IMG/VR virus record: IMGVR_UViG_2706794678_000007 | Origin: a virus | Taxonomy: Duplodnaviria; Heunggongvirae; Uroviricota; Caudoviricetes | Length of the DNA: 30,068 nt | Direction: 5' to 3' (one strand) | Shown here: positions 1 through 30,068 of the stretch, piece after piece | How positions within the stretch are numbered: position 1 is the first letter of the stretch | Layout: every line of letters begins with the position of its first letter | Notes under the pieces: generated by a model | Told to the model about the DNA's origin: nothing | Database searches by the model: none | What the model saw: only the letters and a program-made list of their open reading frames with translations | Made by a program: the position numbers and the translations under genes

Positions 1-1
1 G

Positions 2-133
2 AACTATGAGGCCATGAAAACATTGCTCGGCGAGCGGATTATGGATCGCATGACCATGAACGGCGGGCGATGGGTGAATTTTAACTGGGAGAGCTGGCGT
101 CCGAATGTCGTCCAGCCAGGAATTGAGAAGTAA
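2..133 (+). CDS. 3' end of an upstream prophage gene (5'-truncated by window edge), hypothetical protein
   Basis: Open frame from window edge to TAA at 131-133 (…[21 protein letters not shown]); next gene's RBS follows directly. Product not recognised. Confidence 0.35.
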
Positions 134-155
134 TTTTTACCGGGAGGAAATTTTT

Positions 156-917
156 ATGGAGACTGTTTTTGACGCACTGAAAGCAATGGGAAAAGCCACA
201 TCCATAGAACTTGCTGCGCGACTTGATATCAGTCGTGAAGAAGTGCTGAACGAACTATGGGAACTGAAAAAAGCTGGTTTCGTTGATAAAAGCGCGTACA
301 CCTGGCGTGTGGCTGATAACAACGTTCAGCAGGAACAGCCAATGCAGGCAGAACTGCCGGAAGAAACCACCACGGCAACTGTAGTGAAAATCTCAGAGTG
401 CGATTTAACCGCGACGATTGAACAACGCGGACCACAAACGGCGGATGAACTGGCTACGCTGTTCGGTACAACATCCCGCAAAGTTGCTTCAACGCTGGCA
501 ATGGCAATCAGCAAAGGACGCCTGATTCGCGTAAACCAGAACAGTAAATTTCGTTACTGCATGCCGGGCGATAATTTACCAGCAGAGCCGAAAGCTGCAT
601 CGGTAGCGGAAACTGATGGTAAAGCCTTTCCTCAGCCAGCCGGTGTTGCGTTACCAGTACAGGAAGCGGCAACACAGGAAGATATTAAAACAGAAACTGT
701 GGCGGACATTGTGCAGTCGCTGCCATCGTTTACTGAAACGCAAGCGGATGACCTAGTTTTACCATCGCTGCATATGGCAAACCGCGAACTGCGTCGGGCG
801 AAAAATCATGTCCAGAAGTGGGAGCGAGTCTGCGCCGCGCTGCGGGAGCTGAACAAGCACCGGGATATTGTCCGACAGATTGTCGATTCCTCCAGTCGTA
901 TTGTGTCGGAAAAGTGA
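156..917 (+). CDS. prophage early-region protein with N-terminal winged-helix-like domain (hypothetical)
   Basis: ATG at 156 preceded by GGAGG (142-147); ORF-track frame 105..917. N-terminus ([29 protein letters not shown]) looks like a wHTH DNA-binding fold; acidic low-complexity middle. Confidence 0.6.
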
Positions 918-932
918 TTGCCGGAGGCGCTT

Positions 933-1349
933 ATGGCAAAAGTTTTTACACAGGAAGAGCGTGAAAAAATTAAGGAGCAGGTTGTTGAGTTGGTACGCCA
1001 GAGTGGGCGCGAGACGTTAAGGCAACTGGAGGCCAAGACAGGTGCGACAAGATATCTGATGAGCATTCTTGCCAGAGAGTTGGTTGCCAGTGGCGATGTA
1101 TACAACTCTGGCTATGGGTTATTCCCGTCTGAACAGGCTCGTAAGGATTGGAAAAACGCCCGCAAAAAACTATCCAGGGCAAAGGTGAAAAAAACGGTTG
1201 TGGTTGATCCTGACCTTATCTGGTCATTACCAGACGGAGAAATACGCCGCTATGACAGGCGTCAGAACATAATCTGTCGCGAGTGCCGGAAGAGTGAAGT
1301 TATGAAACGTGTACTGGCATTTTATCAAGGAAATCTTCGGTATTTATAG
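933..1349 (+). CDS. hypothetical prophage protein (wHTH-like N-terminus, basic C-terminus)
   Basis: ATG at 933 with GGAGG at 923-927; the ORF-track start at 918 is an upstream extension. Immediately follows the previous gene. Confidence 0.6.
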   Translation: MAKVFTQEEREKIKEQVVELVRQSGRETLRQLEAKTGATRYLMSILARELVASGDVYNSGYGLFPSEQARKDWKNARKKLSRAKVKKTVVVDPDLIWSLPDGEIRRYDRRQNIICRECRKSEVMKRVLAFYQGNLRYL

Positions 1350-1386
1350 ACGTTACTAGATCAAAGAGCATTAGTTCATATGTAAA

Positions 1387-1392
1387 TTGACA
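1387..1392 (+). promoter_or_regulatory. candidate -35 element (perfect TTGACA) upstream of the low-GC cassette; no convincing -10 found
   Basis: TTGACA at 1387-1392, about 95 nt upstream of the cassette start; followed by inverted repeat GTCCGCT-N10-AGCGGAC (1425-1448). Confidence 0.25.
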
Positions 1393-1487
1393 TTTTTCTG
1401 GCACAGGGGAGAGCTAGCGTGGTTGTCCGCTTTGTGCCAATAGCGGACATTGCTGGCTCATGGTATGTTAGTTTAAGGAGGCAGGTT

Positions 1488-2510
1488 ATGCCCTGTATTT
1501 CGCTGTGGTATAATAGTTGCGCAATTGATACAAGGGAGCGTTACATCGTGAAAATTGTTTTCGAGGTTAATGGAAAGAAAGTTCCACTAAAATCTTTAAA
1601 ATACATAAGCAAAAAAGATCAACTCGAAGTAATGAAAAACTGGTTCTTTGAAAACTTTGAAGATCCGGCAAATGCTTGTCCGTATGAAAGTAGAGAAGGT
1701 GGCTATGCTTACATATATGGCGGGCCGTATGATGCGAGCGAAGAACTACAATCCATCTTCGGTCAATATGTTAAATCTGAGTATATTGAGGAATTAGTAG
1801 ATGAATTACAAACACAATGTTTTGACTGGTCTGGAAACTCAAATAATATAGATGATTGGTACGATGATGATATCTACGACGCTGTAACGTCTTCCGGTAA
1901 TCCGTATTTAAAATTCATTGATAATATCGATAAAATAAAAAAACTTGCAAAAGATAAAACTGAACAACAGCAAAAAAACCACTTGCTTAGTTTGCTCTAC
2001 ACGAATGTTATTACAGCTTTGGAAACGCTTTATGTTGAGCTATTCATTAATTCTATAGAGAAAGATGATGTCTACATAGCCAATTGTATAGAAAAAGGTA
2101 AGACTGAATTTAAAGTAAGCAAAGATATTGCTGCGTTGCCTTTCAAGGGTGAACCCATCGAGAAAATTAGGGGAGAGCTAATCAGGTCAATCAAGGAACA
2201 CTTGATCAGTGCAAGCTGGCATAGCACTAAAAAGGTAATCGACCGCTATGAAGCTACATTCGATATAAAAGTACAAAAAGACTGTCCGATAGAAGCTATT
2301 GAATTGGCAACCCTCAATCGAAATCACTTAGTGCATCGTGGTGGAAAGGATAAAGAAGGGAACCTCGTAGTGATTACAGACCAGGATCTTGAAACGCTGA
2401 TTGAAAATGCATCGAACCTGGCAATTATGCTCTACAACAGTTTAAATGTAGCAACGAATAAAACCACCATTTTGCAACCAGATGACAAACCGTTCATTCA
2501 TGAATTTTAA
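1488..2510 (+). CDS. hypothetical protein with C-terminal HEPN-type Rx4-6H motif (LNRNHLVHRGG); candidate Abi-like RNase effector
   Basis: ATG at 1488 preceded by strong SD AAGGAGG (1475-1481, 6-nt spacer); same frame as ORF-track 1419..2510. Markedly AT-rich relative to flanking phage genes. R(2319-2321)-N-H-L-V-H(2334-2336) fits the HEPN catalytic signature near the C-terminus. Alternative start GTG 1549. Confidence 0.6.
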   Translation: MPCISLWYNSCAIDTRERYIVKIVFEVNGKKVPLKSLKYISKKDQLEVMKNWFFENFEDPANACPYESREGGYAYIYGGPYDASEELQSIFGQYVKSEYIEELVDELQTQCFDWSGNSNNIDDWYDDDIYDAVTSSGNPYLKFIDNIDKIKKLAKDKTEQQQKNHLLSLLYTNVITALETLYVELFINSIEKDDVYIANCIEKGKTEFKVSKDIAALPFKGEPIEKIRGELIRSIKEHLISASWHSTKKVIDRYEATFDIKVQKDCPIEAIELATLNRNHLVHRGGKDKEGNLVVITDQDLETLIENASNLAIMLYNSLNVATNKTTILQPDDKPFIHEF

Positions 2511-2525
2511 TAGCGCAGGTCATAC

Positions 2526-3527
2526 ATGGATATTCGCACACGAAAGACAAAATTTTTAGAGTCGTTAGATTCAACTGAAGTGATACGCAAAGCAGTAAGT
2601 CTCGCTATAGATTGCATTATTGATAATCATAATAGTAATGAAGATACCCCCTTAGTTATTACCAGCTATGATGATCTCTGTAGAATCCAGGTGCTAAATT
2701 ATGTACAGGAGTTTTGCGAAGCTGCATTCCCTGATATGGATGAATATTACTTTAGTCCTAACATACTTCGCATCAACGGCAAGACTAGTGAAGAAGCTTG
2801 TATTAACTTAATTAAACTCTTAAGAAGTACAAAAGGCATGCTATTCTGGTCCGATGCCCCATCGTGGTTCGCTAGCCTCCCCGACGGATTATTCCATGTT
2901 GTTAACATTGATCAAAAAATCGTTACTCGCGGCCTTAATAAGAAAAACTCTAAGCCGACAATAATCAATAAAGATTACAGTGTAGATACACTACTATCAG
3001 AGCTATTTTTGAATGGCGCACACATGGAGCAACCCAACGTACACAACGTTTCTGAGGGAAACATGAAGTTCTATGATGAATGCCATGCTGGATTAATCAG
3101 ACCAATACCCGCTCCAATAGGCGCGTCATACGATGAAGAGATCACAATTAATTCTCCAGATTGGCAAAAGCTCGCGTGTGTAGCTTTACGCCGCTATCAG
3201 TCGAAGGAATGTCATGACGGAATGCAATGGGATACAACCGATCATGGTTGGACTGATGTAATCGCGTATCCATTCGTCGAAGAAATACAATCAATGGATA
3301 ATAGTGGTTATCGACAATGTTTAGTTGGGCTGGTCACAATAAACAATTCAAATGCAAATTCTCCGTACCTATCTACCGTTTGGATACATCCATTTTATCG
3401 CAGGAGAGGGTTATTAAGTAAGTTATGGCCAAAATTACAAGAGTTATATGGAAGTAACTTCGAAATTGAGCGACCTAATGAAAATATGAAAGCATTTCTG
3501 AAAAGTGCGAAACACGCAGATTACTAA
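2526..3527 (+). CDS. hypothetical protein, C-terminal region resembling a GNAT acetyltransferase core (…VWIHPFYRRRGLLSKLW…)
   Basis: ATG at 2526, 15 nt after the previous stop (operon-like). AT-rich codon usage like the upstream gene. C-terminal P-x3-R-x2-G-L-L-x2-L resembles GNAT motif A; pattern recognition only, not verified. Confidence 0.55.
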   Translation: MDIRTRKTKFLESLDSTEVIRKAVSLAIDCIIDNHNSNEDTPLVITSYDDLCRIQVLNYVQEFCEAAFPDMDEYYFSPNILRINGKTSEEACINLIKLLRSTKGMLFWSDAPSWFASLPDGLFHVVNIDQKIVTRGLNKKNSKPTIINKDYSVDTLLSELFLNGAHMEQPNVHNVSEGNMKFYDECHAGLIRPIPAPIGASYDEEITINSPDWQKLACVALRRYQSKECHDGMQWDTTDHGWTDVIAYPFVEEIQSMDNSGYRQCLVGLVTINNSNANSPYLSTVWIHPFYRRRGLLSKLWPKLQELYGSNFEIERPNENMKAFLKSAKHADY

Positions 3528-3710
3528 TTTATGAATCAGTCTGTGGAGTTAGGGTTGGTGTGAACAAGTAGGGTAAGAGCCTCAACGTGATGCTATGCCG
3601 ACCTGCTCCCTGAGAATTCACACAGAAGGCTGCTAGCAATGTCTGCAGATCGCTCAAAGCGGACTAAAATGTTGGCTTGTTTCTGACTTAGAGCATTTAA
3701 GGAAGTGCTG

Positions 3711-3929
3711 GTGGTGACTGGTTGTTGTGTTCCATTTCTACAGAATAAAATCACAGAAACTATACCCAATAGTTGTATTGAATCACTGACGAGACAGCCT
3801 CATATTTATCAGGACTGGTGTGCGTCTAATACAGGGGGTTGTCGTGCTGGTTCTCAAATGTGCGCTGGCTATTGCGGCTGTAATGGCAATTTATTGTCTT
3901 GCTGTTGTTCTTATGGAGCGGCTTTCTGA
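3711..3929 (+). CDS. possible small cysteine-rich protein (11 Cys in about 72 aa); uncertain
   Basis: ORF-track 3705..3929. AAGGA at 3700-3704 with GTG at 3711 gives the best spacing. No recognised homology. Confidence 0.2.
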   Translation: MVTGCCVPFLQNKITETIPNSCIESLTRQPHIYQDWCASNTGGCRAGSQMCAGYCGCNGNLLSCCCSYGAAF

Positions 3930-4081
3930 TTGATTACATACTGGCTAGAAAAAAGGTGTTACCTTGGTTTATCTTTGTCCGGCAAGGTGCGCTCATTAAT
4001 CTTAAGTAAATTTATTGCTCAAGTATTCAGATTACTTCTTATGGTTGAAGTCTCCTGTCAATGTAGAACCAATATATTTAC

Positions 4082-4118
4082 AAAAATGAGACCCGTCGGG
4101 GATAGCCCTGCCGGGTCT
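4082..4118 (-). terminator. rho-independent terminator for the minus-strand yeaR-like gene
   Basis: Stem AGACCCG (4089-4095) / CGGGTCT (4112-4118); on the minus strand the hairpin is followed by a T-run (reverse complement of 4082-4088). Lies about 30 nt past the stop at 4148. Confidence 0.45.
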
Positions 4119-4147
4119 GACTGTTAAAGCATTTTTAATATGATCAT

Positions 4148-4486
4148 CTATTTTTTGGTGCTATAGACTTTTTCGCCCGAAAAGTCTGGAGCGACCCAAA
4201 AGTTAATATTAAACTGAGCATCATCGCTTAGTTCAACACGGTGCCAGTATTGTGGTGGGCTTGTTGCAAAAGCGCCAGCATTAATGACTACTTTTATCTC
4301 CGGTTCAGTAGCATTCTCATCAGTAAAACCATAATATGTTACAGTGCCTTCCATTACGCACAACTGCCCAAAAACACCTGCTGCTGTATTATGATGTGTT
4401 AATAACGCTGAAGGTACGTTCTCTTTTGTGAAGAACGGAGTTGAGCGTTTGATTACCCAATCTTTAGGAATTCTCTTGTGTGTCAT
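4148..4486 (-). CDS. DUF1971 family protein, YeaR-like
   Basis: Minus-strand ORF-track 4148..4510. Start trimmed to the ATG at 4486, which has SD GGAGGAGG (reverse complement of 4491-4498). Length about 112 aa and motifs (RSTPFF…, FNINFWVAP) resemble E. coli YeaR as I remember it. Confidence 0.75.
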   Translation of the reverse strand: MTHKRIPKDWVIKRSTPFFTKENVPSALLTHHNTAAGVFGQLCVMEGTVTYYGFTDENATEPEIKVVINAGAFATSPPQYWHRVELSDDAQFNINFWVAPDFSGEKVYSTKK

Positions 4487-4501
4487 AACCACCTCCTCCA
4501 A

Positions 4502-4524
4502 AACATGCATTAAAAATGCATCTT
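4502..4524 (-). promoter_or_regulatory. candidate NsrR operator (11-1-11 inverted repeat) in the yeaR-like promoter
   Basis: AACATGCATTA-A-AAATGCATCTT closely matches the NsrR consensus AAnATGCATTT-n-AAATGCATnTT. Sits 16-38 nt upstream of the start codon; a TTGACA -35 on the minus strand lies at 4536-4541. Confidence 0.5.
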
Positions 4525-5299
4525 TTGGAGGGTTATGTCAAGCTGTTATGAAACACATAATTGATATGTTGATTAGAGGAGAAGATAGAATAAATATGGT
4601 TGTTTTTCGTATAACTATTTGTTTTACTTTTAGTTTATGCATTCTGTGTGTTAGGAATAAGTTATTAAAGTTTAATCAAAAAATCTCGATGTAGTCCACA
4701 TAGATTACTGTTACTGAACCTTATTGTGTGTATTAGTTGTGTTCTGAAATTTCAGCTTAATTATTTATGATGTATTTTTTAACGATAAATATTTTCCCAG
4801 GATACCTTTACTGTGTATATAAATAAATTATATACGCATAAATAATGTAAAGGCGTCCTTTTAGATATATCTTATCAAATGTTAATGACTTGAGTGGGAA
4901 ATATGATTCCAGCAACTTATCATGTGGCTACTTTATAAAAATAATGCCCATATAAAACAACAAGCGAAAAGGATTACGGATAAAAAAGGAGCGAGATGTG
5001 CGAACTTGTTATTTTCCATGTTTAACCACCTTAAATAATTGATGATGACGGGATGATTGCATCTGTAATGCTTTTATTGAAATGTTATGATAAAAAAGAA
5101 CTTTTGCATAACATTAAAATGTAATTTATCTAATCGTTTTTAATAATAAGTGTCGTATTTCTATCCTTGTACCAGCTATTTGATATGTAGTGTTTGTTCA
5201 TGCTATGTGGGGCTTTACACCATAGCCAGTTTATTTATACTTTATTCGTCAGCCTGAACAACTGGCATCTGCTGCGCTGCGCCATCGAGAGATTGAGAA

Positions 5300-5899
5300 A
5301 TGGCGCATATACAACTGGTCAAACAAACCTCTTCTGGTTTACTTCTCCCGGCGACGCCGGAGAGTTGCGATTTTCTGCATCAAATCAAAATAGGTGAGTG
5401 GATACACGCAGACTTTAAGCGTGTGCGTAACTACGCATTCCACAAGCGTTTTTTCAAACTCCTGCAACTGGGATTCGATTACTGGACTCCGGTCGGTGGG
5501 GCGATCACGCCTCGCGAACGAGAACTGCTGTCTGGTTTCGTTGATTACCTGTGCGAATCAGTTGGTCGGGAACACACGCCAGCCCTGAGTGATGCCGCAG
5601 AGCAATACCTTAACACCGTTGCGACTCGTAGAACCCGGGATACGGCGTTGCTAAAGTCGTTTGAGGCTTTCCGCGAGTGGGTAACCATTCAGGCCGGATT
5701 TTACACCGAGCATATTTATCCGGACGGTAGCCGTGGGCGTCGGGCAAAATCCATCGCTTTTGCGAATATGGACGAAGTCGAGTTTCAGCAGGTTTATAAA
5801 TCTGTACTGAATGTGCTGTGGAACTGGATTCTGTTCCGTAAATTCTCCTCTCAGGAGGAAGTTGAAAATGTGGCCGCACAACTACTGGAGTTTGCGTAA
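5300..5899 (+). CDS. nin-region protein, DUF1367-like (YbcN-like)
   Basis: ORF 5300..5899, immediately upstream of the YbcO-like gene and Q, matching nin-region order in lambdoid prophages. Family assignment from memory. Confidence 0.65.
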   Translation: MAHIQLVKQTSSGLLLPATPESCDFLHQIKIGEWIHADFKRVRNYAFHKRFFKLLQLGFDYWTPVGGAITPRERELLSGFVDYLCESVGREHTPALSDAAEQYLNTVATRRTRDTALLKSFEAFREWVTIQAGFYTEHIYPDGSRGRRAKSIAFANMDEVEFQQVYKSVLNVLWNWILFRKFSSQEEVENVAAQLLEFA

Positions 5900-6189
5900 T
5901 GGTGAATTTACGTAAAGCGGCTAAAGGCCAGATGTGCCAGATCAGAATCCCTGGCTACTGCAATCACAATCCCGAAACCTCTGTGCTGGCGCATTACAGG
6001 CTGGCGGGGACGTGCGGAACAGCGACAAAACCACATGATATGCAGGCGGCGATAGCCTGTAGCTCATGCCACGATCTAATCGACGGGCGGGTAAAAACCA
6101 GCGATTACACCAAAGAAGAATTGCGCCTGATGCATGCTGAAGGGGTTTTTCGCACACAAGAAATCTGGAGAAAGAAAGGTCATTTATGA
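5899..6189 (+). CDS. DUF1364 family protein (YbcO-like, Cys-rich putative nuclease/zinc-binding)
   Basis: 96 aa, Cys-rich (CQIRIPGYCNH…CSSCHD). Stop of the previous gene overlaps its start. Same length and nin-region position as DLP12 YbcO. Confidence 0.7.
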   Translation: MVNLRKAAKGQMCQIRIPGYCNHNPETSVLAHYRLAGTCGTATKPHDMQAAIACSSCHDLIDGRVKTSDYTKEELRLMHAEGVFRTQEIWRKKGHL

Positions 6190-6728
6190 TTTACCCAACG
6201 AATACAGGAAAAAGCGGAGAACACCTTCGCCTCACCACGCTGGAAAGTGTCTGGATTCAGGGAAAACTACGTATGTGGGGGCGCTGGTCGTATATTGGCG
6301 GTGGCAGGTCAGGGAATATGTTCAATCAGTTGTTGGCATCCAAAAAACTGACGAAAACAGCCATTAATGAAGCCCTGCGCAGAATGAAAAAAGCGGGAAT
6401 AGAGAAAGCTGAGCTGGAAGCGTTTTTGCGAGAGATGATCAACGGCAAGCAAAAGAGCTGGCTGGCGCATTGTACTGATGCAGAGGCGTTATGTATTGAT
6501 CGAGTCATAAGTGAGGTGCTGGCAGAGCATCCAGGATTGATTTGCATTCTCCGGCAACGCTATGAAGGGCGGGGGATGACTAAGCGCAAAATGGCTGAAT
6601 TGCTAAATGATGCACACCCAGAGTGGTGTTTTAGCACATGCGAAAAACGGATTGCTAATTGGTTAGCTGTTGCTGAGTATGCCCTATATATTCCCATGCG
6701 TGAATCATTTGCTGAGAAAATGGCTTGA
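6186..6728 (+). CDS. Q: late-gene antiterminator Q (Phage_antitermQ-like)
   Basis: Sits after nin genes and before the lysis cassette. W-G-R-W motif (LRMWGRWSY) resembles the QuuD-family signature. Overlaps the upstream gene by 4 nt. Confidence 0.6.
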   Translation: MIYPTNTGKSGEHLRLTTLESVWIQGKLRMWGRWSYIGGGRSGNMFNQLLASKKLTKTAINEALRRMKKAGIEKAELEAFLREMINGKQKSWLAHCTDAEALCIDRVISEVLAEHPGLICILRQRYEGRGMTKRKMAELLNDAHPEWCFSTCEKRIANWLAVAEYALYIPMRESFAEKMA

Positions 6729-6745
6729 TTTCTTACGTATAAACT
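6705..6745 (+). promoter_or_regulatory. candidate late promoter PR' region (-10-like TATAAA at 6738-6743); -35 not confidently placed
   Basis: Just 3' of Q, about 75-95 nt upstream of the tR'-like terminator, as expected for a lambdoid late leader. Confidence 0.3.
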
Positions 6746-6814
6746 GCTTCAATTTTGCTATGCTTCGCAAAGCTGTATCGCGAGGCGGATTGCAGACATG
6801 GACATCGTAAAAAA

Positions 6815-6836
6815 ACCGCTTAATGCGGTTTTTTTA
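6815..6836 (+). terminator. rho-independent terminator (tR'-like) downstream of Q
   Basis: AACCGC-TTAAT-GCGGTT hairpin followed by TTTTTTT (6830-6836), with an A-run before it. Confidence 0.6.
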
Positions 6837-7156
6837 CGTCAGGAAAGCAGGGGAGAATGCTGCTAGTTGGGCAACTGGTCTTTCTGCTCCAAATTATAAC
6901 AGAGACCAGTTATAGTTTCGGTGCTGTGTTTTTTTTACAATATTGTGATAACACATTGCTGGCGGGAGTTTTGATATTTCTTGGCAGGGGCTGATGATGC
7001 GTTATCCTGATGTCGTCAACTCATATAAAATGAGATGAGAGATCATTGCAGGGTGGTTTGTAATTCGCTGTTTAGCGGGACAATATGTTGTCTGATACAA
7101 GACACCCGACGCCTCAGATTACTATAATAAAGACGAAGCATCCTTTGTATTGACCA

Positions 7157-7185
7157 ACCGCCTGTTTAGGCGGTTCTTTTTGGGC
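7157..7185 (+). terminator. rho-independent terminator-like hairpin in the Q-S intergenic region
   Basis: AACCGCCT-GTTT-AGGCGGTT (8-bp stem) followed by CTTTTT. A TATAAT at 7124-7129 lies about 30 nt upstream. Confidence 0.45.
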
Positions 7186-7737
7186 TGGTTTATTGTATGC
7201 CAAATGATTATTAAAAAGGTTGTGTTAATAACAAGATCCGAAATAATATGCCTGCATATTTTTATCTTGCTTATATTCTGCATATTGTGCATAGCAGGCT
7301 CATCCCTGCAATCAAAACTGTATGATGAGTATTTTTTGTTTTCCTTTTTTCCAGTCATCTGATGATGACCTGCTTCTTTTTAATCCGGATCGACATCAGT
7401 TTTTTAAGATAATTCCTGCGAGTTATATGCATAAATGCCACAAACTCCGCATTTTATGTGGTTGGGAGTTGCCGGGCGCGCAGTGAGTTTGCTAAGAAAA
7501 CTCCTGCATGGTGAATCCCCCTGTGCGGTGGGGTGATACCATTAACCTTTTCTGTCGCCGACAGGTATCACGAACATTTTGTTCACCGGGAGGCACCCGG
7601 CACCATGCACTTCAATAGATTCTCTCCACATTATGGATATTCTTTCAGAATATCCCACGCAGACTTTGTGTAAATGTTAACAAATGTGCGTTTTATTTGA
7701 TCTGATTCGCTGTTTGAGCGTCCAAAACAACGGTATA

Positions 7738-7743
7738 TATAAT
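7738..7743 (+). promoter_or_regulatory. candidate -10 (TATAAT) for the first TolA-like lipoprotein gene
   Basis: TATAAT about 30 nt upstream of ATG 7773; RBS GAGGAA directly upstream of the start. Weak -35. Confidence 0.3.
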
Positions 7744-7772
7744 CCTTTACTATATGACATATGTGAGGAAAA

Positions 7773-8201
7773 ATGGGTTTTCGTAGCGCATCAATTCTTA
7801 CGTTGATTATTAGTGGGATTATTATCGGGTGCACTGATGCTGTATCGACAAATTATCATGACCGTACATCATATTACTCCGATAAAGCAATAGAGACACA
7901 GTATGTGAGTTCATCTGAACGTACTTCTGATGTTAGTGAGGATATCCGTCTGTATGCCCATCAAATCAAGAGCGCCATCGAAAAACAGTTCGGGGATGCG
8001 AGTAAGTATTCAGGAAAAGAGTGTACACTGAGAATGCATATGGCCCCGAATGGCCTTCTACTGGAGGTTAAAAGAGAAAGTGGAGACCTCGATTTATGTC
8101 GTGAAGCGATGAATGCGATAAAGAATGCTGATATACCTGCCCCCCCTTCGCCGGAAGTATATAAAGTATTTCAAAATGGGGTGCTGGATTTTAAACCCTG
8201 A
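7773..8201 (+). CDS. lipoprotein with TolA C-terminal (domain III)-like domain
   Basis: Signal peptide plus lipobox (IIIGC). C-terminal …YAHQIKSAIEKQFGDASKYSGKECTLRMHMAPNGLLLEVK…PPSPEVYKVFQNGVLDFKP closely parallels E. coli TolA domain III (…CTLRIKLAPDG…PPSQAVYEVFKNAPLDFKP, from memory). Confidence 0.8.
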   Translation: MGFRSASILTLIISGIIIGCTDAVSTNYHDRTSYYSDKAIETQYVSSSERTSDVSEDIRLYAHQIKSAIEKQFGDASKYSGKECTLRMHMAPNGLLLEVKRESGDLDLCREAMNAIKNADIPAPPSPEVYKVFQNGVLDFKP

Positions 8202-8351
8202 TATTTATTGTTTTGTAATAAACGGTTTCGGCTTAGGTTTGTTCTGACACAGCTACGGCACTGAGCTAAATTTAGCGGATAGTCAGCTCTGAGCCAGTGG
8301 CGGACGTAACAACTACTATTGCTGAGATTTTAATGGATTGAGGAGCAAGAA

Positions 8352-8747
8352 GTGGGATTAAAGAAAATCGTTATGTTGACTTTTTGGGTCGGTTTTGTTG
8401 CGGGATGCACACCTTTACACCCTTCAGATTGCCACAAAACTACTGCTACAGGTAGTTGCAGTTCAGGACGCTGGGATGATCAGGATGAATGGGGGGCGCA
8501 AGCGCGGGGAATCAGAGCTGCAATTAATGCCAAACTTGATGAGCCGCATAACTGGAAAGGGAAAAAATGCAGGTTGCATATGGAATTCTCTCAGGATGGC
8601 ACGGCGTTAAAAATATCTACCAGTAACGGTGATAAAGCCTATTGCGAAGCGATAAAGTCCGCAGCTCATAAAGCCAAATTTCCGGCCTTCAACAATCCGG
8701 AAGTCTACAGAGATTTTCAGAAATCTGGCTTTGACATGCGAGGTTAG
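8352..8747 (+). CDS. lipoprotein, paralog of the upstream gene, TolA domain III-like
   Basis: GTG at 8352 with GAGGAG at 8340-8345 (6-nt spacer). Lipobox (VAGC). C-terminal KKCRLHMEFSQDGTALKIS…NNPEVYRDFQKSGFDM aligns with the upstream protein and with the TolA III pattern. Confidence 0.75.
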   Translation: MGLKKIVMLTFWVGFVAGCTPLHPSDCHKTTATGSCSSGRWDDQDEWGAQARGIRAAINAKLDEPHNWKGKKCRLHMEFSQDGTALKISTSNGDKAYCEAIKSAAHKAKFPAFNNPEVYRDFQKSGFDMRG

Positions 8748-8872
8748 CTCTTCAATTACTATATCTCATTCATAGCAAACTGACAGATTTGATGATGTTC
8801 TATATACGAAACCTGTGATGTCAAGTCTGAGCTAATACAAATAAACATAATATCAGAGAAATACATTTTATT

Positions 8873-8896
8873 AGCTCGCTACGGCGAGCTTTTTAT
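8873..8896 (+). terminator. rho-independent terminator after the lipoprotein pair
   Basis: AGCTCGC-TACG-GCGAGCT hairpin followed by TTTTTAT. Confidence 0.5.
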
Positions 8897-8998
8897 ATTG
8901 CATCGTCTCCAGCATATATATCAATTAAGGCTCTGATTGATGTGTCTGAAAGCCTACACATAATAACTATGCCATCCGTTCCGTGCGGAGGTGAGGCT

Positions 8999-9214
8999 AT
9001 GAAATCCATGGACAAAATTTCAACAGGCATTGCCTACGGCACCTCCGCAGGCAGTGCTGGCTACTGGTTTTTACAGTTGCTCGATAGAGTAACTCCGTCA
9101 CAGTGGGCTGCAATCGGTGTGCTGGGTAGTCTGGTATTTGGCCTGCTGACGTACCTGACAAACCTTTATTTCAAGATTAAAGAAGATAAGCGCAAGGCTG
9201 CGAGAGGTGAATAA
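8999..9214 (+). CDS. S: class II holin, phage 21 S-type pinholin (dual-start MKSM motif)
   Basis: 71 aa ([29 protein letters not shown]…[11 protein letters not shown]), two TMDs and a charged C-terminus. Start trimmed from ORF-track 8942; GGAGG upstream. Overlaps the endolysin start by 1 nt. Confidence 0.9.
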
Positions 9215-9711
9215 TGCCTCCATCATTACGAAAAGTCGTTGCTGCTGCTATTGGTGGCGGAGCAATTGCTATAGCATCAGTGTTAATCACTGGCCCAAGT
9301 GGTAACGATGGTCTGGAAGGTGTCAGCTACATACCATACAAAGATATTGTTGGTGTATGGACTGTATGTCACGGGCATACAGGAAAAGACATCATGCTCG
9401 GTAAAACGTATACCAAAGCAGAATGCAAAACACTCTTGAATAAAGACCTTGCCACTGTCGCCAGACAAATTAACCCGTACATCAAAGTCGATATACCGGA
9501 AACAACGCGCGGCGCTCTTTACTCGTTCGTTTACAACGTGGGCGCTGGCAATTTCAGAACATCGACGCTTCTTCGCAAAATAAACCAGGGCTATATCAAA
9601 GGCGCATGTGATCAGCTACGTCGCTGGACATATGCTGGCGGTAAGCAATGGAAAGGTCTCATGACTCGTCGTGAGATTGAGCGTGAAGTCTGTTTGTGGG
9701 GGCAACAATGA
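9214..9711 (+). CDS. R: SAR endolysin (phage 21 R-type lysozyme)
   Basis: 165 aa. N-terminal hydrophobic Gly/Ala-rich SAR segment ([20 protein letters not shown]), then an E-x8-D-x5-T lysozyme motif. Confidence 0.9.
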
Positions 9712-10172
9712 GCAGAGTAACCGCGATTATCTCCGCTCTGGTTATCTGCATCATCGTCTGCCTGTCATGGGCTGTTAATCATTACCGTGATAACGCCATT
9801 ACCTACAAAGCCCAGCGCGACAAAAATGCCAGAGAACTGAAGCTGGCGAACGCGGCAATTACTGACATGCAGCAGAGACAGCGTGATGTTAATGCACTCG
9901 ATGCTAAATACACGAAGGAGTTAGCTGATGCGAAAGCTGAAAATGATGCTCTGCGTGATGATGTTGCCGCTGGTCGTCGTCGGTTGCACATCAAAGCAGT
10001 CTGTCAGTCAGTGCGTGAAGCCACCACCGCCTCCGGCGTGGATAATGCAGCCTCCCCCCGACTGGCAGACACCGCTGAACGGGATTATTTCACCCTCCGG
10101 GAACGACTGGTAATGATGCAGGCCCAACTTGAAGGTGCTCAGCAATACATAACCGAGCAGTGTTTAAAGTAA
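9708..10172 (+). CDS. Rz: i-spanin Rz
   Basis: ATG 9708 overlaps the endolysin stop. N-terminal TMD then coiled-coil-like charged region; embedded Rz1 in the +1 frame. Confidence 0.85.
9928..10113 (+). CDS. Rz1: o-spanin Rz1 (lipoprotein, proline-rich), embedded in Rz
   Basis: Lipobox VVGC and PPPPP tract; fully nested out of frame within Rz, the classic arrangement. Confidence 0.8.
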
Positions 10173-10309
10173 AATCTTAACTACAATATGATTCATTTTG
10201 ATGATTGTTTCATAAGGAACAGTGAAGTAAGATCTAAGAGGAGTTAAATTTTATACAGTATAATCATAATATTGCAGCAAGGTGGTTATAATTGAAAGAA
10301 TATTTAGAT

Positions 10310-11767
10310 ATGAATACATCTCATGTAAGAGTTGTTACTCATATGTGTGGGTTCCTGGTTTGGCTCTATAGTCTTTCAATGTTGCCACCAATGGTTGTAG
10401 CATTGTTTTATAAAGAAAAAAGCCTGTTCGTTTTCTTTATAACTTTCGTTATATTTTTTTGCATTGGTGGCGGAGCGTGGTATACAACTAAGAAATCTGG
10501 CATTCAATTACGTACCCGTGATGGGTTTATTATAATTGTAATGTTTTGGATTTTGTTTTCTGTTATTAGTGCATTCCCTTTATGGATTGACTCAGAACTT
10601 AATTTAACGTTCATTGATGCTCTGTTTGAAGGGGTTTCTGGAATAACAACAACAGGAGCAACTGTAATTGATGATGTTAGTTCATTACCTCGGGCATATT
10701 TGTACTATCGGTCACAGTTAAATTTTATAGGTGGTTTAGGAGTTATTGTTCTGGCGGTTGCAGTATTGCCATTATTGGGTATTGGTGGTGCAAAGCTTTA
10801 TCAGTCAGAAATGCCGGGGCCATTTAAGGATGACAAACTCACTCCCCGCCTGGCCGATACGTCACGGACACTGTGGATAACTTATTCTTTATTAGGTATT
10901 GCTTGTATTGTCTGTTATAGACTTGCAGGAATGCCTTTGTTTGATGCTATTTGTCACGGGATTTCCACAGTTTCGCTTGGTGGTTTCTCAACTCATAGCG
11001 AGAGTATCGGATATTTTAATAACTATTTGGTTGAGCTGGTGGCTGGTTCTTTTTCCCTGCTATCGGCTTTCAACTTCACTCTTTGGTATATTGTTATTAG
11101 CAGAAAAACGATAAAACCTTTAATCAGAGATATTGAACTTCGTTTCTTTCTGTTAATAGCCTTAGGGGTGATCATTGTTACCTCTTTCCAGGTCTGGCAT
11201 ATAGGTATGTATGACTTGCATGGAAGTTTTATTCATTCGTTTTTTCTTGCCAGCTCCATGCTCACTGATAATGGTTTAGCTACGCAGGATTATGCAAACT
11301 GGCCCACGCACACGATAGTGTTTTTGCTGTTGTCAAGTTTCTTTGGGGGATGTATAGGTTCAACCTGTGGTGGAATTAAGTCACTTCGATTTCTTATACT
11401 TTTCAAACAAAGCAAACACGAGATAAATCAGCTTTCTCATCCCAGAGCGTTGTTGAGTGTAAATGTAGGAGGGAAGATAGTTACAGATCGTGTAATGAGG
11501 TCTGTATGGAGTTTCTTTTTTCTTTATACTCTCTTCACGGTGTTTTTTATACTGGTGTTAAATGGTATGGGATATGATTTTCTTACATCATTTGCAACAG
11601 TGGCTGCATGTATTAATAATATGGGATTAGGTTTTGGGGCTACTGCATCGTCATTCGGAGTGCTTAATGACATTGCAAAATATTTAATGTGCATAGCTAT
11701 GATTCTTGGTCGCCTTGAAATTTATCCTGTTATTATATTGTTTTCAGGTTTTTTTTGGCGCTCCTAA
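10310..11767 (+). CDS. trkG: Trk-system K+ uptake protein TrkG (TrkH/TrkG family)
   Basis: 485-aa polytopic membrane protein with repeated glycine-containing selectivity-filter-like segments (TTTGATV, LGIGGAK, STVSLGGFST, NNMGLGFG). Recognised as TrkG, known to be prophage (Rac)-encoded in E. coli K-12. Start at ATG 10310 (MNTSH…); the ORF-track TTG at 10292 has a better SD and is a possible alternative. Confidence 0.93.
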   Translation: MNTSHVRVVTHMCGFLVWLYSLSMLPPMVVALFYKEKSLFVFFITFVIFFCIGGGAWYTTKKSGIQLRTRDGFIIIVMFWILFSVISAFPLWIDSELNLTFIDALFEGVSGITTTGATVIDDVSSLPRAYLYYRSQLNFIGGLGVIVLAVAVLPLLGIGGAKLYQSEMPGPFKDDKLTPRLADTSRTLWITYSLLGIACIVCYRLAGMPLFDAICHGISTVSLGGFSTHSESIGYFNNYLVELVAGSFSLLSAFNFTLWYIVISRKTIKPLIRDIELRFFLLIALGVIIVTSFQVWHIGMYDLHGSFIHSFFLASSMLTDNGLATQDYANWPTHTIVFLLLSSFFGGCIGSTCGGIKSLRFLILFKQSKHEINQLSHPRALLSVNVGGKIVTDRVMRSVWSFFFLYTLFTVFFILVLNGMGYDFLTSFATVAACINNMGLGFGATASSFGVLNDIAKYLMCIAMILGRLEIYPVIILFSGFFWRS

Positions 11768-11853
11768 TATATGGCTGATTTATAATTGTGAGTTTAATAT
11801 TATGTTGACTCACTCATTGATCCAATACCTAACTTTACCAGCAACACCTCCGC

Positions 11854-11888
11854 CCCCAGTAGCACTGGCTGCTGGGGTGCGTTTTATT
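11854..11888 (+). terminator. terminator-like hairpin after trkG
   Basis: CCCCAGTAGC-ACTG-GCTGCTGGGG (one mismatch) followed by a T-rich tail. Confidence 0.4.
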
Positions 11889-11904
11889 CATAAAGCAAGG
11901 CTGT

Positions 11905-12693
11905 ATGAGCGAGAAATTAAAGATAGTCTATCGCCCATTACAAGAATTGTCACCGTATGCGCACAACGCCAGGACGCACAGTACTGAGCAGGTGGCACAA
12001 CTGGTAGAAAGTATTAAGCAATTCGGCTGGACTAATCCGGTGCTGATTGACGAAAAGGGCGAAATTATTGCGGGTCACGGTCGTGTTATGGCGGCTGAAA
12101 TGCTCAAAATGGATTCTGTTCCGGTCATTGTTCTGTCTGGCCTGACGGATGAGCAGAAAAAGGCGTACCGCCTGGCAGATAATCGCCTGCCGATGAATGC
12201 TGGCTGGGATGAAGATCTGTTGCGGATGGAGCTGTCGGACCTAATCAATGCTGATTTTGATGTCTCCCTGACAGGCTTCATCCCGGCAGAAATTGATGAA
12301 CTGTTGACGGATGTTTTGCCCGGTACAGGAAATGAGGAGGAGCCGTATACGACGAAAATTGATACGCCTGTTTATGAGCCGTCAGGCGGTAAACCGGATA
12401 TCAGTGAACTGTACGACGATACGAAAACTCAGGAGCTGATCAGCCGGATACGTTCGGCGTCCCTTGATCCTGATATTGAGAAATTCCTCCTGTGTGCAGC
12501 AGAACGTCACACGGTGTTTAATTTCAGCAGAATTGCGGACTATTACGCTCATGCCCCCGCTGAAATTCAGTGCCTTTTCGAGGAGTCGGCGCTGGTGATC
12601 ATTGATTATCAGCAGGCTATTGAAAATGGATTTGTCCGAATGACGCAGCGCATGGTGGAGATCATGCATGGCGGGGAGGAGGAATATGCGTGA
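11905..12693 (+). CDS. ParB-like nuclease domain protein (YnaK-like, full length)
   Basis: N-terminal ParB/Srx-type motif (…IIAGHGRVMAA…). Sits between trkG and the terminase genes, as in Rac. Confidence 0.8.
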   Translation: MSEKLKIVYRPLQELSPYAHNARTHSTEQVAQLVESIKQFGWTNPVLIDEKGEIIAGHGRVMAAEMLKMDSVPVIVLSGLTDEQKKAYRLADNRLPMNAGWDEDLLRMELSDLINADFDVSLTGFIPAEIDELLTDVLPGTGNEEEPYTTKIDTPVYEPSGGKPDISELYDDTKTQELISRIRSASLDPDIEKFLLCAAERHTVFNFSRIADYYAHAPAEIQCLFEESALVIIDYQQAIENGFVRMTQRMVEIMHGGEEEYA

Positions 12694-13618
12694 TGATTTT
12701 TGCGCCTTTATTCTGACTCACGGGCGACCGGACAAAGTTCTGACTTACCGGACGTTGCGTCGTGCTGGCTATACCGGGAAAATTTTTATCGTTGTTGATG
12801 ATGAAGATAAGACACGGCATCAGTACATGGCTGAATTTGGTGAACAGGTGCTGGTATTTTCCAAAGCCGATATTGCTAGTCGTTTTGACGAAGCCGATAA
12901 TTTTAGTGACCGCCGCTCAATTTTTTACGCCCGTAATGCCTGTTTCGACCAGGCAAAACTGGTCGGGTGTAAATACTTCATTCAGCTCGATGATGATTAT
13001 CACGAGTTCCAGTTTCGGGTGGATCGCAACTATGACCAGGCCTATTTCCCGATAAGGAAACTGGATGAGATCCTTTCTGAAATGCTTGCGTACTACGAAT
13101 CAATACCTGCTCTTTCCATCGCTATGTCGCAGGGCGGGGATTTTCTTGGTGACAATGGCGGCCATGCTTCGTGGGTGAAACGCAAGGCAATGAACAGCTT
13201 TATCTGTTCGGTTGATCGACCGTTCTCATTCATGGGGCGCATTAACGAGGATGTGAATACGTACACGAATCTCGGTCGCTGTGGTGAATTGTTTATGACG
13301 ATCGGTGCTGTCCAGTTAGGGCAGAAACAGACGCAGAAAAACAGCGGCGGAATGACCGAGCTGTATCTGGATTCCGGAACCTACGTTAAAAGTTTTTACT
13401 CCGTCATGTATGCGCCGTCGTGCGTAAAAATCTCACTTATGGGTGCCAGTCATAAACGCATTCACCATCAGGTCACCTGGAACAACGCTGCAGTAAAAAT
13501 CCTTCACGAAAAATACAGGAAGAAGACACCCTGCATATCAATGGGGGTGACAAATGATTCCGTATTCGAAAGTCGAGTCTCTGGCAGCGTGCCGGATGAC
13601 TGCACAACAAATCGCTGA
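12686..13618 (+). CDS. hypothetical protein, possibly GT-A-like (DxD-type motif FIQLDDDY)
   Basis: ATG 12686 with GGAGG at 12676-12680, overlapping the ParB-like gene stop; ORF-track 12668..13618. Rossmann-like N-terminus and LDDD motif suggest a nucleotide-sugar transferase fold. Inference only. Confidence 0.55.
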   Translation: MRDDFCAFILTHGRPDKVLTYRTLRRAGYTGKIFIVVDDEDKTRHQYMAEFGEQVLVFSKADIASRFDEADNFSDRRSIFYARNACFDQAKLVGCKYFIQLDDDYHEFQFRVDRNYDQAYFPIRKLDEILSEMLAYYESIPALSIAMSQGGDFLGDNGGHASWVKRKAMNSFICSVDRPFSFMGRINEDVNTYTNLGRCGELFMTIGAVQLGQKQTQKNSGGMTELYLDSGTYVKSFYSVMYAPSCVKISLMGASHKRIHHQVTWNNAAVKILHEKYRKKTPCISMGVTNDSVFESRVSGSVPDDCTTNR

Positions 13619-13805
13619 CGTTCTGGATGTTGATCTGAACCGACTGAAAGAAAATCGGGAAGCAATGACAGATTTTTATGCGGCCATCCGTAAGGGCAGA
13701 GCGAAAGGTGAAGCCGAGTTACGAGCGGCATTGTTTAAGCTTGCCAGAAAAGGGGATGCCTTTGCTCTGCGCGAACTACTCAGGGTGGATAAAAATCAGG
13801 ACTAA
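13554..13805 (+). CDS. small HTH-like protein (hypothetical); start uncertain (13554 or 13596)
   Basis: 83-aa ORF overlapping the 3' end of the upstream gene; helix-turn-helix-like segment TAQQIADVLDVD; immediately precedes terS. Confidence 0.4.
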   Translation: MIPYSKVESLAACRMTAQQIADVLDVDLNRLKENREAMTDFYAAIRKGRAKGEAELRAALFKLARKGDAFALRELLRVDKNQD

Positions 13806-13808
13806 CTG

Positions 13809-14903
13809 ATGAGCAGACCGGACTGGGGGGCGTTGCAGCAGGAGTATATTGCTGAATACACCCGCTCCGGTATATCTCCGGTGGCATGGTGTGAAGCAAG
13901 GGGACTGAATTACGCAACAGCCCGTCGTTACATCAAAAAAACTCCGAAAAATGCGCAGACAGAAATGTGCAAAACTGCGCAAAAAAGTGCGCAGAAAAAA
14001 TCTGCGCAGACTGCACAAAAGCGGAACGAAAAATCTCAGGAAAAAAAGCCAGTATTCGATGCGGGCCTGAATGAGGGCGACGCGGAGGAATTTTCGTTCT
14101 GTCCCGATGAATTCGGCATTTCTGACCAGCAGGCTAAGTTTGCGATGCTTGTTGCTCAGGGTAAAAAGCCGACAGAGGCGTACCGACTAGCCGGTTATGA
14201 GGGGCAAGGTGCGACAGCTAACAGCAACGCCAGTCGTATGCTTAGAAATGCCAGGGTTTTTCGCGCTATCAGCTACTTCCGCAATCAGTACCAGAAACGC
14301 TATACCGCAGACCTGGATTTACTAGTGAGTCAGTTGATGGCTATTGTCCTGGCCGACCCCAATCAGCTTGCACAATTTCGCCGTGTTAACTGCCGTTATT
14401 GCTGGGGCGAGAATCATCTCTACCAGTGGCGCGATATAGCAGAATTCGACAAGGCAGCGGCGCAGGCTTCCAGAGATGGCAAACCCGAACCGGAATATGG
14501 AGGCCTCGGCTTTGTTGATAACGCCATACCCAATCCGGACTGCCCGAAGTGCTGCGGTGAGGGAACGGGACAGCTTTATATGGCTGATACCACTCTGCTT
14601 GATGGGGATGCGCGGCAATTATATGCAGGGGCAAAATTCGGAAAATTCGGCGTTGAGATCCTGCTGGAGGATAAGGCTGCCGCCCGGCGTGAATTGTTGC
14701 GTTTGTTTTCTGCTGGCGGGGCTTTATGTGCAGATAAGCGGCTACGGGAACTGGAAATTGAACGGCGCAGAATGGAAAACCAGAAGCTGCGCAAAGAGAT
14801 CGAAACGGTGGAAGATAATGAACATCCCCAGCCTGTGGCGATCAATATTAATGTGGTTGATGCCAGAGTAAGGAGTGATGAAGATGATCTCTCCGACGCT
14901 TAA
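13809..14903 (+). CDS. terS: terminase small subunit
   Basis: Directly upstream of and overlapping terL; N-terminal HTH-like region, Lys/Gln-rich repetitive linker, Cys cluster (CRYCWG…CPKCCGEG), C-terminal coiled-coil. Confidence 0.75.
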   Translation: MSRPDWGALQQEYIAEYTRSGISPVAWCEARGLNYATARRYIKKTPKNAQTEMCKTAQKSAQKKSAQTAQKRNEKSQEKKPVFDAGLNEGDAEEFSFCPDEFGISDQQAKFAMLVAQGKKPTEAYRLAGYEGQGATANSNASRMLRNARVFRAISYFRNQYQKRYTADLDLLVSQLMAIVLADPNQLAQFRRVNCRYCWGENHLYQWRDIAEFDKAAAQASRDGKPEPEYGGLGFVDNAIPNPDCPKCCGEGTGQLYMADTTLLDGDARQLYAGAKFGKFGVEILLEDKAAARRELLRLFSAGGALCADKRLRELEIERRRMENQKLRKEIETVEDNEHPQPVAININVVDARVRSDEDDLSDA

Positions 14904-16185
14904 TGTGCCTCAGGCGCGATTTCTTTCAATGCCCCATAAATTTAAAGCCTATATTGCTGGTTTTGGCTCGGGCAAAACATGGGTTGGGTGTGGCGGCATA
15001 TGCAAGGGGATTTGGGAGCATCCAGGTATAAATCAGGGATATTTTGCGCCAACGTATCCCCAAATTCGCGATATTTTTTACCCTACAGTGGAAGAAGTTG
15101 CTGCTGACTGGGGATTGAACGTAAAAATTAATGAGGGAAATAAAGAGGTTCACTTTTATTACGGACGCCAGTATCGGGGAACCACTATCTGCAGATCGAT
15201 GGAGAAGCCACAAACGATCGTCGGTTTCAAAATTGGTAATGCGTTGGTGGATGAACTGGACATTTTGCCGAAGGAAAAAGCCAGAACGGCGTGGCGCAAG
15301 ATAATTGCACGTATGCGTTATAAGATTGATGGACTTCGCAACGGTATTGACGTTACAACCACGCCGGAAGGATTCAAATTTGTCTACGAGCAGTTTGTTA
15401 AAGCCGTGCGTGAAAAAACAGAGCTGGCCTCACTGTATGGTCTGGTGCAGGCATCTACTTTCGATAATGAAAAGAACCTGCCAGCAGATTACATTCCTTC
15501 GCTTCTTGAATCATACCCTCCAGAGCTGATTAAAGCCTATCTTCGAGGACAGTTTACTAACCTGACAAGTGGTACTGTTTACCATCAGTTTGACCGGAAA
15601 CTGAATAATTGCGAAGAAGTGGAGCAGCCAGGGGAGCCGATTTATATTGGGATGGATTTTAACGTTGGAAAGATGGCGGGAATCGTCCATGTGCTGCGTT
15701 TGGGGCTTCCATGTGCGGTAACTGAAATCATCAATGCCTACGATACGCCGGATATGATCCGCATCATTAAAGAACGCTTCTGGCTGTATGATGGGAATGA
15801 TTACCGGAAAGTGAGGGAAATTTATATTTATCCAGATGCTTCCGGGGATTCCAGAAAATCAAGTAACGCAAGTACGACGGATATAGCCCAGCTTAAGCAG
15901 GCTGGTTTTAACGTTGTGGTGAACAGCTCGAACCCGCCAGTAAAAGATCGCGTTAACTCAATGAATGCAATGTTCTGCAATGCCAATGGTGAGCGTCGCT
16001 ATAAAGTTAATGTGAAGCGTTGCCCGTTATATGCCGAATCTCTGGAGCAACAGGTCTGGGATGAGAAGGGGGAGCCTGATAAAAAATCTGGCAATGATCA
16101 CCCGAATGATGCCGGAGGTTATTTCATCGTTAAGCAATTCCCTATTGTCAAACCGACCGGAAGAGTCACATCACTTCGGATTTAA
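14884..16185 (+). CDS. terL: terminase large subunit
   Basis: Walker A-like motif GFGSGKT near the N-terminus; size and position before portal. Start ATG 14884 chosen for SD AAGGAG (14870-14875) spacing; the ORF-track GTG 14875 is too close to the SD. Confidence 0.9.
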   Translation: MISPTLNVPQARFLSMPHKFKAYIAGFGSGKTWVGCGGICKGIWEHPGINQGYFAPTYPQIRDIFYPTVEEVAADWGLNVKINEGNKEVHFYYGRQYRGTTICRSMEKPQTIVGFKIGNALVDELDILPKEKARTAWRKIIARMRYKIDGLRNGIDVTTTPEGFKFVYEQFVKAVREKTELASLYGLVQASTFDNEKNLPADYIPSLLESYPPELIKAYLRGQFTNLTSGTVYHQFDRKLNNCEEVEQPGEPIYIGMDFNVGKMAGIVHVLRLGLPCAVTEIINAYDTPDMIRIIKERFWLYDGNDYRKVREIYIYPDASGDSRKSSNASTTDIAQLKQAGFNVVVNSSNPPVKDRVNSMNAMFCNANGERRYKVNVKRCPLYAESLEQQVWDEKGEPDKKSGNDHPNDAGGYFIVKQFPIVKPTGRVTSLRI

Positions 16186-16187
16186 TT

Positions 16188-17594
16188 ATGGCTGATATAT
16201 CAACACCCAACCTCGACTATAACGATATGCTGGAGGCGTGGGATATTAACGACGCACTGATGGGCGGTACGCTTGAAATGCGCAGGCAGGGGGAAAATTA
16301 TCTCCCAAAATGGCCTAACGAAGATGAAGACGCTTATAAAAAACGCCTGTCTGTGGCTACGCTACTTCCTGTGTATGAAGAAAGCATCAAGCAAAATATT
16401 GGGCGCATATTTGCAGAGCCGACAGTATTGAGTGAGGAAACGCCGGCAAAAATCAGGGAATATGCAGAAAATATCGACATGGAGGGGAGCCGACTGGATG
16501 TGTGGGCGCAGCAATTTTTCAGCCTCGCATTTCAGTATGGTGTGGCACATGCGCTGGTGGACTATCCACGAACGGATATGAAAGAGATTCGGACAAAAGC
16601 CGATGAAAACGCGACCGGTGGTCGTCCGTACGTTACGATGCTGAATCCACGCCAGGTTATTGGATGGAAATCGAAAGTTGAAAAAGGGAAAGTTGTTCTC
16701 ACTGATTTGCGTATAAAAGAGGTCATCATTATTGATGGTGATGATTTCGGGCAGAAGAAGGTGGAGCAGATCCGCCATATTATGCCCCGTCGAGTTGAAA
16801 TTTATCGACGTAGCGAAGGCACTAATGGCGAATCTGTCTGGACGCTTCATGAGTCATGGAATACCAGCCGTGATGATATTCCTCTGGTAACACTGTACAC
16901 GAAGAAAACAGGATTTATGCGTGGTACACCGCCATTGCTTAATCTTGGCTTGCTGAATATCAAGCACTGGCAAAGCCAGAGCGAGCAGGACAATATTCTT
17001 CATGTTGCCCGCGTTCCATTGCTGGTGGCCTACGGGCTGGACAGGAATGAAGAACTGACGGTTGGTGCATCCACCGCTACGATTTTTGAGGACAGAACAA
17101 AAAATGGCCTCGAATATGTTGAACATAGTGGCGCAGCGATAGAATCTGGCGAAACATCACTTGAGAAGCTGGAAAATCAGATGCGTCATGCCGGCGCTAA
17201 ACTTCTGCGTGCTGAAAATACATCCACCAAATCTGTTGATCAGACTAATGAAGAGCGAATGCAGGAAAACTCGCCGCTTTATACAATGGCGAACTCCCTC
17301 GAAGATGCCCTCGATAATATTCTCCAGATAATGGCGGAATGGATCGGAGAGAGTTGCGGTGGCAATGTGGATGTGCGCACTGAACTGGATGTATCTGCCC
17401 AGGTGTTTGACTCATCCTCCGCGCTGGCTGTTCAGTCATTGCGTCAGGGCGGTGATATACGTCAGATTGATGCGGTTCGGGTGTTGCAGGCGTTGAAATT
17501 TATCGATCAGGATTCCCGTCCAGAGGAAGTGATCGATGAATTAAAAAATCAGAGTGTAATGCTGATGGAAATCAATGATGCAAACCGTGAATGA
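16188..17594 (+). CDS. portal protein
   Basis: 468 aa, immediately after terL and before the head morphogenesis gene. Confidence 0.8.
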   Translation: MADISTPNLDYNDMLEAWDINDALMGGTLEMRRQGENYLPKWPNEDEDAYKKRLSVATLLPVYEESIKQNIGRIFAEPTVLSEETPAKIREYAENIDMEGSRLDVWAQQFFSLAFQYGVAHALVDYPRTDMKEIRTKADENATGGRPYVTMLNPRQVIGWKSKVEKGKVVLTDLRIKEVIIIDGDDFGQKKVEQIRHIMPRRVEIYRRSEGTNGESVWTLHESWNTSRDDIPLVTLYTKKTGFMRGTPPLLNLGLLNIKHWQSQSEQDNILHVARVPLLVAYGLDRNEELTVGASTATIFEDRTKNGLEYVEHSGAAIESGETSLEKLENQMRHAGAKLLRAENTSTKSVDQTNEERMQENSPLYTMANSLEDALDNILQIMAEWIGESCGGNVDVRTELDVSAQVFDSSSALAVQSLRQGGDIRQIDAVRVLQALKFIDQDSRPEEVIDELKNQSVMLMEINDANRE

Positions 17595-18690
17595 ACGGCT
17601 GCGTGATGAATCAATTGCTCATGCAGTCTGGATATCCCGCTATAGCACTGGCGTGGCTGCCAGAATGGTGAAAATACTGAATGACAGCGATGCGGAACTT
17701 ACTGCTCGCCTGCTGATAGCACTGGACAGCCTCGATCCAGGTAGTTTTACCGTTAAGCGCCTGGAGTCACTTCTGGCGAGCGTCAGAGAGGTTAACCGCA
17801 CTGCTATTAACAGCATGTTTACCAGTCTCTCCGGAGAGCTGAACGAGCTGGCAATTTATGAGGCTGGTTATCAGTTAAGTCTGTTTGATTCTATGCTACC
17901 TGATTTTGTTGCTGATGTTCACCCTCTGGTTGGTATCTCTCCTGATGCACTTTATGCCGCTGCAATGGCGCGACCATTCCAGGGACGACTGCTCAGTGAG
18001 TGGGCCTCAGATCTTGAGGCGGATCGGCTCAGACGCATAACAAATACAGTGCGTCAGGGTTTTTTGCTGGGGGATACCAATGAGCAGATCGCAAGAAAAA
18101 TTCGGGGACATGTCAGTAAGGGATTTCAGGATGGTGCATTGCAGATGAGCCGGGCTAATGCGGCCAGCATTGCAAAAACAGCGGTTGGACATCTTGCTGC
18201 TACTGCCCGTGAGAGTTTTGCCAGCGCGAATAATGATTTGATTAAGGGTAAGCAATGGTTATCAACGCTTGATAATCGTACTACGCCACAATGTCGAATC
18301 AGGGATCGCCTCAAATATACGCTGAATAATAAACCTGTAGGTCACAGCGTGCCTTATTTGCAGGGGCCGGGAAAAATTCATTTCTGCTGCCGCTCAACGG
18401 AAACGTTCATTCTGAAATCAGCGAAGGAACTGGGTATTGATGTTCGCGATATTTCCCCGGCTGAGCGGGCCAGCATGGATGGCGTGGTGGCCGGAGATAC
18501 AACCTACAGGGAATGGTTTTTGCGTCAGCCTTACACCAGACAAAAACAGATTGTGGGGGAAAGCCGAGCAAAGCTGATTCGGGATGGTGGTATGTCGCCA
18601 GATGAATTTTACACCGATAAAGGCGAATGGCTGACGCTGAAGCAGCTCCGTGAGCGTGATGCACAGGTATTCAGAAAAGCAGGGATTTAA
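17575..18690 (+). CDS. head morphogenesis protein (MuF/SPP1 gp7-like minor head protein)
   Basis: 371 aa following portal, overlapping the portal 3' end; characteristic position and composition. Confidence 0.7.
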   Translation: MMQTVNERLRDESIAHAVWISRYSTGVAARMVKILNDSDAELTARLLIALDSLDPGSFTVKRLESLLASVREVNRTAINSMFTSLSGELNELAIYEAGYQLSLFDSMLPDFVADVHPLVGISPDALYAAAMARPFQGRLLSEWASDLEADRLRRITNTVRQGFLLGDTNEQIARKIRGHVSKGFQDGALQMSRANAASIAKTAVGHLAATARESFASANNDLIKGKQWLSTLDNRTTPQCRIRDRLKYTLNNKPVGHSVPYLQGPGKIHFCCRSTETFILKSAKELGIDVRDISPAERASMDGVVAGDTTYREWFLRQPYTRQKQIVGESRAKLIRDGGMSPDEFYTDKGEWLTLKQLRERDAQVFRKAGI

Positions 18691-18710
18691 ATAAATCATT
18701 TATTACAACA

Positions 18711-18735
18711 GGCTACCTTCGGGTGGCCTTTTTTA
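18711..18735 (+). terminator. terminator-like hairpin (UUCG tetraloop) between head morphogenesis and scaffold genes
   Basis: GGCTACC-TTCG-GGTGGCC (one G·U wobble) followed by TTTTTT. Confidence 0.4.
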
Positions 18736-18794
18736 TTGCTGCGATCCGGATGGTGAGCAGCGTAACTGTCGGAAGACTTAAACCAGGTACTAAT

Positions 18795-19559
18795 ATGAAA
18801 CTGAAAACGGTCGAGATTAACGGAAAACAATACGCAGAAATTGATACTGCTGGCCTGCCAGTTTATGTGCACGACGATGGTAAAGAAATTGGCTTCGATG
18901 CACCGCTGGCGACAAAAAAAATTACAGAGCTTAATGGCGAGGCAAAAAATCATCGCCTGGCTAAAGAAGCTGCAGAGGAAAAACTGGCTAAGTTTGCCGC
19001 TATCGAAGACCCGAAGAAGGCGATCGAGGCACTGGAAATGCTGTCAAAAATCGACCAGAAAAAGCTGCTCGATGCGGGACAGGTTGACCAGGTTAAGGCA
19101 GAAATTACGAAAAATTTTCAGCAGCAATTAGATGAAGAAAAGCAACGCTCTCAGATGCTGGAGAAGCAGCTTTACGATTCTATGATTGGCGGTAGTTTTG
19201 CGGGTTCAAAATATATTGCCGATAAAATTGCGATCCCGGCAGATTTATTACAAGCCCGCTTCGGGCAGGCATTCAAAGTGGAAGAAGGGAGGATCGTTGC
19301 TTATGACGCTTCCGGCAACAAAATTTATTCCCGCGCGAAGCCTGGCGAACTGGCGCAGTTTGATGAGGCGCTGGAGTTCCTTGTCGAAAATTACCCTCAG
19401 AAAGACTACATCCTGAAAGCCAGTGGCAACAATGGCGGCGGCTCCCGTCCGACACAGCATGATATTGGTCAGAAAACGATGAAACGCTCTGCTTTTGATG
19501 CACTGGATGTTGCAGGTAAGCAAAACGCATTGAAAGACGGTATCACAATCGTTGATTAA
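18795..19559 (+). CDS. scaffolding protein (putative)
   Basis: Alpha-helical, charged protein (many E/K/Q) directly before the major capsid gene. Start at MKLKTVEING (ATG 18795); the ORF-track start at 18723 overlaps the terminator. Confidence 0.65.
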   Translation: MKLKTVEINGKQYAEIDTAGLPVYVHDDGKEIGFDAPLATKKITELNGEAKNHRLAKEAAEEKLAKFAAIEDPKKAIEALEMLSKIDQKKLLDAGQVDQVKAEITKNFQQQLDEEKQRSQMLEKQLYDSMIGGSFAGSKYIADKIAIPADLLQARFGQAFKVEEGRIVAYDASGNKIYSRAKPGELAQFDEALEFLVENYPQKDYILKASGNNGGGSRPTQHDIGQKTMKRSAFDALDVAGKQNALKDGITIVD

Positions 19560-19657
19560 CACATTTGTCAGCTTCCGGATGGGAGCTGGTGTCAGGGCTG
19601 GATAGCTCATTACTCCATCTATTCACAATTACGCAAATTTTTAAGGAATATTTAATT

Positions 19658-20797
19658 ATGGCTGGAAATACCCTGACCGGGTTGATCCCGACTATTTATA
19701 CCGCCCTGGATGTTGTATCCCGTGAGCAGGTAGGTTTTATCCCTGCGGTAGCAAAAAACGCAAAAGCTGACGCCGCAGCAAAAGATCAGACGGTAACCGC
19801 GCCAGTTGCGCCTGAGGCGAAAACCGAAGATATCGTACCGGGGCCGTCAGCTCCGAATACCGGTGATCAAAATATTGGCACTGTTGATGTAAAAATTACT
19901 AAATCCAAAATGGCACCGGTTAAATGGAATGGTGAAGAACAACTGGCTCTTGGCCCTTCAGGGACTTACAACACCATTCTGGCTGATCAGTTCAAGCAGG
20001 CTTTTCGCGCCCTTGCAAACGAGGTTGAGGCTGATCTTGGTGCGTTGTATTTCGGTGCTTCCCGCGCCGTGGGAACCGCAGGGACAACGCCGTTTGGTGT
20101 TAAAGATGATCTTTCTGATGCTGCTCTGGCTCGTCAGGTTCTGGAGGATAACGGCGCACCGACAACCGATCTGCAGATGGTGCTTGGCTCCACTGCCATT
20201 GCTAATTTGCGCGGAAAACAGTCTGTATTGTTTAAAGTGAATGAATCCGGCACTGAACAGCTACTGCGTGAGGGCGTGTTGGGGCGTCTGGAGGGATTCA
20301 ATATTCACAGTTCGGCAGGTGTGAAACGAGCGCCAAAGGTTGCTGCAACTGGTTATCTCGTGAATGGAGAGAAAAAAGAAGGCGATGTTCTTATTTCCAT
20401 TGATACTGGTTCGGGGAGTATTTCTGCAGGTCAGATTGTTACGTTCGCTGGTGATCCGAATCAGTATGTTGTGGCAGCAGCGACCAGCAATCTGATTACT
20501 CTTGCAGCGCCCGGACTGCGTCAGGATCTGGCCGATGATACTGCCATCACAGTTGTTGGGGCCTTTACTGCAAATATGGCGTTTGATCGCAACGCGTTTC
20601 TGCTGGCATCCCGTACTCCGGCAATGCCGGAAGGTGGCGATAATGCTGATGATGTAATGAATGTTACGGACCCGATTTCAGGGATTACGTTCCAGATTGC
20701 ACTGTATCGTCAGTATCGCCAGGTGCGCTATGAAGTTGGACTGGCATGGGGTGTTTCATCAGTGAAGCCGGCACATGGTTGTCTGATTCTTGGTTAA
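19658..20797 (+). CDS. major capsid protein
   Basis: About 380 aa after the scaffold gene; RBS AAGGA before ATG 19658; followed by a strong terminator. Confidence 0.8.
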   Translation: MAGNTLTGLIPTIYTALDVVSREQVGFIPAVAKNAKADAAAKDQTVTAPVAPEAKTEDIVPGPSAPNTGDQNIGTVDVKITKSKMAPVKWNGEEQLALGPSGTYNTILADQFKQAFRALANEVEADLGALYFGASRAVGTAGTTPFGVKDDLSDAALARQVLEDNGAPTTDLQMVLGSTAIANLRGKQSVLFKVNESGTEQLLREGVLGRLEGFNIHSSAGVKRAPKVAATGYLVNGEKKEGDVLISIDTGSGSISAGQIVTFAGDPNQYVVAAATSNLITLAAPGLRQDLADDTAITVVGAFTANMAFDRNAFLLASRTPAMPEGGDNADDVMNVTDPISGITFQIALYRQYRQVRYEVGLAWGVSSVKPAHGCLILG

Positions 20798-20807
20798 ACA
20801 TTCAAAC

Positions 20808-20828
20808 GGGGCTTCGGCCCCATTTTTA
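20808..20828 (+). terminator. rho-independent terminator after the capsid gene
   Basis: GGGGC-TTCG-GCCCC followed by ATTTTTA. Confidence 0.55.
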
Positions 20829-20839
20829 ATGGGGGGCAT

Positions 20840-21016
20840 ATGGCCGGATTAACTAAAGAGCAAAGAGCACAGCGTGAAGCCGCACAAAAAACGCAAATTG
20901 AGTTAGTGGTTATGGTGACCGATTATCAGATGTTTCCCGGCGCACCAACTATCGCTAATGTTCATCCTGATGAAGTTGACAACTGGAAGGCTATGGGCTG
21001 GAAAACTCAGGAGTAA
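20840..21016 (+). CDS. small hypothetical protein (58 aa), not in the ORF track
   Basis: ATG 20840 to TAA 21014-21016 (MAGLTKEQRAQREAAQKTQIELVVMVTDYQMFPGAPTIANVHPDEVDNWKAMGWKTQE), found by manual translation; G-rich stretch upstream. Fills the gap between capsid and connector genes. Confidence 0.3.
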   Translation: MAGLTKEQRAQREAAQKTQIELVVMVTDYQMFPGAPTIANVHPDEVDNWKAMGWKTQE

Positions 21017-21019
21017 CAC

Positions 21020-21415
21020 ATGATCACTTACGTGACCTGTGATGACGTTGATAATGCGTTTGGGAACGCCTGGACGAGTGAGAACGCTAAAAATAAAGCT
21101 GTTTTAATGGCTAATGCCTGGCTTAATGGCTTCAACCTGAAAATTAACCCATCCCGTATTCCGGAAGAGGTAAAACTTGCGGGAGCATATGCAGCCAGAA
21201 TTGCCTCATTCGGTAAGTTGTTTCAGCAGAAAAATGATTCTGGCGTTGTTATCAGTAAAGCCGTGTCGGCTGACGGGGTCAGTGTATCGAAATCATTTTC
21301 TGAGTTGCCAGCAAACAGCACTGCATTGCTTGAACCCGATTTACAGCTTGCGATAGCACTGCTGAAACCGTACGGACTTAGTCGCTCACAAGTCAGGGTT
21401 GTGAGGGGGGGATAA
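21020..21415 (+). CDS. head-tail connector/adaptor protein (putative)
   Basis: Position after capsid; RBS AGGAG; tightly coupled to the following genes. Confidence 0.55.
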   Translation: MITYVTCDDVDNAFGNAWTSENAKNKAVLMANAWLNGFNLKINPSRIPEEVKLAGAYAARIASFGKLFQQKNDSGVVISKAVSADGVSVSKSFSELPANSTALLEPDLQLAIALLKPYGLSRSQVRVVRGG

Positions 21416-21798
21416 TGGGGCTTCGTGAAGAGATTCAGTCAGAGGTTGCCGCTGCTTTTGATGAGGATTTAGCGGACGCCGTGAGTGATTTTTCTGGTTC
21501 TTACGTTACGCACCGGCACTGGGATCCTGTGACGGAAACTGGCGGCGAATCAACCGCAATCTATACCGGGCGAGGCGTGTTGACACGTTATAAGCTGGGC
21601 AGAATTGATGGGATTAATATTTTGCATGGTGACCTTAAATTAACCGCTCTGGTATGCGAGGTTACGGATAAACCAGCTGTCGACCATATTATTGAGATTT
21701 ATGATCCTGTATCAAGGCAGTTACAACGATACGAGGTAATTACAGCAAGTGTAGATCCTTCCGCATCAGTTTACTCTATCCAGTTAAGGAGAGCGTAA
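21415..21798 (+). CDS. head-tail joining protein (putative)
   Basis: Start overlaps the upstream stop; part of a four-gene translationally coupled block. Confidence 0.55.
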   Translation: MGLREEIQSEVAAAFDEDLADAVSDFSGSYVTHRHWDPVTETGGESTAIYTGRGVLTRYKLGRIDGINILHGDLKLTALVCEVTDKPAVDHIIEIYDPVSRQLQRYEVITASVDPSASVYSIQLRRA

Positions 21799-22179
21799 AT
21801 GGCAAAGGCATGGGATATAGAACCGTCAATATTTGCCGGGATGATTGAGGAAGATGTAGGGCTGAAGATTCGCTACATCGCTATGCAGATTCTTACTGCT
21901 ATTGATATTGCTGCTCCGGTTGATACCGGACGTTTCAGAAATAACAACCTGGTGTCGTTACAGCATCCCGATTTTGGTATATCTGATAACGTGGATCCGA
22001 ACGGTACGATTGCTGTTCAGCGTGGGATCGGGGTTATTTCGAAAGCTGCAAATTACGGGGTTATTTATATCCAGAATAACCTTCCTTATGCAGAGGCTCT
22101 TGAAAACGGTCATTCACAACAAGCGCCAACTGGCGTGTATGCCAACGCTTTTCATGGTGTTTTACAGGCTTACAAATGA
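21799..22179 (+). CDS. head-tail joining / tail completion protein (putative)
   Basis: Coupled ORF in the head-tail block. Confidence 0.55.
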   Translation: MAKAWDIEPSIFAGMIEEDVGLKIRYIAMQILTAIDIAAPVDTGRFRNNNLVSLQHPDFGISDNVDPNGTIAVQRGIGVISKAANYGVIYIQNNLPYAEALENGHSQQAPTGVYANAFHGVLQAYK

Positions 22180-22568
22180 AGTTTACTGAAATCAGAAATA
22201 CGGTTATTTCCAGAATGACGGCACAGACGATTATTGATGGAAAAGACGTATTGTATCCGAACGGGCCAACGTTCGATCCTTCCGGTAAGTTAATCTGGGC
22301 GCGGTTAAGTAATATTCCCGGGCAGGCTGGAGTTAATGAAATTGGCGCGGGGCCGGTTGTTTATCGCACGGGGATAATCATTATTCAGTTATTTGTCCCC
22401 GCAGGTTCTGGTTCAAAACTCATTACTGAGACAGCCGATAAATTGCGGGAACTGTTTGAGTTTCAGGATGACGATCGTCTCAGTTACCAGGCTGTTTCCT
22501 CAATAGCCGTTGGCGAAAAGAATGGCTGGTTCCAGCTTAATCTTCAAATTCCATATCGCGCGCTCTAG
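22176..22568 (+). CDS. tail completion/terminator protein (putative)
   Basis: Overlaps the upstream stop by 4 nt; immediately precedes the major tail protein. Confidence 0.55.
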   Translation: MKFTEIRNTVISRMTAQTIIDGKDVLYPNGPTFDPSGKLIWARLSNIPGQAGVNEIGAGPVVYRTGIIIIQLFVPAGSGSKLITETADKLRELFEFQDDDRLSYQAVSSIAVGEKNGWFQLNLQIPYRAL

Positions 22569-22594
22569 CGCAATTAATGACATAGGAGGCTCCT

Positions 22595-23557
22595 GTGAGT
22601 TCAGGTGCAAAGGTTATCTCGGCATTTATCCGGGAGACGGTTGCAGGCACTACGCCAGCAAGTGGTGACTGGAGTTTATTAAAACGCACAAGCTGGGGAG
22701 TAAAACCCACCCAGAATAAAGGCGAAAATAATGAGATTGGTGGCTCCCGGATGGCTCAGGGGGCGACGCCTGGCACTGTGGATGTCGGCGGTGATGTTGG
22801 TACCAAATTTCGCTGGGGTCAACATGATGATTTTCTTGCATCCTGTTTCGGCGCGGAATGGTCAGGCGATTCTCTGACAATGGGGAATGAGCGAATAACA
22901 TTTTCTCTGGCGACCTATGCGTCCGATGTCGGAATTGCCTCTGTCGTCAGAGGAGCGCAGGTTGGCTCATGGAAAATGCAGATCCCTAACGACGGCGATA
23001 TTACAGCGACCGTAACCTTTGCCGGACTGGACTGGGAATCAAAGGCCGATGATACGAATTTTATCAAAGGCGAACCTGTGGATAGTGCAGGAAAGCTACG
23101 TTATTCGTTTAAGGAGGTTTCAGCAGTAAGCCTGAATGGTGTTGCCGGAGGTAACGGTTTTTGTATCGACAGTTTTGATATTCAGTTCGATAACAAACTC
23201 CAGACACAGCGTTGTATCGGGACTGGCTCGCCTTATGCAGGAGCAAATATTCCGACTACTTTTACACCGTCCGGTACGGTGACGCTTTCATGGTCTAAAG
23301 CCGCGTGGGAAATCTGGAGTAAAACACTGACTGGAGAAACAGTTCCGTTCAGCTTCACGCTTTCGAATGGAGAGGGGGCATACACTTTCAGTTTCCCGAA
23401 GGTTCAGGTGTCAGGTGAATGGCCTGATGGGGGTAATAGCGACATTATCCAGGTTCAATTGAGCATTACCGCAGCAGATGAAGCACCTACGATAACCAGA
23501 AAAAAAAATTCCCCGGCTGCCGTGATCGCAAAAGCCAGTGCTGAGGCGATTAGTTGA
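22595..23557 (+). CDS. major tail (tube) protein
   Basis: 320 aa, Gly/Thr/Ser-rich; GTG start with AGGAGG RBS; directly upstream of the G/GT chaperone genes. Confidence 0.7.
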   Translation: MSSGAKVISAFIRETVAGTTPASGDWSLLKRTSWGVKPTQNKGENNEIGGSRMAQGATPGTVDVGGDVGTKFRWGQHDDFLASCFGAEWSGDSLTMGNERITFSLATYASDVGIASVVRGAQVGSWKMQIPNDGDITATVTFAGLDWESKADDTNFIKGEPVDSAGKLRYSFKEVSAVSLNGVAGGNGFCIDSFDIQFDNKLQTQRCIGTGSPYAGANIPTTFTPSGTVTLSWSKAAWEIWSKTLTGETVPFSFTLSNGEGAYTFSFPKVQVSGEWPDGGNSDIIQVQLSITAADEAPTITRKKNSPAAVIAKASAEAIS

Positions 23558-23605
23558 TTTTCCGTTATTCCTCCTGTGGTACTGCCCTACAGGGGGACGC
23601 ATTGA

Positions 23606-24067
23606 ATGAGGTTATGGATGTTTATTCTTAATCAGAAAATTATCATTGGTGGAGAACGCTGGTTTACGCCAATGAAGGACTTAAAACCTGTAGACGGGTT
23701 AAAACTGTTGGTGGCAAGCAGCGATAACGATCAGTATCGCTCCCGTAATGCATTAATCCGTCGCCACATTGAGAAAATGGATGCCAGTTTGCACGTCGGA
23801 ACGAAGGAGTTTGATATTTCAAAGGTTTCCGAGGTGGATTCTGTTGATGATTTACTCATTGATAATGCCGCTCGTTATCTGCTGAAAGACTGGAAAGGGG
23901 TTGGTGAACTGGTTAATGGTGTTGAGGTTGCACTGGAATATACGGCAGAACGAGGGATCGCGCTGCTTAAGCAGAATCCAGAGTTGTACTGGCAGATCCT
24001 TGCAGAAGCAGCCAGCATCGCCCAGGGTAAAGAGCAGCAGAAGCAGGATACGATAAAAAAGCCATAG
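23606..24067 (+). CDS. G: tail assembly chaperone G
   Basis: Sits between the major tail protein and tape measure; ends with slippery heptamer A_AAA_AAG (24055-24061) just before the stop at 24065-24067. Confidence 0.75.
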   Translation: MRLWMFILNQKIIIGGERWFTPMKDLKPVDGLKLLVASSDNDQYRSRNALIRRHIEKMDASLHVGTKEFDISKVSEVDSVDDLLIDNAARYLLKDWKGVGELVNGVEVALEYTAERGIALLKQNPELYWQILAEAASIAQGKEQQKQDTIKKP

Positions 24068-24375
24068 CTGCCCAGCGGTGGTTATCGGAGTTCGGGGGAG
24101 AAAGGGGGGAAAAGGCAAGATGGAAGCGAGAAAAACTCAGGTTGCCACCGATACCGGAACCAGAAATAGACCCGGTGCTTAAGGAGTTGTTGTACGCCTA
24201 TTCGGTAATATCCCGTGCCCGACGTTATGCTGGAATGGCTGGGGTGCCTTTGCCTTTATCTCTGACAGAGATAAATGAATATTTAGCCACTCATCCGGTA
24301 TTGATTGAGCGCGATGAATTTGAAGCAGTGATCTTTGCACTGGATGACCAGTATTTTCAGGAGCAGTGTGTGTAG
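24055..24375 (+). CDS. GT: -1 frame extension (T portion) of the tail assembly chaperone GT fusion, reached by programmed frameshift
   Basis: The -1 frame is open from the slippery site through 24375 (…KKAIAAQRWLSEFGGERGEKARWKREKLRLPPIPEPEIDPV…TEINEYLATHPVLIERDEF…) and has no independent ATG or RBS. Confidence 0.7.
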   Translation, partial: KKAIAAQRWLSEFGGERGEKARWKREKLRLPPIPEPEIDPVLKELLYAYSVISRARRYAGMAGVPLPLSLTEINEYLATHPVLIERDEFEAVIFALDDQYFQEQCV

Positions 24376-24495
24376 TTGTTAATTACGTACACTCTGTTAC
24401 AGAGATGTGATGGTGTCTTTAATTAAATCGATGATGCTCCTGGAGAAAAGCATTGCGTGGCCTCGTAATCGCTATATCTACTATTATGTCGCCTG

Positions 24496-24520
24496 AAACC
24501 CACTTCGCGGTGGGTTTTTT
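24496..24520 (+). terminator. terminator-like hairpin before the tape measure gene
   Basis: AAACCCAC-TTCGCG-GTGGGTTT followed by a T-run. Confidence 0.4.
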
Positions 24521-24540
24521 GTTGTCAGGAGTTTTAATAA

Positions 24541-27500
24541 ATGGCAGAGCAAACCTCGCGTCTCGCAATAATTATTGATAGCACTGGAGCGAAAAATAAT
24601 GCTGACAATCTGACCTCCTCATTAGTCAAAATGACGCAGGCTGGGGAAACTGCTGCAAATAGCGCAGGGAAAGTGACTAAGGCAACAGAAGATGAGAAGA
24701 ACGCGCTCGCAAAATTAAAAGCAGCTATTGATCCAGTTGGTGCCGCAATTGATACTGTCGGTCGACGCTATTCTGAATTAAAGAAATTTTTCGATAAAGG
24801 GCTTATTGATAAAGAAGAATATGAATTTCTTGTCCGTAAACTTAATGAAACCACAGAGGAATTGAGCGGGGTTGCGCAAGCGCAGAGAGAAGCCGAGAAG
24901 GCCGGAAAACTTGCTGCCGCCCAGCAGGAAGCGCAGGCTCAGGCCTTTCAAAGAATGCTGGACAAGATCGACCCTCTGGCTGCGGCGCTAAGAAATCTTG
25001 AACAACAGCATGATGAACTTAATGCTGCGTTTGCATCCGGGAAAATAAATGGTTCTCAGTTTGAGAATTATAGCCGAAAAATACAGGAAACACGGCGAGA
25101 GCTTACCGGAGAGGCTCAGGCAGAGCGAGAAGCAGCAAAAGCGCATGATGAACAGGTTGTTGCTTTGCAACGTCTGATTGCTCAACTTGATCCTGTCGGA
25201 ACTGCTTTTAATCGTCTGGTAGAACAACAGAAACAGCTCAATGAAGCAAAAGCTAAGGGGATGCTTTCTCCTGAAATGTATGAGGAGCTTTCTGGAAAAC
25301 TTCGTGCTATGCGGAGTGAGCTTGAGGTTACTCAATCACAATTAAGCAAAACCGGAATGTCGGCAAAACAAACGGCTTTTGCTATGCGCATGTTGCCTGT
25401 ACAAATGACGGATATTGTTGTTGGGTTGTCCACTGGTCAGTCGCCATTTATGGTGTTAATGCAGCAGGGCGGCCAGCTAAAAGATATGTTCGGTGGGATT
25501 GGCCCGGCGATCAAAGGTGTAGGTTCTTATGTGCTGGGATTAATTAATCCTTTTACCCTGGCCGCAGCAGCCGTTGGGGTCTTAGGACTGGCTTACTATA
25601 AAGGCTCTCAGGAGCAGGACGAATTTAATAAATCTCTTATTCTTACCGGAAATCAGTTGGGGACAACCAGCGGGCAATTGGGCGATATAGCTCAACGTGC
25701 CGGGAATGCGGCTGATTCGACAACTGGTGCTGCGGCGGCAGTATTAAATCAGCTTGTGCGTTCGGGAAAGGTAGCGAGCAGTTCGCTGGAGCAAGTGACG
25801 ACAGCGATAGTAAAAACGAGCGAAGTAACAGGAATATCAACCGAACAACTGGTTAATGACTTCAATGAAATTGCAAAGGATCCTGTCAGTGCCATATCAA
25901 AACTTAATGATCAGTACCATTTTCTGACACTTGCGACTTATAACCAGATTAAGGCGCTACAGGATGAAGGGAACCAGCAGGAGGCCGCCCGCATTGCGAC
26001 AGAAGAATACTCATCCTCAATGATCCAGCGCACCAACCAGATTAAAGAAAATCTTGGTTATCTTGAGACTGCATGGAAAGCTGTCGCAGACTCCGCAAAA
26101 TGGGCATGGGATTCCATGCTGGATATTGGCCGTGAGGCCTCCCTTGATCAAAAAATCTCAGATGTTCTCCGTCAAATTGATGAAATAGAAAAAAATACCC
26201 GACCCGGAGTTTTCGGGTTAGGTGGCATTGGAGATGGCGGAGCTCAAAATAAAAGGCTGGCACGATTAAAGCAGCAATTGGGCGTACTTCAAGCAGAAAA
26301 AATTGCTCAGGACGTACTAAATTCATCAATAAACGATTACAACAAGCGACAACAGGAAGGAATTGAACTCAGACAGAGAGCAGATGCCTTTTCAAAACAA
26401 TATCAGACCCGGGAGCAGCAGAGAGCTAGTGAACTTGCAAAACTGGAAAAGCTAAAGAATCAGTATTCAAAGGAAGAATATAATAATCTTATCGCTCAAA
26501 TAAATGAGCGTTATAAAGATCCAAAGCAACCAAAGGCGAAAGGTTATTCTGATGATGCAGCCCAACGAATGATTGATCATCTGAATCAACAGAATGCGTT
26601 ACTAAGTTCACAAGCTGAGTTGACCGTTAAATTAAGTTCCTCTGAACAGGAACTGGTTAAGTGGCGTCAGCGGATTGCCGACCTAGAGTCACGACCATCA
26701 TCGAAATTAACCCAGGATCAGAAATCGCTTCTCTTACACCGGGAAGAAATAACCACGTTGATGGAGAAAAATGTTGCGATTGAAAAAAATAACAGGCTAA
26801 TCAAGGAATCCGCCGAAATAACAGCATGGCGTGATTCATTGCAGGCTTCGATTGATAATCGTCAGCAGGGGTATGATATTCAGATTGCTGGTTATGGGGT
26901 TGGCGATAAAAATCAGCAACGCCAGCAGGAATTACTGCGGATTGAACATGGATATAACAATCAGCGTCTGCAACTTGAACGTGACTATGCAGATAAATCC
27001 CGTGGAATGTCAGATCATGTTTTTCAAGAGAAAATGCAGGCTCTGAATGATGCTCTGGAACGGGAAAAAGAAATTGTCAGACAGAAAAACGAGCAGCTCG
27101 ATATTCAGGCAGGAGACTGGGTTAGTGGTGCCTCCCAGGGATTCAATAACTGGCTGGATGACACTAAGGATATCAGTGAGCAGATAAAATCAACCACGAC
27201 TCAGATGTTTGATGGGATGACCGATGCGCTGGGTGATTTTGTCACGACAGGCAAGGCAAATTTTCGTTCTTTCGCTACTTCCGTGATTTCGGATCTTAGT
27301 CGAATAGCATTAAAGGCTTCAATTACTGGGATTTTCGACAGCATTAGTAACAGTTCTTCTGGGGGGATTTTAGGAACTATCGGGAGTGCTATTAGTAAAT
27401 TTATTCCGAATGCAAAGGGCGGTGTTTATGAGTCTCCGTCATTGAGCACGTATTCGAACGGTATTTATGATTCCCCGCAATTTTTTGCTTTTGCAAAAGG

Positions 27501-27774
27501 GGCTGGTGTTTTTGGTGAGGCTGGACCGGAAGCCATTATGCCATTAACACGAACTTCCGATGGTTCTCTTGGTGTCAGAGCTATTAATAGTAAAAGTGGT
27601 AATGGAGGCGGAGATATTACCTATGCCCCTGTATACCAAATCACTATTCAAAATGACGGCCAGAATGGAGAGATTGGCCCTCAGGCAATAAAAGCACTTA
27701 TGGGGATGGTTGATCAGCGGGTGCAGGGCAATCTGTTAAATATGCGACGTGATGGGGGAATGTTAAGTGGCTAA
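24541..27774 (+). CDS. tail tape measure protein
   Basis: 1077 aa, long coiled-coil-rich N-terminal half, central hydrophobic segment, position after G/GT; RBS AGGAG. Confidence 0.9.
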
Positions 27775-28105
27775 TACGGAAGAATTTCACTGGTTACCAG
27801 AGGATGGAATGAAAACAGAAAATAAACCATCGATAAAAACTGTAAGATTTGGTGATGGTTATGAGCAACGAAGTCCAAATGGACTTAATCATTCTCTGCG
27901 CGTTTTCACCTGTGATTTCAAAGTTGAGGCGAATGAACGTGATTCATTTGAAAAATTTTTAGCCCGGCATGAAGGCTATAAATCTTTTTTTTGGCGCCCG
28001 CCGGGTATTAACAGAAAAATCAGAGTGGTGTGTCGAACGTGGTCAGCGACAGAACATATCACCTATACCGATTTTTCGTGTCAGTTTGACGAAGTGGTGA
28101 TCTGA
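27767..28105 (+). CDS. M: minor tail protein M (lambda gpM-like)
   Basis: …[10 protein letters not shown]…KSFFWRPP… matches the lambda M pattern; overlaps the tape measure stop. Confidence 0.9.
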
Positions 28106-28690
28106 TGCAGGACATACAACAGGAAACGCTGAATGAATGCATTCGTGCGGAGCAGTCGGCCAGCGTGGTGCTCTGGGAAATCGACCTGACCGAGGTAGGC
28201 GGGGATCGCTACTTTTTCTGCAATGAGCAGAACGAGAAAGGAGAGTCTGTCACCTGGCAGAGTCGGCAGTATCAGGCCTATCCCATTCAGGGGAGTGGAT
28301 TTGAGATGAACGGCAAAGGTGCCAGTGCAAGGCCAACGCTGAAAGTCTCTAATCTGCACGGCATGGTCACCGGGATGGCGGAAGACCTGCAGAGTCTGGT
28401 CGGCGGAACGGTGGTCAGGCGTAAGGTTTACGCCCGTTTTCTGGATGCGGTGAACTTCGTCAACGGAAACAGTGACGCCGATCCGGAGCAGGAGGTGATC
28501 AGCCGCTGGCGTATTGAGCAGTGCAGCGAACTGAGCGCGGTCAGTGCCTCCTTTGTACTGTCCACGCCGACGGAAACGGACGGCGCTGTTTTTCCGGGGC
28601 GCATCATGCTTGCTAATACCTGCACCTGGACCTATCGCGGTGATGAGTGCGGTTATCACGGTCCGGCTGTCGCGGATGAATATGACCAGC
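28105..28690 (+). CDS. L: minor tail protein L (lambda gpL-like), 3' end lost in the assembly gap
   Basis: [33 protein letters not shown]… is near-identical to lambda L as I recall it. The ORF-track end at 28842 is an artefact of N translation. Confidence 0.85.
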
Positions 28691-28820
28691 NNNNNNNNNN
28701 NNNNNNNNNNNNNNNNNNNNNNNNNNNNNNNNNNNNNNNNNNNNNNNNNNNNNNNNNNNNNNNNNNNNNNNNNNNNNNNNNNNNNNNNNNNNNNNNNNNN
28801 NNNNNNNNNNNNNNNNNNNN
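28691..28820. other. assembly gap (130 N)
   Basis: Uninterrupted run of n characters. Confidence 0.99.
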
Positions 28821-29401
28821 TGCAGGCAGAGATGCAGGGTGAGATTGTGGCGCTGGTCCACAGCCACCCCGGTGGTCTGCCCTGGCTGAGTGAGGCCGAC
28901 CGGCGGCTGCAGGTGCAGAGTGATTTGCCGTGGTGGCTGGTCTGCCGGGGGACGATTCATAAGTTCCGCTGTGTGCCGCATCTCACCGGGCGGCGCTTTG
29001 AGCACGGGGTGACGGACTGTTACACGCTGTTCCGGGATGCTTATCATCTGGCGGGGATTGAGATGCCGGATTTTCATCGCGAGGATGACTGGTGGCGTCA
29101 CGGTCAGAATCTCTATCTGGATAATCTGGAGGCCACAGGGTTGTATCAGGTGCCGTTGTCATCAGCACAACCGGGCGATGTGCTGCTGTGCTGTTTTGGT
29201 TCATCGGTGCCGAATCATGCCGCCATTTACTGTGGTGATGGCGAGCTGCTGCACCATATTCCTGAACAACTGAGCAAACGAGAGAGGTATACCGACAAAT
29301 GGCAGCGACGCACACACTCCCTCTGGCGTCACCGGGCATGGCACGCATCTGCCTTTACGGGGATTTGCAGCGATTTGGCCGCCGCATCGACCTTCGTGTG
29401 A
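28821..29401 (+). CDS. K: tail assembly protein K (lambda gpK-like), 5' end lost in the gap
   Basis: …VALVHSHPGGLPWLSEADRR… (JAB/MPN-like H-x-H) and a Cys-containing C-terminal half match lambda K; frame continues to TGA 29399-29401. Confidence 0.85.
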
Positions 29402-29946
29402 AAACGGGGGCCGAAGCCATCCGGGCACTGGCCACACAGCTCCCGGCATTTCGTCAGAAACTGAGCGACGGCTGGTATCAGGTGCGCATTGCCGGGCGTG
29501 ATGCAGGCGAAAATGAATTATCTGCCCGTCTTAATGAACCGCTGGCAAATGGTGCCGTGATCCACATCGTTCCGCGTCTGGCGGGTGCCAAAAGTGGCGG
29601 TGTGTTTCAGGCGGTGCTGGGTGCGGCGCTGATTGCGGTGGCATGGTGGAACCCTGTGGGCTGGCTGGGGGCCGCGGCTGTATCGGGTATGTATGCAGCA
29701 GGGGCCAGTATGATCCTGGGTGGTGTGGCGCAGATGCTGGCACCGAAAGCCAGGACGCCCACGGCAGCCAGTACAGATAACGGCAAACAGAACACGTATT
29801 TCTCGTCACTGGATAACATGGTTGCCCAGGGTAATGTTCTGCCTGTTCTGTACGGGGAAATGCGCGTGGGGTCACGTGTGGTTTCTCAGGAGATCAGCAC
29901 GGCAGACGAAGGGGATGGTGGTCAGGTTGTGGTGATTGGTCGCTGA
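29299..29946 (+). CDS. I: tail assembly protein I (lambda gpI-like)
   Basis: MAATHTLPLASPGMARICLYGDLQRFGRRIDLRV…VVVIGR matches lambda I; overlaps K as in lambda. Confidence 0.9.
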   Translation: MAATHTLPLASPGMARICLYGDLQRFGRRIDLRVKTGAEAIRALATQLPAFRQKLSDGWYQVRIAGRDAGENELSARLNEPLANGAVIHIVPRLAGAKSGGVFQAVLGAALIAVAWWNPVGWLGAAAVSGMYAAGASMILGGVAQMLAPKARTPTAASTDNGKQNTYFSSLDNMVAQGNVLPVLYGEMRVGSRVVSQEISTADEGDGGQVVVIGR

Positions 29947-29964
29947 TGCAAAATGTTTTATGAG

Positions 29965-29988
29965 AAACCGCCTGCGGGCGGTTTTGTC
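29965..29988 (+). terminator. terminator-like hairpin between I and J
   Basis: AAACCGCC-TGCG-GGCGGTTT followed by TGTCGTTT; arms resemble the hairpin at 7157-7185. Confidence 0.4.
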
Positions 29989-30006
29989 GTTTATGGAGCG
30001 TGAGGA

Positions 30007-30068
30007 ATGGGTAAAGGCAGCAGTAAGGGGCATACCCCGCGCGAAGCGAAGGACAACCTGAAGTCCAC
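30007..30068 (+). CDS. J: tail tip/host specificity protein J, 5' fragment (truncated by window end)
   Basis: MGKGSSKGHTPREAKDNLKS… matches the lambda J N-terminus; GAGGAA RBS. Confidence 0.85.
   Translation, partial: MGKGSSKGHTPREAKDNLKS

Follow-up and report, generated by a model that had tools for sequence, protein, structure and literature searches.

A low-GC prophage cassette encoding a candidate single-protein HEPN abortive-infection RNase and a GNAT-fold neighbor

What do two adjacent, AT-rich genes do in an accessory slot of a lambdoid prophage, and do they act as one system or as two? The question is raised by a locus in a 30,068-nucleotide stretch of Caudoviricetes DNA (IMG/VR record IMGVR_UViG_2706794678_000007), the whole of which is referred to here as the window. 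The two genes, A and B, are co-oriented open reading frames on the + strand, with A ending at position 2510 and B occupying 2526–3527, 15 nt further on, as given in the preliminary description of the locus. That description proposed an undescribed defense or abortive-infection module in which a HEPN RNase is paired with a GNAT-like partner. The reading that we favor, with moderate confidence, is that A would be a self-contained, single-protein abortive-infection RNase and B a co-transcribed accessory gene rather than an obligatory antitoxin.

The two genes have a GC content of 0.361 (A) and 0.391 (B), against 0.49 over positions 1–1452 and ~0.50 over 5250–6250; the phage backbone had been put at roughly 50% GC, a figure that the window as a whole, at 0.457, falls short of. 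The cassette had been delimited as an AT-rich unit at 1380–3530, of which the low GC holds and the right-hand end does not, because the low-GC tract runs on past 3530 to ~5300 (GC 0.368, with a minimum of 0.29 at 4500–5250) and takes in a minus-strand DUF1971 gene beyond B. At the left edge of the cassette, a hairpin with a 7-bp stem (TGTCCGC...GCGGACA, 1424–1449, + strand), whose fold energy of −17 kcal/mol (z −1.8) is not significant by itself, is kept upstream of two A-deleted cassettes with differing flanks (L097 and L154), and homology to phages that lack the cassette stops just past it, at ~1452; phages Tritos, Evi and 204576 match the first 72 nt of 1380–3530. Downstream lies an extended −10 promoter-like element, TGgTATAAT (1506–1514, + strand), placed ~34 nt before the start codon of A, which is the putative promoter of the cassette itself. 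Most diverged pair loci, and the A-deleted cassettes too, retain the form TGTGGTAYAAT, and the extended −10 pattern by itself is no rarer in the window than chance would have it (2 found, 1.45 expected). A sigma-70 consensus scan showed no excess of sites over shuffled sequence, and the weak −35 made it overlook the extended −10; an Rfam scan of the cassette found no RNA families.

The cassette (~1453–3527) is, as had been proposed, cargo; it has a putative promoter of its own and sits in a variable slot of Rac-like or Qin-like lambdoid prophages. This slot lies between the replication genes and the nin/Q-like genes, and after the DUF977 gene it holds QueH, unrelated genes or A and B across different prophage backbones. 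Of 5426 complete E. coli genomes, 205 (~4%) carry the cassette, among them type strain ATCC 11775 and ExPEC strains S88 and IHE3034; among isolated phage genomes, neither A nor B was found at close identity.

Gene A (WP_014639476; 1548–2510, + strand) encodes 320 residues comprising a HEPN/RES-NTD1 domain and a HEPN domain, a predicted RNase. Comparison of homologous sequences makes GTG 1548 the most likely start codon, rather than ATG 1488, which would give 340 residues. PGAP annotation places the start at GTG 1548, all A homologues align from MK(I/V)VF, relatives carry ATA, TGC, TTG or ACA in place of ATG 1488, and one locus (L099) has an in-frame TAG at that position. A Shine-Dalgarno-like AAGGGAG (1532–1538, + strand) lies 9 nt before the GTG and takes the form AAGGRRG in relatives. 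A 340-residue isoform is possible because in the present E. coli copy ATG 1488 is preceded by an ideal Shine-Dalgarno sequence, AAGGAGG.

The N-terminal domain of A (~aa 1–115; 1548–1892, + strand) carries the near-invariant motif FEDP..PYES.EGGY.YI.GGPYDA and is presumed to be a sensor or regulatory domain. The Pfam model PF18870 (HEPN/RES-NTD1) matches aa 26–92 of the window protein with 22.2 bits (E 1.9e-4; short of the gathering score, 27.4) and 49 of 51 aligned family members at E ≤ 0.01, and is listed for many A homologues in precomputed Pfam annotation. The C-terminal domain (~aa 135–310; 1950–2477, + strand) is a helical bundle that matches the HEPN fold by fold comparison. It contains the catalytic-type Rx4H motif R258-N-H-L-V-H263 (2319–2336, + strand), in which R258, followed by a polar N, and H263 are invariant in the 51 aligned homologues at identities down to 26%, as is R264. 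The assignment of A to the HEPN proteins, first made from the stretch LNRNHLVHRGG (aa 256–266 of the 320-residue protein), is thus borne out by fold and motif, and we infer that A is an RNase acting through its Rx4H site. The accompanying statement that A matches no nameable family does not survive, given the PF18870 matches, the matches of PF18735 (HEPN_RiboL-PSP) to 25 of the 51 members (best 7e-11, with no match to the window protein itself at E ≤ 1), the UniRef name of an identical protein (“RiboL-PSP-HEPN domain-containing protein”) and the publication of the architecture in 2013. A RES domain was not found by Pfam in A or its family, and an A profile had no significant match among PDB sequences.

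Some 58 more distant A loci without B were found (~45 genome loci and 13 viral contigs), and an all-against-all BLAST of 474 neighboring open reading frames, which covered both solo-A and solo-B loci, revealed no conserved partner, with no family present in more than three loci. The neighborhoods of solo A are rich in integrases, M78/HTH pairs, ResIII, Fic, MNT and AbiJ_NTD3, in what is a crude sampling of defense-island enrichment. From these sequence comparisons it is likely that A works standalone. In other proteins NTD1 is fused to PIN_8 nucleases or to unknown C-terminal domains; Pfam scans of 18 NTD1-only reading frames and one further protein (P0117) recovered these two kinds of C-terminus and no RES domain, and a word-indexed protein search for NTD1-RES proteins with the A N-terminal domain returned same-family fragments only. 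An RNase E/G match in locus L065 was discounted, the stop-to-stop reading frame possibly running into the neighboring gene. One sensor with swappable effectors is the pattern seen in Abi proteins.

The PADLOC check proposed in the preliminary description matched no system for either protein, A giving only noise against PADLOC-DB v2 (E ≥ 0.01, 13 bits) and B nothing, and neither PADLOC, NCBIfam nor PHROGs supplied a functional name for A or B. In the literature we found no experiment on A or any other NTD1-HEPN protein, and searches with the accession numbers and for a HEPN+GNAT system or DUF977 hotspots returned no earlier description of the A and B pair. A computational prediction of the A family dates from 2013.

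In the mechanism that we favor, the N-terminal HEPN/RES-NTD1 domain would hold A inactive and sense an infection cue. The C-terminal HEPN domain would then become active, by analogy with other HEPN proteins as a putative dimer with paired Rx4H motifs in its active site, and active A would cleave cellular RNA (tRNA, mRNA or rRNA), arresting growth and stopping the incoming phage. This would make A the HEPN counterpart of aRES and a functional analogue of the prophage-encoded solo-HEPN defenses HepS and Tha, with a position that we liken to that of HepS, which occupies the same kind of slot in Gifsy-1.

Gene B (WP_000354966; 2526–3527, + strand) encodes 333 residues, an orphan N-terminal domain followed by a GNAT-fold domain. 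The N-terminal domain (~aa 1–175; 2526–3050, + strand) has an alpha/beta fold in a confident structure model; no relatives of it turned up outside the B family when 1.84 billion proteins were searched with a profile, its profile matched nothing among PDB sequences at E ≤ 10, and B as a whole has no significant sequence relative in the PDB. The C-terminal half (~aa 176–333; 3051–3524, + strand) has a GNAT fold, in agreement with the resemblance first noted, and all listed fold-search matches of B are acetyltransferases. The chain stops after helix α4, so that the usual C-terminal GNAT strands are missing. Following strand β4, where the acetyl-CoA loop R/Q-x-x-G-x-G/A belongs, lies R292-R-R-G295-L-L (nt 3399–3416; within aa 283–301, STVWIHPFYRRRGLLSKLW), in which R292 is invariant, G295 is frequent but not constant, and L, M or V takes the final position in place of G or A. 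The Pfam GNAT model PF00583 matches B only marginally (19.9 bits, gathering score 20.7), and some relatives pass the threshold. The domain is probably acyl-CoA-dependent. It belongs to a family of small (~160 aa) proteins, some of which are encoded directly after helicase-like replication genes: DUF3987 (L131), AAA_25 (L133) and a gene for an 802-aa protein (L132). An origin of the B N-terminal domain as a remnant of these helicase genes was considered, and hhalign found nothing. We take B to be either cargo in its own right or an optional modulator that one clade acquired recently.

The placement of these small GNAT relatives in phage contigs favors another reading, in which the cassette serves the prophage and not host defense, with A as an RNase for addiction or post-segregational stabilization or for takeover of the host or a competitor, and B as a phage-type acetyltransferase that targets a host or replication factor, or as a counter-defense enzyme. 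The cassette comes after the prophage replication module, B survives together with the promoter where A is lost, and both proteins fall in PHROGs of unknown function, all of which would suit such a role. We nevertheless consider it unlikely, since most A homologues lie in non-phage chromosomal or mobile-island settings across many phyla, the NTD1 domain is tied to a validated host-defense protein (aRES), and solo HEPN proteins of the same prophage slot are defense proteins. For B, one of the four small GNAT homologues examined follows rpoD on a chromosome.

Whether A and B instead form one two-component system, with B as an antitoxin or regulator (type II or VII-like) that binds or acetylates A, or with B sensing the phage and A executing, turns on how strictly they are paired. 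Within one close clade the pairing is tight. The spacer (2511–2525, + strand) holds a weak Shine-Dalgarno sequence, GCAGG, and no terminator, which implies co-transcription, and its length stays at 15 nt, with a single case of 14 nt, in every intact pair locus over 17–22% protein divergence. The two genes diverge in step, identity dropping from 100 to 83% in A and from 100 to 78% in B with similar dS, and in 42 of the 42 viral-contig loci of this clade in which both genes are complete they are adjacent. The fixed spacer and the co-divergence would fit a functional partnership within the pair clade too, and for enzymatic control of a HEPN toxin there is the precedent of MntA, which AMPylates HepT (PMC7641770).

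Against such a system stands the confinement of the pair to relatives whose B is at least 73% identical (named matches come from Enterobacterales and Aeromonas), whereas the distant A loci lack B, distant B homologues occur without A, and no substitute partner is conserved beside either; the obligate co-occurrence across the family that is generic to type II pairs is not seen. Natural losses point the same way. Three contigs (L097, L154 and L155) have lost A and retain the promoter and B, while in strain EC2 A is intact and a 1-nt insertion outside a homopolymer has put B out of frame, a pattern probably shared by three further genomes with the same 2152-nt match and found likewise in metagenome contig L105. 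The EC2 frameshift could be an assembly error; taken as they stand, EC2 and L105 indicate that A is tolerated without B. Furthermore, B lacks the MNT fold. On these sequence comparisons B appears not to be the obligatory antitoxin of A, and we regard a two-component system as improbable. The original claim of a paired toxin-antitoxin system thus finds little support, in view of the confinement of the pairing to close relatives, the solo occurrence of each gene elsewhere and the single-gene losses; that of a defense or abortive-infection module is plausible for A and poorly supported for A and B as a unit. A narrower variant limited to the pair clade, in which B would be an enzymatic regulator of a new kind that acylates the HEPN RNase A or its phage or prophage trigger, seems to us doubtful; the prophage could by this means switch off its own abortive-infection protein at its own induction. 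Such control would be “type VII-like”, through acetylation and not AMPylation, and B would have the role that Ith has for Tha.

Both A and B are real genes under purifying selection, as homologues in many taxa and dN/dS ratios well below 1 indicate (0.12–0.21 for A and 0.20–0.43 for B, over dS up to 0.65). That they are decaying, functionless cargo of defective prophages is a highly improbable reading: ydaU and ydaV, replication genes of the host prophages, are pseudogenes, and disrupted cassettes occur (frameshifts in L087, L105 and EC2, a truncation in L142, IS3 insertions on both sides of A in strain MB56 and a DnaC::B deletion fusion, P0148), but the low ratios, the invariance across phyla of the putative catalytic residues of A, the identity of both proteins in hundreds of genomes and the movement of the cassette between different prophage backbones all argue against it.

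Protection against phages by A, if it occurs, would provide the NTD1-HEPN architecture with its first tested member. It would also mark HEPN/RES-NTD1 as a portable infection sensor that drives two or more unrelated effectors (the RES NADase of aRES, the HEPN RNase of A and possibly a PIN domain), and the trigger of NTD1 would become an attractive target. Being carried by ~4% of complete E. coli genomes, A may shape phage susceptibility in clinically relevant lineages. Current views are not overturned: that prophage accessory slots harbor solo HEPN proteins of the abortive-infection type is by now an established theme. B, in which an orphan domain is joined to a GNAT-like family associated with phages, is a separate question from A.

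Some of the known systems that bear comparison with the locus are built as pairs. In HepT/MntA the MNT nucleotidyltransferase AMPylates the toxin and the pair is obligatory, whereas the neighbor of A is not an adjacent MNT antitoxin but a GNAT-fold protein that is dispensable in nature. The toxins TacT, AtaT, ItaT and KacT share the GNAT fold, and their size is similar to that of the C-terminal domain of B and its ~160-aa relatives. Toxins of the TacT/AtaT type pair with DUF1778/RHH antitoxins, for which B has no adjacent counterpart in the window or in the solo-B loci, and B further differs from type II GNAT toxins in its 175-aa orphan N-terminal domain, its missing C-terminal strands and its survival without A.

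Others are prophage-encoded single-gene systems. Tha-1 of an S. aureus prophage has 301 aa, with an uncharacterized N-terminal half and a C-terminal HEPN domain bearing R265x4H270 (PMC11087260). Tha-1 and Tha-2, like A, are prophage-encoded, single-gene, Abi-like RNases, and the layout of Tha-1 is nearly the same. As a homologue of A, Tha-1 was rejected (hhalign probability 1.6%); its HEPN domain is DUF4145/HepT-like in Pfam, its N-terminal domain is not NTD1, and Tha has a cognate prophage inhibitor, Ith. HepS (HEPN Solo) of Salmonella Gifsy-1 mediates abortive infection through RNA cleavage, and HEPN domains are usually dimers in which paired Rx4H motifs form the active site (PMC13043305). 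HepS shares with A a lambdoid-prophage location in an accessory slot downstream of replication genes, the lack of a conserved partner and the Rx4H motif. It is a single-domain protein of fewer than 250 aa with R100-H105, whereas A has 320 aa and an additional N-terminal NTD1; we looked for HepS in the LT2 Gifsy-1 record and could not identify it there.

The closest relatives in architecture come from the 2013 study that defined HEPN/RES-NTD1 as fused to HEPN or RES effectors and predicted an Abi-like function (PMC3710099, Anantharaman et al.). Its prototype, KPK_1764 of Klebsiella pneumoniae 342, resembles A in having a HEPN domain with Rx4-6H behind an NTD1 of ~100 aa, and this NTD1-HEPN architecture appears to be the same family as A. 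That study was purely computational, contains no mention of a GNAT neighbor and typed the fused HEPN domain as MAE_18760/MAE_28990, whereas Pfam types that of the A family as RiboL-PSP. The experimental counterpart is aRES, a standalone protein composed of PF18870 and a RES domain, whose protection of E. coli from phages was accompanied by growth arrest (bioRxiv 10.64898/2026.01.28.702374, Osterman et al.). Our link between A and aRES rests on Pfam and these two papers, no NTD1-RES protein having been recovered among the loci here. Like aRES, A is a standalone single gene found in Enterobacteriaceae, with an N-terminal HEPN/RES-NTD1 domain, recognized by PF18870 at the family level, ahead of an effector that is toxic in aRES and predicted to be so in A. 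In aRES this effector is a RES NAD+ phosphorylase, whereas in A, which has no RES domain, it would be of the HEPN RNase type, for which no NAD+ chemistry is expected. By domain content, then, A is an architectural sibling of aRES and not a member.

Both genes of the cassette, A and B, were found on the plus strand where the preliminary description had placed them: B occupies exactly 2526–3527, and A ends at 2510, leaving a gap of 15 nt. For the start of A, GTG 1548 is favored over the ATG 1488 first proposed: PGAP begins there and gives a 320-residue protein (WP_014639476), the alignments of its homologues all begin at MK(I/V)VF, ATG 1488 is replaced by ATA, TGC, TTG or ACA in diverged copies, and one locus (L099) carries an in-frame TAG within the extension. 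A 340-aa isoform is nonetheless conceivable, because an ideal Shine-Dalgarno sequence (AAGGAGG) precedes ATG 1488 in the window’s E. coli copy; PHROG 17908 uses the 340-aa form. Homologues of A and B are present in many taxa, and dN/dS is 0.12–0.21 for A and 0.20–0.43 for B among the pair loci (dS up to 0.65); judged by their sequences, both are real genes.

Both genes are AT-rich as claimed (GC 0.361 for A and 0.391 for B, vs. 0.49 at 1–1452 and about 0.50 just past 5250), with the correction that the window overall stands at 0.457 rather than about 0.50. The low-GC tract does not end at 3530 but runs on to about 5300. Its distal part (3528–5299; GC 0.368 overall, down to 0.29 at 4500–5250) holds a DUF1971 gene on the minus strand (4148–4510) with a hairpin terminator (about 4089–4117) and about 800 nt of very AT-rich sequence without an ORF of at least 100 aa; this stretch is probably cargo of its own that shares the slot with the A+B cassette.

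Just 5′ of GTG 1548 lie a Shine-Dalgarno sequence and, at 1506–1514 on the plus strand, a perfect match to the extended −10 element (TGgTATAAT), both of which are kept in diverged copies and in cassettes that have lost A. The extended −10 motif by itself is not statistically unusual within the window; the layout is consistent with a moron that carries its own putative promoter. A hairpin at the left edge of the cassette (TGTCCGC-N12-GCGGACA, 1424–1449) is common to phages without the cassette (Tritos, Evi and 204576) and is retained 5′ of B in two A-deleted loci (L097 and L154) despite their different flanks; it may mark the boundary of a module or serve in recombination.

In the E. coli genomes FORC_081 and EC2 the cassette sits inside a Rac-like prophage at ttcA, flanked by a replication module (ydaU, ydaV, DUF1627, DUF977) and by DUF1367, DUF1364 and DUF1133 genes. 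What lies immediately 3′ of the DUF977 gene differs between E. coli prophages (L128, L129, L130): QueH (epoxyqueuosine reductase) and hokD in one strain, unrelated hypothetical genes and an integrase fragment in another, and, where the backbone is Qin-like (dicB, ydfABCD), the same A+B cassette with hokD behind it. The site is a cargo hotspot that hokD often follows. A search of 5426 complete E. coli genomes found the cassette in 205, including ATCC 11775, S88 and IHE3034, with both genes annotated as ‘hypothetical protein’ in every one; it is found in many predicted prophage contigs and is essentially absent from isolated phage genomes. Elsewhere in the prophage, the late-region leader contains a full-length match to the Rfam sRNA STnc100 (RF02076; 7476–7662, plus strand; 86.6 bits against a gathering score of 47).

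The initial fold guesses, HEPN for A and GNAT-like for B, proved right. Very few residues are invariant among 51 homologues of A (down to 26% identity). They include R258, H263 and R264 of RNHLVHR, a sequence that conforms fully to the HEPN Rx4H motif, polar residue next to the R included, as well as E159 and W224-H225. The N-terminal ~115 residues are strikingly conserved (FEDP..PYES.EGGY.YI.GGPYDA), and this region matches Pfam PF18870 (HEPN/RES N-terminal domain 1, NTD1) in 49 of the 51 family members; the window’s A itself scores 22.2 bits, under the gathering score of 27.4. PF18735 (HEPN_RiboL-PSP) matches 25 of the 51, and UniRef names the identical protein ‘RiboL-PSP-HEPN domain-containing protein’, so the statement that A belongs to no nameable family does not hold. 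NTD1 was defined in 2013, with the Klebsiella prototype KPK_1764, and was noted in fusions to HEPN, RES and other domains; proteins joining it to a nuclease were argued to be abortive-infection-like (Anantharaman et al., 2013; PMC3710099). Among the fetched loci, NTD1 is likewise joined to PIN_8 nucleases and to C-terminal domains without a Pfam match, which may be further effector types. The PIN_8 proteins carry it at their C-terminus (protein P0117; L070 376–1623; L211 4909–6279), and many proteins of ~260–300 aa, some of them alphaproteobacterial (L054–L081), carry it at the N-terminus before halves of no Pfam family.

With 45 homologues as its basis, the structure of B was modeled at high confidence (pLDDT 90.6). 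At the acetyl-CoA loop position (R292-R-R-G295-L-L), R292 is invariant among homologues, G295 is common though not universal, and the final G/A has given way to a hydrophobic residue; in the model the chain stops after helix α4, with the usual last strands missing. B may plausibly bind the cofactor. Residues 1–175 form a confidently modeled α/β domain; a profile search of 1.84 billion proteins turned up none of its relatives beyond the family, and PDB sequences likewise contained none. The same search placed the GNAT-like half in a family of ~160-aa standalone proteins (E 1e-71 to 1e-20). Three of the four looked up (loci L131 2691–4483, L132 536–3420 and L133 3–1570) lie directly 3′ of helicase-like genes, namely a DUF3987 gene in L131, the gene of an 802-aa protein in L132, both with overlapping reading frames, and an AAA_25 gene in L133; the fourth follows rpoD. 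At least L131 is a phage contig. The placement suggests that this GNAT-like family may be tied to phage replication modules.

To compare their distributions, 80 genome loci (A profile), 45 metagenome loci (B profile) and 79 viral-contig loci (both profiles) were all scanned with both profiles. A and B are adjacent only among close relatives, with 73% identity or more in B; homologues at that level that bear a name are from Enterobacterales and Aeromonas. Some 45 genome loci and 13 viral contigs have homologues of A, up to 76% identical, with no B within 6 kb; their sources range from Yersinia and Aeromonas to Acidobacteriota, Chloroflexota, cyanobacteria and one archaeon. The more distant homologues of B (up to 56% identity, many from marine samples) occur without A. 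An all-against-all comparison of 474 neighboring ORFs found no substitute partner family in more than three loci. The neighbors of solo A, as a sample rather than an enrichment statistic, include integrases, M78/HTH pairs, ResIII, Fic, MNT, transposases and AbiJ_NTD3, and are typical of mobile and defense regions.

Either gene can also be lost. Three loci (L097, L154, L155) with differing flanks keep the leader, the promoter-like element and B (86% identity) while A is reduced to a short remnant; A is truncated in L142 and frameshifted beside an intact B in L087. The finished EC2 genome has an intact A and a B frameshifted by a 1-nt insertion outside a homopolymer (L214 21147–22149, window ~2818; AAACT-CTTAAG to AAACTACTTAAG), which may reflect an error of assembly; in three wastewater isolates (SW0716xx) the match likewise spans 2152 nt. 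Two rearrangements were also seen. In MB56 (L215, NZ_CP073936; 701–4063), two copies of the IS3-family element ISSen4 bracket A, one between the promoter region and A and the other between A and B, altering the start of B; the arrangement looks like that of a composite transposon and has probably cut A off from its promoter. Two 320-aa E. coli proteins (P0147, P0148) are deletion fusions of residues 1–118 of a prophage DnaC-like protein, with its Walker A, to B from residue 133, the deletion having removed DUF1627, DUF977, A and the start of B.

Within the pair-bearing clade, A and B behave as one unit as far as spacing and divergence indicate: the spacer is near-constant (15 nt, 14 nt once), and at similar dS the identity of A drops from 100 to 83% in step with a drop from 100 to 78% in B. 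A functional interaction limited to this clade is therefore possible. B may be an optional modulator of A, or it may be independent cargo, a role in keeping with its persistence beside the promoter-like element where A is gone and with the phage association of its relatives. The toxin-antitoxin pairing first suggested is not borne out, since the single-gene losses indicate that neither gene requires the other for cell survival, which, with solo A, solo B and no substitute partner, argues against a classical pair in either direction.

Given its fold, its motif and its standalone distribution, the best-supported reading of A is a self-contained abortive-infection-type protein, for which we infer activity, trigger and phenotype: NTD1 would keep the protein silent and act as the infection sensor, and RNA cleavage at the HEPN active site would follow and arrest growth. 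This reading draws on NTD1 as one sensor with swappable effectors (PIN_8 and other C-terminal domains), on aRES, which bears the same N-terminal domain with another toxic effector, and on documented solo HEPN defenses of prophages (HepS, Tha-1). PADLOC v2 recognized neither A nor B, and the literature yielded nothing on the pair or its accession numbers. The aRES are standalone proteins of PF18870 and a RES domain, three of which (one each of E. coli, Klebsiella and Enterobacter origin) gave E. coli protection against diverse phages via NAD+ breakdown and growth arrest (bioRxiv 10.64898/2026.01.28.702374), whereas A has no RES domain; no NTD1-RES protein was recovered among the fetched loci, so the link between A and aRES rests on Pfam and two papers. 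HepS of Gifsy-1, a nuclease that cuts tRNA anticodons once the tail-tip protein J triggers it (PMC13043305), occupies an equivalent slot downstream of replication genes, but A is larger and has two domains. Tha-1 of phage 80alpha (301 aa, an N-terminal half of no known kind, R265x4H270; PMC11087260) has almost the layout of A but no profile similarity to it. On these differences, membership of A in any of the three was rejected. Overall, our analysis makes A a plausible single-gene HEPN abortive-infection candidate that travels with the enigmatic GNAT-fold gene B and would be a HEPN sibling of aRES.

Follow-up and report, generated by a model that had tools for sequence, protein, structure and literature searches.

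A predicted NsrR-controlled, nitric oxide-responsive cargo gene of the STM1808 family in Rac-type lambdoid prophages of Escherichia coli

The window analysed here, a 30,068-nt stretch of Caudoviricetes DNA (IMG/VR record IMGVR_UViG_2706794678_000007), carries a single minus-strand gene, a count made in an earlier note from the sequence alone that agrees with the RefSeq annotation of the 99.9%-identical NCTC10444 genome. The gene is oriented opposite to all adjoining phage genes, and the same note had described it as a prophage copy of the chromosomal yeaR gene that kept the operator for the nitric oxide (NO) sensor NsrR. This raises the questions of what the gene is, whether its promoter is of a kind that NsrR would control, and how such a unit came to lie within a phage. 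The analysis points, with high probability, to an NsrR-controlled, NO-responsive moron of the STM1808 family in the nin region of Rac-type lambdoid prophages. The gene and its signals are arranged as follows:

4148–4486, minus strand: DUF1971 coding sequence, 112 aa, of the STM1808 / V. fischeri 3DL3 type (Pfam, RefSeq and PDB matches)
4491–4499, minus strand: Shine-Dalgarno run GGAGGAGGT, ending 4 nt ahead of the ATG (read from the sequence)
4502–4524, minus strand: predicted NsrR operator, an 11-1-11 inverted repeat of 23 bp (matrix score and conservation)
4513–4518, minus strand: inferred -10 hexamer CATTTT, equal to box positions 7–12 (placed 17 bp after TTGACA)
4536–4541, minus strand: -35 hexamer TTGACA, 6/6 match (read from the sequence)
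4081–4118, minus strand: terminator-like hairpin (4089–4118), then CAUUUUUG (4081–4088) (RNA fold -19.4 kcal/mol, z -1.9)

The coding sequence runs from an ATG at 4486–4484 to a TAG at 4150–4148, and its limits are those of the RefSeq CDS WP_000149055.1 (339 nt). A mechanically called ORF of 120 aa, beginning at an ATG at 4510 within the operator, was rejected in favour of a start at 4486 because the RefSeq CDS is 339 nt long, all orthologues begin M-[ST]-H, and the Shine-Dalgarno run precedes 4486. The assignment to DUF1971 was borne out by a Pfam profile search (PF09313; TehB N-terminal / YeaR fold), in which the protein matched the entire profile (1–80 of 80; E-value 2.6e-26; score 91.9 bits, cutoff 23.1). 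Against structures in the PDB, the protein scored 200 bits with 3DL3, 89 bits with 3BB6 (YeaR) and 46 bits with 3M70 (TehB). The gene is under purifying selection, with a pN/pS of ~0.15 and no internal stops across 8 alleles from 40 loci. A PHROGs search returned unknown-function families only, and PADLOC gave no anti-phage defence match for the gene or its two left neighbours.

The window protein is 79–82% identical to the products of chromosomal genes in Kluyvera, Leclercia, Citrobacter, Klebsiella, Salmonella and Vibrio, with the Salmonella orthologue at 79%, and 41% identical to YeaR. The Salmonella orthologue directly follows nhaB-dsbB and, because dsbB is STM1807, occupies the STM1808 position; from this gene order we take it to be STM1808. 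Residues H3, H31, H32 and H82 are invariant across 17 family members, the window protein included, and Karlinsey 2012 is said to have found H32 and H82 to be zinc-binding residues required for STM1808 function. By sequence comparison, the window gene is a member of the STM1808 family and not a copy of yeaR. The two loci differ in setting, STM1808 being a core chromosomal gene beside nhaB-dsbB, whereas the window gene belongs to a lambdoid prophage and the E. coli core lacks the family. Passages of PMC7527575 and PMC7082413, both citing Karlinsey et al. 2012 (Mol Microbiol 85:1179), describe STM1808 as a member of the NsrR regulon with a role in Salmonella virulence.

YeaR and the window protein are both DUF1971 proteins of the same fold family, but the comparison with the chromosomal yeaR promoter that the earlier note had proposed turned up several differences. 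The yeaR box (AAATGGTATTTAAAATGCAAATT) differs in its bases and in its distance to the ATG, which is 56 nt as against 15 nt for the box in the window. Chromosomal yeaR is followed by yoaG, whereas no minus-strand ORF resembling yoaG was found in the window downstream of 4148, leaving the prophage gene without such a partner. The yeaR gene is an NsrR target induced 160-fold by nitrate-derived NO in CFT073 (PMC5320621), and its activation depends on NarL, as PMC5320621 cites from Lin et al. 2007; the NarL-dependent yeaR promoter thus contrasts with the prophage promoter and its consensus -35. A yeaR copy with the yeaR operator was therefore ruled out: the proteins are only 41% identical, the boxes differ in both sequence and position, and yoaG is absent. 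From the original description of a prophage yeaR-like gene keeping its operator, the DUF1971 assignment and the near-consensus box survive, while descent from yeaR and possession of yeaR's own operator do not.

The near-consensus 11-1-11 repeat was found at 4502–4524, where the plus strand reads AACATGCATTAAAAATGCATCTT and the gene strand AAGATGCATTT-T-TAATGCATGTT, separated from the ATG by 15 nt and differing from the ytfE palindrome by 2 mismatches. The scan with an NsrR matrix suggested by the earlier note was performed using published CFT073 sites (PMC5320621 Table 4), a source independent of the window, and scored the box at 25.97 bits (P about 2–4e-10 per position), the second-best site in the window reaching 14.7 bits. 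Validated NsrR sites score 13–30 bits when measured in-sample, and among the published CFT073 sites only that of ytfE outscores the window box, though the CFT073 sites were themselves scored in-sample. When the ytfE palindrome was used as a pattern with up to 3 mismatches, it matched the window once (2 mismatches) and none of 100 shuffles. A chance origin of the match is excluded, and the box is a candidate direct target site of NsrR at the level of validated sites. The prophage locus is not among the entries of Tables 2 and 4 of the CFT073 ChIP-seq study (PMC5320621), and a plasma-stress transcriptome preprint contained the usual NsrR targets only. Inspection of the upstream region by eye revealed nothing convincing in the way of NarL, FNR, Fur, IscR or ArgR sites.

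The TTGACA -35 claimed previously is present at 4541–4536 on the minus strand and is invariant among all prophage alleles. The hexamer placed 17 bp after it, CATTTT, matches the -10 consensus at 3/6 positions only, and the promoter was not called by a consensus scanner. This putative -10 (4513–4518) is covered by the predicted NsrR box. The strong Shine-Dalgarno sequence was likewise confirmed, as GGAGGAGGT at 4499–4491 ahead of the ATG at 4486–4484, and its GAGGTGG / GGGGTGG part is constant across all alleles. Both the placement of the predicted operator over a putative sigma-70 promoter and the independent orientation of the gene were upheld by the sequence tests. The terminator-like hairpin lies ~30 nt past the stop codon and has a loop too long for the scanner to call; it is a weak part of the arrangement because the 3’ flank that contains it is not conserved between alleles.

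This layout suggests how the gene may be controlled. Transcription would run leftward, against the phage early-right genes, from the gene’s own sigma-70 promoter (TTGACA, 17 bp, CATTTT). In unstressed lysogens, the host [Fe-S] repressor NsrR bound to the 23-bp repeat would cover the -10 and the expected start (predicted at about 4504–4508), and so hold the promoter off. NO, arising from host cells or from nitrate/nitrite respiration, would nitrosylate the NsrR cluster and take NsrR off the DNA, after which the gene, whose product is a small cupin-like protein in the STM1808 family of DUF1971, would be expressed alongside hmp, ytfE, hcp and yeaR. Since the -35 is consensus, a host activator should be unneeded, and the cassette would therefore function in any enterobacterium with NsrR. 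Most likely, then, the host would switch this phage cargo gene on upon meeting NO. What we infer from the locus is that NsrR binds it, where transcription starts, that NO induces it and that the carrier may benefit. The benefit is suggested by analogy with STM1808, for which papers citing Karlinsey 2012 report both NsrR regulation and a contribution to virulence in Salmonella.

The same arrangement recurs at chromosomal loci of the family. In a genome scan with a threshold of at least 15 bits and no more than 200 nt from the ATG, a box was present at 53 of 80 loci, a number that includes one prophage copy from Shigella, compared with 0 of 80 matched control stretches. Strong boxes were thus found at 52 of the 79 non-prophage species loci, 15–43 nt before the ATG (15–27 nt in all but one). 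Every Enterobacteriaceae locus scanned has the box except that of Leclercia adecarboxylata L048, which scores 11.3 bits at the same position. Most Vibrionaceae orthologues are without a box within 200 nt, and NsrR control is therefore not universal across the family. All 52 box-bearing chromosomal promoters have a -35-like hexamer (TTTACA, TTGACG or TTGCCT) 17–18 bp, or 16 bp in one case, upstream of box positions 7–12, which themselves form a -10-like hexamer (TATTTT, TATATT or CATATT). The prophage promoter shares the layout of these 52. In Salmonella enterica, STM1808 encodes a protein of the same subfamily and likewise has its box shortly before the ATG, overlapping a -10-like hexamer. The Salmonella box (sampled from subsp. 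diarizonae) scores 19.7 bits at 27 nt from the ATG, as against 26 bits and 15 nt in the window, and its -35 is TTGTTT where the window has the consensus TTGACA. Retention of the box and promoter layout across ~50 enterobacterial species and all prophage alleles strengthened the reading of the repeat as a near-consensus NsrR operator.

The closest relatives are the chromosomal loci of Kluyvera, Leclercia and Pseudescherichia, at 80–82% protein and 72–75% nucleotide identity. Their nucleotide similarity to the window covers everything from the stop codon to the NsrR box, 5’ UTR included, with homology beginning at the box edge (window 4525–4527). Spacing is near-identical to that in the window (-35, 11 nt, box, 16–18 nt, ATG), the promoter hexamers are TTTACA/TATTTT, and the sequence upstream of the box is without similarity to the window. 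Gene and operator appear to have been acquired jointly from some bacterial chromosome. With nucleotide identity at only ~73%, the direct donor is not among the species sampled.

These chromosomal copies also bear on whether the inverted repeat might instead be the operator of another dimeric regulator, either phage-encoded or a host Rrf2-type protein other than NsrR. Palindromic operators are common in phages, and this one varies among prophage alleles as immunity-type operators do. However, genomes that lack this phage have the same box ahead of their chromosomal orthologues, only 2 mismatches separate it from the ytfE site, the strongest known for NsrR, and by eye it is unlike the IscR type-1, Fur, ArgR and FNR consensus sequences. 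The NsrR regulation reported for the Salmonella orthologue, in the passages noted above (PMC7527575, PMC7082413), points the same way, and a different regulator is considered highly improbable.

Across prophages and phages, the gene travels as part of a larger unit:

~4148–4791, minus strand: conserved mobile cassette, -305 to +339 relative to the ATG (pairwise diversity among 29 distinct alleles)

This cassette of ~640 bp is common to all prophage and phage copies, and the flanks beyond it are mosaic. Among the 29 distinct alleles, pairwise diversity is 0–0.07 within the cassette and 0.17–0.27 outside, the exception inside being the operator bins (-45 to -7) at 0.12–0.15; phage sequence matches end at window 4147. 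The cassette resides in Rac prophages of 457 of 5426 complete E. coli genomes (~8%), and occurs also in isolated phages and in 37 IMG/VR contigs. In 4/4 inspected chromosomes the Rac prophage is at ttcA, decayed remnants included. A distant blastn search for a core E. coli copy of the family gave prophage alleles only, all with at least 95% identity.

In Rac-type prophages the gene is flanked on one side by the replication / variable cargo genes and on the other by the DUF1367-YbcO-Q module, and its left neighbours vary among copies. The view of a prophage-borne cargo gene was thereby sustained and can be placed in the nin region of a Rac-type lambdoid prophage. The gene is a phage moron, lying between conserved modules and being present or absent among related phages. 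Classical host-regulated prophage morons include lambda bor/lom, the Fur-controlled stx1 and the PhoPQ-controlled sodCI of Gifsy-2. Like them, the window gene is predicted to be an independent transcription unit between conserved phage modules, expressible from a repressed prophage and under a host stress or virulence regulator. In the limited literature searched, no earlier account was found of the prophage gene (by DUF1971, NsrR with prophage, or RefSeq accession), of ChIP, EMSA or expression results for its locus, or of any prophage moron under NsrR control.

The state of the cassette in these genomes argues against its being a decaying relic that arrived by recombination and has since lost function and selection in E. 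coli. In favour of a relic, many Rac prophages are defective, and substitutions accumulate in the operator region. Set against this, the coding sequence is intact in 453 of the 457 carrier genomes (at least 80% coverage and 95% identity), pN/pS is low at ~0.15, the NsrR-critical operator positions are invariant among alleles, and the cassette is kept even where Rac structural genes are deleted. A relic is accordingly very hard to credit, and NO-stress cargo is one possible reason for Rac remnants keeping the segment. The cassette illustrates the growth of a regulon by horizontal transfer of a ready-wired unit, a temperate phage carrying gene, promoter and operator as one. Some 8% of E. coli strains would thereby gain a predicted NO-stress gene that is core in Salmonella, Citrobacter and Klebsiella, a predicted strain-variable member of the NsrR regulon invisible to studies based on K-12 and CFT073.

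The operator is the most variable stretch of the cassette and a substitution hotspot. The box nevertheless occupies the same position in 14/14 prophage alleles, at 17.9–27 bits, and substitutions within it favour low-information matrix positions (mean 0.48 vs 0.79 bits, P 0.024). The commonest IMG/VR allele has a weaker box of 20 bits, in which C replaces T5, a base that is usually conserved, and its -10 reads CATTTA. Taken alone, the variability of the operator could reflect relaxed constraint. These natural alleles, spanning 18 to 27 bits, form a ready series for relating NsrR affinity to induction threshold. The box is set within a longer symmetrical element:

4495–4531, no strand: extended 37-bp palindrome CCTCCAAAAGATGCATT-TTT-AATGCATGTTTTGGAGG, centred on the NsrR box (RNA folding and allele comparison)

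This element invites the reading that the palindrome is primarily structural, either a DNA cruciform or a hairpin in read-through or antisense RNA that hides the start codon and ribosome binding site, and that its likeness to an NsrR site is secondary. The palindrome at 4495–4531 and a predicted hairpin at 4484–4537, which pairs CAUAACC with GGUUAUG and includes the start codon, extend well beyond the 23 bp of the box, and the RNA minimum free energies are -26.5 kcal/mol sense (z -5.6) and -25.4 kcal/mol antisense (z -6.0). The outer arms differ among prophage alleles by paired changes and, in Citrobacter-type orthologues, both members have changed at 7 of 10 outer pairs vs 2.1 in shuffles, with 0 of 500 shuffles reaching the observed value. 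The inner 23 bp, however, have 0 double changes, being conserved in sequence beyond what pairing alone would keep, and match the NsrR matrix in ~50 species with unrelated outer arms. The gene’s own mRNA cannot form the hairpin because the left arm lies upstream of the predicted transcription start, no minus-strand promoter that would transcribe the whole palindrome was found upstream at the scanner threshold, and a U-run after the hairpin is absent on either strand. Many orthologues, among them those of Kluyvera and Klebsiella, have little or no outer-arm extension. A strand-specific RNA hairpin was rejected as a candidate, since 14 alleles folded on both strands gave no consistent bias between sense and antisense energies, leaving RNA-level selection unsupported. 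The sole outcome of an Rfam search over 3500–5400 was a sub-threshold match of the hairpin to a miRNA, which carries no meaning. A primarily structural role is consequently judged distinctly unlikely, and a structural element could be a layer added to NsrR control, not a replacement for it.

Within the preferred reading of NsrR control, the palindrome exceeds the length that NsrR requires and has covarying outer arms, and therefore something besides NsrR may act there. It is unlikely, if worth naming, that the operator goes beyond a simple repressor site, through a DNA or RNA hairpin acting as a further level of control (for example, a cruciform that assists NsrR binding, or a fold that masks the ribosome binding site and start codon of read-through transcripts) or, separately, through an NsrR roadblock or NO-induced convergent transcription that would couple host NO sensing to the phage late genes. 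The predicted operator lies in the path of early-right transcription in the phage, and the antiterminator Q is downstream of it. The features that prompt the idea of a further level of control by a hairpin are a palindrome of 37–54 nt, complementary outer arms and a location in the fastest-evolving stretch of the cassette. Covarying outer arms arise independently in Citrobacter, Yokenella and Raoultella chromosomes, and pose a small puzzle as to whether they reflect operator architecture or palindrome-driven mutation.

In the annotation of NCTC10444, the span matching the window has no minus-strand CDS besides the DUF1971 gene, as the earlier note had said of the window, and re-reading of the sequence bore out all coordinates of that note. 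The proposed family membership was confirmed by a profile search of the ORF protein, which matched the whole Pfam DUF1971 domain (E 2.6e-26). The ORF ends at 4148, and its mechanical start, an ATG at 4510, was replaced by the ATG at 4486-4484 on the basis of the 339-nt RefSeq entry for the identical sequence (WP_000149055.1), the N-terminus M-[ST]-H found in all relatives in the family alignment, and the upstream run GGAGGAGGT. The coding sequence is intact, and a pN/pS of ~0.15 indicates purifying selection. Features around the gene are as follows.

4541-4536, gene (minus) strand: -35 hexamer TTGACA, 11 nt before the box
4524-4502, gene (minus) strand: NsrR-like box AAGATGCATTT-T-TAATGCATGTT, 15 nt before the ATG
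4499-4491, minus strand: GGAGGAGGT, 5' of the ATG at 4486-4484, read from the sequence
4081-4118: hairpin then U-run, ~30 nt 3' of the stop codon, weak and not conserved among alleles

The box was scored with a palindromic NsrR weight matrix of 19 sites from Table 4 of a CFT073 ChIP-seq study (PMC5320621), each ChIP-positive or independently known. It reached 25.97 bits, with an exact tail probability of 2-4e-10 per position, which upholds the description of the repeat as near the NsrR consensus. Among the published sites, which were scored in-sample, ytfE alone was higher (30.06 bits), and the runner-up in the 30-kb window had 14.7 bits. The perfect ytfE palindrome with at most three mismatches matched once in the window (two mismatches) and in 0 of 100 shuffles.

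A comparative set was assembled from the 80 loci most similar to this gene family, with one genome per species. A box of at least 15 bits lay within 200 nt upstream of the ATG at 53 of the 80 loci, including one Shigella prophage copy, and in 0 of 80 length-matched control stretches taken 3' of the gene. All but one of the Enterobacteriaceae loci have the box 15-27 nt from the ATG despite diverged surrounding sequence; the lone exception, Leclercia adecarboxylata (locus L048), has 11.3 bits at the corresponding site. Among Vibrionaceae, most orthologues in the set have no box within 200 nt of the ATG, and on this comparison NsrR wiring of the family appears largely confined to Enterobacteriaceae. 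The boxless Vibrio, Aliivibrio and Photobacterium orthologues are 75-80% identical (loci L069, L074, L082, L091, L097, L107 and others); Photobacterium sp. OFAV2-7 and P. damselae do have an NsrR box. A TTGACA-like hexamer (TTTACA, TTGACG or TTGCCT) precedes box positions 7-12 in each of the 52 box-bearing chromosomal promoters, at a distance of 17-18 bp (16 in one); positions 7-12 read TATTTT, TATATT or CATATT and occupy the expected -10 place. The window promoter has the matching arrangement, TTGACA being followed after 17 bp by CATTTT at box positions 7-12. NsrR on the box would cover the putative -10 and start site, a classical repression geometry.

The gene had been described as a prophage copy of yeaR that keeps its operator. 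The DUF1971 assignment and the NsrR-type box stood, whereas identity with yeaR and its operator did not: K-12 YeaR is 41% identical to the window protein, the yeaR box is 56 nt, not 15 nt, away from its ATG and differs in sequence, and no yoaG-like gene follows the DUF1971 gene among the window ORFs. By contrast, the window protein shares 79-82% identity with chromosomal DUF1971 proteins of Kluyvera, Leclercia, Citrobacter, Klebsiella, Raoultella, Salmonella, Vibrio, Aliivibrio and Shewanella, the STM1808-type group. Structure matches were 3DL3 (200 bits), a structural-genomics entry titled 'tellurite resistance protein B', 3BB6 (YeaR, 89 bits) and 3M70 (H. influenzae TehB, 46 bits). The family alignment has no variation at H31, H32 and H82, and the conserved histidines of STM1808 reportedly bind zinc. 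The Salmonella member is directly 3' of nhaB and dsbB and, since dsbB is STM1807, occupies the STM1808 position. Two papers (PMC7527575, PMC7082413) that cite Karlinsey et al. 2012 assign STM1808 to the NsrR regulon and credit it with a role in virulence.

In NCTC10444, a 99.9% identical genome, the window forms part of a Rac-type lambdoid prophage integrated at ttcA and extends from ydaV to the tail genes. The gene lies in Rac at ttcA in all four E. coli chromosomes that were inspected, two of these Rac copies being decayed remnants that have lost structural genes and still keep the cassette; in strain CM2010-0578/1 a sitAB fragment adjoins a truncated terminase gene. The gene is further present in three isolated phages, 37 IMG/VR contigs and 457 of 5426 complete E. 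coli genomes, always at ≥95% nucleotide identity in the latter. No copy below 95% was found in these 5426 genomes, and therefore E. coli has no core copy of the STM1808-type family. A comparison of 29 distinct alleles shows a conserved cassette with mosaic flanks, reaching from -305 to +339 as counted from the ATG (~4148-4791). To its right there is always a DUF1367- or Gifsy-2-type gene, then YbcO and Q; its left-hand neighbours vary.

Several neighbouring features were recorded. The adjacent left cargo genes (1419-2510 and 2526-3527, plus strand; 363 and 333 aa) belong to PHROGs families of unknown function, with solely sub-threshold Pfam matches (HEPN/RES N-terminal domain, GNAT domain) and no PADLOC match; Rac copies elsewhere and phage 666R9 have unrelated genes in this slot. 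Two plus-strand terminator-like hairpins with T-runs (3868-3887 and 3904-3922) immediately precede the 3' end of the DUF1971 gene and could shield it from antisense early-right transcription. Between the moron promoter and the DUF1367 gene lies a 758-bp AT-rich (30.5% GC) non-coding gap (4542-5299); its initial ~250 bp move with the cassette, and a strong promoter-like site (TTTACA-16-TATACT, plus strand) lies at 5214-5241. Tandem paralogues resembling the TolA C-terminal domain (phrog_5772; 7773-8201 and 8352-8747, plus strand), between antiterminator Q and the lysis genes, may be phage-encoded Tol-system decoys or exclusion factors. The same Rac prophages carry the trkG potassium-transporter moron (22311-23768 in locus L121).

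The cassette shares 72-75% nucleotide similarity with Kluyvera, Leclercia and Pseudescherichia loci from the box edge (4525-4527) to the stop codon, while in the remaining clades the coding region alone aligns. The most likely origin of gene, 5' UTR and operator is thus joint capture from an enterobacterial chromosome, the direct donor being none of the sampled species. Among prophage alleles, 18 of 40 positions from -45 to -7 (4493-4530) segregate, compared with 57 of 605 elsewhere in the cassette (Fisher P 3e-8), beside an almost invariant coding sequence; alleles 1 nt apart over the 339-nt coding sequence differ at 5 of ~41 operator positions. The box is nevertheless kept at the same position in 14 of 14 alleles (17.9-27 bits), with AA, GCATT, TAAT, CAT and TT invariant, and its variable positions are of low information in the NsrR matrix (0.48 vs 0.79 bits, P 0.024). 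This pattern fits a working site with drift or tuning at its permissive positions and flanks. Three rival readings, a purely structural palindrome, an operator for some other regulator and a decaying relic of a cassette, are improbable even when taken jointly. Very probably, a portable promoter that needs no activator drives this STM1808-type DUF1971 gene: host NsrR would repress it and NO would lift the repression, allowing expression, presumably with some benefit, from an otherwise silent prophage. Gene family, operator match and promoter layout are shown, and NsrR binding, the transcription start, induction and benefit are inferred. NsrR control of DUF1971 genes is already known (yeaR, STM1808); in the searchable literature, no earlier description of this prophage gene or an NsrR-wired moron was found. 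What stands out most is the substitution hotspot at the operator, together with the covariation of the palindrome arms.

The box is enclosed by a longer palindrome (4495-4531), and the hairpin predicted for 4484-4537 additionally has CAUAACC paired with GGUUAUG, start codon included. The outer arms in prophages read CCTCC/GGAGG, CCTCA/TGAGG or CATCA/TGATG, with one-sided intermediates; between species the outer arms vary yet remain complementary. Double changes are absent from the 23-bp core in the orthologues of Citrobacter, Yokenella and Salmonella, whereas 7 of 10 outer pairs changed on both sides; over the whole structure there are 7 double changes, compared with 2.1 in shuffles (none of 500 reaches this count) and 0-3 in slid controls. 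The core is therefore conserved in sequence, as expected for protein recognition, and the flanks solely in complementarity. Several observations speak against a simple RNA hairpin: folding shows no strand bias across alleles, the left arm is upstream of the predicted transcription start, no minus-strand promoter-like site was found upstream of the palindrome, and the hairpin has no downstream U-run. The covarying arms may reflect templated 'correction' of quasipalindromes at replication, a contribution of DNA structure to NsrR binding, or a hairpin in read-through or antisense transcripts. Boxes of STM1808-family promoters lie within perfect palindromes of up to ~40 bp in Citrobacter, Yokenella, Raoultella and the prophage (loci L064-L098, at ~2434-2490 in each; L111; L118; window 4495-4531).

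Follow-up and report, generated by a model that had tools for sequence, protein, structure and literature searches.

Several classes of small RNA have been described around the late operon of lambdoid prophages. The 6S RNA of lambda and StxS are short transcripts that extend from pR' to tR'. A different type of RNA, 3'ETS-leuZ, binds Hfq and reportedly derives by cleavage from the trailer at the 3' end of a tRNA operon. STnc100, EcOnc27 and PasD have been described as prophage sRNAs that are expressed and bound by Hfq, and that map to the moron site 3' of pR' (PMC4104026, PMC5331693, PMC12711010, PMC8550237, bioRxiv 10.64898/2026.05.13.724894). STnc100 is a multi-copy family of lambdoid prophages; EDL933 has 11 transcribed copies, and a Northern blot has verified one of them, STnc100_4 (PMC5331693). 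Downstream of stx2B, the family overlaps with EcOnc27/sRNA103, an Hfq-bound sRNA (PMC12711010, PMC4104026), and PasD1 and PasD2 of EPEC are reportedly related to it in structure (bioRxiv 10.64898/2026.05.13.724894). The function of the STnc100 core has not been established in the literature (PMC9029176). The pR' moron site also harbors AgvB and AsxR (EcOnc01/02), two prophage sRNAs of 51-60 nt that are encoded convergently (antisense) to the late operon (PMC4104026).

We have analyzed the equivalent region of an E. coli lambdoid prophage, using a window of 30,068 nucleotides (the whole stretch of DNA under study). In many E. coli chromosomes a near-identical region adjoins trkG (99.9% identity), and the prophage is therefore considered to be of the Rac type. 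The whole stretch is found at 99% identity or more in about 450 of 5,426 complete genomes, those of strains 13E0767 and NCTC9082 among them, a degree of identity that makes this allele uninformative on constraint. Our attention was focused on the DNA that separates a Q-like antiterminator gene from the first of two morons encoding lipoproteins with a TolA C-terminal domain, downstream of which lie holin, lysozyme and Rz genes (Table 1).

The hairpin at 6806-6838 (dG -19.7, z -5.76 against shuffles) is named tR' because of its position, about 80 nt after the stop codon of the Q-like gene. The arrangement resembles that of lambda tR'/6S RNA and StxS in two traits: a strong terminator about 80 nt after Q, and further terminators downstream that Q-modified polymerase would read through. 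The window counterpart of those short transcripts, putative and assigned by position, falls just outside the stretch examined. Taken as a whole, the best explanation is probably that the DNA between the putative tR' and the first moron is a late-operon leader and moron insertion site. On this reading it lacks protein genes and is made up of three RNA modules on the sense strand, each ending in a hairpin or terminator, within the late leader of a Rac-type lambdoid prophage. The interval from Q to the moron, downstream of pR', is already known as a hot spot for sRNAs and morons, and is ordinary for a phage of this kind.

Table 1. Features between the Q-like gene and the TolA-domain lipoprotein genes. 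Positions are those of the window. L-numbers here and in the text (L002-L007, L010-L013) designate loci of related prophages compared with the window.
Feature	Position	Strand	Details
Q-like antiterminator gene (DUF1133 / Phage_antitermQ)	6186-6728		Pfam
Putative tR'	6806-6838	+	14-bp perfect stem CGTAAAAAAACCGC/GCGGTTTTTTTACG, then U run
Inverted repeat	6873-6881/6903-6911	+	AACTGGTCT/AGACCAGTT, 21-nt loop
Decayed long hairpin (LH)	6934-7019	+	Homology to L005, L006, L010-L013 and about 40 viral-contig variants
Junction remnant (STnc100-like)	7032-7115	+	Closing helix 7032-7037/7110-7115, 5/6 paired
TATAAT hexamer	7123-7128	+	In AU-rich linker; candidate readings: -10 element or A-rich Hfq-type linker
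Conserved stretch	7138-7155	+	GCATCCTTTGTATTGACC; directly 5' of terminator; unpaired in consensus fold; candidate seed region
Intrinsic terminator T1	7156-7181	+	Stem AACCGCCT/AGGCGGTT, loop GTTT, then CTTTTT
AT-rich module U2	7186-7351	+	Carries two overlapping spurious ORFs
Weak terminator-like hairpin T2	7352-7381	+	CAGTCATC/GATGAcCTG, then CTTCTTTTT
STnc100-family sRNA gene	7476-7662	+	Rfam RF02076
STnc100 helices	P1 7505-7513/7601-7609; P2 7517-7533; P4 7586-7600; 3' hairpin 7635-7655
Promoter-like site of first moron	7714-7743	+	TTGAGC-18-TATAAT
First moron, start	SD 7765; ATG 7773		SD GAGGA
First moron, lipoprotein gene, TolA C-terminal domain	7773-8201		PF06519, E 2.4e-23
Second lipoprotein gene, TolA C-terminal domain	8352-8747

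A single above-threshold match was obtained in an Rfam scan of the window: STnc100, which scores 86.6 bits (gathering score 47 bits; E value 1.7e-17). The match covers the full model (1-206) and is not truncated. The family hairpins CCCCC-UGUGCGG-(U)GGGG and CCGGG-AGGCA-CCCGG, closed by P1, are present in the window copy; its fold has a z of -4.08 against shuffles, and the centroid reproduces the family structure. Judged by its sequence, the 7476-7662 segment is a bona fide STnc100 gene. A previous sequence-only reading of this DNA had proposed that the spacer between Q and the moron may hold an sRNA, and an Rfam scan as a way to check it. The proposal was right insofar as a strong STnc100 match exists, but the match lies 300 nt away from the features that had been pointed to, and the STnc100 element itself was absent from the list of features drawn up in that reading.

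The genomic context of STnc100 is recurrent. Loci L002-L005 carry from one to four copies, always in the sense of the late operon and between Q or the tRNAs and the morons; tandem copies are found in strain 317 (four) and strain M6 (three). In the window, the gene sits between the Q-like gene and the TolA-like moron, upstream of holin and lysozyme. Outside the near-identical prophages, only the STnc100 core is widely shared: hundreds of genomes, those of O157:H7 strains included, and Stx1 phages match 7485-7609 in whole or in part. The core and the tolA-like gene are inherited together in phage mEp460 as well as in other prophages (window 7485-7770 at 87%).

Alignment of the window copy with nine other copies permitted examination of its ends. 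The 3' hairpin (dG -10.8) is followed by CACGCAG, the alignment has gaps where the model has U, and the U tract typical of the family is absent. The tract is also missing from other copies that exceed the gathering score (L002a, L002b and L005b), and membership in the family is unaffected. The promoter-like element found upstream of other copies reads TTGCCG-18-TAAGAA in the window (7469-7498) and is poor; its -10-like hexamer, TAAGAA, lacks the critical last T. Because of the missing U tract and the poor -10 hexamer, the window copy may not be made as a discrete Hfq-type sRNA. When compared with STnc100 RNAs such as EcOnc27/sRNA103 of E. coli O157:H7, the window copy is alike in P1, P2 and P4 with their conserved loops, in its sense orientation and in its location in the lambdoid slot between Q or tRNAs and morons. 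However, it differs from EcOnc27/sRNA103 in both ends just described, its 3' hairpin being AU-rich, and also in its neighbor, which is a TolA-like lipoprotein moron instead of stx2 or the nanS-p esterase gene.

PasD1 and PasD2 of EPEC E2348/69 occupy the same late-operon slot, and their architecture (a structured region followed by a U-rich, single-stranded seed and a terminator) may be counted as another likeness. However, the seed of PasD, UGUGAG, is found on the 3' side of the core, while in the window an AGUGAG precedes P1 on the 5' side and the 3' tail is different. A blastn comparison of the PasD1 intergenic region with the window yielded nothing at E<=1e-3, and the PasD1 locus itself scores below the STnc100 gathering threshold. 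The PasB and PasD1 loci of E2348/69 were discarded as relatives: neither has a BLAST match in the window, and PasB sits between tail genes, in another slot.

The DNA upstream of STnc100 was compared with that of related prophages. Those that carry the Q module of the window (strains M6, THO-008 and 1428), as well as others with different Q types, harbor a cassette of one to four tRNA genes just after tR'; the cassettes of M6 and RM10740 each come with their own promoter-like element. Homology between the window and its relatives stops at the T run of tR' and restarts at the T run that follows the last tRNA gene (tRNA-Gly). As this break spans the cassette, window positions 6840-7185 are the counterpart of post-cassette DNA in the relatives. 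Module 1 of the window (6931-7181) is homologous, by BLAST and MAFFT, to the post-tRNA segment of L005, L006, L007 and L010-L013.

A pattern search for the post-tRNA segment in viral contigs retrieved 39 distinct variants; the element is represented by alignment A4. In the relatives, the segment specifies an RNA of about 260 nt. Its parts are a 34-bp long hairpin (LH) whose apical sequence is conserved, a junction of four helices that resembles STnc100, a linker rich in AU and a terminator (ACCGCC-loop-GGCGGT, then eight U). Covariation is strong: in the consensus structure of 20 variants, 98% of cells are paired, compared with 40-56% in slid controls; 11 pairs are changed on both sides, and none of 500 shuffles was as good. 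The LH of the relatives folds with -42.5 kcal/mol (z -6.8) on the + strand and with -17.3 kcal/mol on the - strand. This strand specificity, together with the presence of 7-8 G.U pairs, indicates that LH is an RNA structure of the late-sense transcript; on the same grounds, a DNA palindrome or the end of a MITE was rejected. A tRNA-Gly gene is located 115-127 nt upstream of the structured RNA in 59 of the 69 copies counted that are not of the window type. One scan of genome contigs for the long-hairpin motif detected Escherichia ruysiae and two doubtful matches only.

Taken as a whole, the post-tRNA element scores below the gathering threshold of every Rfam family. The intact junction, linker and terminator of the relatives give STnc100 matches below threshold (19-27.6 bits, gathering score 47), in the same place and on the same strand in seven variants. 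The junction of the relatives also shares with STnc100 the GGGAGGCACCC hairpin beside the 3' strand of the closing helix. With modest confidence, the junction domain may thus be viewed as a diverged relative of STnc100. The element is also reminiscent of RNAs of the 3'ETS-leuZ type, as module 1 of the relatives forms the trailer of a tRNA operon driven by a promoter and stops at the terminator of that operon. The likeness would be an analogy only. The element differs in being about 260 nt long, highly structured and prophage-borne, and the window lacks the tRNAs.

In the window, this RNA is represented by a decayed copy. LH retains 23/28 and 6/6 pairs (29/34 altogether); its consensus fold (-8.4 kcal/mol, z -0.5) is not the MFE structure, and the apical sequence at 6964-6990 (GGGAGTTTTGATATTTCTTGGCAGGGG) is conserved. 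In the junction, J-P3b keeps none of its 7 pairs (it is deleted), J-P2 keeps 2/5 and J-P1 keeps 5/6. The 5' arm of the GGGAGGCACCC hairpin is deleted, and the remnant has no STnc100 match in Rfam at E<=5 within 6500-9300. Only the linker and the terminator are intact. None of the 20 window-type copies has a tRNA gene within 700 nt upstream. On the simplest reading, the window lineage has lost the tRNA cassette, leaving a trailer in decay of which only the terminator module is spared. That the cassette was lost, rather than never gained, would follow from the decay of module 1, which is the sole basis for such a polarity. Persistence of the terminator module points to this module as the part still under selection.

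The long hairpin singled out in the sequence-only reading is a 9-bp perfect inverted repeat at 6873-6911. The repeat exists as described, with its 21-nt loop, but it lacks comparative support. Its stability (dG -13.1 kcal/mol, z -2.06) is equalled by 7 of 200 shuffles, and a perfect inverted repeat of at least 9 bp within 40 nt occurs in 13% of dinucleotide shuffles of the region. Hence, the repeat is only marginally unusual. It was rejected as a conserved element, as its left arm is not conserved in L005 and L006; its position corresponds to the spacer between tRNA-Gly and the long hairpin in the relatives.

Downstream of module 1, conservation is restricted to fewer prophages. The AT-rich module U2 is common to L005 (about 85%) and L006 (about 65%) only, and the 7186-7381 segment is conserved in M6 and RM10740 only. 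The T2 hairpin that ends this module is weak (dG -7.8, z -3.17); both L005 and L006 have a hairpin plus a T run at the T2 position, with a different stem sequence.

The hexamer-terminator unit at 7123-7181 admits more than one explanation. Both of its elements had been noticed from the letters alone: the TATAAT is present, but at 7123-7128, one base from where it had been placed, and the terminator is real as a sequence feature (stem at 7156-7175, then CTTTTT). A doubtful though possible explanation is that the unit is an independent gene for an sRNA of about 48 nt, with a start near 7135 driven by the TATAAT and an end at T1. In its favor, the -10 hexamer is perfect in the window, and all full-type variants have an nAnAAT hexamer (TATAAT, TACAAT, AACAAT, CATAAT or TAAAAT) in the corresponding alignment columns despite a variable linker. 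Furthermore, the 18-nt stretch at 7138-7155, which reads TCATCCCTTGCATTGACC in most diverged variants, is conserved, unpaired and directly followed by a canonical terminator, as in seed-plus-Hfq modules. The RNA would also match AgvB and AsxR in size and type of site (PMC4104026), although it would be encoded on the sense strand. Other observations weaken the proposal. There is neither an extended -10 nor a real -35: the hexamer belongs to a promoter-like match (AAGACA-18-TATAAT) whose -35 position reads AAGACA in the window and (A)GGCAC(C) in the relatives, within the GC-rich 3' strand of the junction helices, and the nAnAAT hexamers of the other variants also lack a -35. Promoter-like matches are twice as frequent in the region as in shuffles (9 observed, 4.5 +/- 1.9 expected), yet still common, and AU-rich linkers of the ARN type readily yield -10-like hexamers; the A-rich linker could equally be the Hfq-binding stretch of a longer RNA. 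Within 6500-9300, Rfam gives no known sRNA on the unit at E<=5 (AgvB and AsxR, models RF02702 and RF02703, Esr41, IsrK and others were checked), and sub-threshold matches nearby (isrK, AgrB and OrzO-P, 20-22 bits) sit on the tR' hairpin. Lastly, the unit is the last 60 nt of the 260-nt RNA of the relatives, where the terminator forms the end of a covarying structure that has a tRNA promoter of its own upstream. A less favored alternative, which we consider rather unlikely, is that everything in 6840-7470 is neutral, decaying backbone (STnc100 lies outside this interval), with terminators and hexamers that are no longer functional. Such a view accommodates the evident decay of LH and the junction, the conservation of U2 in close relatives only, and the near-identity of the 450 or so genomes with the window allele, which is silent on constraint. 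It does not easily account for T1, which is fully intact (7/7 pairs and the U tract) beside decayed helices, and maintenance of a hairpin and T run at T2 with differing stem sequences in three lineages also speaks against neutrality. As to T1 in the relatives, its ACCGCC/GGCGGT stem is found in all 40 unique variants and, a single mismatch in L005 aside, is identical in the 20 aligned ones, while the loop varies, a pattern that we read as selection for termination.

Two other alternatives concern the nature of the products. STnc100 might be a leader element that acts in cis on the late mRNA or on the TolA-like moron, with a role in stability, processing or translation, instead of a trans-acting sRNA. 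The missing U tract would let transcripts run on into the moron, and both the coinheritance of the core with the tolA-like gene, phage mEp460 included, and the tandem arrays of the family upstream of morons fit this idea. We find it unlikely, however, as the promoter-like site of the moron lies downstream of STnc100, so that moron-only transcripts would exclude the latter; as family members have been detected as discrete Hfq-bound RNAs (PMC4104026, PMC12711010, PMC5331693); and as the fold of 7476-7800 leaves the SD free. Pairing of STnc100 with the tolA-like ribosome binding site was discarded because of this free SD, and an 8-bp long-range pairing (GAAAACUC/GGGUUUUC) looks like chance. That the region is made of decayed tRNA genes or hides a small protein gene is very improbable, and largely refuted. 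The sequence-only reading had mentioned that related phages carry tRNA genes in this slot, and sister prophages with the same or related Q modules do carry one to four of them exactly here. It was also correct that none is recognizable in the window: ARAGORN detected no tRNA in the whole window, and Rfam gave no RF00005 match at E<=5 within 6500-9300. The remnants of tRNA genes that it envisaged are not found; homology to the relatives restarts only after the cassette, and the decayed part is the structured trailer that follows it. As for proteins, a hydrophobic 45-aa ORF (6857-6994, +) and a 70-aa ORF (7150-7362, +) are present, besides one on the opposite strand (7122-7358, -). As anticipated, none of the three is credible: they match no Pfam family, and their frames are not maintained in the diverged homologous segments of L005 and L006.

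Our preferred interpretation is the late leader with three RNA modules. Module 1 (6931-7181) is the decayed copy of the post-tRNA structured RNA of about 260 nt, with linker and T1 intact; module 2 (7186-7381) is the AT-rich segment that ends in the weak terminator-like hairpin T2; and module 3 (7476-7662) is the full-length STnc100 gene, which lies just ahead of the putative promoter of the moron. A tentative model can be outlined. Transcripts from pR' would stop at tR' in a lysogen, and T1 and T2, judging from their position only, may act as backups that keep morons and lysis genes Q-dependent. STnc100 RNA might be produced from its own weak promoter or cut from read-through transcripts, and by analogy would act like EcOnc27/sRNA103 and PasD, that is, as an Hfq-associated base-pairing sRNA with a structured core beside a single-stranded stretch. 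When Q is present, all modules would be read through, forming the 5' leader of the late mRNA.

The window itself matters little, as any Rfam-based annotation would label its main element as STnc100. The part worth following up is the structured RNA located behind the tRNA cassettes of the relatives. A more speculative possibility, to which we give limited credence, is that the 7123-7181 segment could serve as the functional 3' part of RNAs from an as yet undescribed family in Escherichia prophages, produced either as a primary sRNA of about 48 nt from the nAnAAT hexamer or, in tRNA-bearing relatives, as an sRNA cut from the tRNA-operon trailer of about 260 nt. LH of this trailer looks like a substrate for RNase III, and the seed would be CAUCC(C/U)UUG(C/U)AUUGACC. 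Were such a family real, the phage tRNA cassette would be a combined tRNA and sRNA operon, and STnc100 would belong, as a single branch, to a broader family of structured RNAs in prophages.

The tRNA-less allele of the window shows the fate of the element once the cassette is gone: the hairpin and the junction decay, and the linker and the terminator persist. STnc100, whose function the literature has not established, is among the most abundant annotated families of bacterial sRNAs. Its tandem arrays, together with a diverged relative fused to a covarying 34-bp hairpin behind tRNA cassettes, may provide a comparative handle on the conserved core of the family.

A structured RNA of ~260 nt begins 115-127 nt past the tRNA-Gly of prophage tRNA cassettes. 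It is made of a G.U-rich hairpin (34 bp), a junction and a terminator, and covariation is strong in alignment A4, which collects its variants. No Rfam family reached the gathering score when this RNA was examined, and its junction gave a sub-threshold score with the STnc100 model. A decayed copy is found in the window.

The sequence-only reading had proposed that window 6840-7770 might harbor an sRNA or decayed tRNA remnants. No such remnant is present in the window, but relatives do have them: an apparent tRNA 3' half (GGTGCGGGGTTCGAGTCCCCGGTGACGGTCCA) lies at L006:3615-3645 (strain RM10740), downstream of the homologue of the TATAAT-terminator mini-unit, and a weak tmRNA/tRNA-like Rfam match is detected in the same lineage, at L027:1479-1574. 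Therefore, true tRNA remnants exist in related loci.

Coordinates of RNA elements, flanking motif and lipoprotein genes in the window and in related loci (L-numbers)
Feature	Location	Support
~260-nt structured RNA	L037:6684-6946; L005:2821-3083; L006:3042-3306; ~40 more variants	alignment A4
Decayed copy of the ~260-nt RNA	window 6931-7181	
STnc100 tandem array, 4 copies	L002:3310-4425 (strain 317)	
STnc100 elements, 3 copies	L005:3436-3609 and 4331-4793 (strain M6)	
Motif TAAATG..A(A)CAAA...GC.TTTTAT.TG, similar on both sides of the STnc100 unit	window 7668-7700 and 7425-7465	
Two tandem prophage lipoprotein genes, TolA C-terminal domain	window 7773-8201; 8352-8747	PF06519, E 2.4e-23 and 1.3e-14

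Alignment of the STnc100 copies distinguishes two promoter subtypes, and a real terminator is present in only some copies. The motif that flanks the STnc100 unit of the window recurs upstream of other copies, and might mark where a unit ends or serve as a binding site.

Upstream of these elements, a short leader (window 6729-6838) extends from the Q stop codon to the putative tR' hairpin. This leader would yield a short RNA resembling 6S or StxS. Its weak match to isrK (Rfam; 21.6 bits, E 0.09) probably reflects the terminator. Some 2 kb upstream (window about 4680-4840), the RefSeq annotation of the identical prophage (L001:1843-1998) places a toxin gene of the Hok/Gef family, but an Rfam scan of the window at the gathering score gave no match to sok or hok RNA.

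Esterase or TolA-like morons sit downstream of the tandem STnc100 arrays of L002 and L005. In the window, the first TolA-like gene is preceded by its own promoter-like site, and it is co-inherited with the STnc100 core, phage mEp460 included. At window 8333-8403, across the beginning of the second TolA-like gene, there is a weak STnc350 match (22.2 bits vs a gathering score of 60, E 0.54), probably a chance occurrence. The TolA-like pair may constitute a superinfection-exclusion or colicin-protection moron.

Follow-up and report, generated by a model that had tools for sequence, protein, structure and literature searches.

[quoted passage not shown]

Two adjacent genes situated between the late antiterminator gene and the lysis cassette of a Rac-type prophage encode lipoprotein precursors that carry domain III of TolA (TolAIII). 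This domain is the shared periplasmic entry point of group A colicins and filamentous phages, as well as the force-transmitting end of the Tol-Pal system. We tentatively propose, with a probability of about 0.4, that both proteins would act as outer-membrane-tethered, uncoupled TolAIII decoys conferring tolerance to colicins or filamentous phages. The genes, here called ORF1 (7773..8201, 142-aa precursor) and ORF2 (8352..8747, 131-aa precursor), lie in a window of 30,068 nucleotides, which is the whole stretch of DNA analysed; positions refer to this window, and the genes and signals mentioned are on its plus strand.

The Pfam profile TolA_C (PF06519, gathering score 25) matched ORF1 with 82.6 bits (E 2.4e-23) and ORF2 with 54.6 bits (E 1.3e-14), both far over that score. 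The TolAIII-like domain of ORF1 (residues 55-142, 7935-8198) aligned without gaps to residues 334-421 of E. coli TolA (52/89 identical; 58% identity to TolA 333-421), and both of these proteins end in LDFKP followed by the stop codon. The equivalent domain of ORF2 (residues 46-131, 8487-8744) shared 27 of 89 positions (30%) with TolAIII. In AlphaFold models the two domains reached pLDDT values >90 and matched the three-helix, three-strand alpha/beta fold of solved TolAIII structures, with an rmsd of 0.6 Å over 88 residues for ORF1 on 2x9a_B (TM 0.96, normalised by target length) and 1.2 Å over 86 residues for ORF2 on 3qdp (TM 0.91); TonB C-terminal domains were distant structural matches only. 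The cysteine pair C363/C388, which forms a disulfide in TolAIII, has its equivalent in C84/C109 of ORF1 and C73/C98 of ORF2; both cysteines were invariant in an alignment of 38 sequences and were found in 145/145 and 144/145 sequences, respectively, of a larger set. Fold and sequence identity of these domains with TolAIII are thus secure. A preliminary description of this DNA had attributed to both proteins a lipobox and a C-terminus like TolA domain III, naming a Pfam search and an AlphaFold comparison as checks, and profile, sequence and structure all bore it out. The "mimicking" of TolA of which it spoke is instead homology, that is, a captured domain and no convergence. It had also presented the two lipoproteins as paralogous; they are indeed related to each other (29% identity, E 2e-18), but they belong to two families with different histories.

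ORF1 starts at ATG 7773, with a GAGG ribosome-binding site ahead, and ORF2 at GTG 8352, preceded by GAGGAG and aligning with the ATG or GTG of plasmid and chromosomal homologues. The signal peptide and lipobox of ORF1 (residues 1-20, 7773-7832, Cys20) lead into a disordered tether (residues 21-54, 7833-7934; pLDDT <50 at residues 18-50), whereas those of ORF2 (residues 1-19, 8352-8408, Cys19) lead into a conserved linker containing Cys27 and Cys36 (residues 20-45, 8409-8486); this Cys-containing N-terminal extension is conserved in the ORF2 family and absent from TolA. Neither protein has the N-terminal inner-membrane helix used for TolQR coupling, their N-termini being lipoprotein signal peptides, nor the long helical domain II, in place of which 26-34 mostly low-confidence residues separate the lipobox cysteine from the domain. 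Matches to full-length TolA profiles were accordingly confined to positions 293-386 of 387 (the last ~95). Both proteins remained below the cut-off of 213 of NF007065 (107.8 bits for ORF1, 53.7 bits for ORF2), and with TIGR02794 (cut-off 59.45) ORF2 was below (47.2 bits) and ORF1 above (75.6 bits), the latter through its C-terminal domain alone. Because the short ORF1 passes this full-length TolA cut-off, it is labelled in RefSeq by PGAP as "tolA, incomplete, missing N-terminus", a pseudogene call that is a mis-call. ORF1 contains a C7 homopolymer (8140..8146) in the P-A-P-P-S codons directly before the last helix and strand, and in frameshifted database variants the shift begins at this tract. 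The tract was considered as a regular phase-variation switch and rejected, since it was unshifted in 79 of 80 independent prophage copies from IMG/VR; it is probably not a phase switch.

The lipoboxes, I-I-G-C20 in ORF1 and V-A-G-C19 in ORF2 (pattern [LVI][ASTVI][GAS]C), follow a basic and then a hydrophobic N-terminus, and their Gly-Cys was invariant in 38/38 family members. In Lol sorting, Asp at position +2 is the signal for inner-membrane retention; this residue was not present at +2 of ORF1 or ORF2, which have Thr, and the homologues examined have Ala, Ser or Thr. From these features we infer that both proteins are lipidated, located in the outer membrane and facing the periplasm. A lipobox-like motif occurred in 52 of 72 short TolA_C representatives (100-175 aa, taken from a 50%-identity library), so tethered TolA_C domains make up a broad and diverse class.

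The placement between Q and S given in the preliminary description was corroborated by the genes on both sides, and the pair has a moron-like arrangement there. Upstream lies a Q-like late antiterminator gene (6186..6728; Pfam DUF1133, 356 bits; PHROG 753 "anti-termination protein Q-like", E 2e-79; borderline match to Phage_antitermQ), and downstream the lysis cassette (8999..10172), with a P21-type holin (8999-9214, Phage_holin_2_1), a lysozyme acting as endolysin (9214-9711, Phage_lysozyme), Rz (9696-10172, Phage_lysis) and Rz1 (9928-10113, Rz1); gene names in the identical RefSeq locus include essD and rrrD. The claimed equivalence of this slot to the stx position was also supported, as an ORF1 variant (66% identical) is found in other prophages after tRNA-Ile/Arg and directly before a nanS-p-like esterase, DUF1378, DUF826 and holin; unlike those stx-type prophages, the Q-to-S gap of the window holds no tRNA. 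From this position, late transcription dependent on Q would be expected, with a promoter of the unit's own as a possible addition. As for the separate signals ascribed to the pair, the terminator stood: a GC-rich 7-bp stem (8873-8890) forms an intrinsic terminator (8873..8896, AGCTCGC-TACG-GCGAGCT then TTTTTAT) that closes the two-gene unit. The promoter is a candidate only, a sigma-70-like site (7714..7743, TTGAGC-18-TATAAT, 10/12 consensus) 30 nt upstream of the ORF1 ATG, because promoter-like sites in this AT-rich region were not significantly enriched (11 vs. 7.0 ± 2.4 in shuffles). The stretch 7701-7772, which contains it, was identical in 72 of 80 IMG/VR copies. For ORF2 a shared upstream promoter was not definable, cross-context conservation beginning only ~40 nt before the start codon. 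An STnc100-family RNA element (7476..7662; Rfam RF02076, 86.6 bits, gathering score 47, E 1.4e-18) sits between Q and ORF1 and is possibly part of the late leader.

The pair was present in ~14% of complete E. coli genomes; K-12 lacks it because the Rac prophage of this strain is deleted across the segment. All ORF1-type proteins that the searches returned came from E. coli or Shigella records, where they sit in prophages. ORF2-type genes had a wider range: besides prophages they occurred on plasmids of the IncI/B/O type, on another that is pO157-like and, on the chromosomes of Enterobacter, Citrobacter and Serratia, at non-phage loci. They adjoin a relaxase gene on IncI1/B/O conjugative plasmids and a GmrSD-N/HEPN gene pair in Serratia, and their neighbourhoods in Enterobacter and Citrobacter were ordinary chromosomal ones. 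The occurrence of ORF1 and ORF2 in unrelated genomic contexts is consistent with a mobile unit. Plasmids of ~92-95 kb with ORF2 homologues were considered as P1-like phage-plasmids, which was discarded after inspection of three of them, two being IncI1/B/O conjugative plasmids and one an IncF plasmid with toxB (pO157-like). Among 50,697 INPHARED phage records mEp460_ev081 was the sole carrier of the genes. In PHROGs the only significant family (E ≤ 1e-3) was phrog_5772, of "unknown function", with a marginal match (E 0.0035) to a second unknown-function family; PADLOC defence models gave no match to either protein at E ≤ 0.1, and the BFVD viral structure library gave no TolAIII-like fold at E ≤ 1e-3.

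The dN/dS ratio was 0.24 for the ORF1 domain and 0.04-0.11, at dS 0.5-1.1, for the mature part of ORF2. Both genes are under purifying selection, which shows them to be functional; ORF1-type proteins evolve fairly fast, and the constraint on ORF2-type proteins is very strong. In TolA, mutating Y340, I344, I348, F412, D418, F419 or K420 reduces or eliminates the function of colicin N, g3p or TolB (PMC4339652), and ORF1 keeps all seven residues (TolA numbering). Over the whole g3p/ColN/TolB site (helix 334-349 plus strand 412-420) ORF1 was identical to TolA at 17 of 25 positions, as compared with 52/89 overall, and it also retains L375, L376, K379 and K396, which are part of the colicin A site of TolA (PMC3365938). 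ORF2 was identical at 6/25 and 2/9 positions of the two known ligand sites, and preferential conservation of these sites is thus not apparent in its sequence.

In the proposed decoy mechanism each lipoprotein would display a stand-alone TolA domain III on a tether of 25-35 residues. Having no inner-membrane anchor and no long helical domain, the proteins would be disconnected from the TolQR motor. Immediately beneath the outer membrane, they would use beta-strand addition to capture proteins that dock on TolAIII, namely the translocation domains of group A colicins or bacteriocins and, through its N1 domain, the g3p of filamentous phages. The captured proteins would be held in an unenergised dead-end complex, and a lysogen or a plasmid-carrying host would thereby become tolerant to them. 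That the domains bind these ligands, that this protects the cell and that the genes are expressed in the lysogen is inferred here. Free periplasmic TolAIII, in work attributed to Levengood-Freyermuth, Click and Webster in 1993, reportedly left E. coli leaky and tolerant to colicins E1, E2, E3 and A. The affinities of TolAIII are ~1-15 µM for g3p-N1 and ColN-T and ~40 µM for TolB (PMC4339652), so that titration by a decoy could affect invaders more readily than it affects TolB. ORF1 is the stronger decoy candidate, and ORF2 may recognise a different, conserved ligand. The distribution described above, in the stx-type slot, on conjugative and pO157-like plasmids and next to GmrSD-N/HEPN in Serratia, fits an accessory or competition function. 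Pili of IncI1/B/O conjugative plasmids are the receptor of phage If1, whose co-receptor is TolAIII (PDB 2x9a). A wider version of the proposal, which we regard as rather doubtful, is that in Enterobacterales prophages, IncI/B/O plasmids and pO157-like plasmids carry a class of immunity factors, TolA co-receptor domains tethered to the outer membrane, that would intercept Tol-dependent bacteriocins and filamentous-phage g3p in the periplasm before they reach energised TolA. The two types would cover different ligand sets, and on IncI-type plasmids the decoy would offset the cost of pili to which TolA-dependent phages such as If1 are attracted.

With E. coli TolAIII (PDB 1TOL, 1S62, 2X9A, 3QDP/3QDR) both proteins have in common the fold, the Pfam family and the conserved disulfide cysteines, and ORF1 in addition the 58% identity, the same C-terminal end and the g3p/ColN/TolB docking residues; ORF2, at 30% identity, is more diverged and has gained its Cys-containing N-terminal segment. 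In contrast to the two lipoproteins, TolA possesses a TolQR-binding transmembrane helix and helical domain II, resides in the inner membrane instead of being held by an N-terminal lipid anchor at a predicted outer-membrane location, and is encoded in the tol-pal operon and not on mobile elements. The soluble periplasmic TolAIII produced in the laboratory in 1993 resembles what is predicted for ORF1 and ORF2 in being an uncoupled periplasmic TolAIII; the natural proteins differ from it in being lipid-tethered (predicted), diverged from host TolA and of two types, and their expression is presumably kept below the level at which over-production made cells leaky. Cor (phi80, N15 and mEp phages), Llp (T5) and TraT (F plasmid) are outer-membrane exclusion lipoproteins of mobile elements and, like ORF1 and ORF2, are small, phage- or plasmid-encoded accessory lipoproteins, in their case protecting the carrier cell at the envelope. 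They have no sequence relationship to ORF1 or ORF2 (no functional PHROG, no PADLOC match) and act by inactivating or hiding a receptor in the outer membrane (FhuA, OmpA), whereas ORF1 and ORF2 would serve as copies of a co-receptor in the periplasm that titrate the invader. Stx and other Q-to-S cargo of lambdoid prophages occupy the same genomic position as the ORF1 variant, although stx is an exported toxin and ORF1 and ORF2 are envelope lipoproteins. In the superinfection immunity of Ff phages, intracellularly produced g3p occupies TolA, and the cell becomes colicin-tolerant. There too the interaction between TolAIII and its ligand is targeted and the entry of colicins or filamentous phages blocked, but a ligand saturates the receptor; the decoy would be the mirror image, a receptor copy saturating the ligand and leaving host TolA free.

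Several observations count against decoys. The constraint on ORF2 and its ordinary chromosomal loci look more like those of a protein with a conserved cellular partner than of an arms-race decoy; TolB should be a further ligand of a TolAIII decoy, which by analogy with free TolAIII could harm the envelope; and the genes belong to a late transcription unit in which the lysogen promoter is only a consensus match, with no PADLOC match and no annotated PHROG function. In an unlikely alternative the proteins would instead be antagonists of Tol-Pal, the tethered domains binding the TolB N-terminus (or another TolA partner) at the outer membrane in competition with TolA and, being made from an abundant Q-dependent late transcript, loosening the outer membrane, which could increase vesiculation or leakage, hasten lysis or aid the escape of periplasmic cargo. 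The genes do stand in the late operon, immediately upstream of those for holin, endolysin and spanins, and leakage is what free periplasmic TolAIII is said to have caused in 1993. ORF1 keeps D418 and K420, at which proline substitutions eliminate TolB binding and produce a tol phenotype (PMC4339652), modulated TolB-TolA contacts could regulate vesicle production according to a review (PMC7391070), and a CP-933O gene, which is TolA by annotation alone, was up 32-fold after ciprofloxacin in a transcriptome (PMC11125564). The TolB N-terminus as a conserved host partner would also explain the strong constraint on ORF2; ORF2-type genes, however, are found on plasmids and chromosomes with no lysis genes nearby, the unit has a promoter-like site and a terminator of its own, the affinity between TolB and TolAIII is weak (~40 µM), and the prophage already has complete Rz/Rz1 spanins.

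Also improbable, and concerning mainly ORF2, is a role in the envelope together with a conserved partner that has nothing to do with the known TolA ligands, the TolA/TonB-type domain being reused as a beta-strand-docking module and the phage and plasmid copies being passengers with a general envelope or stress benefit. The non-phage chromosomal loci in Enterobacter, Citrobacter and Serratia point in this direction, as do the low dN/dS of ORF2, with a constraint extending to the Cys-containing extension that TolA lacks, the divergence of ORF2 at the known ligand sites and the breadth of the tethered TolA_C class (52/72). Against this reading, gene neighbourhoods, which vary among genera, offered no candidate partner, ORF1 clearly tracks TolA's own surfaces, and the repeated acquisition of such genes by mobile elements (prophages, IncI/B/O plasmids, a pO157-like plasmid) speaks for a function of use to these elements. 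Finally, the PGAP label and the copies frameshifted at C7 would suit non-functional debris, with ORF1 as a tolA fragment and ORF2 as a decaying gene in a cryptic prophage. This explanation is largely refuted and retains a very small probability: ORF1 was rejected as a pseudogene on its intact reading frame and dN/dS, being complete with ribosome-binding site, signal peptide and lipobox; 79/80 independent copies are unshifted, the ratios (0.24 and 0.04-0.11) denote selection, and the label goes back to the TIGR02794 cut-off.

If the decoy proposal is true, it would represent a new mode of resistance, in which a co-receptor copy titrates the bacteriocin or phage as opposed to masking of a surface receptor, and it would matter for colicin ecology in the gut, for the ways in which cryptic prophages and virulence plasmids affect fitness and for therapeutics based on phages or bacteriocins. 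If the proteins are TolB-TolA antagonists instead, a first natural means of regulating the envelope stability and vesiculation that depend on Tol-Pal would have come to light. The absence of the genes from K-12 through the Rac deletion may explain why they were overlooked and provides a clean test background. In agreement with the earlier statement that such proteins were not known to be characterised, no functional study of these TolA_C lipoproteins was found in the full-text literature, the coverage of which is incomplete. Recognition of the domain is not new, RefSeq ("TolA C-terminal domain-containing protein") and RAST having already named it, and a 1,355-bp phage region with "TolA protein, hypothetical protein" is listed as variable in UPEC (PMC6854850), as an incidental mention.

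ORF1 (7773-8201, + strand; 142 aa) and ORF2 (8352-8747, + strand; 131 aa) lay on the same strand and at the coordinates proposed for them in the preliminary description, ORF1 with an ATG start and a GAGG ribosome-binding site and ORF2 with a GTG start and a GAGGAG ribosome-binding site. The GTG of ORF2 aligned with the ATG or GTG of plasmid and chromosomal homologues, and its ribosome-binding site was conserved among them, so that GTG 8352 is likely the true start and to be preferred to the shorter call in RefSeq and to the longer ones made elsewhere. Both N-termini displayed a short basic stretch followed by a hydrophobic segment and a lipobox (I-I-G-C20 in ORF1 and V-A-G-C19 in ORF2), whose Gly-Cys did not vary among 38 aligned sequences from the two families. 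According to the Lol sorting rule, Asp at position +2 leads to inner-membrane retention of a lipoprotein; the +2 residue after the lipobox Cys was Thr in the two proteins, which are thus predicted to be outer-membrane lipoproteins. A C7 homopolymer occurs inside ORF1 (8140-8146), and several database proteins (within P0129-P0137) were frameshifted exactly at this tract, with loss of the last helix and strand. Regular phase variation is unlikely, since the tract was C7 in 79 of the 80 IMG/VR prophage copies and C8 in the remaining one.

Pfam TolA_C (PF06519) matched ORF1 with 82.6 bits and ORF2 with 54.6 bits, far over the gathering score of 25, and matches to the NCBI full-length TolA models were confined to the last ~95 positions. 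Residues 55-142 of ORF1 aligned without gaps to E. coli TolA 334-421 (E ~5e-28, seven distinct PDB sequences), both ending in LDFKP-stop; identity to TolA was 52/89 for ORF1 and 27/89 for ORF2. In AlphaFold models, built on family alignments, pLDDT was >90 over the whole domain of both proteins and <50 for most of the N-terminal ~50 residues of ORF1 and the first 24 of ORF2. Structures of TolAIII, the C-terminal domain III of TolA, were the top Foldseek matches in the PDB for the two models (rmsd 0.6 Å over 88 residues of 2x9a_B for ORF1, and 1.2 Å over 86 residues of 3qdp for ORF2), with TonB C-terminal domains as distant matches only. Profile, sequence alignment and model superposition therefore bore out the earlier view of lipobox proteins with a TolA domain III C-terminus; the resemblance behind the proposed "mimicry" is real, but it reflects homology and not convergence. 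ORF1 and ORF2 belong to the TolA_C domain family and are not TolA, from which they differ in lacking the anchor and domain II, in their operon context and in failing the NF007065 cut-off.

Two docking sites have been published for TolAIII (PMC4339652, PMC7391070, PMC3365938). Site 1, formed by the first helix (334-349) and the last strand (412-420), binds g3p-N1, colicin N and the TolB N-terminus, Y340, I344, I348, F412, D418, F419, and K420 being functionally important (PMC4339652; PMC7391070); site 2, on the opposite edge, binds colicin A through L375-P380 together with K368, K379, L392, and K396 (PMC3365938). ORF1 kept all seven key site-1 residues, 17/25 of the site-1 positions and 4/9 of the colicin A site (L375, L376, K379, and K396). 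ORF2 kept I344, I348, F412, and D418, with Y340Q, F419M, and K420R, and was identical to TolA at 6/25 and 2/9 positions, respectively. Judging from these residues, ORF1 is clearly a better stand-in for TolA than ORF2. At either site, docking proceeds largely by backbone-mediated strand addition, and for this reason such divergence is compatible with binding.

The two genes had been described as paralogous; they are related (29% identity between the proteins) but represent two families of differing history. ORF1-type proteins were returned from E. coli and Shigella records only (46 clusters). A 66%-identical ORF1 variant occurred 3' of Q and 5' of the holin in other lambdoid prophages, in the order Q, TfpB-like, AraC-type regulator, tRNA-Ile/Arg, TolA-like, nanS-p-like esterase, DUF1378, DUF826 and holin (prophage locus L009, 5600-9750; E. 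coli chromosome matches H33 and H34). In at least one prophage it follows tRNA-Ile/Arg and directly precedes the esterase gene, which is the exact stx position that had been suggested for this kind of gene. The variant was rare (two complete genomes at ≥80% coverage) and had no ORF2 partner beside it; dN/dS between the two ORF1 types was 0.24 in the domain and 0.59 in the tether.

ORF2-type proteins (370 clusters) extended to Citrobacter, Enterobacter, Serratia, Klebsiella, and Raoultella. In the first two of these genera the gene stood alone on the chromosome amid ordinary metabolic genes, and in Serratia marcescens (loci L011 and L012, 6001-8736) between nrdDG and a gene pair encoding a GmrSD-N (DUF262-type) and a HEPN (MAE_28990 / RiboL-PSP) protein, a two-gene unit resembling a small defence islet. 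A copy with 87% nucleotide identity was present on ~600 E. coli/Shigella plasmid records, three of which were inspected for context: in two IncI1/B/O conjugative plasmids (pHUSEC41-1 and RCS90_pI) it lay directly 3' of the NikB-type relaxase gene, and in the pO157-like pTA150 it was flanked by the psiB/psiA/hok leading region on one side and toxB on the other. ORF2-type proteins share a nearly invariant extension that links the lipid anchor to the TolA-like domain (8409-8486, residues 20-45; C-x-P-L-H-P-S-x-C-H-K-T-T-A-x-G-S-C-S-S-G-R-W-D-D-Q-D-E-W-G), absent from TolA and ORF1, with two additional cysteines relative to TolA; a disulfide loop may join Cys27 to Cys36. The dN/dS of the mature sequence (0.04-0.11 at dS 0.5-1.1) points to very strong purifying selection, acting on the extension as strongly as on the domain. 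An exhaustive HMMER search with ORF2 against 1.84 billion representatives gave 130 matches, 72 of them of 100-175 aa; 52 of these 72 contained a lipobox-like motif, so that stand-alone tethered TolA_C domains make up a diverse class.

In the window, the pair occupied the Q-S slot anticipated for it: NinB-like, YbcO-like nuclease and Q-like antiterminator (6186-6728) genes lay 5', and a P21-type holin (8999-9214), lysozyme, Rz/Rz1 and then trkG lay 3'. The ~1-kb gap between Q and ORF1 contained no tRNA. It held a strong match to the sRNA family STnc100 (Rfam RF02076; 7476-7662, + strand; 86.6 bits vs. a gathering score of 47) just 5' of the promoter-like site of ORF1, and this RNA element may be part of a late-transcript leader; a sub-threshold isrK-like match was seen immediately 3' of Q (6762-6835). 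Of the proposed own signals, the terminator was clean (intrinsic, 8873-8890, 3' of ORF2), but the promoter-like site TTGAGC-18-TATAAT (7714-7743, 30 nt 5' of ORF1) is a candidate only, because such matches were not enriched over shuffles in the AT-rich stretch around ORF1. The potassium transporter gene trkG (10292-11767) lies inside the prophage, directly after Rz/Rz1 and before ynaK-like and terminase genes, as a second cargo gene of the same late region.

The 1.35-kb unit was present (≥80% of its length covered) in 773 of 5,426 complete E. coli genomes, nearly always with ≥99% identity, and in all 80 retained IMG/VR prophage contigs, ORF1 always being 5' of ORF2. Among 50,697 sequenced phage records mEp460_ev081 was the sole carrier, and no TolAIII-like fold appeared among the predicted structures of a viral protein library. 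The same 1,355-bp phage region ("TolA protein, hypothetical protein") is listed as strain-variable in a comparative-genomics table (PMC6854850). RefSeq names ORF2 [quoted passage not shown], with its start placed by PGAP at an internal ATG, and ORF1 is called an N-terminally incomplete tolA pseudogene (e.g., RefSeq record L001, 9342-9602), because its C-terminal domain by itself is enough to clear the TIGR02794 cut-off. These calls look like artefacts of a short protein matching a full-length equivalog model. Recognition of the domain is thus already public, and the biological role is uncharacterised as far as the literature searches could tell, which returned no characterisation. Neither PADLOC nor the PHROG families with assigned function matched ORF1 or ORF2.

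ORF1 and ORF2 would place an uncoupled TolAIII immediately under the outer membrane, where g3p-N1 and the translocation domains of colicins make their first appearance, and, lacking the TolQR-binding helix and domain II, would trap these ligands in complexes incapable of being energised. We infer, with a probability of roughly 0.4, that they act as such decoys, which seems reasonable for ORF1 and weaker for ORF2. This reading is favoured by the reported affinities of TolAIII, which are higher for ColN-T and g3p-N1 (~1-15 µM) than for TolB (~40 µM). Levengood-Freyermuth et al. in 1993 are said to have obtained tolerance to colicins E1, E2, E3, and A with free periplasmic TolAIII, at a cost of leakiness. 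Filamentous phage If1 uses IncI pili as its receptor and TolAIII (PDB 2x9a, one of the top structural matches) as its co-receptor, so that a TolAIII copy beside an IncI-type relaxase gene could offset the If1 liability of the pili. In function, the exclusion lipoproteins Cor, Llp, and TraT come closest; they act on outer-membrane receptors and have no sequence similarity to ORF1 or ORF2. As decoys, ORF1 and ORF2 would be mobile-element envelope lipoproteins likely to interfere with competitor entry by copying a periplasmic co-receptor.

A late-expressed Tol-Pal antagonist, binding TolB and loosening the outer membrane so as to aid lysis, vesiculation or cargo release, would also suit the location in the late operon adjoining the lysis genes, the D418 and K420 that ORF1 retains, and the 32-fold increase with ciprofloxacin of a TolA-annotated CP-933O gene (PMC11125564) that is possibly related to ORF1/ORF2; this reading is rather doubtful, as plasmid and chromosomal ORF2 copies have no lysis genes nearby and the two-gene unit has its own terminator. 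That ORF2 is an envelope lipoprotein with a conserved partner of its own, as its extreme purifying selection, housekeeping-like chromosomal contexts and lost TolA ligand-site residues might suggest, appears unlikely. Intact signals, the C7 tract unshifted in 79/80 copies and the dN/dS values of the ORF1 domain (0.24) and ORF2 (0.04-0.11) make it very improbable that the two genes are pseudogenes.

These genes are common and reside on medically relevant elements, and K-12 naturally lacks them. The cryptic Rac prophage of K-12 MG1655 aligned solely to 1-605, 9728-12158, and 23716-25087, leaving 606-9727 and 12159-23715 without counterpart. Since the aligned blocks skip 606-9727, K-12 Rac is deleted for the Q-like gene, ORF1 and ORF2, and the holin and lysozyme genes; the deletion scar corresponds to ydaW and rzpR, and the head-gene block was likewise lost.

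Follow-up and report, generated by a model that had tools for sequence, protein, structure and literature searches.

The window analysed here, a stretch of 30,068 bp, contains a gene for a TrkH-family K+ transporter, trkG (10292..11767), which lies between the lysis and packaging genes of a Rac-like prophage, as the initial annotation had stated. The genes listed below from the antiterminator to gpL are on the plus strand. At the head of the late operon is a gene for a Q-like late antiterminator (6186..6728; Pfam DUF1133, 2.5e-107; Phage_antitermQ, 8.6e-06), which is missing from K-12 Rac. The lysis genes upstream of trkG code for a class II, EssD-like holin (8999..9214; Pfam Phage_holin_2_1, 2e-35; RefSeq annotates essD in the NCTC10444 prophage), an RrrD-like lysozyme acting as endolysin (9214..9711; Phage_lysozyme, 1.6e-44), the full-length inner-membrane spanin Rz (9708..10172; Phage_lysis, 1.4e-52) and, inside Rz, the outer-membrane lipoprotein spanin Rz1 (9928..10113; Pfam Rz1, 2e-19), which is the rzoR of K-12, annotated at the homologous place. 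A low-GC gene pair is also present at 1548-3527, for which PADLOC gave nothing confident, and a tRNA scan of the window returned zero tRNAs.

Downstream of trkG follow a full-length ParB/Srx N-terminal-domain protein of 262 aa (11905..12693; Pfam ParB_N, 8.7e-07), homologues of which spanning 98% of the protein are carried by Lactobacillus phages, a TAGT-family (TET-associated glycosyltransferase) protein (12686..13618; PF20691, 4e-34, and gene call), and the terminase subunits TerS (13809-14903) and TerL (14884-16185), jointly assigned through Pfam Terminase_2, Terminase_6N and Terminase_6C. That a ParB-TAGT pair precedes the terminase genes is a small by-product of this work that may be useful. 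From 16188 to 28690 the head, neck and tail genes run uninterrupted, as identified by PHROGs matches: portal, head-morphogenesis, scaffold-like, major capsid, Ad1 and Hc1 in the head part, and Neck1, tail terminator, tail tube, tail chaperone (ydaY), tape measure, gpM-like and the 5' part of gpL-like in the neck and tail part. A scaffold gap of 130 N (28691..28820, without strand) then covers the 3' end of gpL and the 5' end of gpK. An apparent 151-bp deletion at this place, relative to the homologous stretch of 281 nt in NCTC10444, was rejected as a lesion, as it is this run of N.

The trkG ORF is uninterrupted and ends at 11767; it yields 485 aa from the annotated ATG at 10310 or 491 aa from a TTG at 10292. 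The TTG is probably the real start, since homologues devoid of an ATG at the K-12 position still keep the upstream start and its Shine-Dalgarno sequence, and since the draft assembly also calls the gene at 10292-11767. The product matches Pfam TrkH (PF02386) over residues 40-483 with an E-value of 1e-144 and 483 bits (cutoff 27), and TIGR00933 with 415 bits (cutoff 331). The motifs ITTTGA, SLGGFS, TDNGL and NNMGLG are legible in the translation; from established knowledge of TrkH, we take these four P-loop motifs to occupy selectivity-filter positions. The TrkH of Vibrio parahaemolyticus, of solved structure (4J9U), aligns with TrkG end to end (E 2e-121). On the TrkH equivalog model NF008020 (NCBIfam) the protein scores 452 bits, below the cutoff of 866, and is consequently the TrkG paralogue rather than TrkH; it shares about 41% identity with enterobacterial TrkH and falls in a separate TrkG clade spread across Enterobacterales. 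An alignment to K-12 TrkG found 483 of the 485 residues identical, the two substitutions in the window relative to K-12 being S330N and C458Y, and thereby bore out the gene name given at first reading. On the grounds of a near-identical protein and the same genomic neighbours, we assign the gene as the orthologue of K-12 trkG (b1363). In K-12, TrkG partners the host TrkA in Na+-dependent K+ uptake (PMC9898762).

Base composition changes sharply at the stop codon of Rz. The trkG leader (10173..10309, plus strand) has a GC content of 25.5%, in agreement with the AT-rich upstream region noticed earlier, and trkG itself one of 38.0%, against 47-51% in the flanking genes (51.4% for Rz and 49.6% for the ParB-like gene as direct neighbours). 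Reading of the leader reveals TATAAT boxes at 10259-10264 and 10287-10292 and a Shine-Dalgarno sequence, AAGGTGG (10279-10285), ahead of the in-frame TTG at 10292. The promoter scan returned 6 sites versus 5.9 expected by chance, with no prominent sigma-70-like promoter. The Rfam scan of 9600-12400 gave nothing at E <= 1, and the search of the cassette flanks detected no direct or inverted repeats bracketing trkG.

The 3' side of trkG is marked by a GC-rich hairpin followed by a U-tract (11851..11888, plus strand), which resembles an intrinsic terminator and ends 17 nt upstream of the ParB-like gene. Folding predicts a stem of 10 bp (11854-11877), which can be lengthened to 11851-11881, closed by a loop of 4 nt and followed by GUUUUAUU; the structure has a free energy of -25.2 kcal/mol (z = -5.2), a value that none of 200 shuffled sequences reached. 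This hairpin had been described as trkG's own (11854-11888). The structure is real, but the limits of homology call the attribution into question. A query of E. coli genomes with the trkG/ynaK junction turned up the prophage of E. coli EC11, in which lysis genes and a 98-aa ORF are followed by ParB/TAGT/TerS/TerL and in which trkG is absent. EC11 is the sole trkG-less comparator; its lysis cassette is another one, and the 5' end of its ParB-like gene matches that of the window at about 90% identity. Other trkG copies are homologous up to 11771, and homology to the EC11 packaging module begins at 11835, which puts the right edge of the trkG-specific DNA in the 3' spacer (11768..11834, plus strand). 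EC11 also has a partly homologous, weaker form of the hairpin. The breakpoints thus assign the hairpin to the phage backbone, beyond the boundary of the cassette, and since it sits in DNA common to EC11 it is not demonstrably trkG's own. The end of the feature first proposed, 11890, falls just beyond the hairpin.

The Rac prophage of K-12 aligns to the window in three blocks only, 1-605, 9728-12158 and 23716-25475, with identities of 95.0, 99.0 and 99.9%, respectively, and in the same order. It follows that K-12 is without two large blocks that the window has, 606-9727 (9.1 kb) and 12159-23715 (11.6 kb), and that the window represents a relative of K-12 Rac from which far less has been deleted, as the initial annotation had suspected. 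The first of these blocks holds nin-like genes, the Q-like antiterminator, TolA-domain ORFs, the holin, the endolysin and the 5' end of Rz; the second starts within the ParB-like gene, of which it holds the 3' part, and takes in the terminase, portal, head, neck and tail-tube genes. The statement that trkG of K-12 sits beside remnants of Rz/Rz1 is equally accurate: the K-12 segment rzpR'/rzoR-trkG-ynaK' is collinear with the middle block, rzpR being a 5'-truncated remnant of Rz that begins at window position 9728 and ynaK a truncated remnant of the ParB-like gene, homology to which stops at 12158.

Full-length relatives of this prophage are available. The prophage of NCTC10444 (NZ_LR134092.1) is 99.9% identical to window positions 1-28690 and has the same gene order, including trkG; 24 substitutions and 1 indel separate the two, and the gpK/gpI segment is more diverged (97.8%). 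The 1-nt indel, at window position 4499, lies at the 5' edge of a DUF1971 gene and was dismissed as a late-gene frameshift. The NCTC10444 prophage has the layout ttcA-intR-xisR-recET...tfaR, with intR/xisR adjoining ttcA and a recET-kilR-sieB early region, and its late genes are all intact CDSs, to which the window ORFs are equal in length. Rac is known to differ in size among strains, and trkG is one of its conserved genes (PMC5700373). Among 5426 complete E. coli genomes, 1551 carry the trkG cassette and 666 carry 80% or more of the 25-kb late region; of the 1596 genomes with any match to the trkG-ynaK junction, 1446 have it intact. The arrangement is therefore common; RefSeq has already annotated it in hundreds of E. 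coli genomes. Full-sized Rac-like prophages are mentioned in PMC5917428, which cites Jobling. Several trkG-bearing records deposited as phages (the vB_EcoS-...R.. series and Salmonella phage SPF_0923) were considered as evidence of virions and rejected, because they include flanking host genes, either abgT...ttcA or sitABCD-uspF-ompN; the vB_EcoS series originated in a study of clinical isolates whose prophages were analysed in silico.

Two features usually associated with morons were found for trkG, namely absence of the gene from a related phage (EC11) and deviant base composition. In addition, trkG homologues at 70-79% identity occupy unrelated, non-phage chromosomal loci. The EC11 prophage, which shares the packaging module and has no trkG, supports the reading already made in the initial annotation that trkG would be a moron inserted between the lysis and packaging modules. 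A query that fused the last 350 nt of Rz to the first 350 nt of ynaK detected no empty site, as the two lay within about 850 bp of each other in none of the 5426 complete E. coli genomes.

We consider it very probable that trkG is a moron of the Rac phage lineage, extending from 10173 to about 11834 and carried as cargo in a much less deleted relative of Rac. In K-12, trkG is expressed at levels similar to those of trkH and is partly repressed by H-NS (PMC9898762). This expression persists despite the loss of Q and of the late-promoter region, from which we infer that trkG has a promoter of its own. In the lysogen, trkG would be transcribed from this weak, H-NS-damped promoter, presumably situated within the AT-rich leader, and its transcripts would end at the hairpin (11851-11881). 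After induction, RNA polymerase modified by Q would continue beyond trkG and the hairpin and transcribe the packaging genes as well. The gain would be one of lysogenic conversion, the host acquiring an additional route of K+ uptake.

Other explanations of the same arrangement deserve attention. The gene could be mainly a member of the late operon serving the lytic cycle, transcribed jointly with the lysis genes (holin, endolysin, spanins) from a Q-dependent late promoter and only incidentally expressed in the lysogen; by altering K+/Na+ flux or membrane potential, its product would then sustain late synthesis or tune the timing of lysis. The position of trkG on the same strand, inside the late operon and directly after Rz/Rz1, is consistent with such a role, as are a promoter scan not above chance and the nearly invariant Rz-trkG-ParB linkage, with most junctions intact and no empty site. 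This linkage seems to be old, since the E. albertii copy retains the last 43 nt of Rz. However, K-12 has kept trkG intact and expresses it at about the trkH level although it has lost Q and the late-promoter region along with most late genes, and many decayed Rac remnants have kept it as well: the excess of genomes with the cassette over those with most of the late region fits selection on trkG at the level of the host. We therefore regard a mainly lytic role as unlikely. The specific proposal that TrkG is a functional late-operon member, made together with the holin by Q-antiterminated transcription after induction, appears to us very unlikely; if it were true, Na+-coupled K+ uptake could hold cytoplasmic K+ or shift the membrane potential, with a possible effect on late protein synthesis or on when the holin triggers. 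It is also conceivable that trkG was never inserted as a moron and represents ancestral host DNA gained by aberrant excision, or phage DNA whose low GC content is due to drift. Chromosomal genes of the TrkG clade do exist in many Enterobacterales. Nevertheless, trkG occupies a mid-operon position among the late genes, a long way from the attachment sites (in NCTC10444, ttcA/intR are located about 24 kb upstream of it), which led us to reject an origin by aberrant excision; the abrupt break in composition at the Rz stop codon and the trkG-less packaging module of EC11 argue against both variants, and together they are extremely improbable.

The window corresponds to one whole draft contig, which stops within the prophage, so that int/xis/att, the immunity and replication functions of the early region, and the tail fibres lie off the contig, and the gpL/gpK junction is hidden under 130 N that stand for 281 nt. 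Lesions in any of these parts would make the copy defective and the prophage one more cryptic Rac, less advanced in its decay. Such lesions do occur in the group: in O78 strain 3, which is closely related, an IS2 element has inserted and the DNA from the portal gene into the tail-tube gene is deleted, and further relatives of the prophage bear IS insertions. On the other hand, every late gene seen in the window runs without interruption, matches the CDS length of NCTC10444 and contains no frameshift or stop; the nearly identical NCTC10444 prophage keeps intR, xisR and ttcA; and PMC6731689 describes KingRac as an active Rac-like phage at ttcA. We give the possibility of a defective copy serious weight, somewhat short of an even chance. 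The reading of trkG as a moron of the Rac lineage, in a much less deleted relative of the K-12 element, is the one we retain.

Taken together, these data pinpoint the blocks of 9.1 and 11.6 kb that were lost by K-12 Rac, identify ynaK and rzpR as stumps of full ParB-like and full Rz genes, and show that a complete lambdoid phage brought trkG into E. coli as its cargo. All these points are in line with published work, in which trkG is horizontally acquired DNA damped by H-NS. The importance of the result beyond bookkeeping is small; the probable TTG start, giving a protein of 491 aa, is a possibly useful by-product.

Several known systems can be compared with this locus. K-12 Rac (MG1655, b1345-b1375) has the gene order of the window, and its ydaW, ydaY and tape-measure remnants are 95-99.9% identical to their counterparts; its tape-measure gene is, however, truncated after window position 25475, where that of the window continues, in the window, moreover, Rz and the ParB-like gene are of full length, and the packaging, head and tail genes form a complete set up to where the contig ends. 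Rac-like prophages of full length located at ttcA, such as that of NCTC10444, have the late region and trkG as in the window. The TrkH proteins of E. coli and V. parahaemolyticus (3PJZ, 4J9U) belong to the same family as TrkG and are of the same size, whereas low identity and a separate clade set TrkG apart from the enterobacterial TrkH. Finally, the morons of lambdoid phages were defined in the comparison of HK97 with HK022, and examples include lom and bor of lambda and stx in the Stx phages. Like them, trkG is a single extra gene on the same strand, placed between modules of the late operon, deviant in composition and followed by a terminator-like hairpin. It differs from them in that its promoter is not recognisable from sequence, in that the hairpin is common to the trkG-less prophage of EC11, and in its cargo, which is an ion transporter of housekeeping type and not a virulence or exclusion factor.

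The reading frame of trkG runs uninterrupted on the + strand from TTG 10292 (ATG 10310) to a stop at 11767. Its product matches Pfam TrkH (PF02386, 1e-144) over nearly its full length and passes the NCBIfam TrkH-subfamily model TIGR00933 (415 bits vs. a cutoff of 331); the TrkH equivalog model NF008020 was not reached (452 bits vs. a cutoff of 866). With 483 of 485 residues identical to K-12 TrkG (N330 and Y458 in the window, S and C in K-12) and an end-to-end alignment with the solved TrkH of V. parahaemolyticus (4J9U, E 2e-121), these matches confirm the identity of TrkG, for which alignment had been set beforehand as the test. The annotated start, as in K-12 b1363, is ATG 10310 (485 aa). 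However, a Shine-Dalgarno motif, AAGGTGG, lies 6 nt upstream of the in-frame TTG 10292 (window 10279-10312), and 491-aa homologues in Pectobacterium and Enterobacter start at the equivalent upstream TTG or GTG, with a Shine-Dalgarno motif, and carry ATT or TTA at the position of the K-12 ATG. ATG 10310 is thus probably not the real start, and TrkG may be 491 aa long, from TTG 10292.

As the initial annotation proposed, the gene is placed between lysis and packaging genes; these form a + strand late operon. Upstream are a class II holin (8999-9214), a lysozyme (9214-9711) and Rz (9708-10172) with Rz1 embedded in it (9928-10113), all on the + strand, and farther away a Q-like antiterminator (6186-6728). 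Downstream follow a 262-aa ParB_N protein (11905-12693), a TAGT-family (TET-associated glycosyltransferase) protein (12686-13618; PF20691, 4e-34), TerS and TerL, the portal, head-morphogenesis, scaffold-like and major capsid proteins, Ad1, Hc1, Neck1 and the tail terminator, the tail tube, tail chaperone (ydaY) and tape measure, and gpM-, gpL-, gpK- and gpI-like genes. These downstream genes are uninterrupted and equal in length to the intact CDSs of the prophage of E. coli NCTC10444, with 130 N (28691-28820) inside gpL/gpK replacing 281 nt of NCTC10444, namely the gpL 3' end and gpK 5' end.

Other parts of the window were noted as well. The ParB_N and TAGT-family genes form a pair directly ahead of the terminase (11905-13618), and Lactobacillus phages phiLdb, c5 and phi jlb1 have the same combination of a ParB-like and a glycosyltransferase gene at their left end. 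At its N-terminal end, the ParB-like protein is similar to the beginning of a type II methyltransferase model in PADLOC, and the pair may constitute a DNA-modification module. Two ORFs with TolA C-terminal domains (7773-8201 and 8352-8747; PF06519, 2e-23 and 1e-14) occupy the slot from the Q-like antiterminator to the holin, which is where stx is found in Stx phages. These ORFs appear to mark a second position for cargo, and they might influence how colicins or filamentous phages are taken up through Tol. At the replication/nin junction, a low-GC (35-40%) gene pair (1488-3527; ~320-340 aa and 333 aa) gave no confident family (HEPN_RES_NTD1 and GNAT below cutoffs) and no PADLOC match; vB_EcoS-683R6 carries a different set there (kinase, FtsH-like, S8 peptidase), and the slot appears to be a variable hotspot, possibly one for defence genes.

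In the comparison with K-12 Rac that the initial annotation had called for, only three blocks align with the window: 1-605 (ydaW, 95.0%), 9728-12158 (Rz remnant, trkG and the 5' third of the ParB-like gene, 99.0%) and 23716-25475 (ydaY and the 5' part of the tape-measure gene, 99.9%). Consequently, two large segments, 606-9727 and 12159-23715, are absent from K-12 Rac, in which the order is rzpR' (pseudogene)-rzoR-trkG-ynaK-ydaY-ynaA. On this alignment, K-12 rzpR and ynaK are truncated remains of the Rz and ParB-like genes that the window carries in full; the window, as had been suggested, is a much less decayed Rac relative. The PGAP label 'partial ynaK' on the full-length ParB-like gene looks like an annotation artefact.

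The window is an entire draft contig (CWTT01000042.1, assembly GCA_001254315.1) with both ends inside the prophage, starting in a ydaW-like gene and stopping at the gpJ start; integrase, att sites, immunity, replication and tail-fibre genes lie outside it. The contig thus speaks for the late genes visible on it, which are uninterrupted, and not for the intactness of the whole prophage. The NCTC10444 prophage, 99.9% identical over 28.7 kb, spans ttcA-intR-xisR to tfaR. Decay does occur in close relatives: in O78 strain 3, IS2 has inserted and a deletion extends from the portal gene into the tail-tube gene. Between tfaR and uspF, NCTC10444 (L003 45106-48555) and a further locus, L033, carry the iron/manganese transporter operon sitABCD, where K-12 has pinR-ynaE-ttcC'.

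Presence of trkG in Rac-like prophages is already known and ordinary. The cassette occurs in 1551 of 5426 complete E. coli genomes (1516 records at least 99% identical), coverage of the 3.5-kb lysis-trkG-ynaK stretch reaches at least 80% in 1007, and at least 80% of the 25-kb late region is present in 666; RefSeq annotation names these genes. Rac size differs between strains, with trkG among the conserved genes (PMC5700373), full-sized Rac-like prophages are on record (PMC5917428, citing Jobling 2016), and KingRac, a Rac-like prophage of 46.8 kb located at ttcA, produces particles and establishes lysogeny in the mouse gut (PMC6731689). 'Phage' database records with trkG were rejected as virion genomes, being in-silico prophage regions with host flanks. 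Fifteen of 1558 cassette places are on plasmid-labelled records, e.g. NZ_CP022155.1 (145 kb).

The extent of the cassette and the origin of trkG bear on the moron reading. Homology of the E. albertii copy (93% protein, 84% DNA identity) covers 10130-11771, and that of an E. fergusonii chromosomal homologue also ends at 11771. In the prophage of E. coli EC11, a different lysis cassette and a 98-aa ORF precede this same ParB/TAGT/TerS/TerL module; trkG is absent, and homology to the window starts at 11835. The right edge being so bracketed, the trkG-specific DNA is placed at about 10173-11834. The closest non-Rac homologues (70-79% identity; E. fergusonii, Pectobacterium, Enterobacter) occupy unrelated, non-phage chromosomal contexts, an origin that fits the moron reading: there is a TrkG clade across Enterobacterales, and the phage captured one low-GC member of it. 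Homologue GC roughly tracks its surroundings (E. fergusonii 42% vs. 43-45%, Enterobacter 57% vs. 58%); the Pectobacterium copy has 43% vs. 50-51% in its flanks. Since none of the 5426 complete genomes has an Rz-ynaK junction of this type without trkG, and 1446 of the 1596 genomes with any match keep the trkG-ynaK junction intact, the cargo is essentially fixed in this lineage. In E. albertii NBRC 107761 (L007), trkG lies at a different chromosomal locus (5819-7462, between copD and rsmF), adjoined by NleF-like effector and metallophosphatase genes. This copy, probably an old prophage remnant, keeps the last 43 nt of Rz and shows that the Rz-trkG link is older than the E. coli copies.

The AT-rich region upstream of trkG was borne out: GC is 25.5% in the Rz-trkG spacer and 38.0% in trkG vs. 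51.4% in Rz and 49.6% in the ParB-like gene. TATAAT boxes occur at 10259 and 10287; in a simple sigma-70 scan, promoter-like sites were no more frequent than chance. The hairpin is also real, with a 10-bp GC-rich stem (11854-11877, extendable to 11851-11881), a 4-nt loop and then GUUUUAUU (-25.2 kcal/mol, z = -5.2). Its attribution to trkG is open to doubt: it lies on the backbone side of the cassette's right edge, and EC11, without trkG, has a partly homologous, weaker hairpin with an identical U-tract. This predicted terminator-like element is therefore not demonstrably trkG's own, but could still terminate trkG transcripts. Overall, the observation is confirmed and its interpretation supported, with caveats on hairpin ownership, the putative promoter and intactness.

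K-12 TrkG mediates Na+-dependent K+ uptake; its gene is transcribed to a level similar to that of trkH and is partly repressed by H-NS (PMC9898762). Because K-12 expresses trkG although the Q gene and the late-promoter region are missing there, transcription would have to begin close to the gene, which makes it probable that a weak promoter, damped by H-NS, lies within the AT-rich leader. Once the prophage is induced, polymerase modified by Q would continue across trkG and the hairpin and on into the packaging genes, in the manner of other lambdoid late operons.

Follow-up and report, generated by a model that had tools for sequence, protein, structure and literature searches.

A conserved ParB-like/glycosyltransferase gene pair upstream of the terminase genes of a Rac-type prophage: a putative module for glycosylation of phage DNA

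Analysis of a 30 068-nt stretch of viral DNA (hereafter the window; IMG/VR record IMGVR_UViG_2706794678_000007) revealed that ynaK, which encodes a ParB-like protein, and the gene of a glycosyltransferase of the TAGT family constitute a conserved pair of overlapping late genes in an intact Rac-type prophage of E. coli. The reading that we prefer, with a probability of about 0.55, is that the pair is a self-contained, late-expressed, two-subunit glycosylation module, whose most likely target is phage DNA that has yet to be packaged. Catalysis would fall to the TAGT, a metal- and NDP-sugar-dependent GT-A enzyme, and the C-terminal domain (CTD) of the protein encoded upstream would be its obligate partner; this CTD is fused, in Rac as in the majority of the other phages, to a methyltransferase-type ParB/Srx domain, presumably NTP-binding. 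By analogy with the ParB-like protein that serves a phage thymine dioxygenase, the ParB-CTD protein could activate the TAGT or tether it on double-stranded DNA, and the sugar-modified phage DNA would then be shielded from host nucleases after injection. That DNA is the substrate, that the partner activates or tethers the enzyme and that the modification counters restriction are all inferences. What speaks for this reading is the fold of the TAGT and its family, in which the characterised enzymes attach sugars to DNA, the overlap of the two genes, the conservation of the dyad, the co-variation of the TAGT with the CTD, the methyltransferase-type N-domain, the replisome context of some variants and the glycan-tailoring genes beside others.

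Hundreds of 'solitary' phage TAGTs, and about 65% of the GT-containing viral contigs, have no known base-modifying partner and an undefined function (PMC13216743; bioRxiv 10.1101/2023.12.21.572611). Our results show that at least one large and highly conserved subgroup of them is not solitary, since it is always accompanied by a dedicated partner domain that is usually fused to a methyltransferase-type ParB module. Should DNA be glycosylated without a hydroxymethyl precursor, this would constitute a new DNA chemistry and a class of DNA modification not known before, carried by about one-sixth to one-third of the sequenced E. coli strains (in Rac-type prophages) and by phages of many bacterial phyla and of haloarchaea. 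It would also be the second case, after the ParB-dependent thymine dioxygenases, of a ParB fold controlling DNA-modifying enzymes. The outcome would bear on phage engineering, sequencing artefacts and host-range prediction. The literature yielded no experimental work on the ynaK-TAGT pair, but the module resides in an E. coli prophage and therefore expression, mass spectrometry and challenge by restriction or defence systems would be straightforward.

Genomic context of the pair

Both ORFs were confirmed on the + strand (Table 1) and are genuine genes rather than chance reading frames. At the nucleotide level, 867 of the 5426 complete genomes of E. coli contain the 2.2-kb stretch at a coverage of at least 80%; at the protein level, the number of matching clusters (90% identity) is at least 8000 for ynaK and at least 7921 for the TAGT.

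Table 1. Features of the ynaK-TAGT region (positions in the window)
Feature	Position	Strand	Basis or remark
Hairpin with a T-run after it, resembling a terminator; located between trkG and ynaK	11854..11877	+	10 pairs, 7 GC
ynaK, full length, 262 aa, ParB/Srx family	11905..12693	+	Pfam, PHROG, fold; PGAP name
Predicted ParB/Srx (ParB-CTPase fold) N-domain, residues 1-135	11905..12309	+	Model, Foldseek, motifs
Linker motif PYTxKIxTPxYEPxG and all-alpha CTD, residues 147-262	12343..12690	+	~115 aa
Coupling junction	12676..12693	+	Shine-Dalgarno GGAGG within ynaK, close to its 3' end
Predicted GT-A glycosyltransferase, TAGT family (PF20691), 310 aa	12686..13618	+	PGAP name 'GREB1-related protein'
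Small terS-like ORF	13596..13805	+	phrog_309, 8.3e-23; resembles part of the small terminase subunit
terS	13809-14903	+	Packaging gene, downstream of the pair
terL	14875-16185	+	Packaging gene, after terS; the portal gene follows

The TGA stop codon of ynaK (12691-12693) lies beyond the ATG of the TAGT gene, which gives an overlap of 8 nt (ATGCGTGA), and GGAGGAGG is found about 5 nt upstream of this ATG. The overlap is consistent with the translational coupling that had been proposed in an earlier note on this DNA; of the 169 loci that we retrieved, 156 show such an overlap too. A program-made list of ORFs places the start of the TAGT gene at 12668. The start that makes biological sense, however, is the ATG at 12686, which is also the PGAP start and gives the protein of 310 amino acids previously announced; its homologues begin with MRDDFC.

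No strong promoter-like site was seen between the hairpin and position 11905, and the pair probably owes its transcription to antiterminated read-through, as a part of the late (lysis-to-packaging) transcript. Being located behind a terminator-like hairpin in a late operon, ynaK and the TAGT gene are therefore probably not expressed in the lysogen. On the other side, the small terS-like ORF, 69 amino acids long with the PGAP start or 83 if the start at 13554 is used, overlaps the TAGT gene at its 3' end and is followed by terS and terL, so that the placement of the pair just upstream of the terminase genes was correctly perceived in the earlier note. The terS/terL genes follow the pair in most of the related loci too: among the three genes downstream of the TAGT at about 45 loci, terminase families are the commonest, and the usual place of the pair is between replication or lysis genes on one side and terS/terL on the other.

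The TAGT glycosyltransferase

The 310-amino-acid protein is, as judged from profile and structure comparisons, a GT-A fold member of the TAGT family, a family reportedly defined by Iyer et al. in 2013 in NAR. It matches Pfam PF20691 over nearly the whole profile (118.8 bits for a cut-off of 27.5, E=4.1e-34, positions 4-205 of 205) and phrog_842 (8e-104), while the NCBIfam search returned no model for it. The Rossmann-like N-terminus and the FIQLDDDY motif that the earlier note had remarked thus belong to a predicted GT-A domain, where the motif occupies residues 98-105. The candidate catalytic residues are R14 (12725-12727), D102-D104 (12989-12997) and E188-D189 (13247-13252); in alignments that span bacterial and archaeal viruses all are invariant except E188, which is nearly so. 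They correspond to the R...DDD...ED(Y/F) active-site motif of phage GT-A DNA glycosyltransferases, with EDV, not EDY/F, as the third element. The last 28 or so residues of the protein are not conserved.

In the AF2 model, residues 1-150 have a pLDDT mostly above 90 and the C-terminal half is of low confidence. When this model was compared to the PDB with Foldseek, the best matches were GT-A enzymes (SpsA at 3.7e-5, ColGalT1 and K4CP); further neighbours include glycogenin, a self-glycosylating enzyme, peptide S-glycosyltransferases, AvpGT with Ara-A and many polysaccharide GT2 enzymes. The BFVD fold search gave TAGT-domain proteins as top matches (6.5e-24), and comparison of the TAGT profile with the sequences of PDB chains gave nothing at E≤1.

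Conservation of the pair

At 159 of the 169 loci, the TAGT gene comes directly after a same-strand ORF of the ParB family, which abuts or overlaps it. In 8 more, a ParB-like ORF is found further upstream (with a second TAGT or a methyltransferase gene in between in 5 of them), and the remaining 2 are cut at a contig edge. The pair is present in phages phi jlb1, c5 and NTR1, in a Porphyromonas phage, in HHTV-2 and in prophages of many phyla; the dyad thus ranges from enterobacteria to a haloarchaeal virus and includes several cultured phages, and its carriers are phage genomes of at least 190 kb as well as the small cos-site phage c5, in the annotated genome of which no integrase is listed. Sequence comparison indicates that ynaK and the TAGT gene form a conserved two-gene module: they overlap or abut across many phyla and they co-vary, so they are not chance neighbours. 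In some lineages the module is located among replication genes (PolA, DnaN, helicase, primase), not among structural genes.

These observations bear on the possibility that the enzyme modifies neither nucleic acid nor protein, its target being a small molecule, a nucleotide or the envelope (a signalling nucleotide of a defence system or a lipid-linked sugar, for instance), or that the ParB protein is mainly an accessory of packaging or partition and the glycosyltransferase an unrelated neighbour. Some of the PDB neighbours are in line with a small target, namely the nucleoside glycosyltransferase (AvpGT, Ara-A), which is among the top ones, and the polysaccharide GT2 enzymes; moreover, some small-molecule kinases, SerK and Srx among them, share the ParB/Srx fold, and envelope-modifying glycosyltransferases are commonly carried by temperate phages. 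We consider all this very improbable, however, given the close linkage and co-variation of the two genes, the replisome-embedded variants, which point to DNA, and a late-operon position that is ill suited to lysogenic conversion; besides, neither ParA, nor a membrane protein, nor a Gtr-type partner was found. For lack of membrane partners and owing to the late-operon position, Gtr-like seroconversion of the O-antigen was rejected. A known anti-phage defence system was also discarded, as PADLOC remained blank for the glycosyltransferase and matched ynaK only with a methyltransferase model, through its N-domain.

The ParB/Srx protein and its C-terminal domain

The earlier note had described ynaK as a full-length ParB/Srx protein with a GHGR motif, and this description is borne out by Pfam ParB_N (PF02195; 29.3 bits, cut-off 26.3), by phrog_620 (1.7e-90) and by the predicted structure. 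The fold of its N-domain, modelled with a pLDDT of about 75-92, is predicted to be that of ParB/Srx (ParB-CTPase): Foldseek retrieved Noc, ParB-CDP, PadC, KorB and Srx, all with a probability of 1.0 and with E values down to 1.3e-6 (1e-6 to 1e-5 for Noc, ParB-CDP, PadC and KorB). Three motifs, NAR (residues 21-23), GHGR (57-60; nt 12073-12084) and ADN (91-93), are putative counterparts of the nucleotide-binding ParB boxes I-III (QPR-like, GxxR and N, respectively). In the alignment of orthologues N21, G57, D92 and N93 are invariant, and R60 is substituted in NTR1 and in the Porphyromonas phage. The N-domain also shares 53-55% identity with the N-terminal parts of adenine DNA methyltransferases of phages and matches phrog_498 (6e-51) and the MTase_II model of PADLOC (1.5e-38).

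With its pI of 4.5 and a net charge of about -24, ynaK is strongly acidic, as is consistently the case in the family, and the Pfam search did not detect an HTH domain in it; both features count against direct DNA binding. A partition (ParABS) role was rejected on these two grounds, and also because there is no ParA in the window or among the neighbouring genes, no convincing repeated parS-like site near the genes, and a TIGR00180 score of 38 only, for a cut-off of 58. The public annotation as 'chromosome (plasmid) partitioning protein' is therefore unsupported, the hallmarks of ParABS being missing.

The remainder of ynaK, i.e. the linker and the CTD, had not been commented upon in the earlier note as a conserved partner. 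The CTD matches no Pfam family, and 1195 clusters (50% identity) match it at E≤1e-3. Over 54 loci, the pairwise identities of the TAGT correlate with those of the CTD with r=0.63, as compared to r=0.12 for the N-domain. Furthermore, stand-alone CTDs of about 130 amino acids adjoin the TAGT at eight loci (L006, L107, L112, L114, L129, L130, L149 and L155), one of which, L149, has two CTD-TAGT cassettes in tandem; at L126 and L142 the CTD only is visible, with contig ends that may hide an upstream N-domain. DNA context is again suggestive: a DNA polymerase A gene is situated upstream of the stand-alone-CTD module at L112 and L114, and a gene for the DnaN beta-clamp directly downstream of the TAGT at L112, L114 and L149. 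Judged by these patterns of sequence conservation, it is the CTD of ynaK, rather than its ParB/Srx domain, that is the conserved partner of the TAGT.

One CTD per TAGT, as in the tandem of L149, would suit an enzyme and its substrate no less than an enzyme and its adaptor. It may be, then, that the TAGT O-glycosylates a protein, either its ParB-CTD partner, for instance on the invariant Tyr of the linker (PxYEP), which lies in a region predicted to be disordered, or a packaging or virion protein, as the pair adjoins terminase, portal and capsid genes. This idea, unlikely in our opinion, gains from the absence of a base-hydroxylating enzyme (see below) and from the presence of glycogenin and peptide S-glycosyltransferases among the structural neighbours of the TAGT. 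There is also a precedent that goes against DNA: the substrate of GREB1, a eukaryotic protein with a TAGT domain, is itself a protein, ER-alpha, which it O-GlcNAcylates (PMC7968844). On the other hand, no invariant Ser or Thr is found in the alignment of the CTD unit, several lineages have the module among replication rather than structural genes, the N-domain is of the type that is fused to DNA methyltransferases, and DNA is the target of most characterised viral and kinetoplastid relatives.

The acceptor and the missing base-hydroxylating enzymes

If the module glycosylates DNA, as we favour, the question arises of the acceptor. Neither a TET/JBP dioxygenase, nor a thymidylate-synthase-type hydroxymethylase, nor a cytosine methyltransferase was found in the window. 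They are likewise missing from c5 and phi jlb1, whose annotated complete genomes measure 31.8 and 38 kb, respectively, and whose unannotated proteins are small, and from the families listed (25 per scan) for the three genes that flank the pair on either side at about 45 diverse loci; a set of loci scanned over 10 kb on either side of the pair did not reveal any TET/JBP enzyme or hydroxymethylase. The hypothesis of a dioxygenase or hydroxymethylase hidden in the window was rejected, as the Pfam matches of the unannotated ORFs are to DUF1627, DUF977, DUF1971 and TolA_C; there are in addition weak matches to HEPN_RES and GNAT. Since no enzyme of these kinds was found, the known acceptors of the family (5hmC, 5hmU and glucosyl-5hmC) should be absent, and the acceptor may thus be a canonical base.

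Accordingly, the suggestion of the earlier note that the pair serves DNA modification or anti-restriction, possibly through glycosylation, stands half-way: it is strengthened by the conservation of the dyad, the methyltransferase-type N-domain and the replisome variants, and it is weakened by the lack of a detectable TET/JBP enzyme or hydroxymethylase. The authors of a 2023 preprint consider a role in DNA hypermodification 'less likely' for GT contigs without such enzymes (bioRxiv 10.1101/2023.12.21.572611). A more specific version of the DNA reading, which we put forward as tentative and on the whole doubtful, is that the dyad adds a sugar to a canonical base (or to another native position of DNA) after replication and without any hydroxymethyl precursor, with the CTD as the obligatory activator subunit and with a swappable DNA-tracking module, which would be the ParB NTPase domain or, in some lineages, the beta-clamp.

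A conventional alternative is that the TAGT is a glycosyltransferase of hydroxymethyl pyrimidines, either because the required enzyme is hidden elsewhere in the phage or in the host, or because the target is the hmC DNA of a superinfecting T-even-like phage, which would be excluded in this way. Indeed, all the characterised TAGT substrates are hydroxymethyl pyrimidines or the sugars attached to them (PMC13216743; bioRxiv 10.1101/2023.12.21.572611), the genes most often found beside phage 5mYOX genes are those for ParB, GT and terminase, there are thousands of divergent 5mYOX-like sequences without Pfam annotation (PMC13229309), and it has been speculated that prophage GTs hypermodify invading genomes (bioRxiv 10.1101/2023.12.21.572611). 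We nevertheless hold this to be quite unlikely: the complete genomes of c5 and phi jlb1 contain no candidate, no such family turned up in the flanks that were scanned, late-operon genes behind a hairpin are probably silent in lysogens, and the module also exists in the largest carriers (≥190 kb) and in c5 with its cos site and no listed integrase.

Comparison with known systems

GT-A phage enzymes are known to glycosylate 5hmC (bioRxiv 10.1101/2023.12.21.572611). The TAGTs of phage 5hmC-hypermodification clusters (PF20691) have in common with the Rac enzyme the Pfam family, the GT-A fold, the active-site motif, the viral origin and a frequent proximity to terminase genes. However, they adjoin a C5-methyltransferase together with a 5mYOX/TET enzyme, or a thymidylate-synthase-type hydroxymethylase, none of which is present here, where the enzyme is instead invariably paired with a CTD-bearing protein. 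The beta-glucosyl-HMC-alpha-glucosyltransferase of T2/T6 belongs to the same Pfam and PHROG (phrog_842) families but is only distantly related, to the point that tblastn did not retrieve it; it adds glucose to glucosyl-5hmC (PMC13216743), its acceptor being the glucose already on 5hmC. A T2/T6-related TAGT, that of Aeromonas phage 65, is 22% identical to the Rac TAGT, and a Rosetta-stone test for a T4-like fusion found no CTD fused to it or nearby.

As regards the partner, a parallel is provided by 5mYOX176, which requires ParB176 on double-stranded DNA; ParB176 consists of a nucleotide-binding ParB-like N-domain and a CTD, without an obvious DNA-binding domain (PMC13229309). The architecture of ynaK and its adjacency to a putative post-replicative DNA-modifying enzyme are comparable, and 5mYOX176/ParB176 are also often near terminase genes. 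The clients differ, since 5mYOX176 is an Fe(II)/2OG dioxygenase linked to kinase and amino-acid-transferase pathways and the client here is a glycosyltransferase.

A DNA glycosyltransferase tied to a DNA-tracking machinery is the alpha-glucosyltransferase of T4, which is associated with the replisome and the gp45 clamp (PMC13216743). The position of DnaN after the TAGT at L112, L114 and L149 recalls this link, gene order being what suggests a clamp interaction. Unlike the TAGT, with its predicted GT-A fold, the T4 enzyme is of the GT-B fold and depends on 5hmC incorporated before replication. Phage Mu offers the example of a late enzyme of a temperate phage, Mom, which hypermodifies a canonical base (at adenine N6) after replication, does so without a precursor enzyme and protects against restriction; it differs by an unrelated acyltransferase-like fold, by being a single gene and by a chemistry other than glycosylation. 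GREB1 and the kinetoplastid JGT contain distant GT-A domains of the TAGT type but are eukaryotic multidomain proteins; the target of the former is a protein, and the latter glucosylates 5hmU made by JBP.

Finally, phage fusions of ParB_N with N6/N4 DNA methyltransferases (phrog_498; MTase_II in PADLOC) have an N-domain up to 55% identical to that of ynaK. In these fusions the ParB domain is covalently joined to the enzyme, whereas in ynaK it is joined to a putative adaptor domain, the enzyme being a separate, apparently translationally coupled protein of another chemistry. Glycan-tailoring genes are neighbours of the pair at some loci, namely those for a second TAGT, a radical-SAM/SPASM enzyme, a UDP-galactopyranose mutase and class-I methyltransferases, one of the latter being fused to the TAGT.

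The glycosyltransferase and its gene junction

The gene ynaK (ORF 1) and the gene that follows it (ORF 2, 'GREB1-related protein' in the PGAP annotation) lie where an earlier note had described a ParB-like protein paired with a putative GT-A-like protein, and the GHGR and FIQLDDDY motifs cited there are exactly at the positions noted. The length claimed for ORF 2, 310 aa, also stands: its start is most plausibly the ATG at 12686, as in PGAP, homologues begin with MRDDFC, and GGAGGAGG is found about 5 nt upstream. From this ATG, ORF 2 shares 8 nt, the ParB stop codon included, with ORF 1 (ATGCGTGA).

The profile matches, the structural matches and the invariant motif residues bear out the fold proposed for ORF 2 in that note and allow a precise family name. 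ORF 2 scored 118.8 bits (cut-off 27.5) against Pfam PF20691, 'TET-Associated Glycosyltransferase' (TAGT), and 8e-104 against phrog_842. In its structural model the N-terminal half is confident, with most of residues 1-150 at a pLDDT above 90; the GT-A enzymes that it matched in the PDB were SpsA (3.7e-5), ColGalT1, the nucleoside glycosyltransferase AvpGT and chondroitin polymerase, and among predicted viral structures TAGT-domain proteins matched at 6.5e-24. Among distant homologues R14, D102-D104 and D189 do not vary, and E188 hardly does; these residues make up the R...DDD...ED motif reported for phage GT-A DNA glycosyltransferases (bioRxiv 10.1101/2023.12.21.572611), enzymes that glycosylate 5hmC. 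PF20691 also includes the second glucosyltransferase of T2/T6 (PMC13216743, NAR 2026).

Coordinates of the features in the window
Feature	Coordinates	Strand	Remarks
ORF 1 (ynaK), ParB-like partner	11905-12693	+	262 aa
ORF 2, TAGT	12686-13618	+	310 aa
Part of ynaK called a pseudogene in strain EC2	11905-12162		L001 (strain EC2 locus) 20206-20463
trkG, potassium transporter gene	10292-11767		between lysis cassette and packaging genes
Terminator-like hairpin	11854-11877		after trkG
Direct repeats in the 5' part of terS	13934-14010		three or four copies
ORF in low-GC stretch	1419-2510		363 aa
ORF in low-GC stretch	2526-3527		333 aa
ORF upstream of lysis genes	7773-8201		TolA C-terminal domain (2.4e-23)
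ORF upstream of lysis genes	8352-8747		TolA C-terminal domain (1.3e-14)

The ParB-like partner

The ynaK product matched Pfam ParB_N (29.3 bits, cut-off 26.3) and phrog_620 (1.7e-90). In its AlphaFold2 model (mean pLDDT 70.5) the ParB/Srx part, or N-domain, is confident and groups with Noc, CDP-bound ParB, PadC, KorB and sulfiredoxin (Foldseek, E-values down to 1.3e-6); a low-confidence linker and an all-helical C-terminal domain (CTD) follow. Outside the pair, the N-domain most resembles the N-terminal parts of phage adenine DNA methyltransferases, with 53-55% identity across some 130 aa, and is nearer to them than to the orthologous N-domain of the haloarchaeal virus HHTV-2 (39%). Further matches were to phrog_498 'DNA methyltransferase' (6e-51) and a PADLOC type II methyltransferase model (1.5e-38). 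In these sequence comparisons the N-domain behaves as a swappable module. The ynaK product is unlikely to bind DNA electrostatically on its own, since it is strongly acidic (pI 4.5; net charge about -24; similar values family-wide) and no HTH domain was detected in it.

Two existing annotations do not fit the evidence. In strain EC2, PGAP calls ynaK a pseudogene 'missing C-terminus', whereas the 262-aa ORF of this strain is intact and identical to that of the window; deposited phage records label the product 'chromosome (plasmid) partitioning protein'.

The C-terminal domain as constant companion of TAGT

The partner proteins can be aligned from end to end, through a linker with the motif PYTxKIxTPxYEPxG and the helical CTD. 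Four observations show that it is the CTD, and not the ParB/Srx domain, which constantly accompanies the enzyme. First, a CTD protein of about 130 aa stands alone ahead of TAGT in eight loci (Vibrio phage pv27, i.e. L006, and L107, L112, L114, L129, L130, L149 and L155); in L126 and L142 the CTD was likewise seen alone, and the contig ends leave room for an upstream N-domain. Second, L149 carries two tandem CTD-TAGT cassettes. Third, a CTD-only search of 1.84 billion representative proteins returned 1195 clusters at E<=1e-3, in which the domain is nearly always C-terminal in proteins of about 250-300 aa, or stand-alone; the Pfam scan gave no family for it. Fourth, among 54 non-redundant loci the pairwise identities of TAGT correlated with those of the CTD (r=0.63) far more than with those of the N-domain (r=0.12), values which are descriptive and not a significance test because the pairs are not independent; mean identities were 48% for TAGT, 46% for the CTD and 32% for the N-domain. 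The CTD-associated TAGTs appear to form a distinct subgroup, since the T4-like TAGT of Aeromonas phage 65, unlike them, has no CTD.

Conservation of the pair

When deposited phage genomes were searched by tblastn, TAGT homologues with 39-47% identity across about 90% of the protein came from Nocardia phage NTR1, Lactobacillus gasseri phage phi jlb1, L. delbrueckii phage c5 with its relatives, Vibrio phages of at least 190 kb and HHTV-2, and a 27% identical one from a Porphyromonas phage; in every phage homologue locus inspected, a ParB-like gene overlaps the glycosyltransferase start. Pattern scans gave 80 viral and 80 genome contigs, with hosts among Enterobacterales, Bacteroidota, Clostridia, Veillonella, Planctomycetota, Verrucomicrobiota, Acidobacteriota, Saccharibacteria and others, and in other phyla the TAGT still shares 43-57% identity with the Rac protein. 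When an HMM built from six ParB partners was run over 169 loci, the partner ORF was on the same strand and abutted or overlapped the TAGT start in 159; it was farther upstream in 8, with a second TAGT or a methyltransferase gene inserted between in 5 of these, and in the remaining 2 the contig stops at TAGT. According to flanking-gene scans, the three genes downstream of the pair are mostly terS, terL and portal, and replication and recombination genes predominate among the three upstream; the same layout is seen in contigs for which Pfam annotation had been precomputed. That glycosyltransferases occur near ParB-like and terminase genes has been reported (bioRxiv 10.1101/2023.12.21.572611).

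Neighbouring genes and the likely substrate

In three of the stand-alone-CTD loci the module sits amid replisome genes, in the orders PolA, TAGT, CTD, TAGT, DnaN (L112), PolA, CTD, TAGT, DnaN (L114) and two CTD-TAGT cassettes then DnaN (L149); in Vibrio phage pv27 it lies amid primase, exonuclease and helicase genes. Among the 102 flanking genes scanned across the eight loci, two match a MazZ-like dATP/dGTP diphosphohydrolase N-terminal domain (PF18909), and there were also matches to RecA and to another DNA polymerase A; this hints at nucleotide-pool manipulation in these phages.

Other loci carry additional enzymes. The order ParB, TAGT, second TAGT, radical-SAM enzyme was found in L137, L158 and L166, a second TAGT only in L160, and a radical-SAM enzyme directly 3' of TAGT in L141 (weak SPASM-domain match), L143, L162, L167 and L169. 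The radical-SAM protein is about 311-329 aa in these variant clusters, and a search with that of L158 gave no specific NCBIfam equivalog; it might tailor the sugar or make the acceptor. A class-I methyltransferase lies between ParB and TAGT in L146 and is fused to TAGT in L081, and a UDP-galactopyranose mutase gene directly after TAGT in a Pseudobdellovibrionaceae contig (L145, 3340-4527) suggests a galactofuranose donor in that lineage. Such accessory genes are those expected for a modified glycan built from nucleotide sugars.

TAGT substrates so far are 5hmC, 5hmU or a sugar already on them. No TET/JBP dioxygenase, thymidylate-synthase-type hydroxymethylase or C5-methyltransferase was found in the window, in the complete annotated c5 and phi jlb1 genomes, in the 10 kb on each side of the pair in Pfam-annotated contigs, or, for genes flanking the pair in about 45 diverse loci, among the 25 top families that each scan listed. 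Either this absence is a sign of new chemistry on canonical DNA, or it counts against the DNA hypothesis. Protein glycosylation is the chief alternative, one form of which would be self-glycosylation of the partner on the invariant Tyr in its PxYEP motif; a conventional hydroxymethylpyrimidine glycosyltransferase whose precursor enzyme has gone unrecognised is less likely, as is a small-molecule or envelope target. From previous work, about 65% of glycosyltransferase contigs have no 5mYOX or ThyS neighbour (bioRxiv 10.1101/2023.12.21.572611), and 288 of 753 glycosyltransferase-encoding phage genomes have 'solitary' TAGT homologues of undefined function (PMC13216743).

DNA glycosylation by a two-subunit module is the best-supported reading, and we give it, taken as a whole, a probability of roughly 0.55. 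The CTD would be the cognate subunit of a TAGT-family GT-A enzyme, mostly joined in one protein to a ParB NTP-binding domain like that of phage DNA methyltransferase fusions, and in some lineages the module lies beside beta-clamp genes; late expression would allow phage DNA to be modified before packaging and thus protected from host nucleases. The DNA substrate, the role of the partner as activator or tether and the anti-restriction benefit are what we infer. A phage thymine dioxygenase has been shown to need, on dsDNA, a ParB-like protein that has a nucleotide-binding domain plus a CTD and lacks a DNA-binding domain; such ParB-dependent dioxygenases are tied to kinase and amino-acid-transferase pathways, and glycosyltransferase-linked ones are ParB-independent (PMC13229309, PNAS 2026). 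A survey of the ParB-CTPase fold described phage fusions to methyltransferases and DUFs (PMC12704722), and a term search of its preprint (bioRxiv 10.1101/2025.10.10.680097) found no glycosyltransferases.

The existence of the two genes is not new, because they are common and already annotated at family level. As far as the searchable literature shows, it is undescribed that a large TAGT subgroup is bound in an obligate dyad to a partner domain which is dedicated to it and carries no annotation, that the partner's ParB module is of the phage DNA methyltransferase-fused type, and that the precursor-making enzymes seen in all characterised TAGT systems are missing from the dyad. Experiments on ynaK or on the pair were not found in that literature. 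The pair is directly testable in E. coli.

The prophage and its spread in E. coli

An intact Rac-type prophage of Escherichia coli makes up the window. Several E. coli chromosomes are 100% identical to the 2.2-kb stretch around the pair, which was found in 1619 of 5426 complete E. coli genomes (867 cover at least 80% of it) and, at 98.7-98.8% identity, in ten deposited phage records (nine E. coli, one Salmonella). The gene order is lysis cassette, trkG, ynaK, ORF 2, a small ORF, terS, terL and portal. Because a terminator-like hairpin follows trkG and no strong promoter-like site was seen ahead of ynaK in the window, the pair is probably expressed together with the late packaging genes, a timing that suits modification after replication and before packaging.

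As for trkG, it is a cargo gene whose GC content is low, at about 39-40%; that of the packaging genes flanking it is about 47-50%. The direct repeats in terS, A-rich plus TGCGCAGA and spaced by 15-36 nt, code for a repetitive AQK-rich peptide stretch and could be a pac recognition site or just repetitive coding sequence. The two adjacent low-GC ORFs, without family assignment, are possibly an accessory or defence cassette: their sole matches were to a HEPN/RES N-terminal domain (weak, 1.9e-4) and GNAT (weak, 9e-4), PADLOC and NCBIfam searches of both gave no match, and the second is frameshifted in strain EC2. Finally, the two neighbouring ORFs just upstream of the lysis genes each encode a TolA C-terminal domain.

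Follow-up and report, generated by a model that had tools for sequence, protein, structure and literature searches.

How a small-terminase oligomer selects viral DNA for packaging is still unsettled. For most headful phages, ES18 among them, the pac site itself is unknown (PMC11260489). The locus described here raises this question in a concrete form: does a cluster of short hexamers inside a small-terminase gene (terS) constitute the sequence by which the terminase would recognize its own phage? The window, that is, the whole stretch of 30,068 nucleotides analyzed, is a Rac-like prophage of E. coli, and its terS segment is 100% identical to that of strain EC2. The TerS gene (13809-14903, + strand; 364 aa) was assigned from its open reading frame and its matches to PF03592 Terminase_2 (E 3.8e-8, 34.5 bits with a cut-off of 26.1, aa 122-321) and to PHROG 51 'terminase small subunit' (E 7e-75); under that annotation, the gene is present in 896 of 5426 complete E. 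coli genomes. The TerL gene (14875-16185, + strand; nuclease/ATPase; PF03237, E 3.7e-33, and PF17289; Terminase_6N/6C) overlaps the 3′ end of terS and is followed by a DUF4055 portal gene (16188-17594). The relatives of TerL are those of Jersey-, Kagunavirus- and Dhillonvirus-type siphophages, and sequence searches returned no solved structure close to TerS or TerL.

Upstream of these genes lie trkG (10292-11767), a ynaK-like gene for a ParB_N-domain protein (11905-12693), a TAGT-family glycosyltransferase gene (TET-associated; PF20691, E 4e-34; 12668-13618) and, directly before terS, an 83-codon ORF (13554-13805). The ParB_N protein and the glycosyltransferase (11905-13618), placed directly upstream of the packaging genes, may form a DNA-modification module in the Rac-like prophage. 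The 83-codon ORF aligns with a central segment of the PHROG 309 'terminase small subunit' profile (positions 145-218 of 319, E 8e-23) and has no match in Pfam or NCBIfam; it could be a relic of another TerS or encode a separate small DNA-binding protein.

A first-pass annotation of this DNA had pointed to six TGCGCA-like hexamers inside terS as a candidate terminase recognition array. An exact scan confirmed the cluster, with six TGYRCA sites within 13952-14017, 144-209 nt inside the TerS ORF; the copy that the annotation had placed at 13967 begins at 13966. Since the whole window holds 31 such sites and shuffled versions of it hold 40 ± 6, TGYRCA is not enriched window-wide; six of them in 66 bp have a Poisson probability of 1.3e-10 per position, or ~4e-6 for the whole window. 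No second cluster was found elsewhere in the window, and none upstream of the array. Five of the copies share one reading frame: hexamer 1 (TGCGCA, 13952-13957; aaT GCG CAg, N-A-Q), hexamer 3 (TGCGCA, 13976-13981; acT GCG CAa, T-A-Q), hexamer 4 (TGCGCA, 13988-13993; agT GCG CAg, S-A-Q), hexamer 5 (TGCGCA, 14003-14008; tcT GCG CAg, S-A-Q) and hexamer 6 (TGCACA, 14012-14017; acT GCA CAa, T-A-Q). Hexamer 2 (TGTGCA, 13966-13971) lies in another frame, as aTG TGC Aaa, and reads M-C-K, so that the AQK/SAQ linker described in the annotation holds for five of the six copies (as N/T/S-A-Q) but not for this one. None of TGCGCA, TGTGCA and TGCACA contains GATC.

The hexamers alternate with A-runs over a region (13935-14047) of 41% G+C, compared with 51% for the gene. 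The A-runs, which the annotation had also remarked on, are indeed there: eight runs of at least four bases, 4-7 long, flank or separate the hexamers. At 13947-14020, Tandem Repeats Finder detects arrays with periods of 12 and 36. The hexamer spacings are 14, 10, 12, 15 and 9 bp, within the 9-15 bp range given in the annotation, but the near-helical phase that it read into them was not borne out: tested against a period of 10.5 bp the positions give a resultant vector of 0.09, and against 12 bp one of 0.81. We also compared 48 distinct alleles that have the N-terminal domain; in most of them all six hexamers read TGCGCA. Hexamer 1 is invariant in the 48, and one allele group has TGCGCG at hexamer 4. 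At hexamer 2 most alleles have TGCGCA (A/C/G-TG CGC AAA), as do about half at hexamer 6; the TGTGCA and TGCACA of the window thus appear to be copies that have decayed a little. Close alleles carry between 5 and 7 copies. Within the close family, 6 of the 36 hexamer columns are variable (π 0.038), compared with 35 of 90 in the remaining linker (π 0.072), a difference that argues weakly for constraint on the hexamers, since conservation extends over the entire 5′ end of the gene.

We then compared the array with those of distant relatives. When one genome per species was scanned with a 50-residue profile of the N-terminus, 80 loci were recovered, which belong to Enterobacterales, Aeromonas, Vibrio and Psychromonas; a second protein search with the N-terminal profile returned mostly truncated ORFs. 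In full-length TerS homologs of 34-43% identity, hexamers stand at the same position in differing frames. The TerS gene of Klebsiella phage ST846-OXA48phi9.2 (37% protein identity) has six TGCGCA at the same place in all three frames, four of them as acT GCG CAa and the others as tTG CGC Act and TGC GCA; in phage PHB10 there are three TGCGCA in two frames, and Aeromonas phiARM81mr has seven hexamers. The hexamer is retained from Escherichia to Aeromonas and Vibrio. Across 88 loci from ~80 species, the cognate hexamer occurs at 25 per kb in the 213 nt after the third helix of the N-terminal domain (see below) and at 0.64 per kb in the flanking 3 kb, a ~39-fold difference. The three frames are used 294, 85 and 21 times, at least two of them in 70 of 75 R-type loci (defined below), and they encode different peptides (AQ/AH, L/M/V-R and CA). 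When synonymous codons were resampled in 82 loci with the proteins held fixed, 42.9 ± 5.6 hexamers were expected and 428 were observed, a ~10-fold excess with p <= 0.01 in 79 of the 82. For the window, 1.3 TGYRCA were expected and six are present, a number reached in 0 of 5000 synonymous resamples. Because the hexamers use three frames, exceed the synonymous expectation about ten-fold, are denser than in the flanks and recur across genera, they make up a DNA motif and not only a peptide repeat, and we conclude from these sequence comparisons that the array is under selection at the DNA level. Adjacent spacings in the relatives are irregular (7-16 bp, with peaks at 7, 9, 12, 14 and 16 and a frequent 9-12-14-7-16 pattern), and a sharp 10.5 bp period is absent from them.

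Database copies of the gene are often frameshifted or truncated in the A-runs of the array (equivalent to window 13935-14047). Seven of the 80 species genomes are affected (L099, L103, L114, L125, L153, L155 and L156), and more than 100 ORFs are only 44-88 aa long. Arrays of the K type carry A9-A10 runs. The frameshifted copies could reflect sequencing error, pseudogenes or transcriptional slippage.

What, then, might read this motif? The TerS protein begins with an add-on module (aa 1-44; 13809-13940, + strand) that we regard as a putative helix-turn-helix (HTH) domain from its AlphaFold model, its fold matches and its position. The N-terminal model has three helices (6-20, 24-30 and 35-38) at medium confidence (pLDDT 69-85), and its best PDB fold matches are all HTH DNA binders (Aca1, IstA, DeoR and sigma region 4), albeit weak ones (E > 0.6); NCBIfam gave a sub-threshold match to the IS66 TnpA HTH. 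The third helix of the model contributes to a putative recognition helix, Y-A-T-A-R-R-Y-I-K (aa 35-43; 13911-13937, + strand). It is followed by a low-confidence linker (aa 45-93; 13941-14087, + strand), the first part of which is encoded by the array; the full-length model gives residues 45-93 a pLDDT below 50, and the N-terminal model does so from residue 58 onward, so the linker is probably flexible as judged from the models. Because the full-length model is poor (mean pLDDT 50.8), it served for the confidence profile only. Further on lies a helical region of the TerS core (aa ~99-160; 14103-14288, + strand; helices 99-146, pLDDT 61-87), which by position would be the canonical N-terminal region of Terminase_2 proteins and, as such, may be the DNA-binding domain of that family; TerS of Pam5 in the PDB matches weakly at aa 108-158.

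The array goes with the extra module, outside the PF03592 match, and in most loci it starts 1-20 nt past the third helix. The module is N-terminal in every one of 277 representative protein clusters, solely on terminase small subunits, and the cores that it precedes fall into at least three groups, two of them Terminase_2-type and another with no hit in Pfam. Within the Terminase_2 core, TerS aa 195-249 (14391-14555) contain a CxxC ... CxxCC pattern (C195, C198, C245, C248 and C249) that is invariant in the family alignment; it looks like a zinc-ribbon insertion, in a part where the structure model is of low confidence.

The hexamer type follows the type of the putative recognition helix. In 73 loci the helix reads A-R-R-Y or A-R-R-H and the array consists of TGCGCA in 3-10 copies; in 13 loci it reads A-K-R-Y and the hexamer is TGCGAA, often in the form of the palindrome TGCGAATTCGCA; and in one, Stx phage 933W, it reads A-R-T-R and the repeat is GATCAT, in four copies at exactly 12 bp. 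Three further loci, with A-R-R-Y and two of them frameshifted, have fewer than two copies. Thus, the helix and motif types agree in 87 of 90 loci, the remaining three being those with fewer than two copies, and no mismatched pair occurs. Across 89 loci, the hexamer type varies with the residue at position 39 (R or K). Each of the three main core groups includes loci of the R type and of the K type, and the motif goes with the helix and not with the core. GER2, a close relative of 933W with the helix A-R-R-Y-I-K, has five TGCGCA. In the homologous arrays of loci L086 and L128 the spacing is kept while each aligned copy differs by C or A at base 5, and this pattern, the same spacing with every copy changed at one base, speaks for function. 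Residue 39 and base 5 of the hexamer may be related by a simple code that pairs Arg with C and Lys with A.

The association is not made up of many independent cases. In DNA alignments, K- and R-type genes can be identical as far as codon 33-35 or so and differ from there on, across both helix and array; these two elements recombine as one cassette with a breakpoint near codon 33-35, upstream of the helix. Because helix and array lie less than 10 bp apart and move together, their perfect association is partly physical linkage, and the alignments suggest that it represents a small number of independent events. A neighbor-joining tree of the remainder of the domain, which scatters the K types, had seemed to indicate many independent R/K switches; we dropped this idea in view of the cassette recombination seen in the DNA alignments.

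The 933W terS (L173 1642-1683) has the same module, with the helix A-R-T-R-I-K, and ~220 Stx-phage records are alike. Each of its GATCAT repeats holds a Dam site, and two leftover TGYGCA stand further downstream. In TerS of the Actinobacillus phage vB_Apl-pPE4 (L176 1050-1110), a different N-terminal domain precedes the core that the window's TerS has, and the linker-coding DNA carries, at the same place, GTTTCCAC/GTGGAAAC repeats in direct and inverted orientation. That this phage has repeats of its own suggests that the layout, an N-terminal domain plus its own repeats, may be general.

We consider it probable, at roughly 0.6, that the hexamers form a TerS recognition array, and so the recognition part of pac, in this Rac-like prophage. 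The recognition array proposed in the first-pass annotation thus survives as a DNA-level repeat that uses three frames, exceeds the synonymous expectation ten-fold, crosses genera and is tied to the helix, but it loses the argument from helical phase. In the mechanism that we propose, TerS would comprise the N-terminal HTH module (aa 1-44), a flexible linker and a Terminase_2-type core presumed to oligomerize as its family does. Several N-terminal modules of one oligomer would each bind one hexamer, and this multivalent contact, made with a cluster practically unique within the cell, would mark the phage DNA. A Poisson estimate for host chromosomes puts clusters of at least four cognate hexamers in 70 bp at ~0.03 per genome. 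Clustering would confer the specificity beyond that of single hexamers, which would be insufficient because single copies occur at ~0.6 per kb elsewhere. The flexible connection between module and core could accommodate the irregular spacing. Bound TerS would recruit TerL, the product of the next gene, which would cut nearby to start packaging, running rightwards into terL and the head genes. A site in DNA that encodes a peptide-tolerant linker would leave the DNA free to evolve as a binding array, and the same placement would keep protein specificity and site together in recombination. From sequence comparison we infer these steps: the identity of TerS as the binder, the reading of base 5 by residue 39, the start of packaging upon binding, and a headful mode.

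A wider proposal, which we put forward tentatively and at somewhat below even odds, is that the N-terminal HTH and its own array form a portable 'address label' cassette that confers sequence-specific packaging recognition on unrelated TerS cores, with a code of R39-C5, K39-A5 and 933W-GATCAT.

The literature that we searched, including the Yersinia vB_YenM paper, contains no mapping of packaging ends for phages with this TerS, and a review of Stx phages has nothing on pac. Nor did we find a published description of the terS hexamer array; most subscription journals lay outside the search, and earlier work may exist. A paper on lateral transduction in LF82 maps pac inside the small-terminase gene of the prophage Gally. 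The end of the vB_EcoP_phi367 record, 787 nt into terS, was considered as an experimental end and rejected, since it matches the start of terL in 933W (nt 788 of terS); it is probably a re-orientation of the record. The ON4706xx E. coli phage records trace to a preprint whose title concerns phages in genomes of clinical isolates.

Known packaging systems offer several parallels. In phage P1, pac lies within the gene for the recognition subunit (pacA); its repeats form two groups flanking the cut, are regulated by Dam methylation and helped by IHF, and the hexamers contain GATC. The seven hexanucleotide repeats of P1 pac form a complex packaging signal and are described as unlikely to occur by chance in the host (PMC11260489). 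The window array likewise is a cluster of short hexamer repeats in the gene for the recognition subunit, and the GATCAT of 933W-type relatives contains the Dam site GATC as the P1 hexamers do; however, the window has one cluster of TGCGCA without GATC, and the two systems are likened by their sites. In lambda, the R sites of cosB are short repeats read by the N-terminal winged HTH of gpNu1, which positions the large subunit; lambda has cos ends and IHF-assisted bending, and its R sites lie outside the Nu1 coding sequence. The likeness consists in several short repeated sites and an N-terminal HTH of the small terminase, whereas the TerS of the window has no Nu1-type family match and its array is inside terS. 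Cos systems in general are treated elsewhere (PMC13595956).

Phages P22 and Sf6 serve as analogies only for the window array, by the position of the site. The pac of P22 is asymmetric and ~22 bp long. Located inside gene 3 (terS), it can be weakened by wobble mutations and functions on plasmids with little surrounding sequence (PMC11260489). It shares with the window a recognition site embedded in the terS coding sequence, but it is a single site and the window has a repeat array; Pfam and PDB searches gave no match between P22 gp3 and the TerS of the window.

The pac region of SPP1/SF6 (pacL, pacC and pacR; small terminase G1P) contains direct repeats as well as stretches of 5-7 A/T pairs that alternate with GC pairs, proposed to wrap around an HTH ring, and the DNA-binding domain of SF6/SPP1 TerS bound the pac repeats without sequence preference (PMC4737164). 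By the latter finding, recognition in a pac region does not have to reside in its repeats. The TerS core of the window belongs to the same Pfam family, PF03592, and its array has the same alternation of A-runs and GC. However, SPP1 pac spans promoters and the start of terS whereas the window array is well inside the gene, and the window repeats show strict conservation and go with an added N-terminal module located ahead of the PF03592 match. This strict conservation and the tie to an added module suggest sequence-specific reading.

The TerS family offers an unusually legible case, with a short, exact, multi-copy motif, three natural specificity variants and a candidate reading residue. If the cassette proposal holds, it would stand apart from SF6/SPP1, for which recognition independent of sequence has been reported, and pac sites, together with the origin and direction of lateral transduction, would become predictable from sequence for hundreds of enterobacterial prophages, including Shiga-toxin phages. 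Since the gene is common in E. coli and the module heads 933W-type TerS proteins, the packaging start would show which chromosomal genes can be mobilized by lateral transduction.

A different role for the same protein-DNA contact has to be weighed. The array might be bound by TerS, or by another phage or host protein, for regulation, for instance in autoregulation of terS/terL or in holding TerS in cis on its own template. The comparative evidence for a protein-recognized DNA motif applies equally here, and the array lies within a transcribed late operon, just upstream of terL. We nevertheless judge regulation improbable: the motif type goes with the N-terminal helix of TerS in every locus, the module is restricted to terminase small subunits, where it is N-terminal, the established role of TerS proteins lies in recognizing DNA for packaging, and no regulator gene accompanies the array.

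A shade less probable still is an element acting in the mRNA, in which the self-complementary hexamers would form alternative hairpins that set translation rate, mRNA stability or the slippage of ribosome or polymerase at the A-runs. The RNA of 13935-14050 folds with -29.8 kcal/mol (z = -4.25) and that of the 933W array with z = -2.4, and the A-runs of up to 9-10 bases, together with the many frameshifted database copies in the array, would fit slippage. The fold z-score is not specific, however, because good folding is expected of every palindrome present in several copies. Selection for structure would tolerate compensatory changes, but the exact hexamer is kept from Vibrio to Escherichia, and it is not conserved which of the copies would be able to pair. 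Many adjacent copies cannot pair with each other because they stand 7 bp apart and TGCGAATTCGCA leaves no loop, and the GATCAT direct repeats are not self-complementary beyond GATC.

We regard as very unlikely an array without any cis function, in which a low-complexity A/Q/K-rich linker has lengthened and shortened by replication slippage and the repeats are identical by descent. Close alleles do differ in copy number (5 to 7), the encoded peptide is a repetitive one that is predicted to lack structure, and tandem units are detected by Tandem Repeats Finder. Slippage would not, however, place the motif in three reading frames with different peptides, among them hexamer 2 of the window, which is out of frame with the other five. 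Nor would it explain the ten-fold excess over the synonymous-codon expectation, conservation at 34-43% protein identity despite diverged flanks, or a motif type that switches together with the adjacent helix.

Least likely of all, the repeats might serve mainly as a recombination junction whose microhomology joins N-terminal modules to different TerS cores, as the same module on three or more core groups, the start of Rac-SA53 homology in the array at 13961 and IS elements inserted in the array in two lineages could suggest, but the R/K breakpoints lie upstream of the helix, outside the array, and microhomology leaves both motif conservation and the motif-helix match unexplained; a junction role may be a by-product.

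With a TerS recognition array as the preferred reading, we turn to loci in which the gene has been disrupted. In Rac-SA53 (L002 2912-3940), whose homology to the window begins inside the array as noted, the N-terminal domain was lost by gene fusion; two hexamers are intact and three of the six are mutated. On this sequence comparison, the array is decaying where the N-terminal domain of TerS was lost. In LT-IIa enterotoxin prophages (L002, L175) the terS module is replaced by a fragment of another gene, described as 'gpOterS; fusion of two genes by deletion'. In E. coli CUWW10, the first hexamer has IS1 beside it (L174 1645-1661, which corresponds to window 13953); this locus, H42, had been taken as a natural breakpoint between helix and array and was set aside once the IS1 insertion at the first hexamer was seen. 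Many Stx2a phage records (LC7278xx; L170 ~1680) have unrelated sequence, which we take as an insertion element, right after the GATCAT repeats, and their TerS is truncated to 59 aa.
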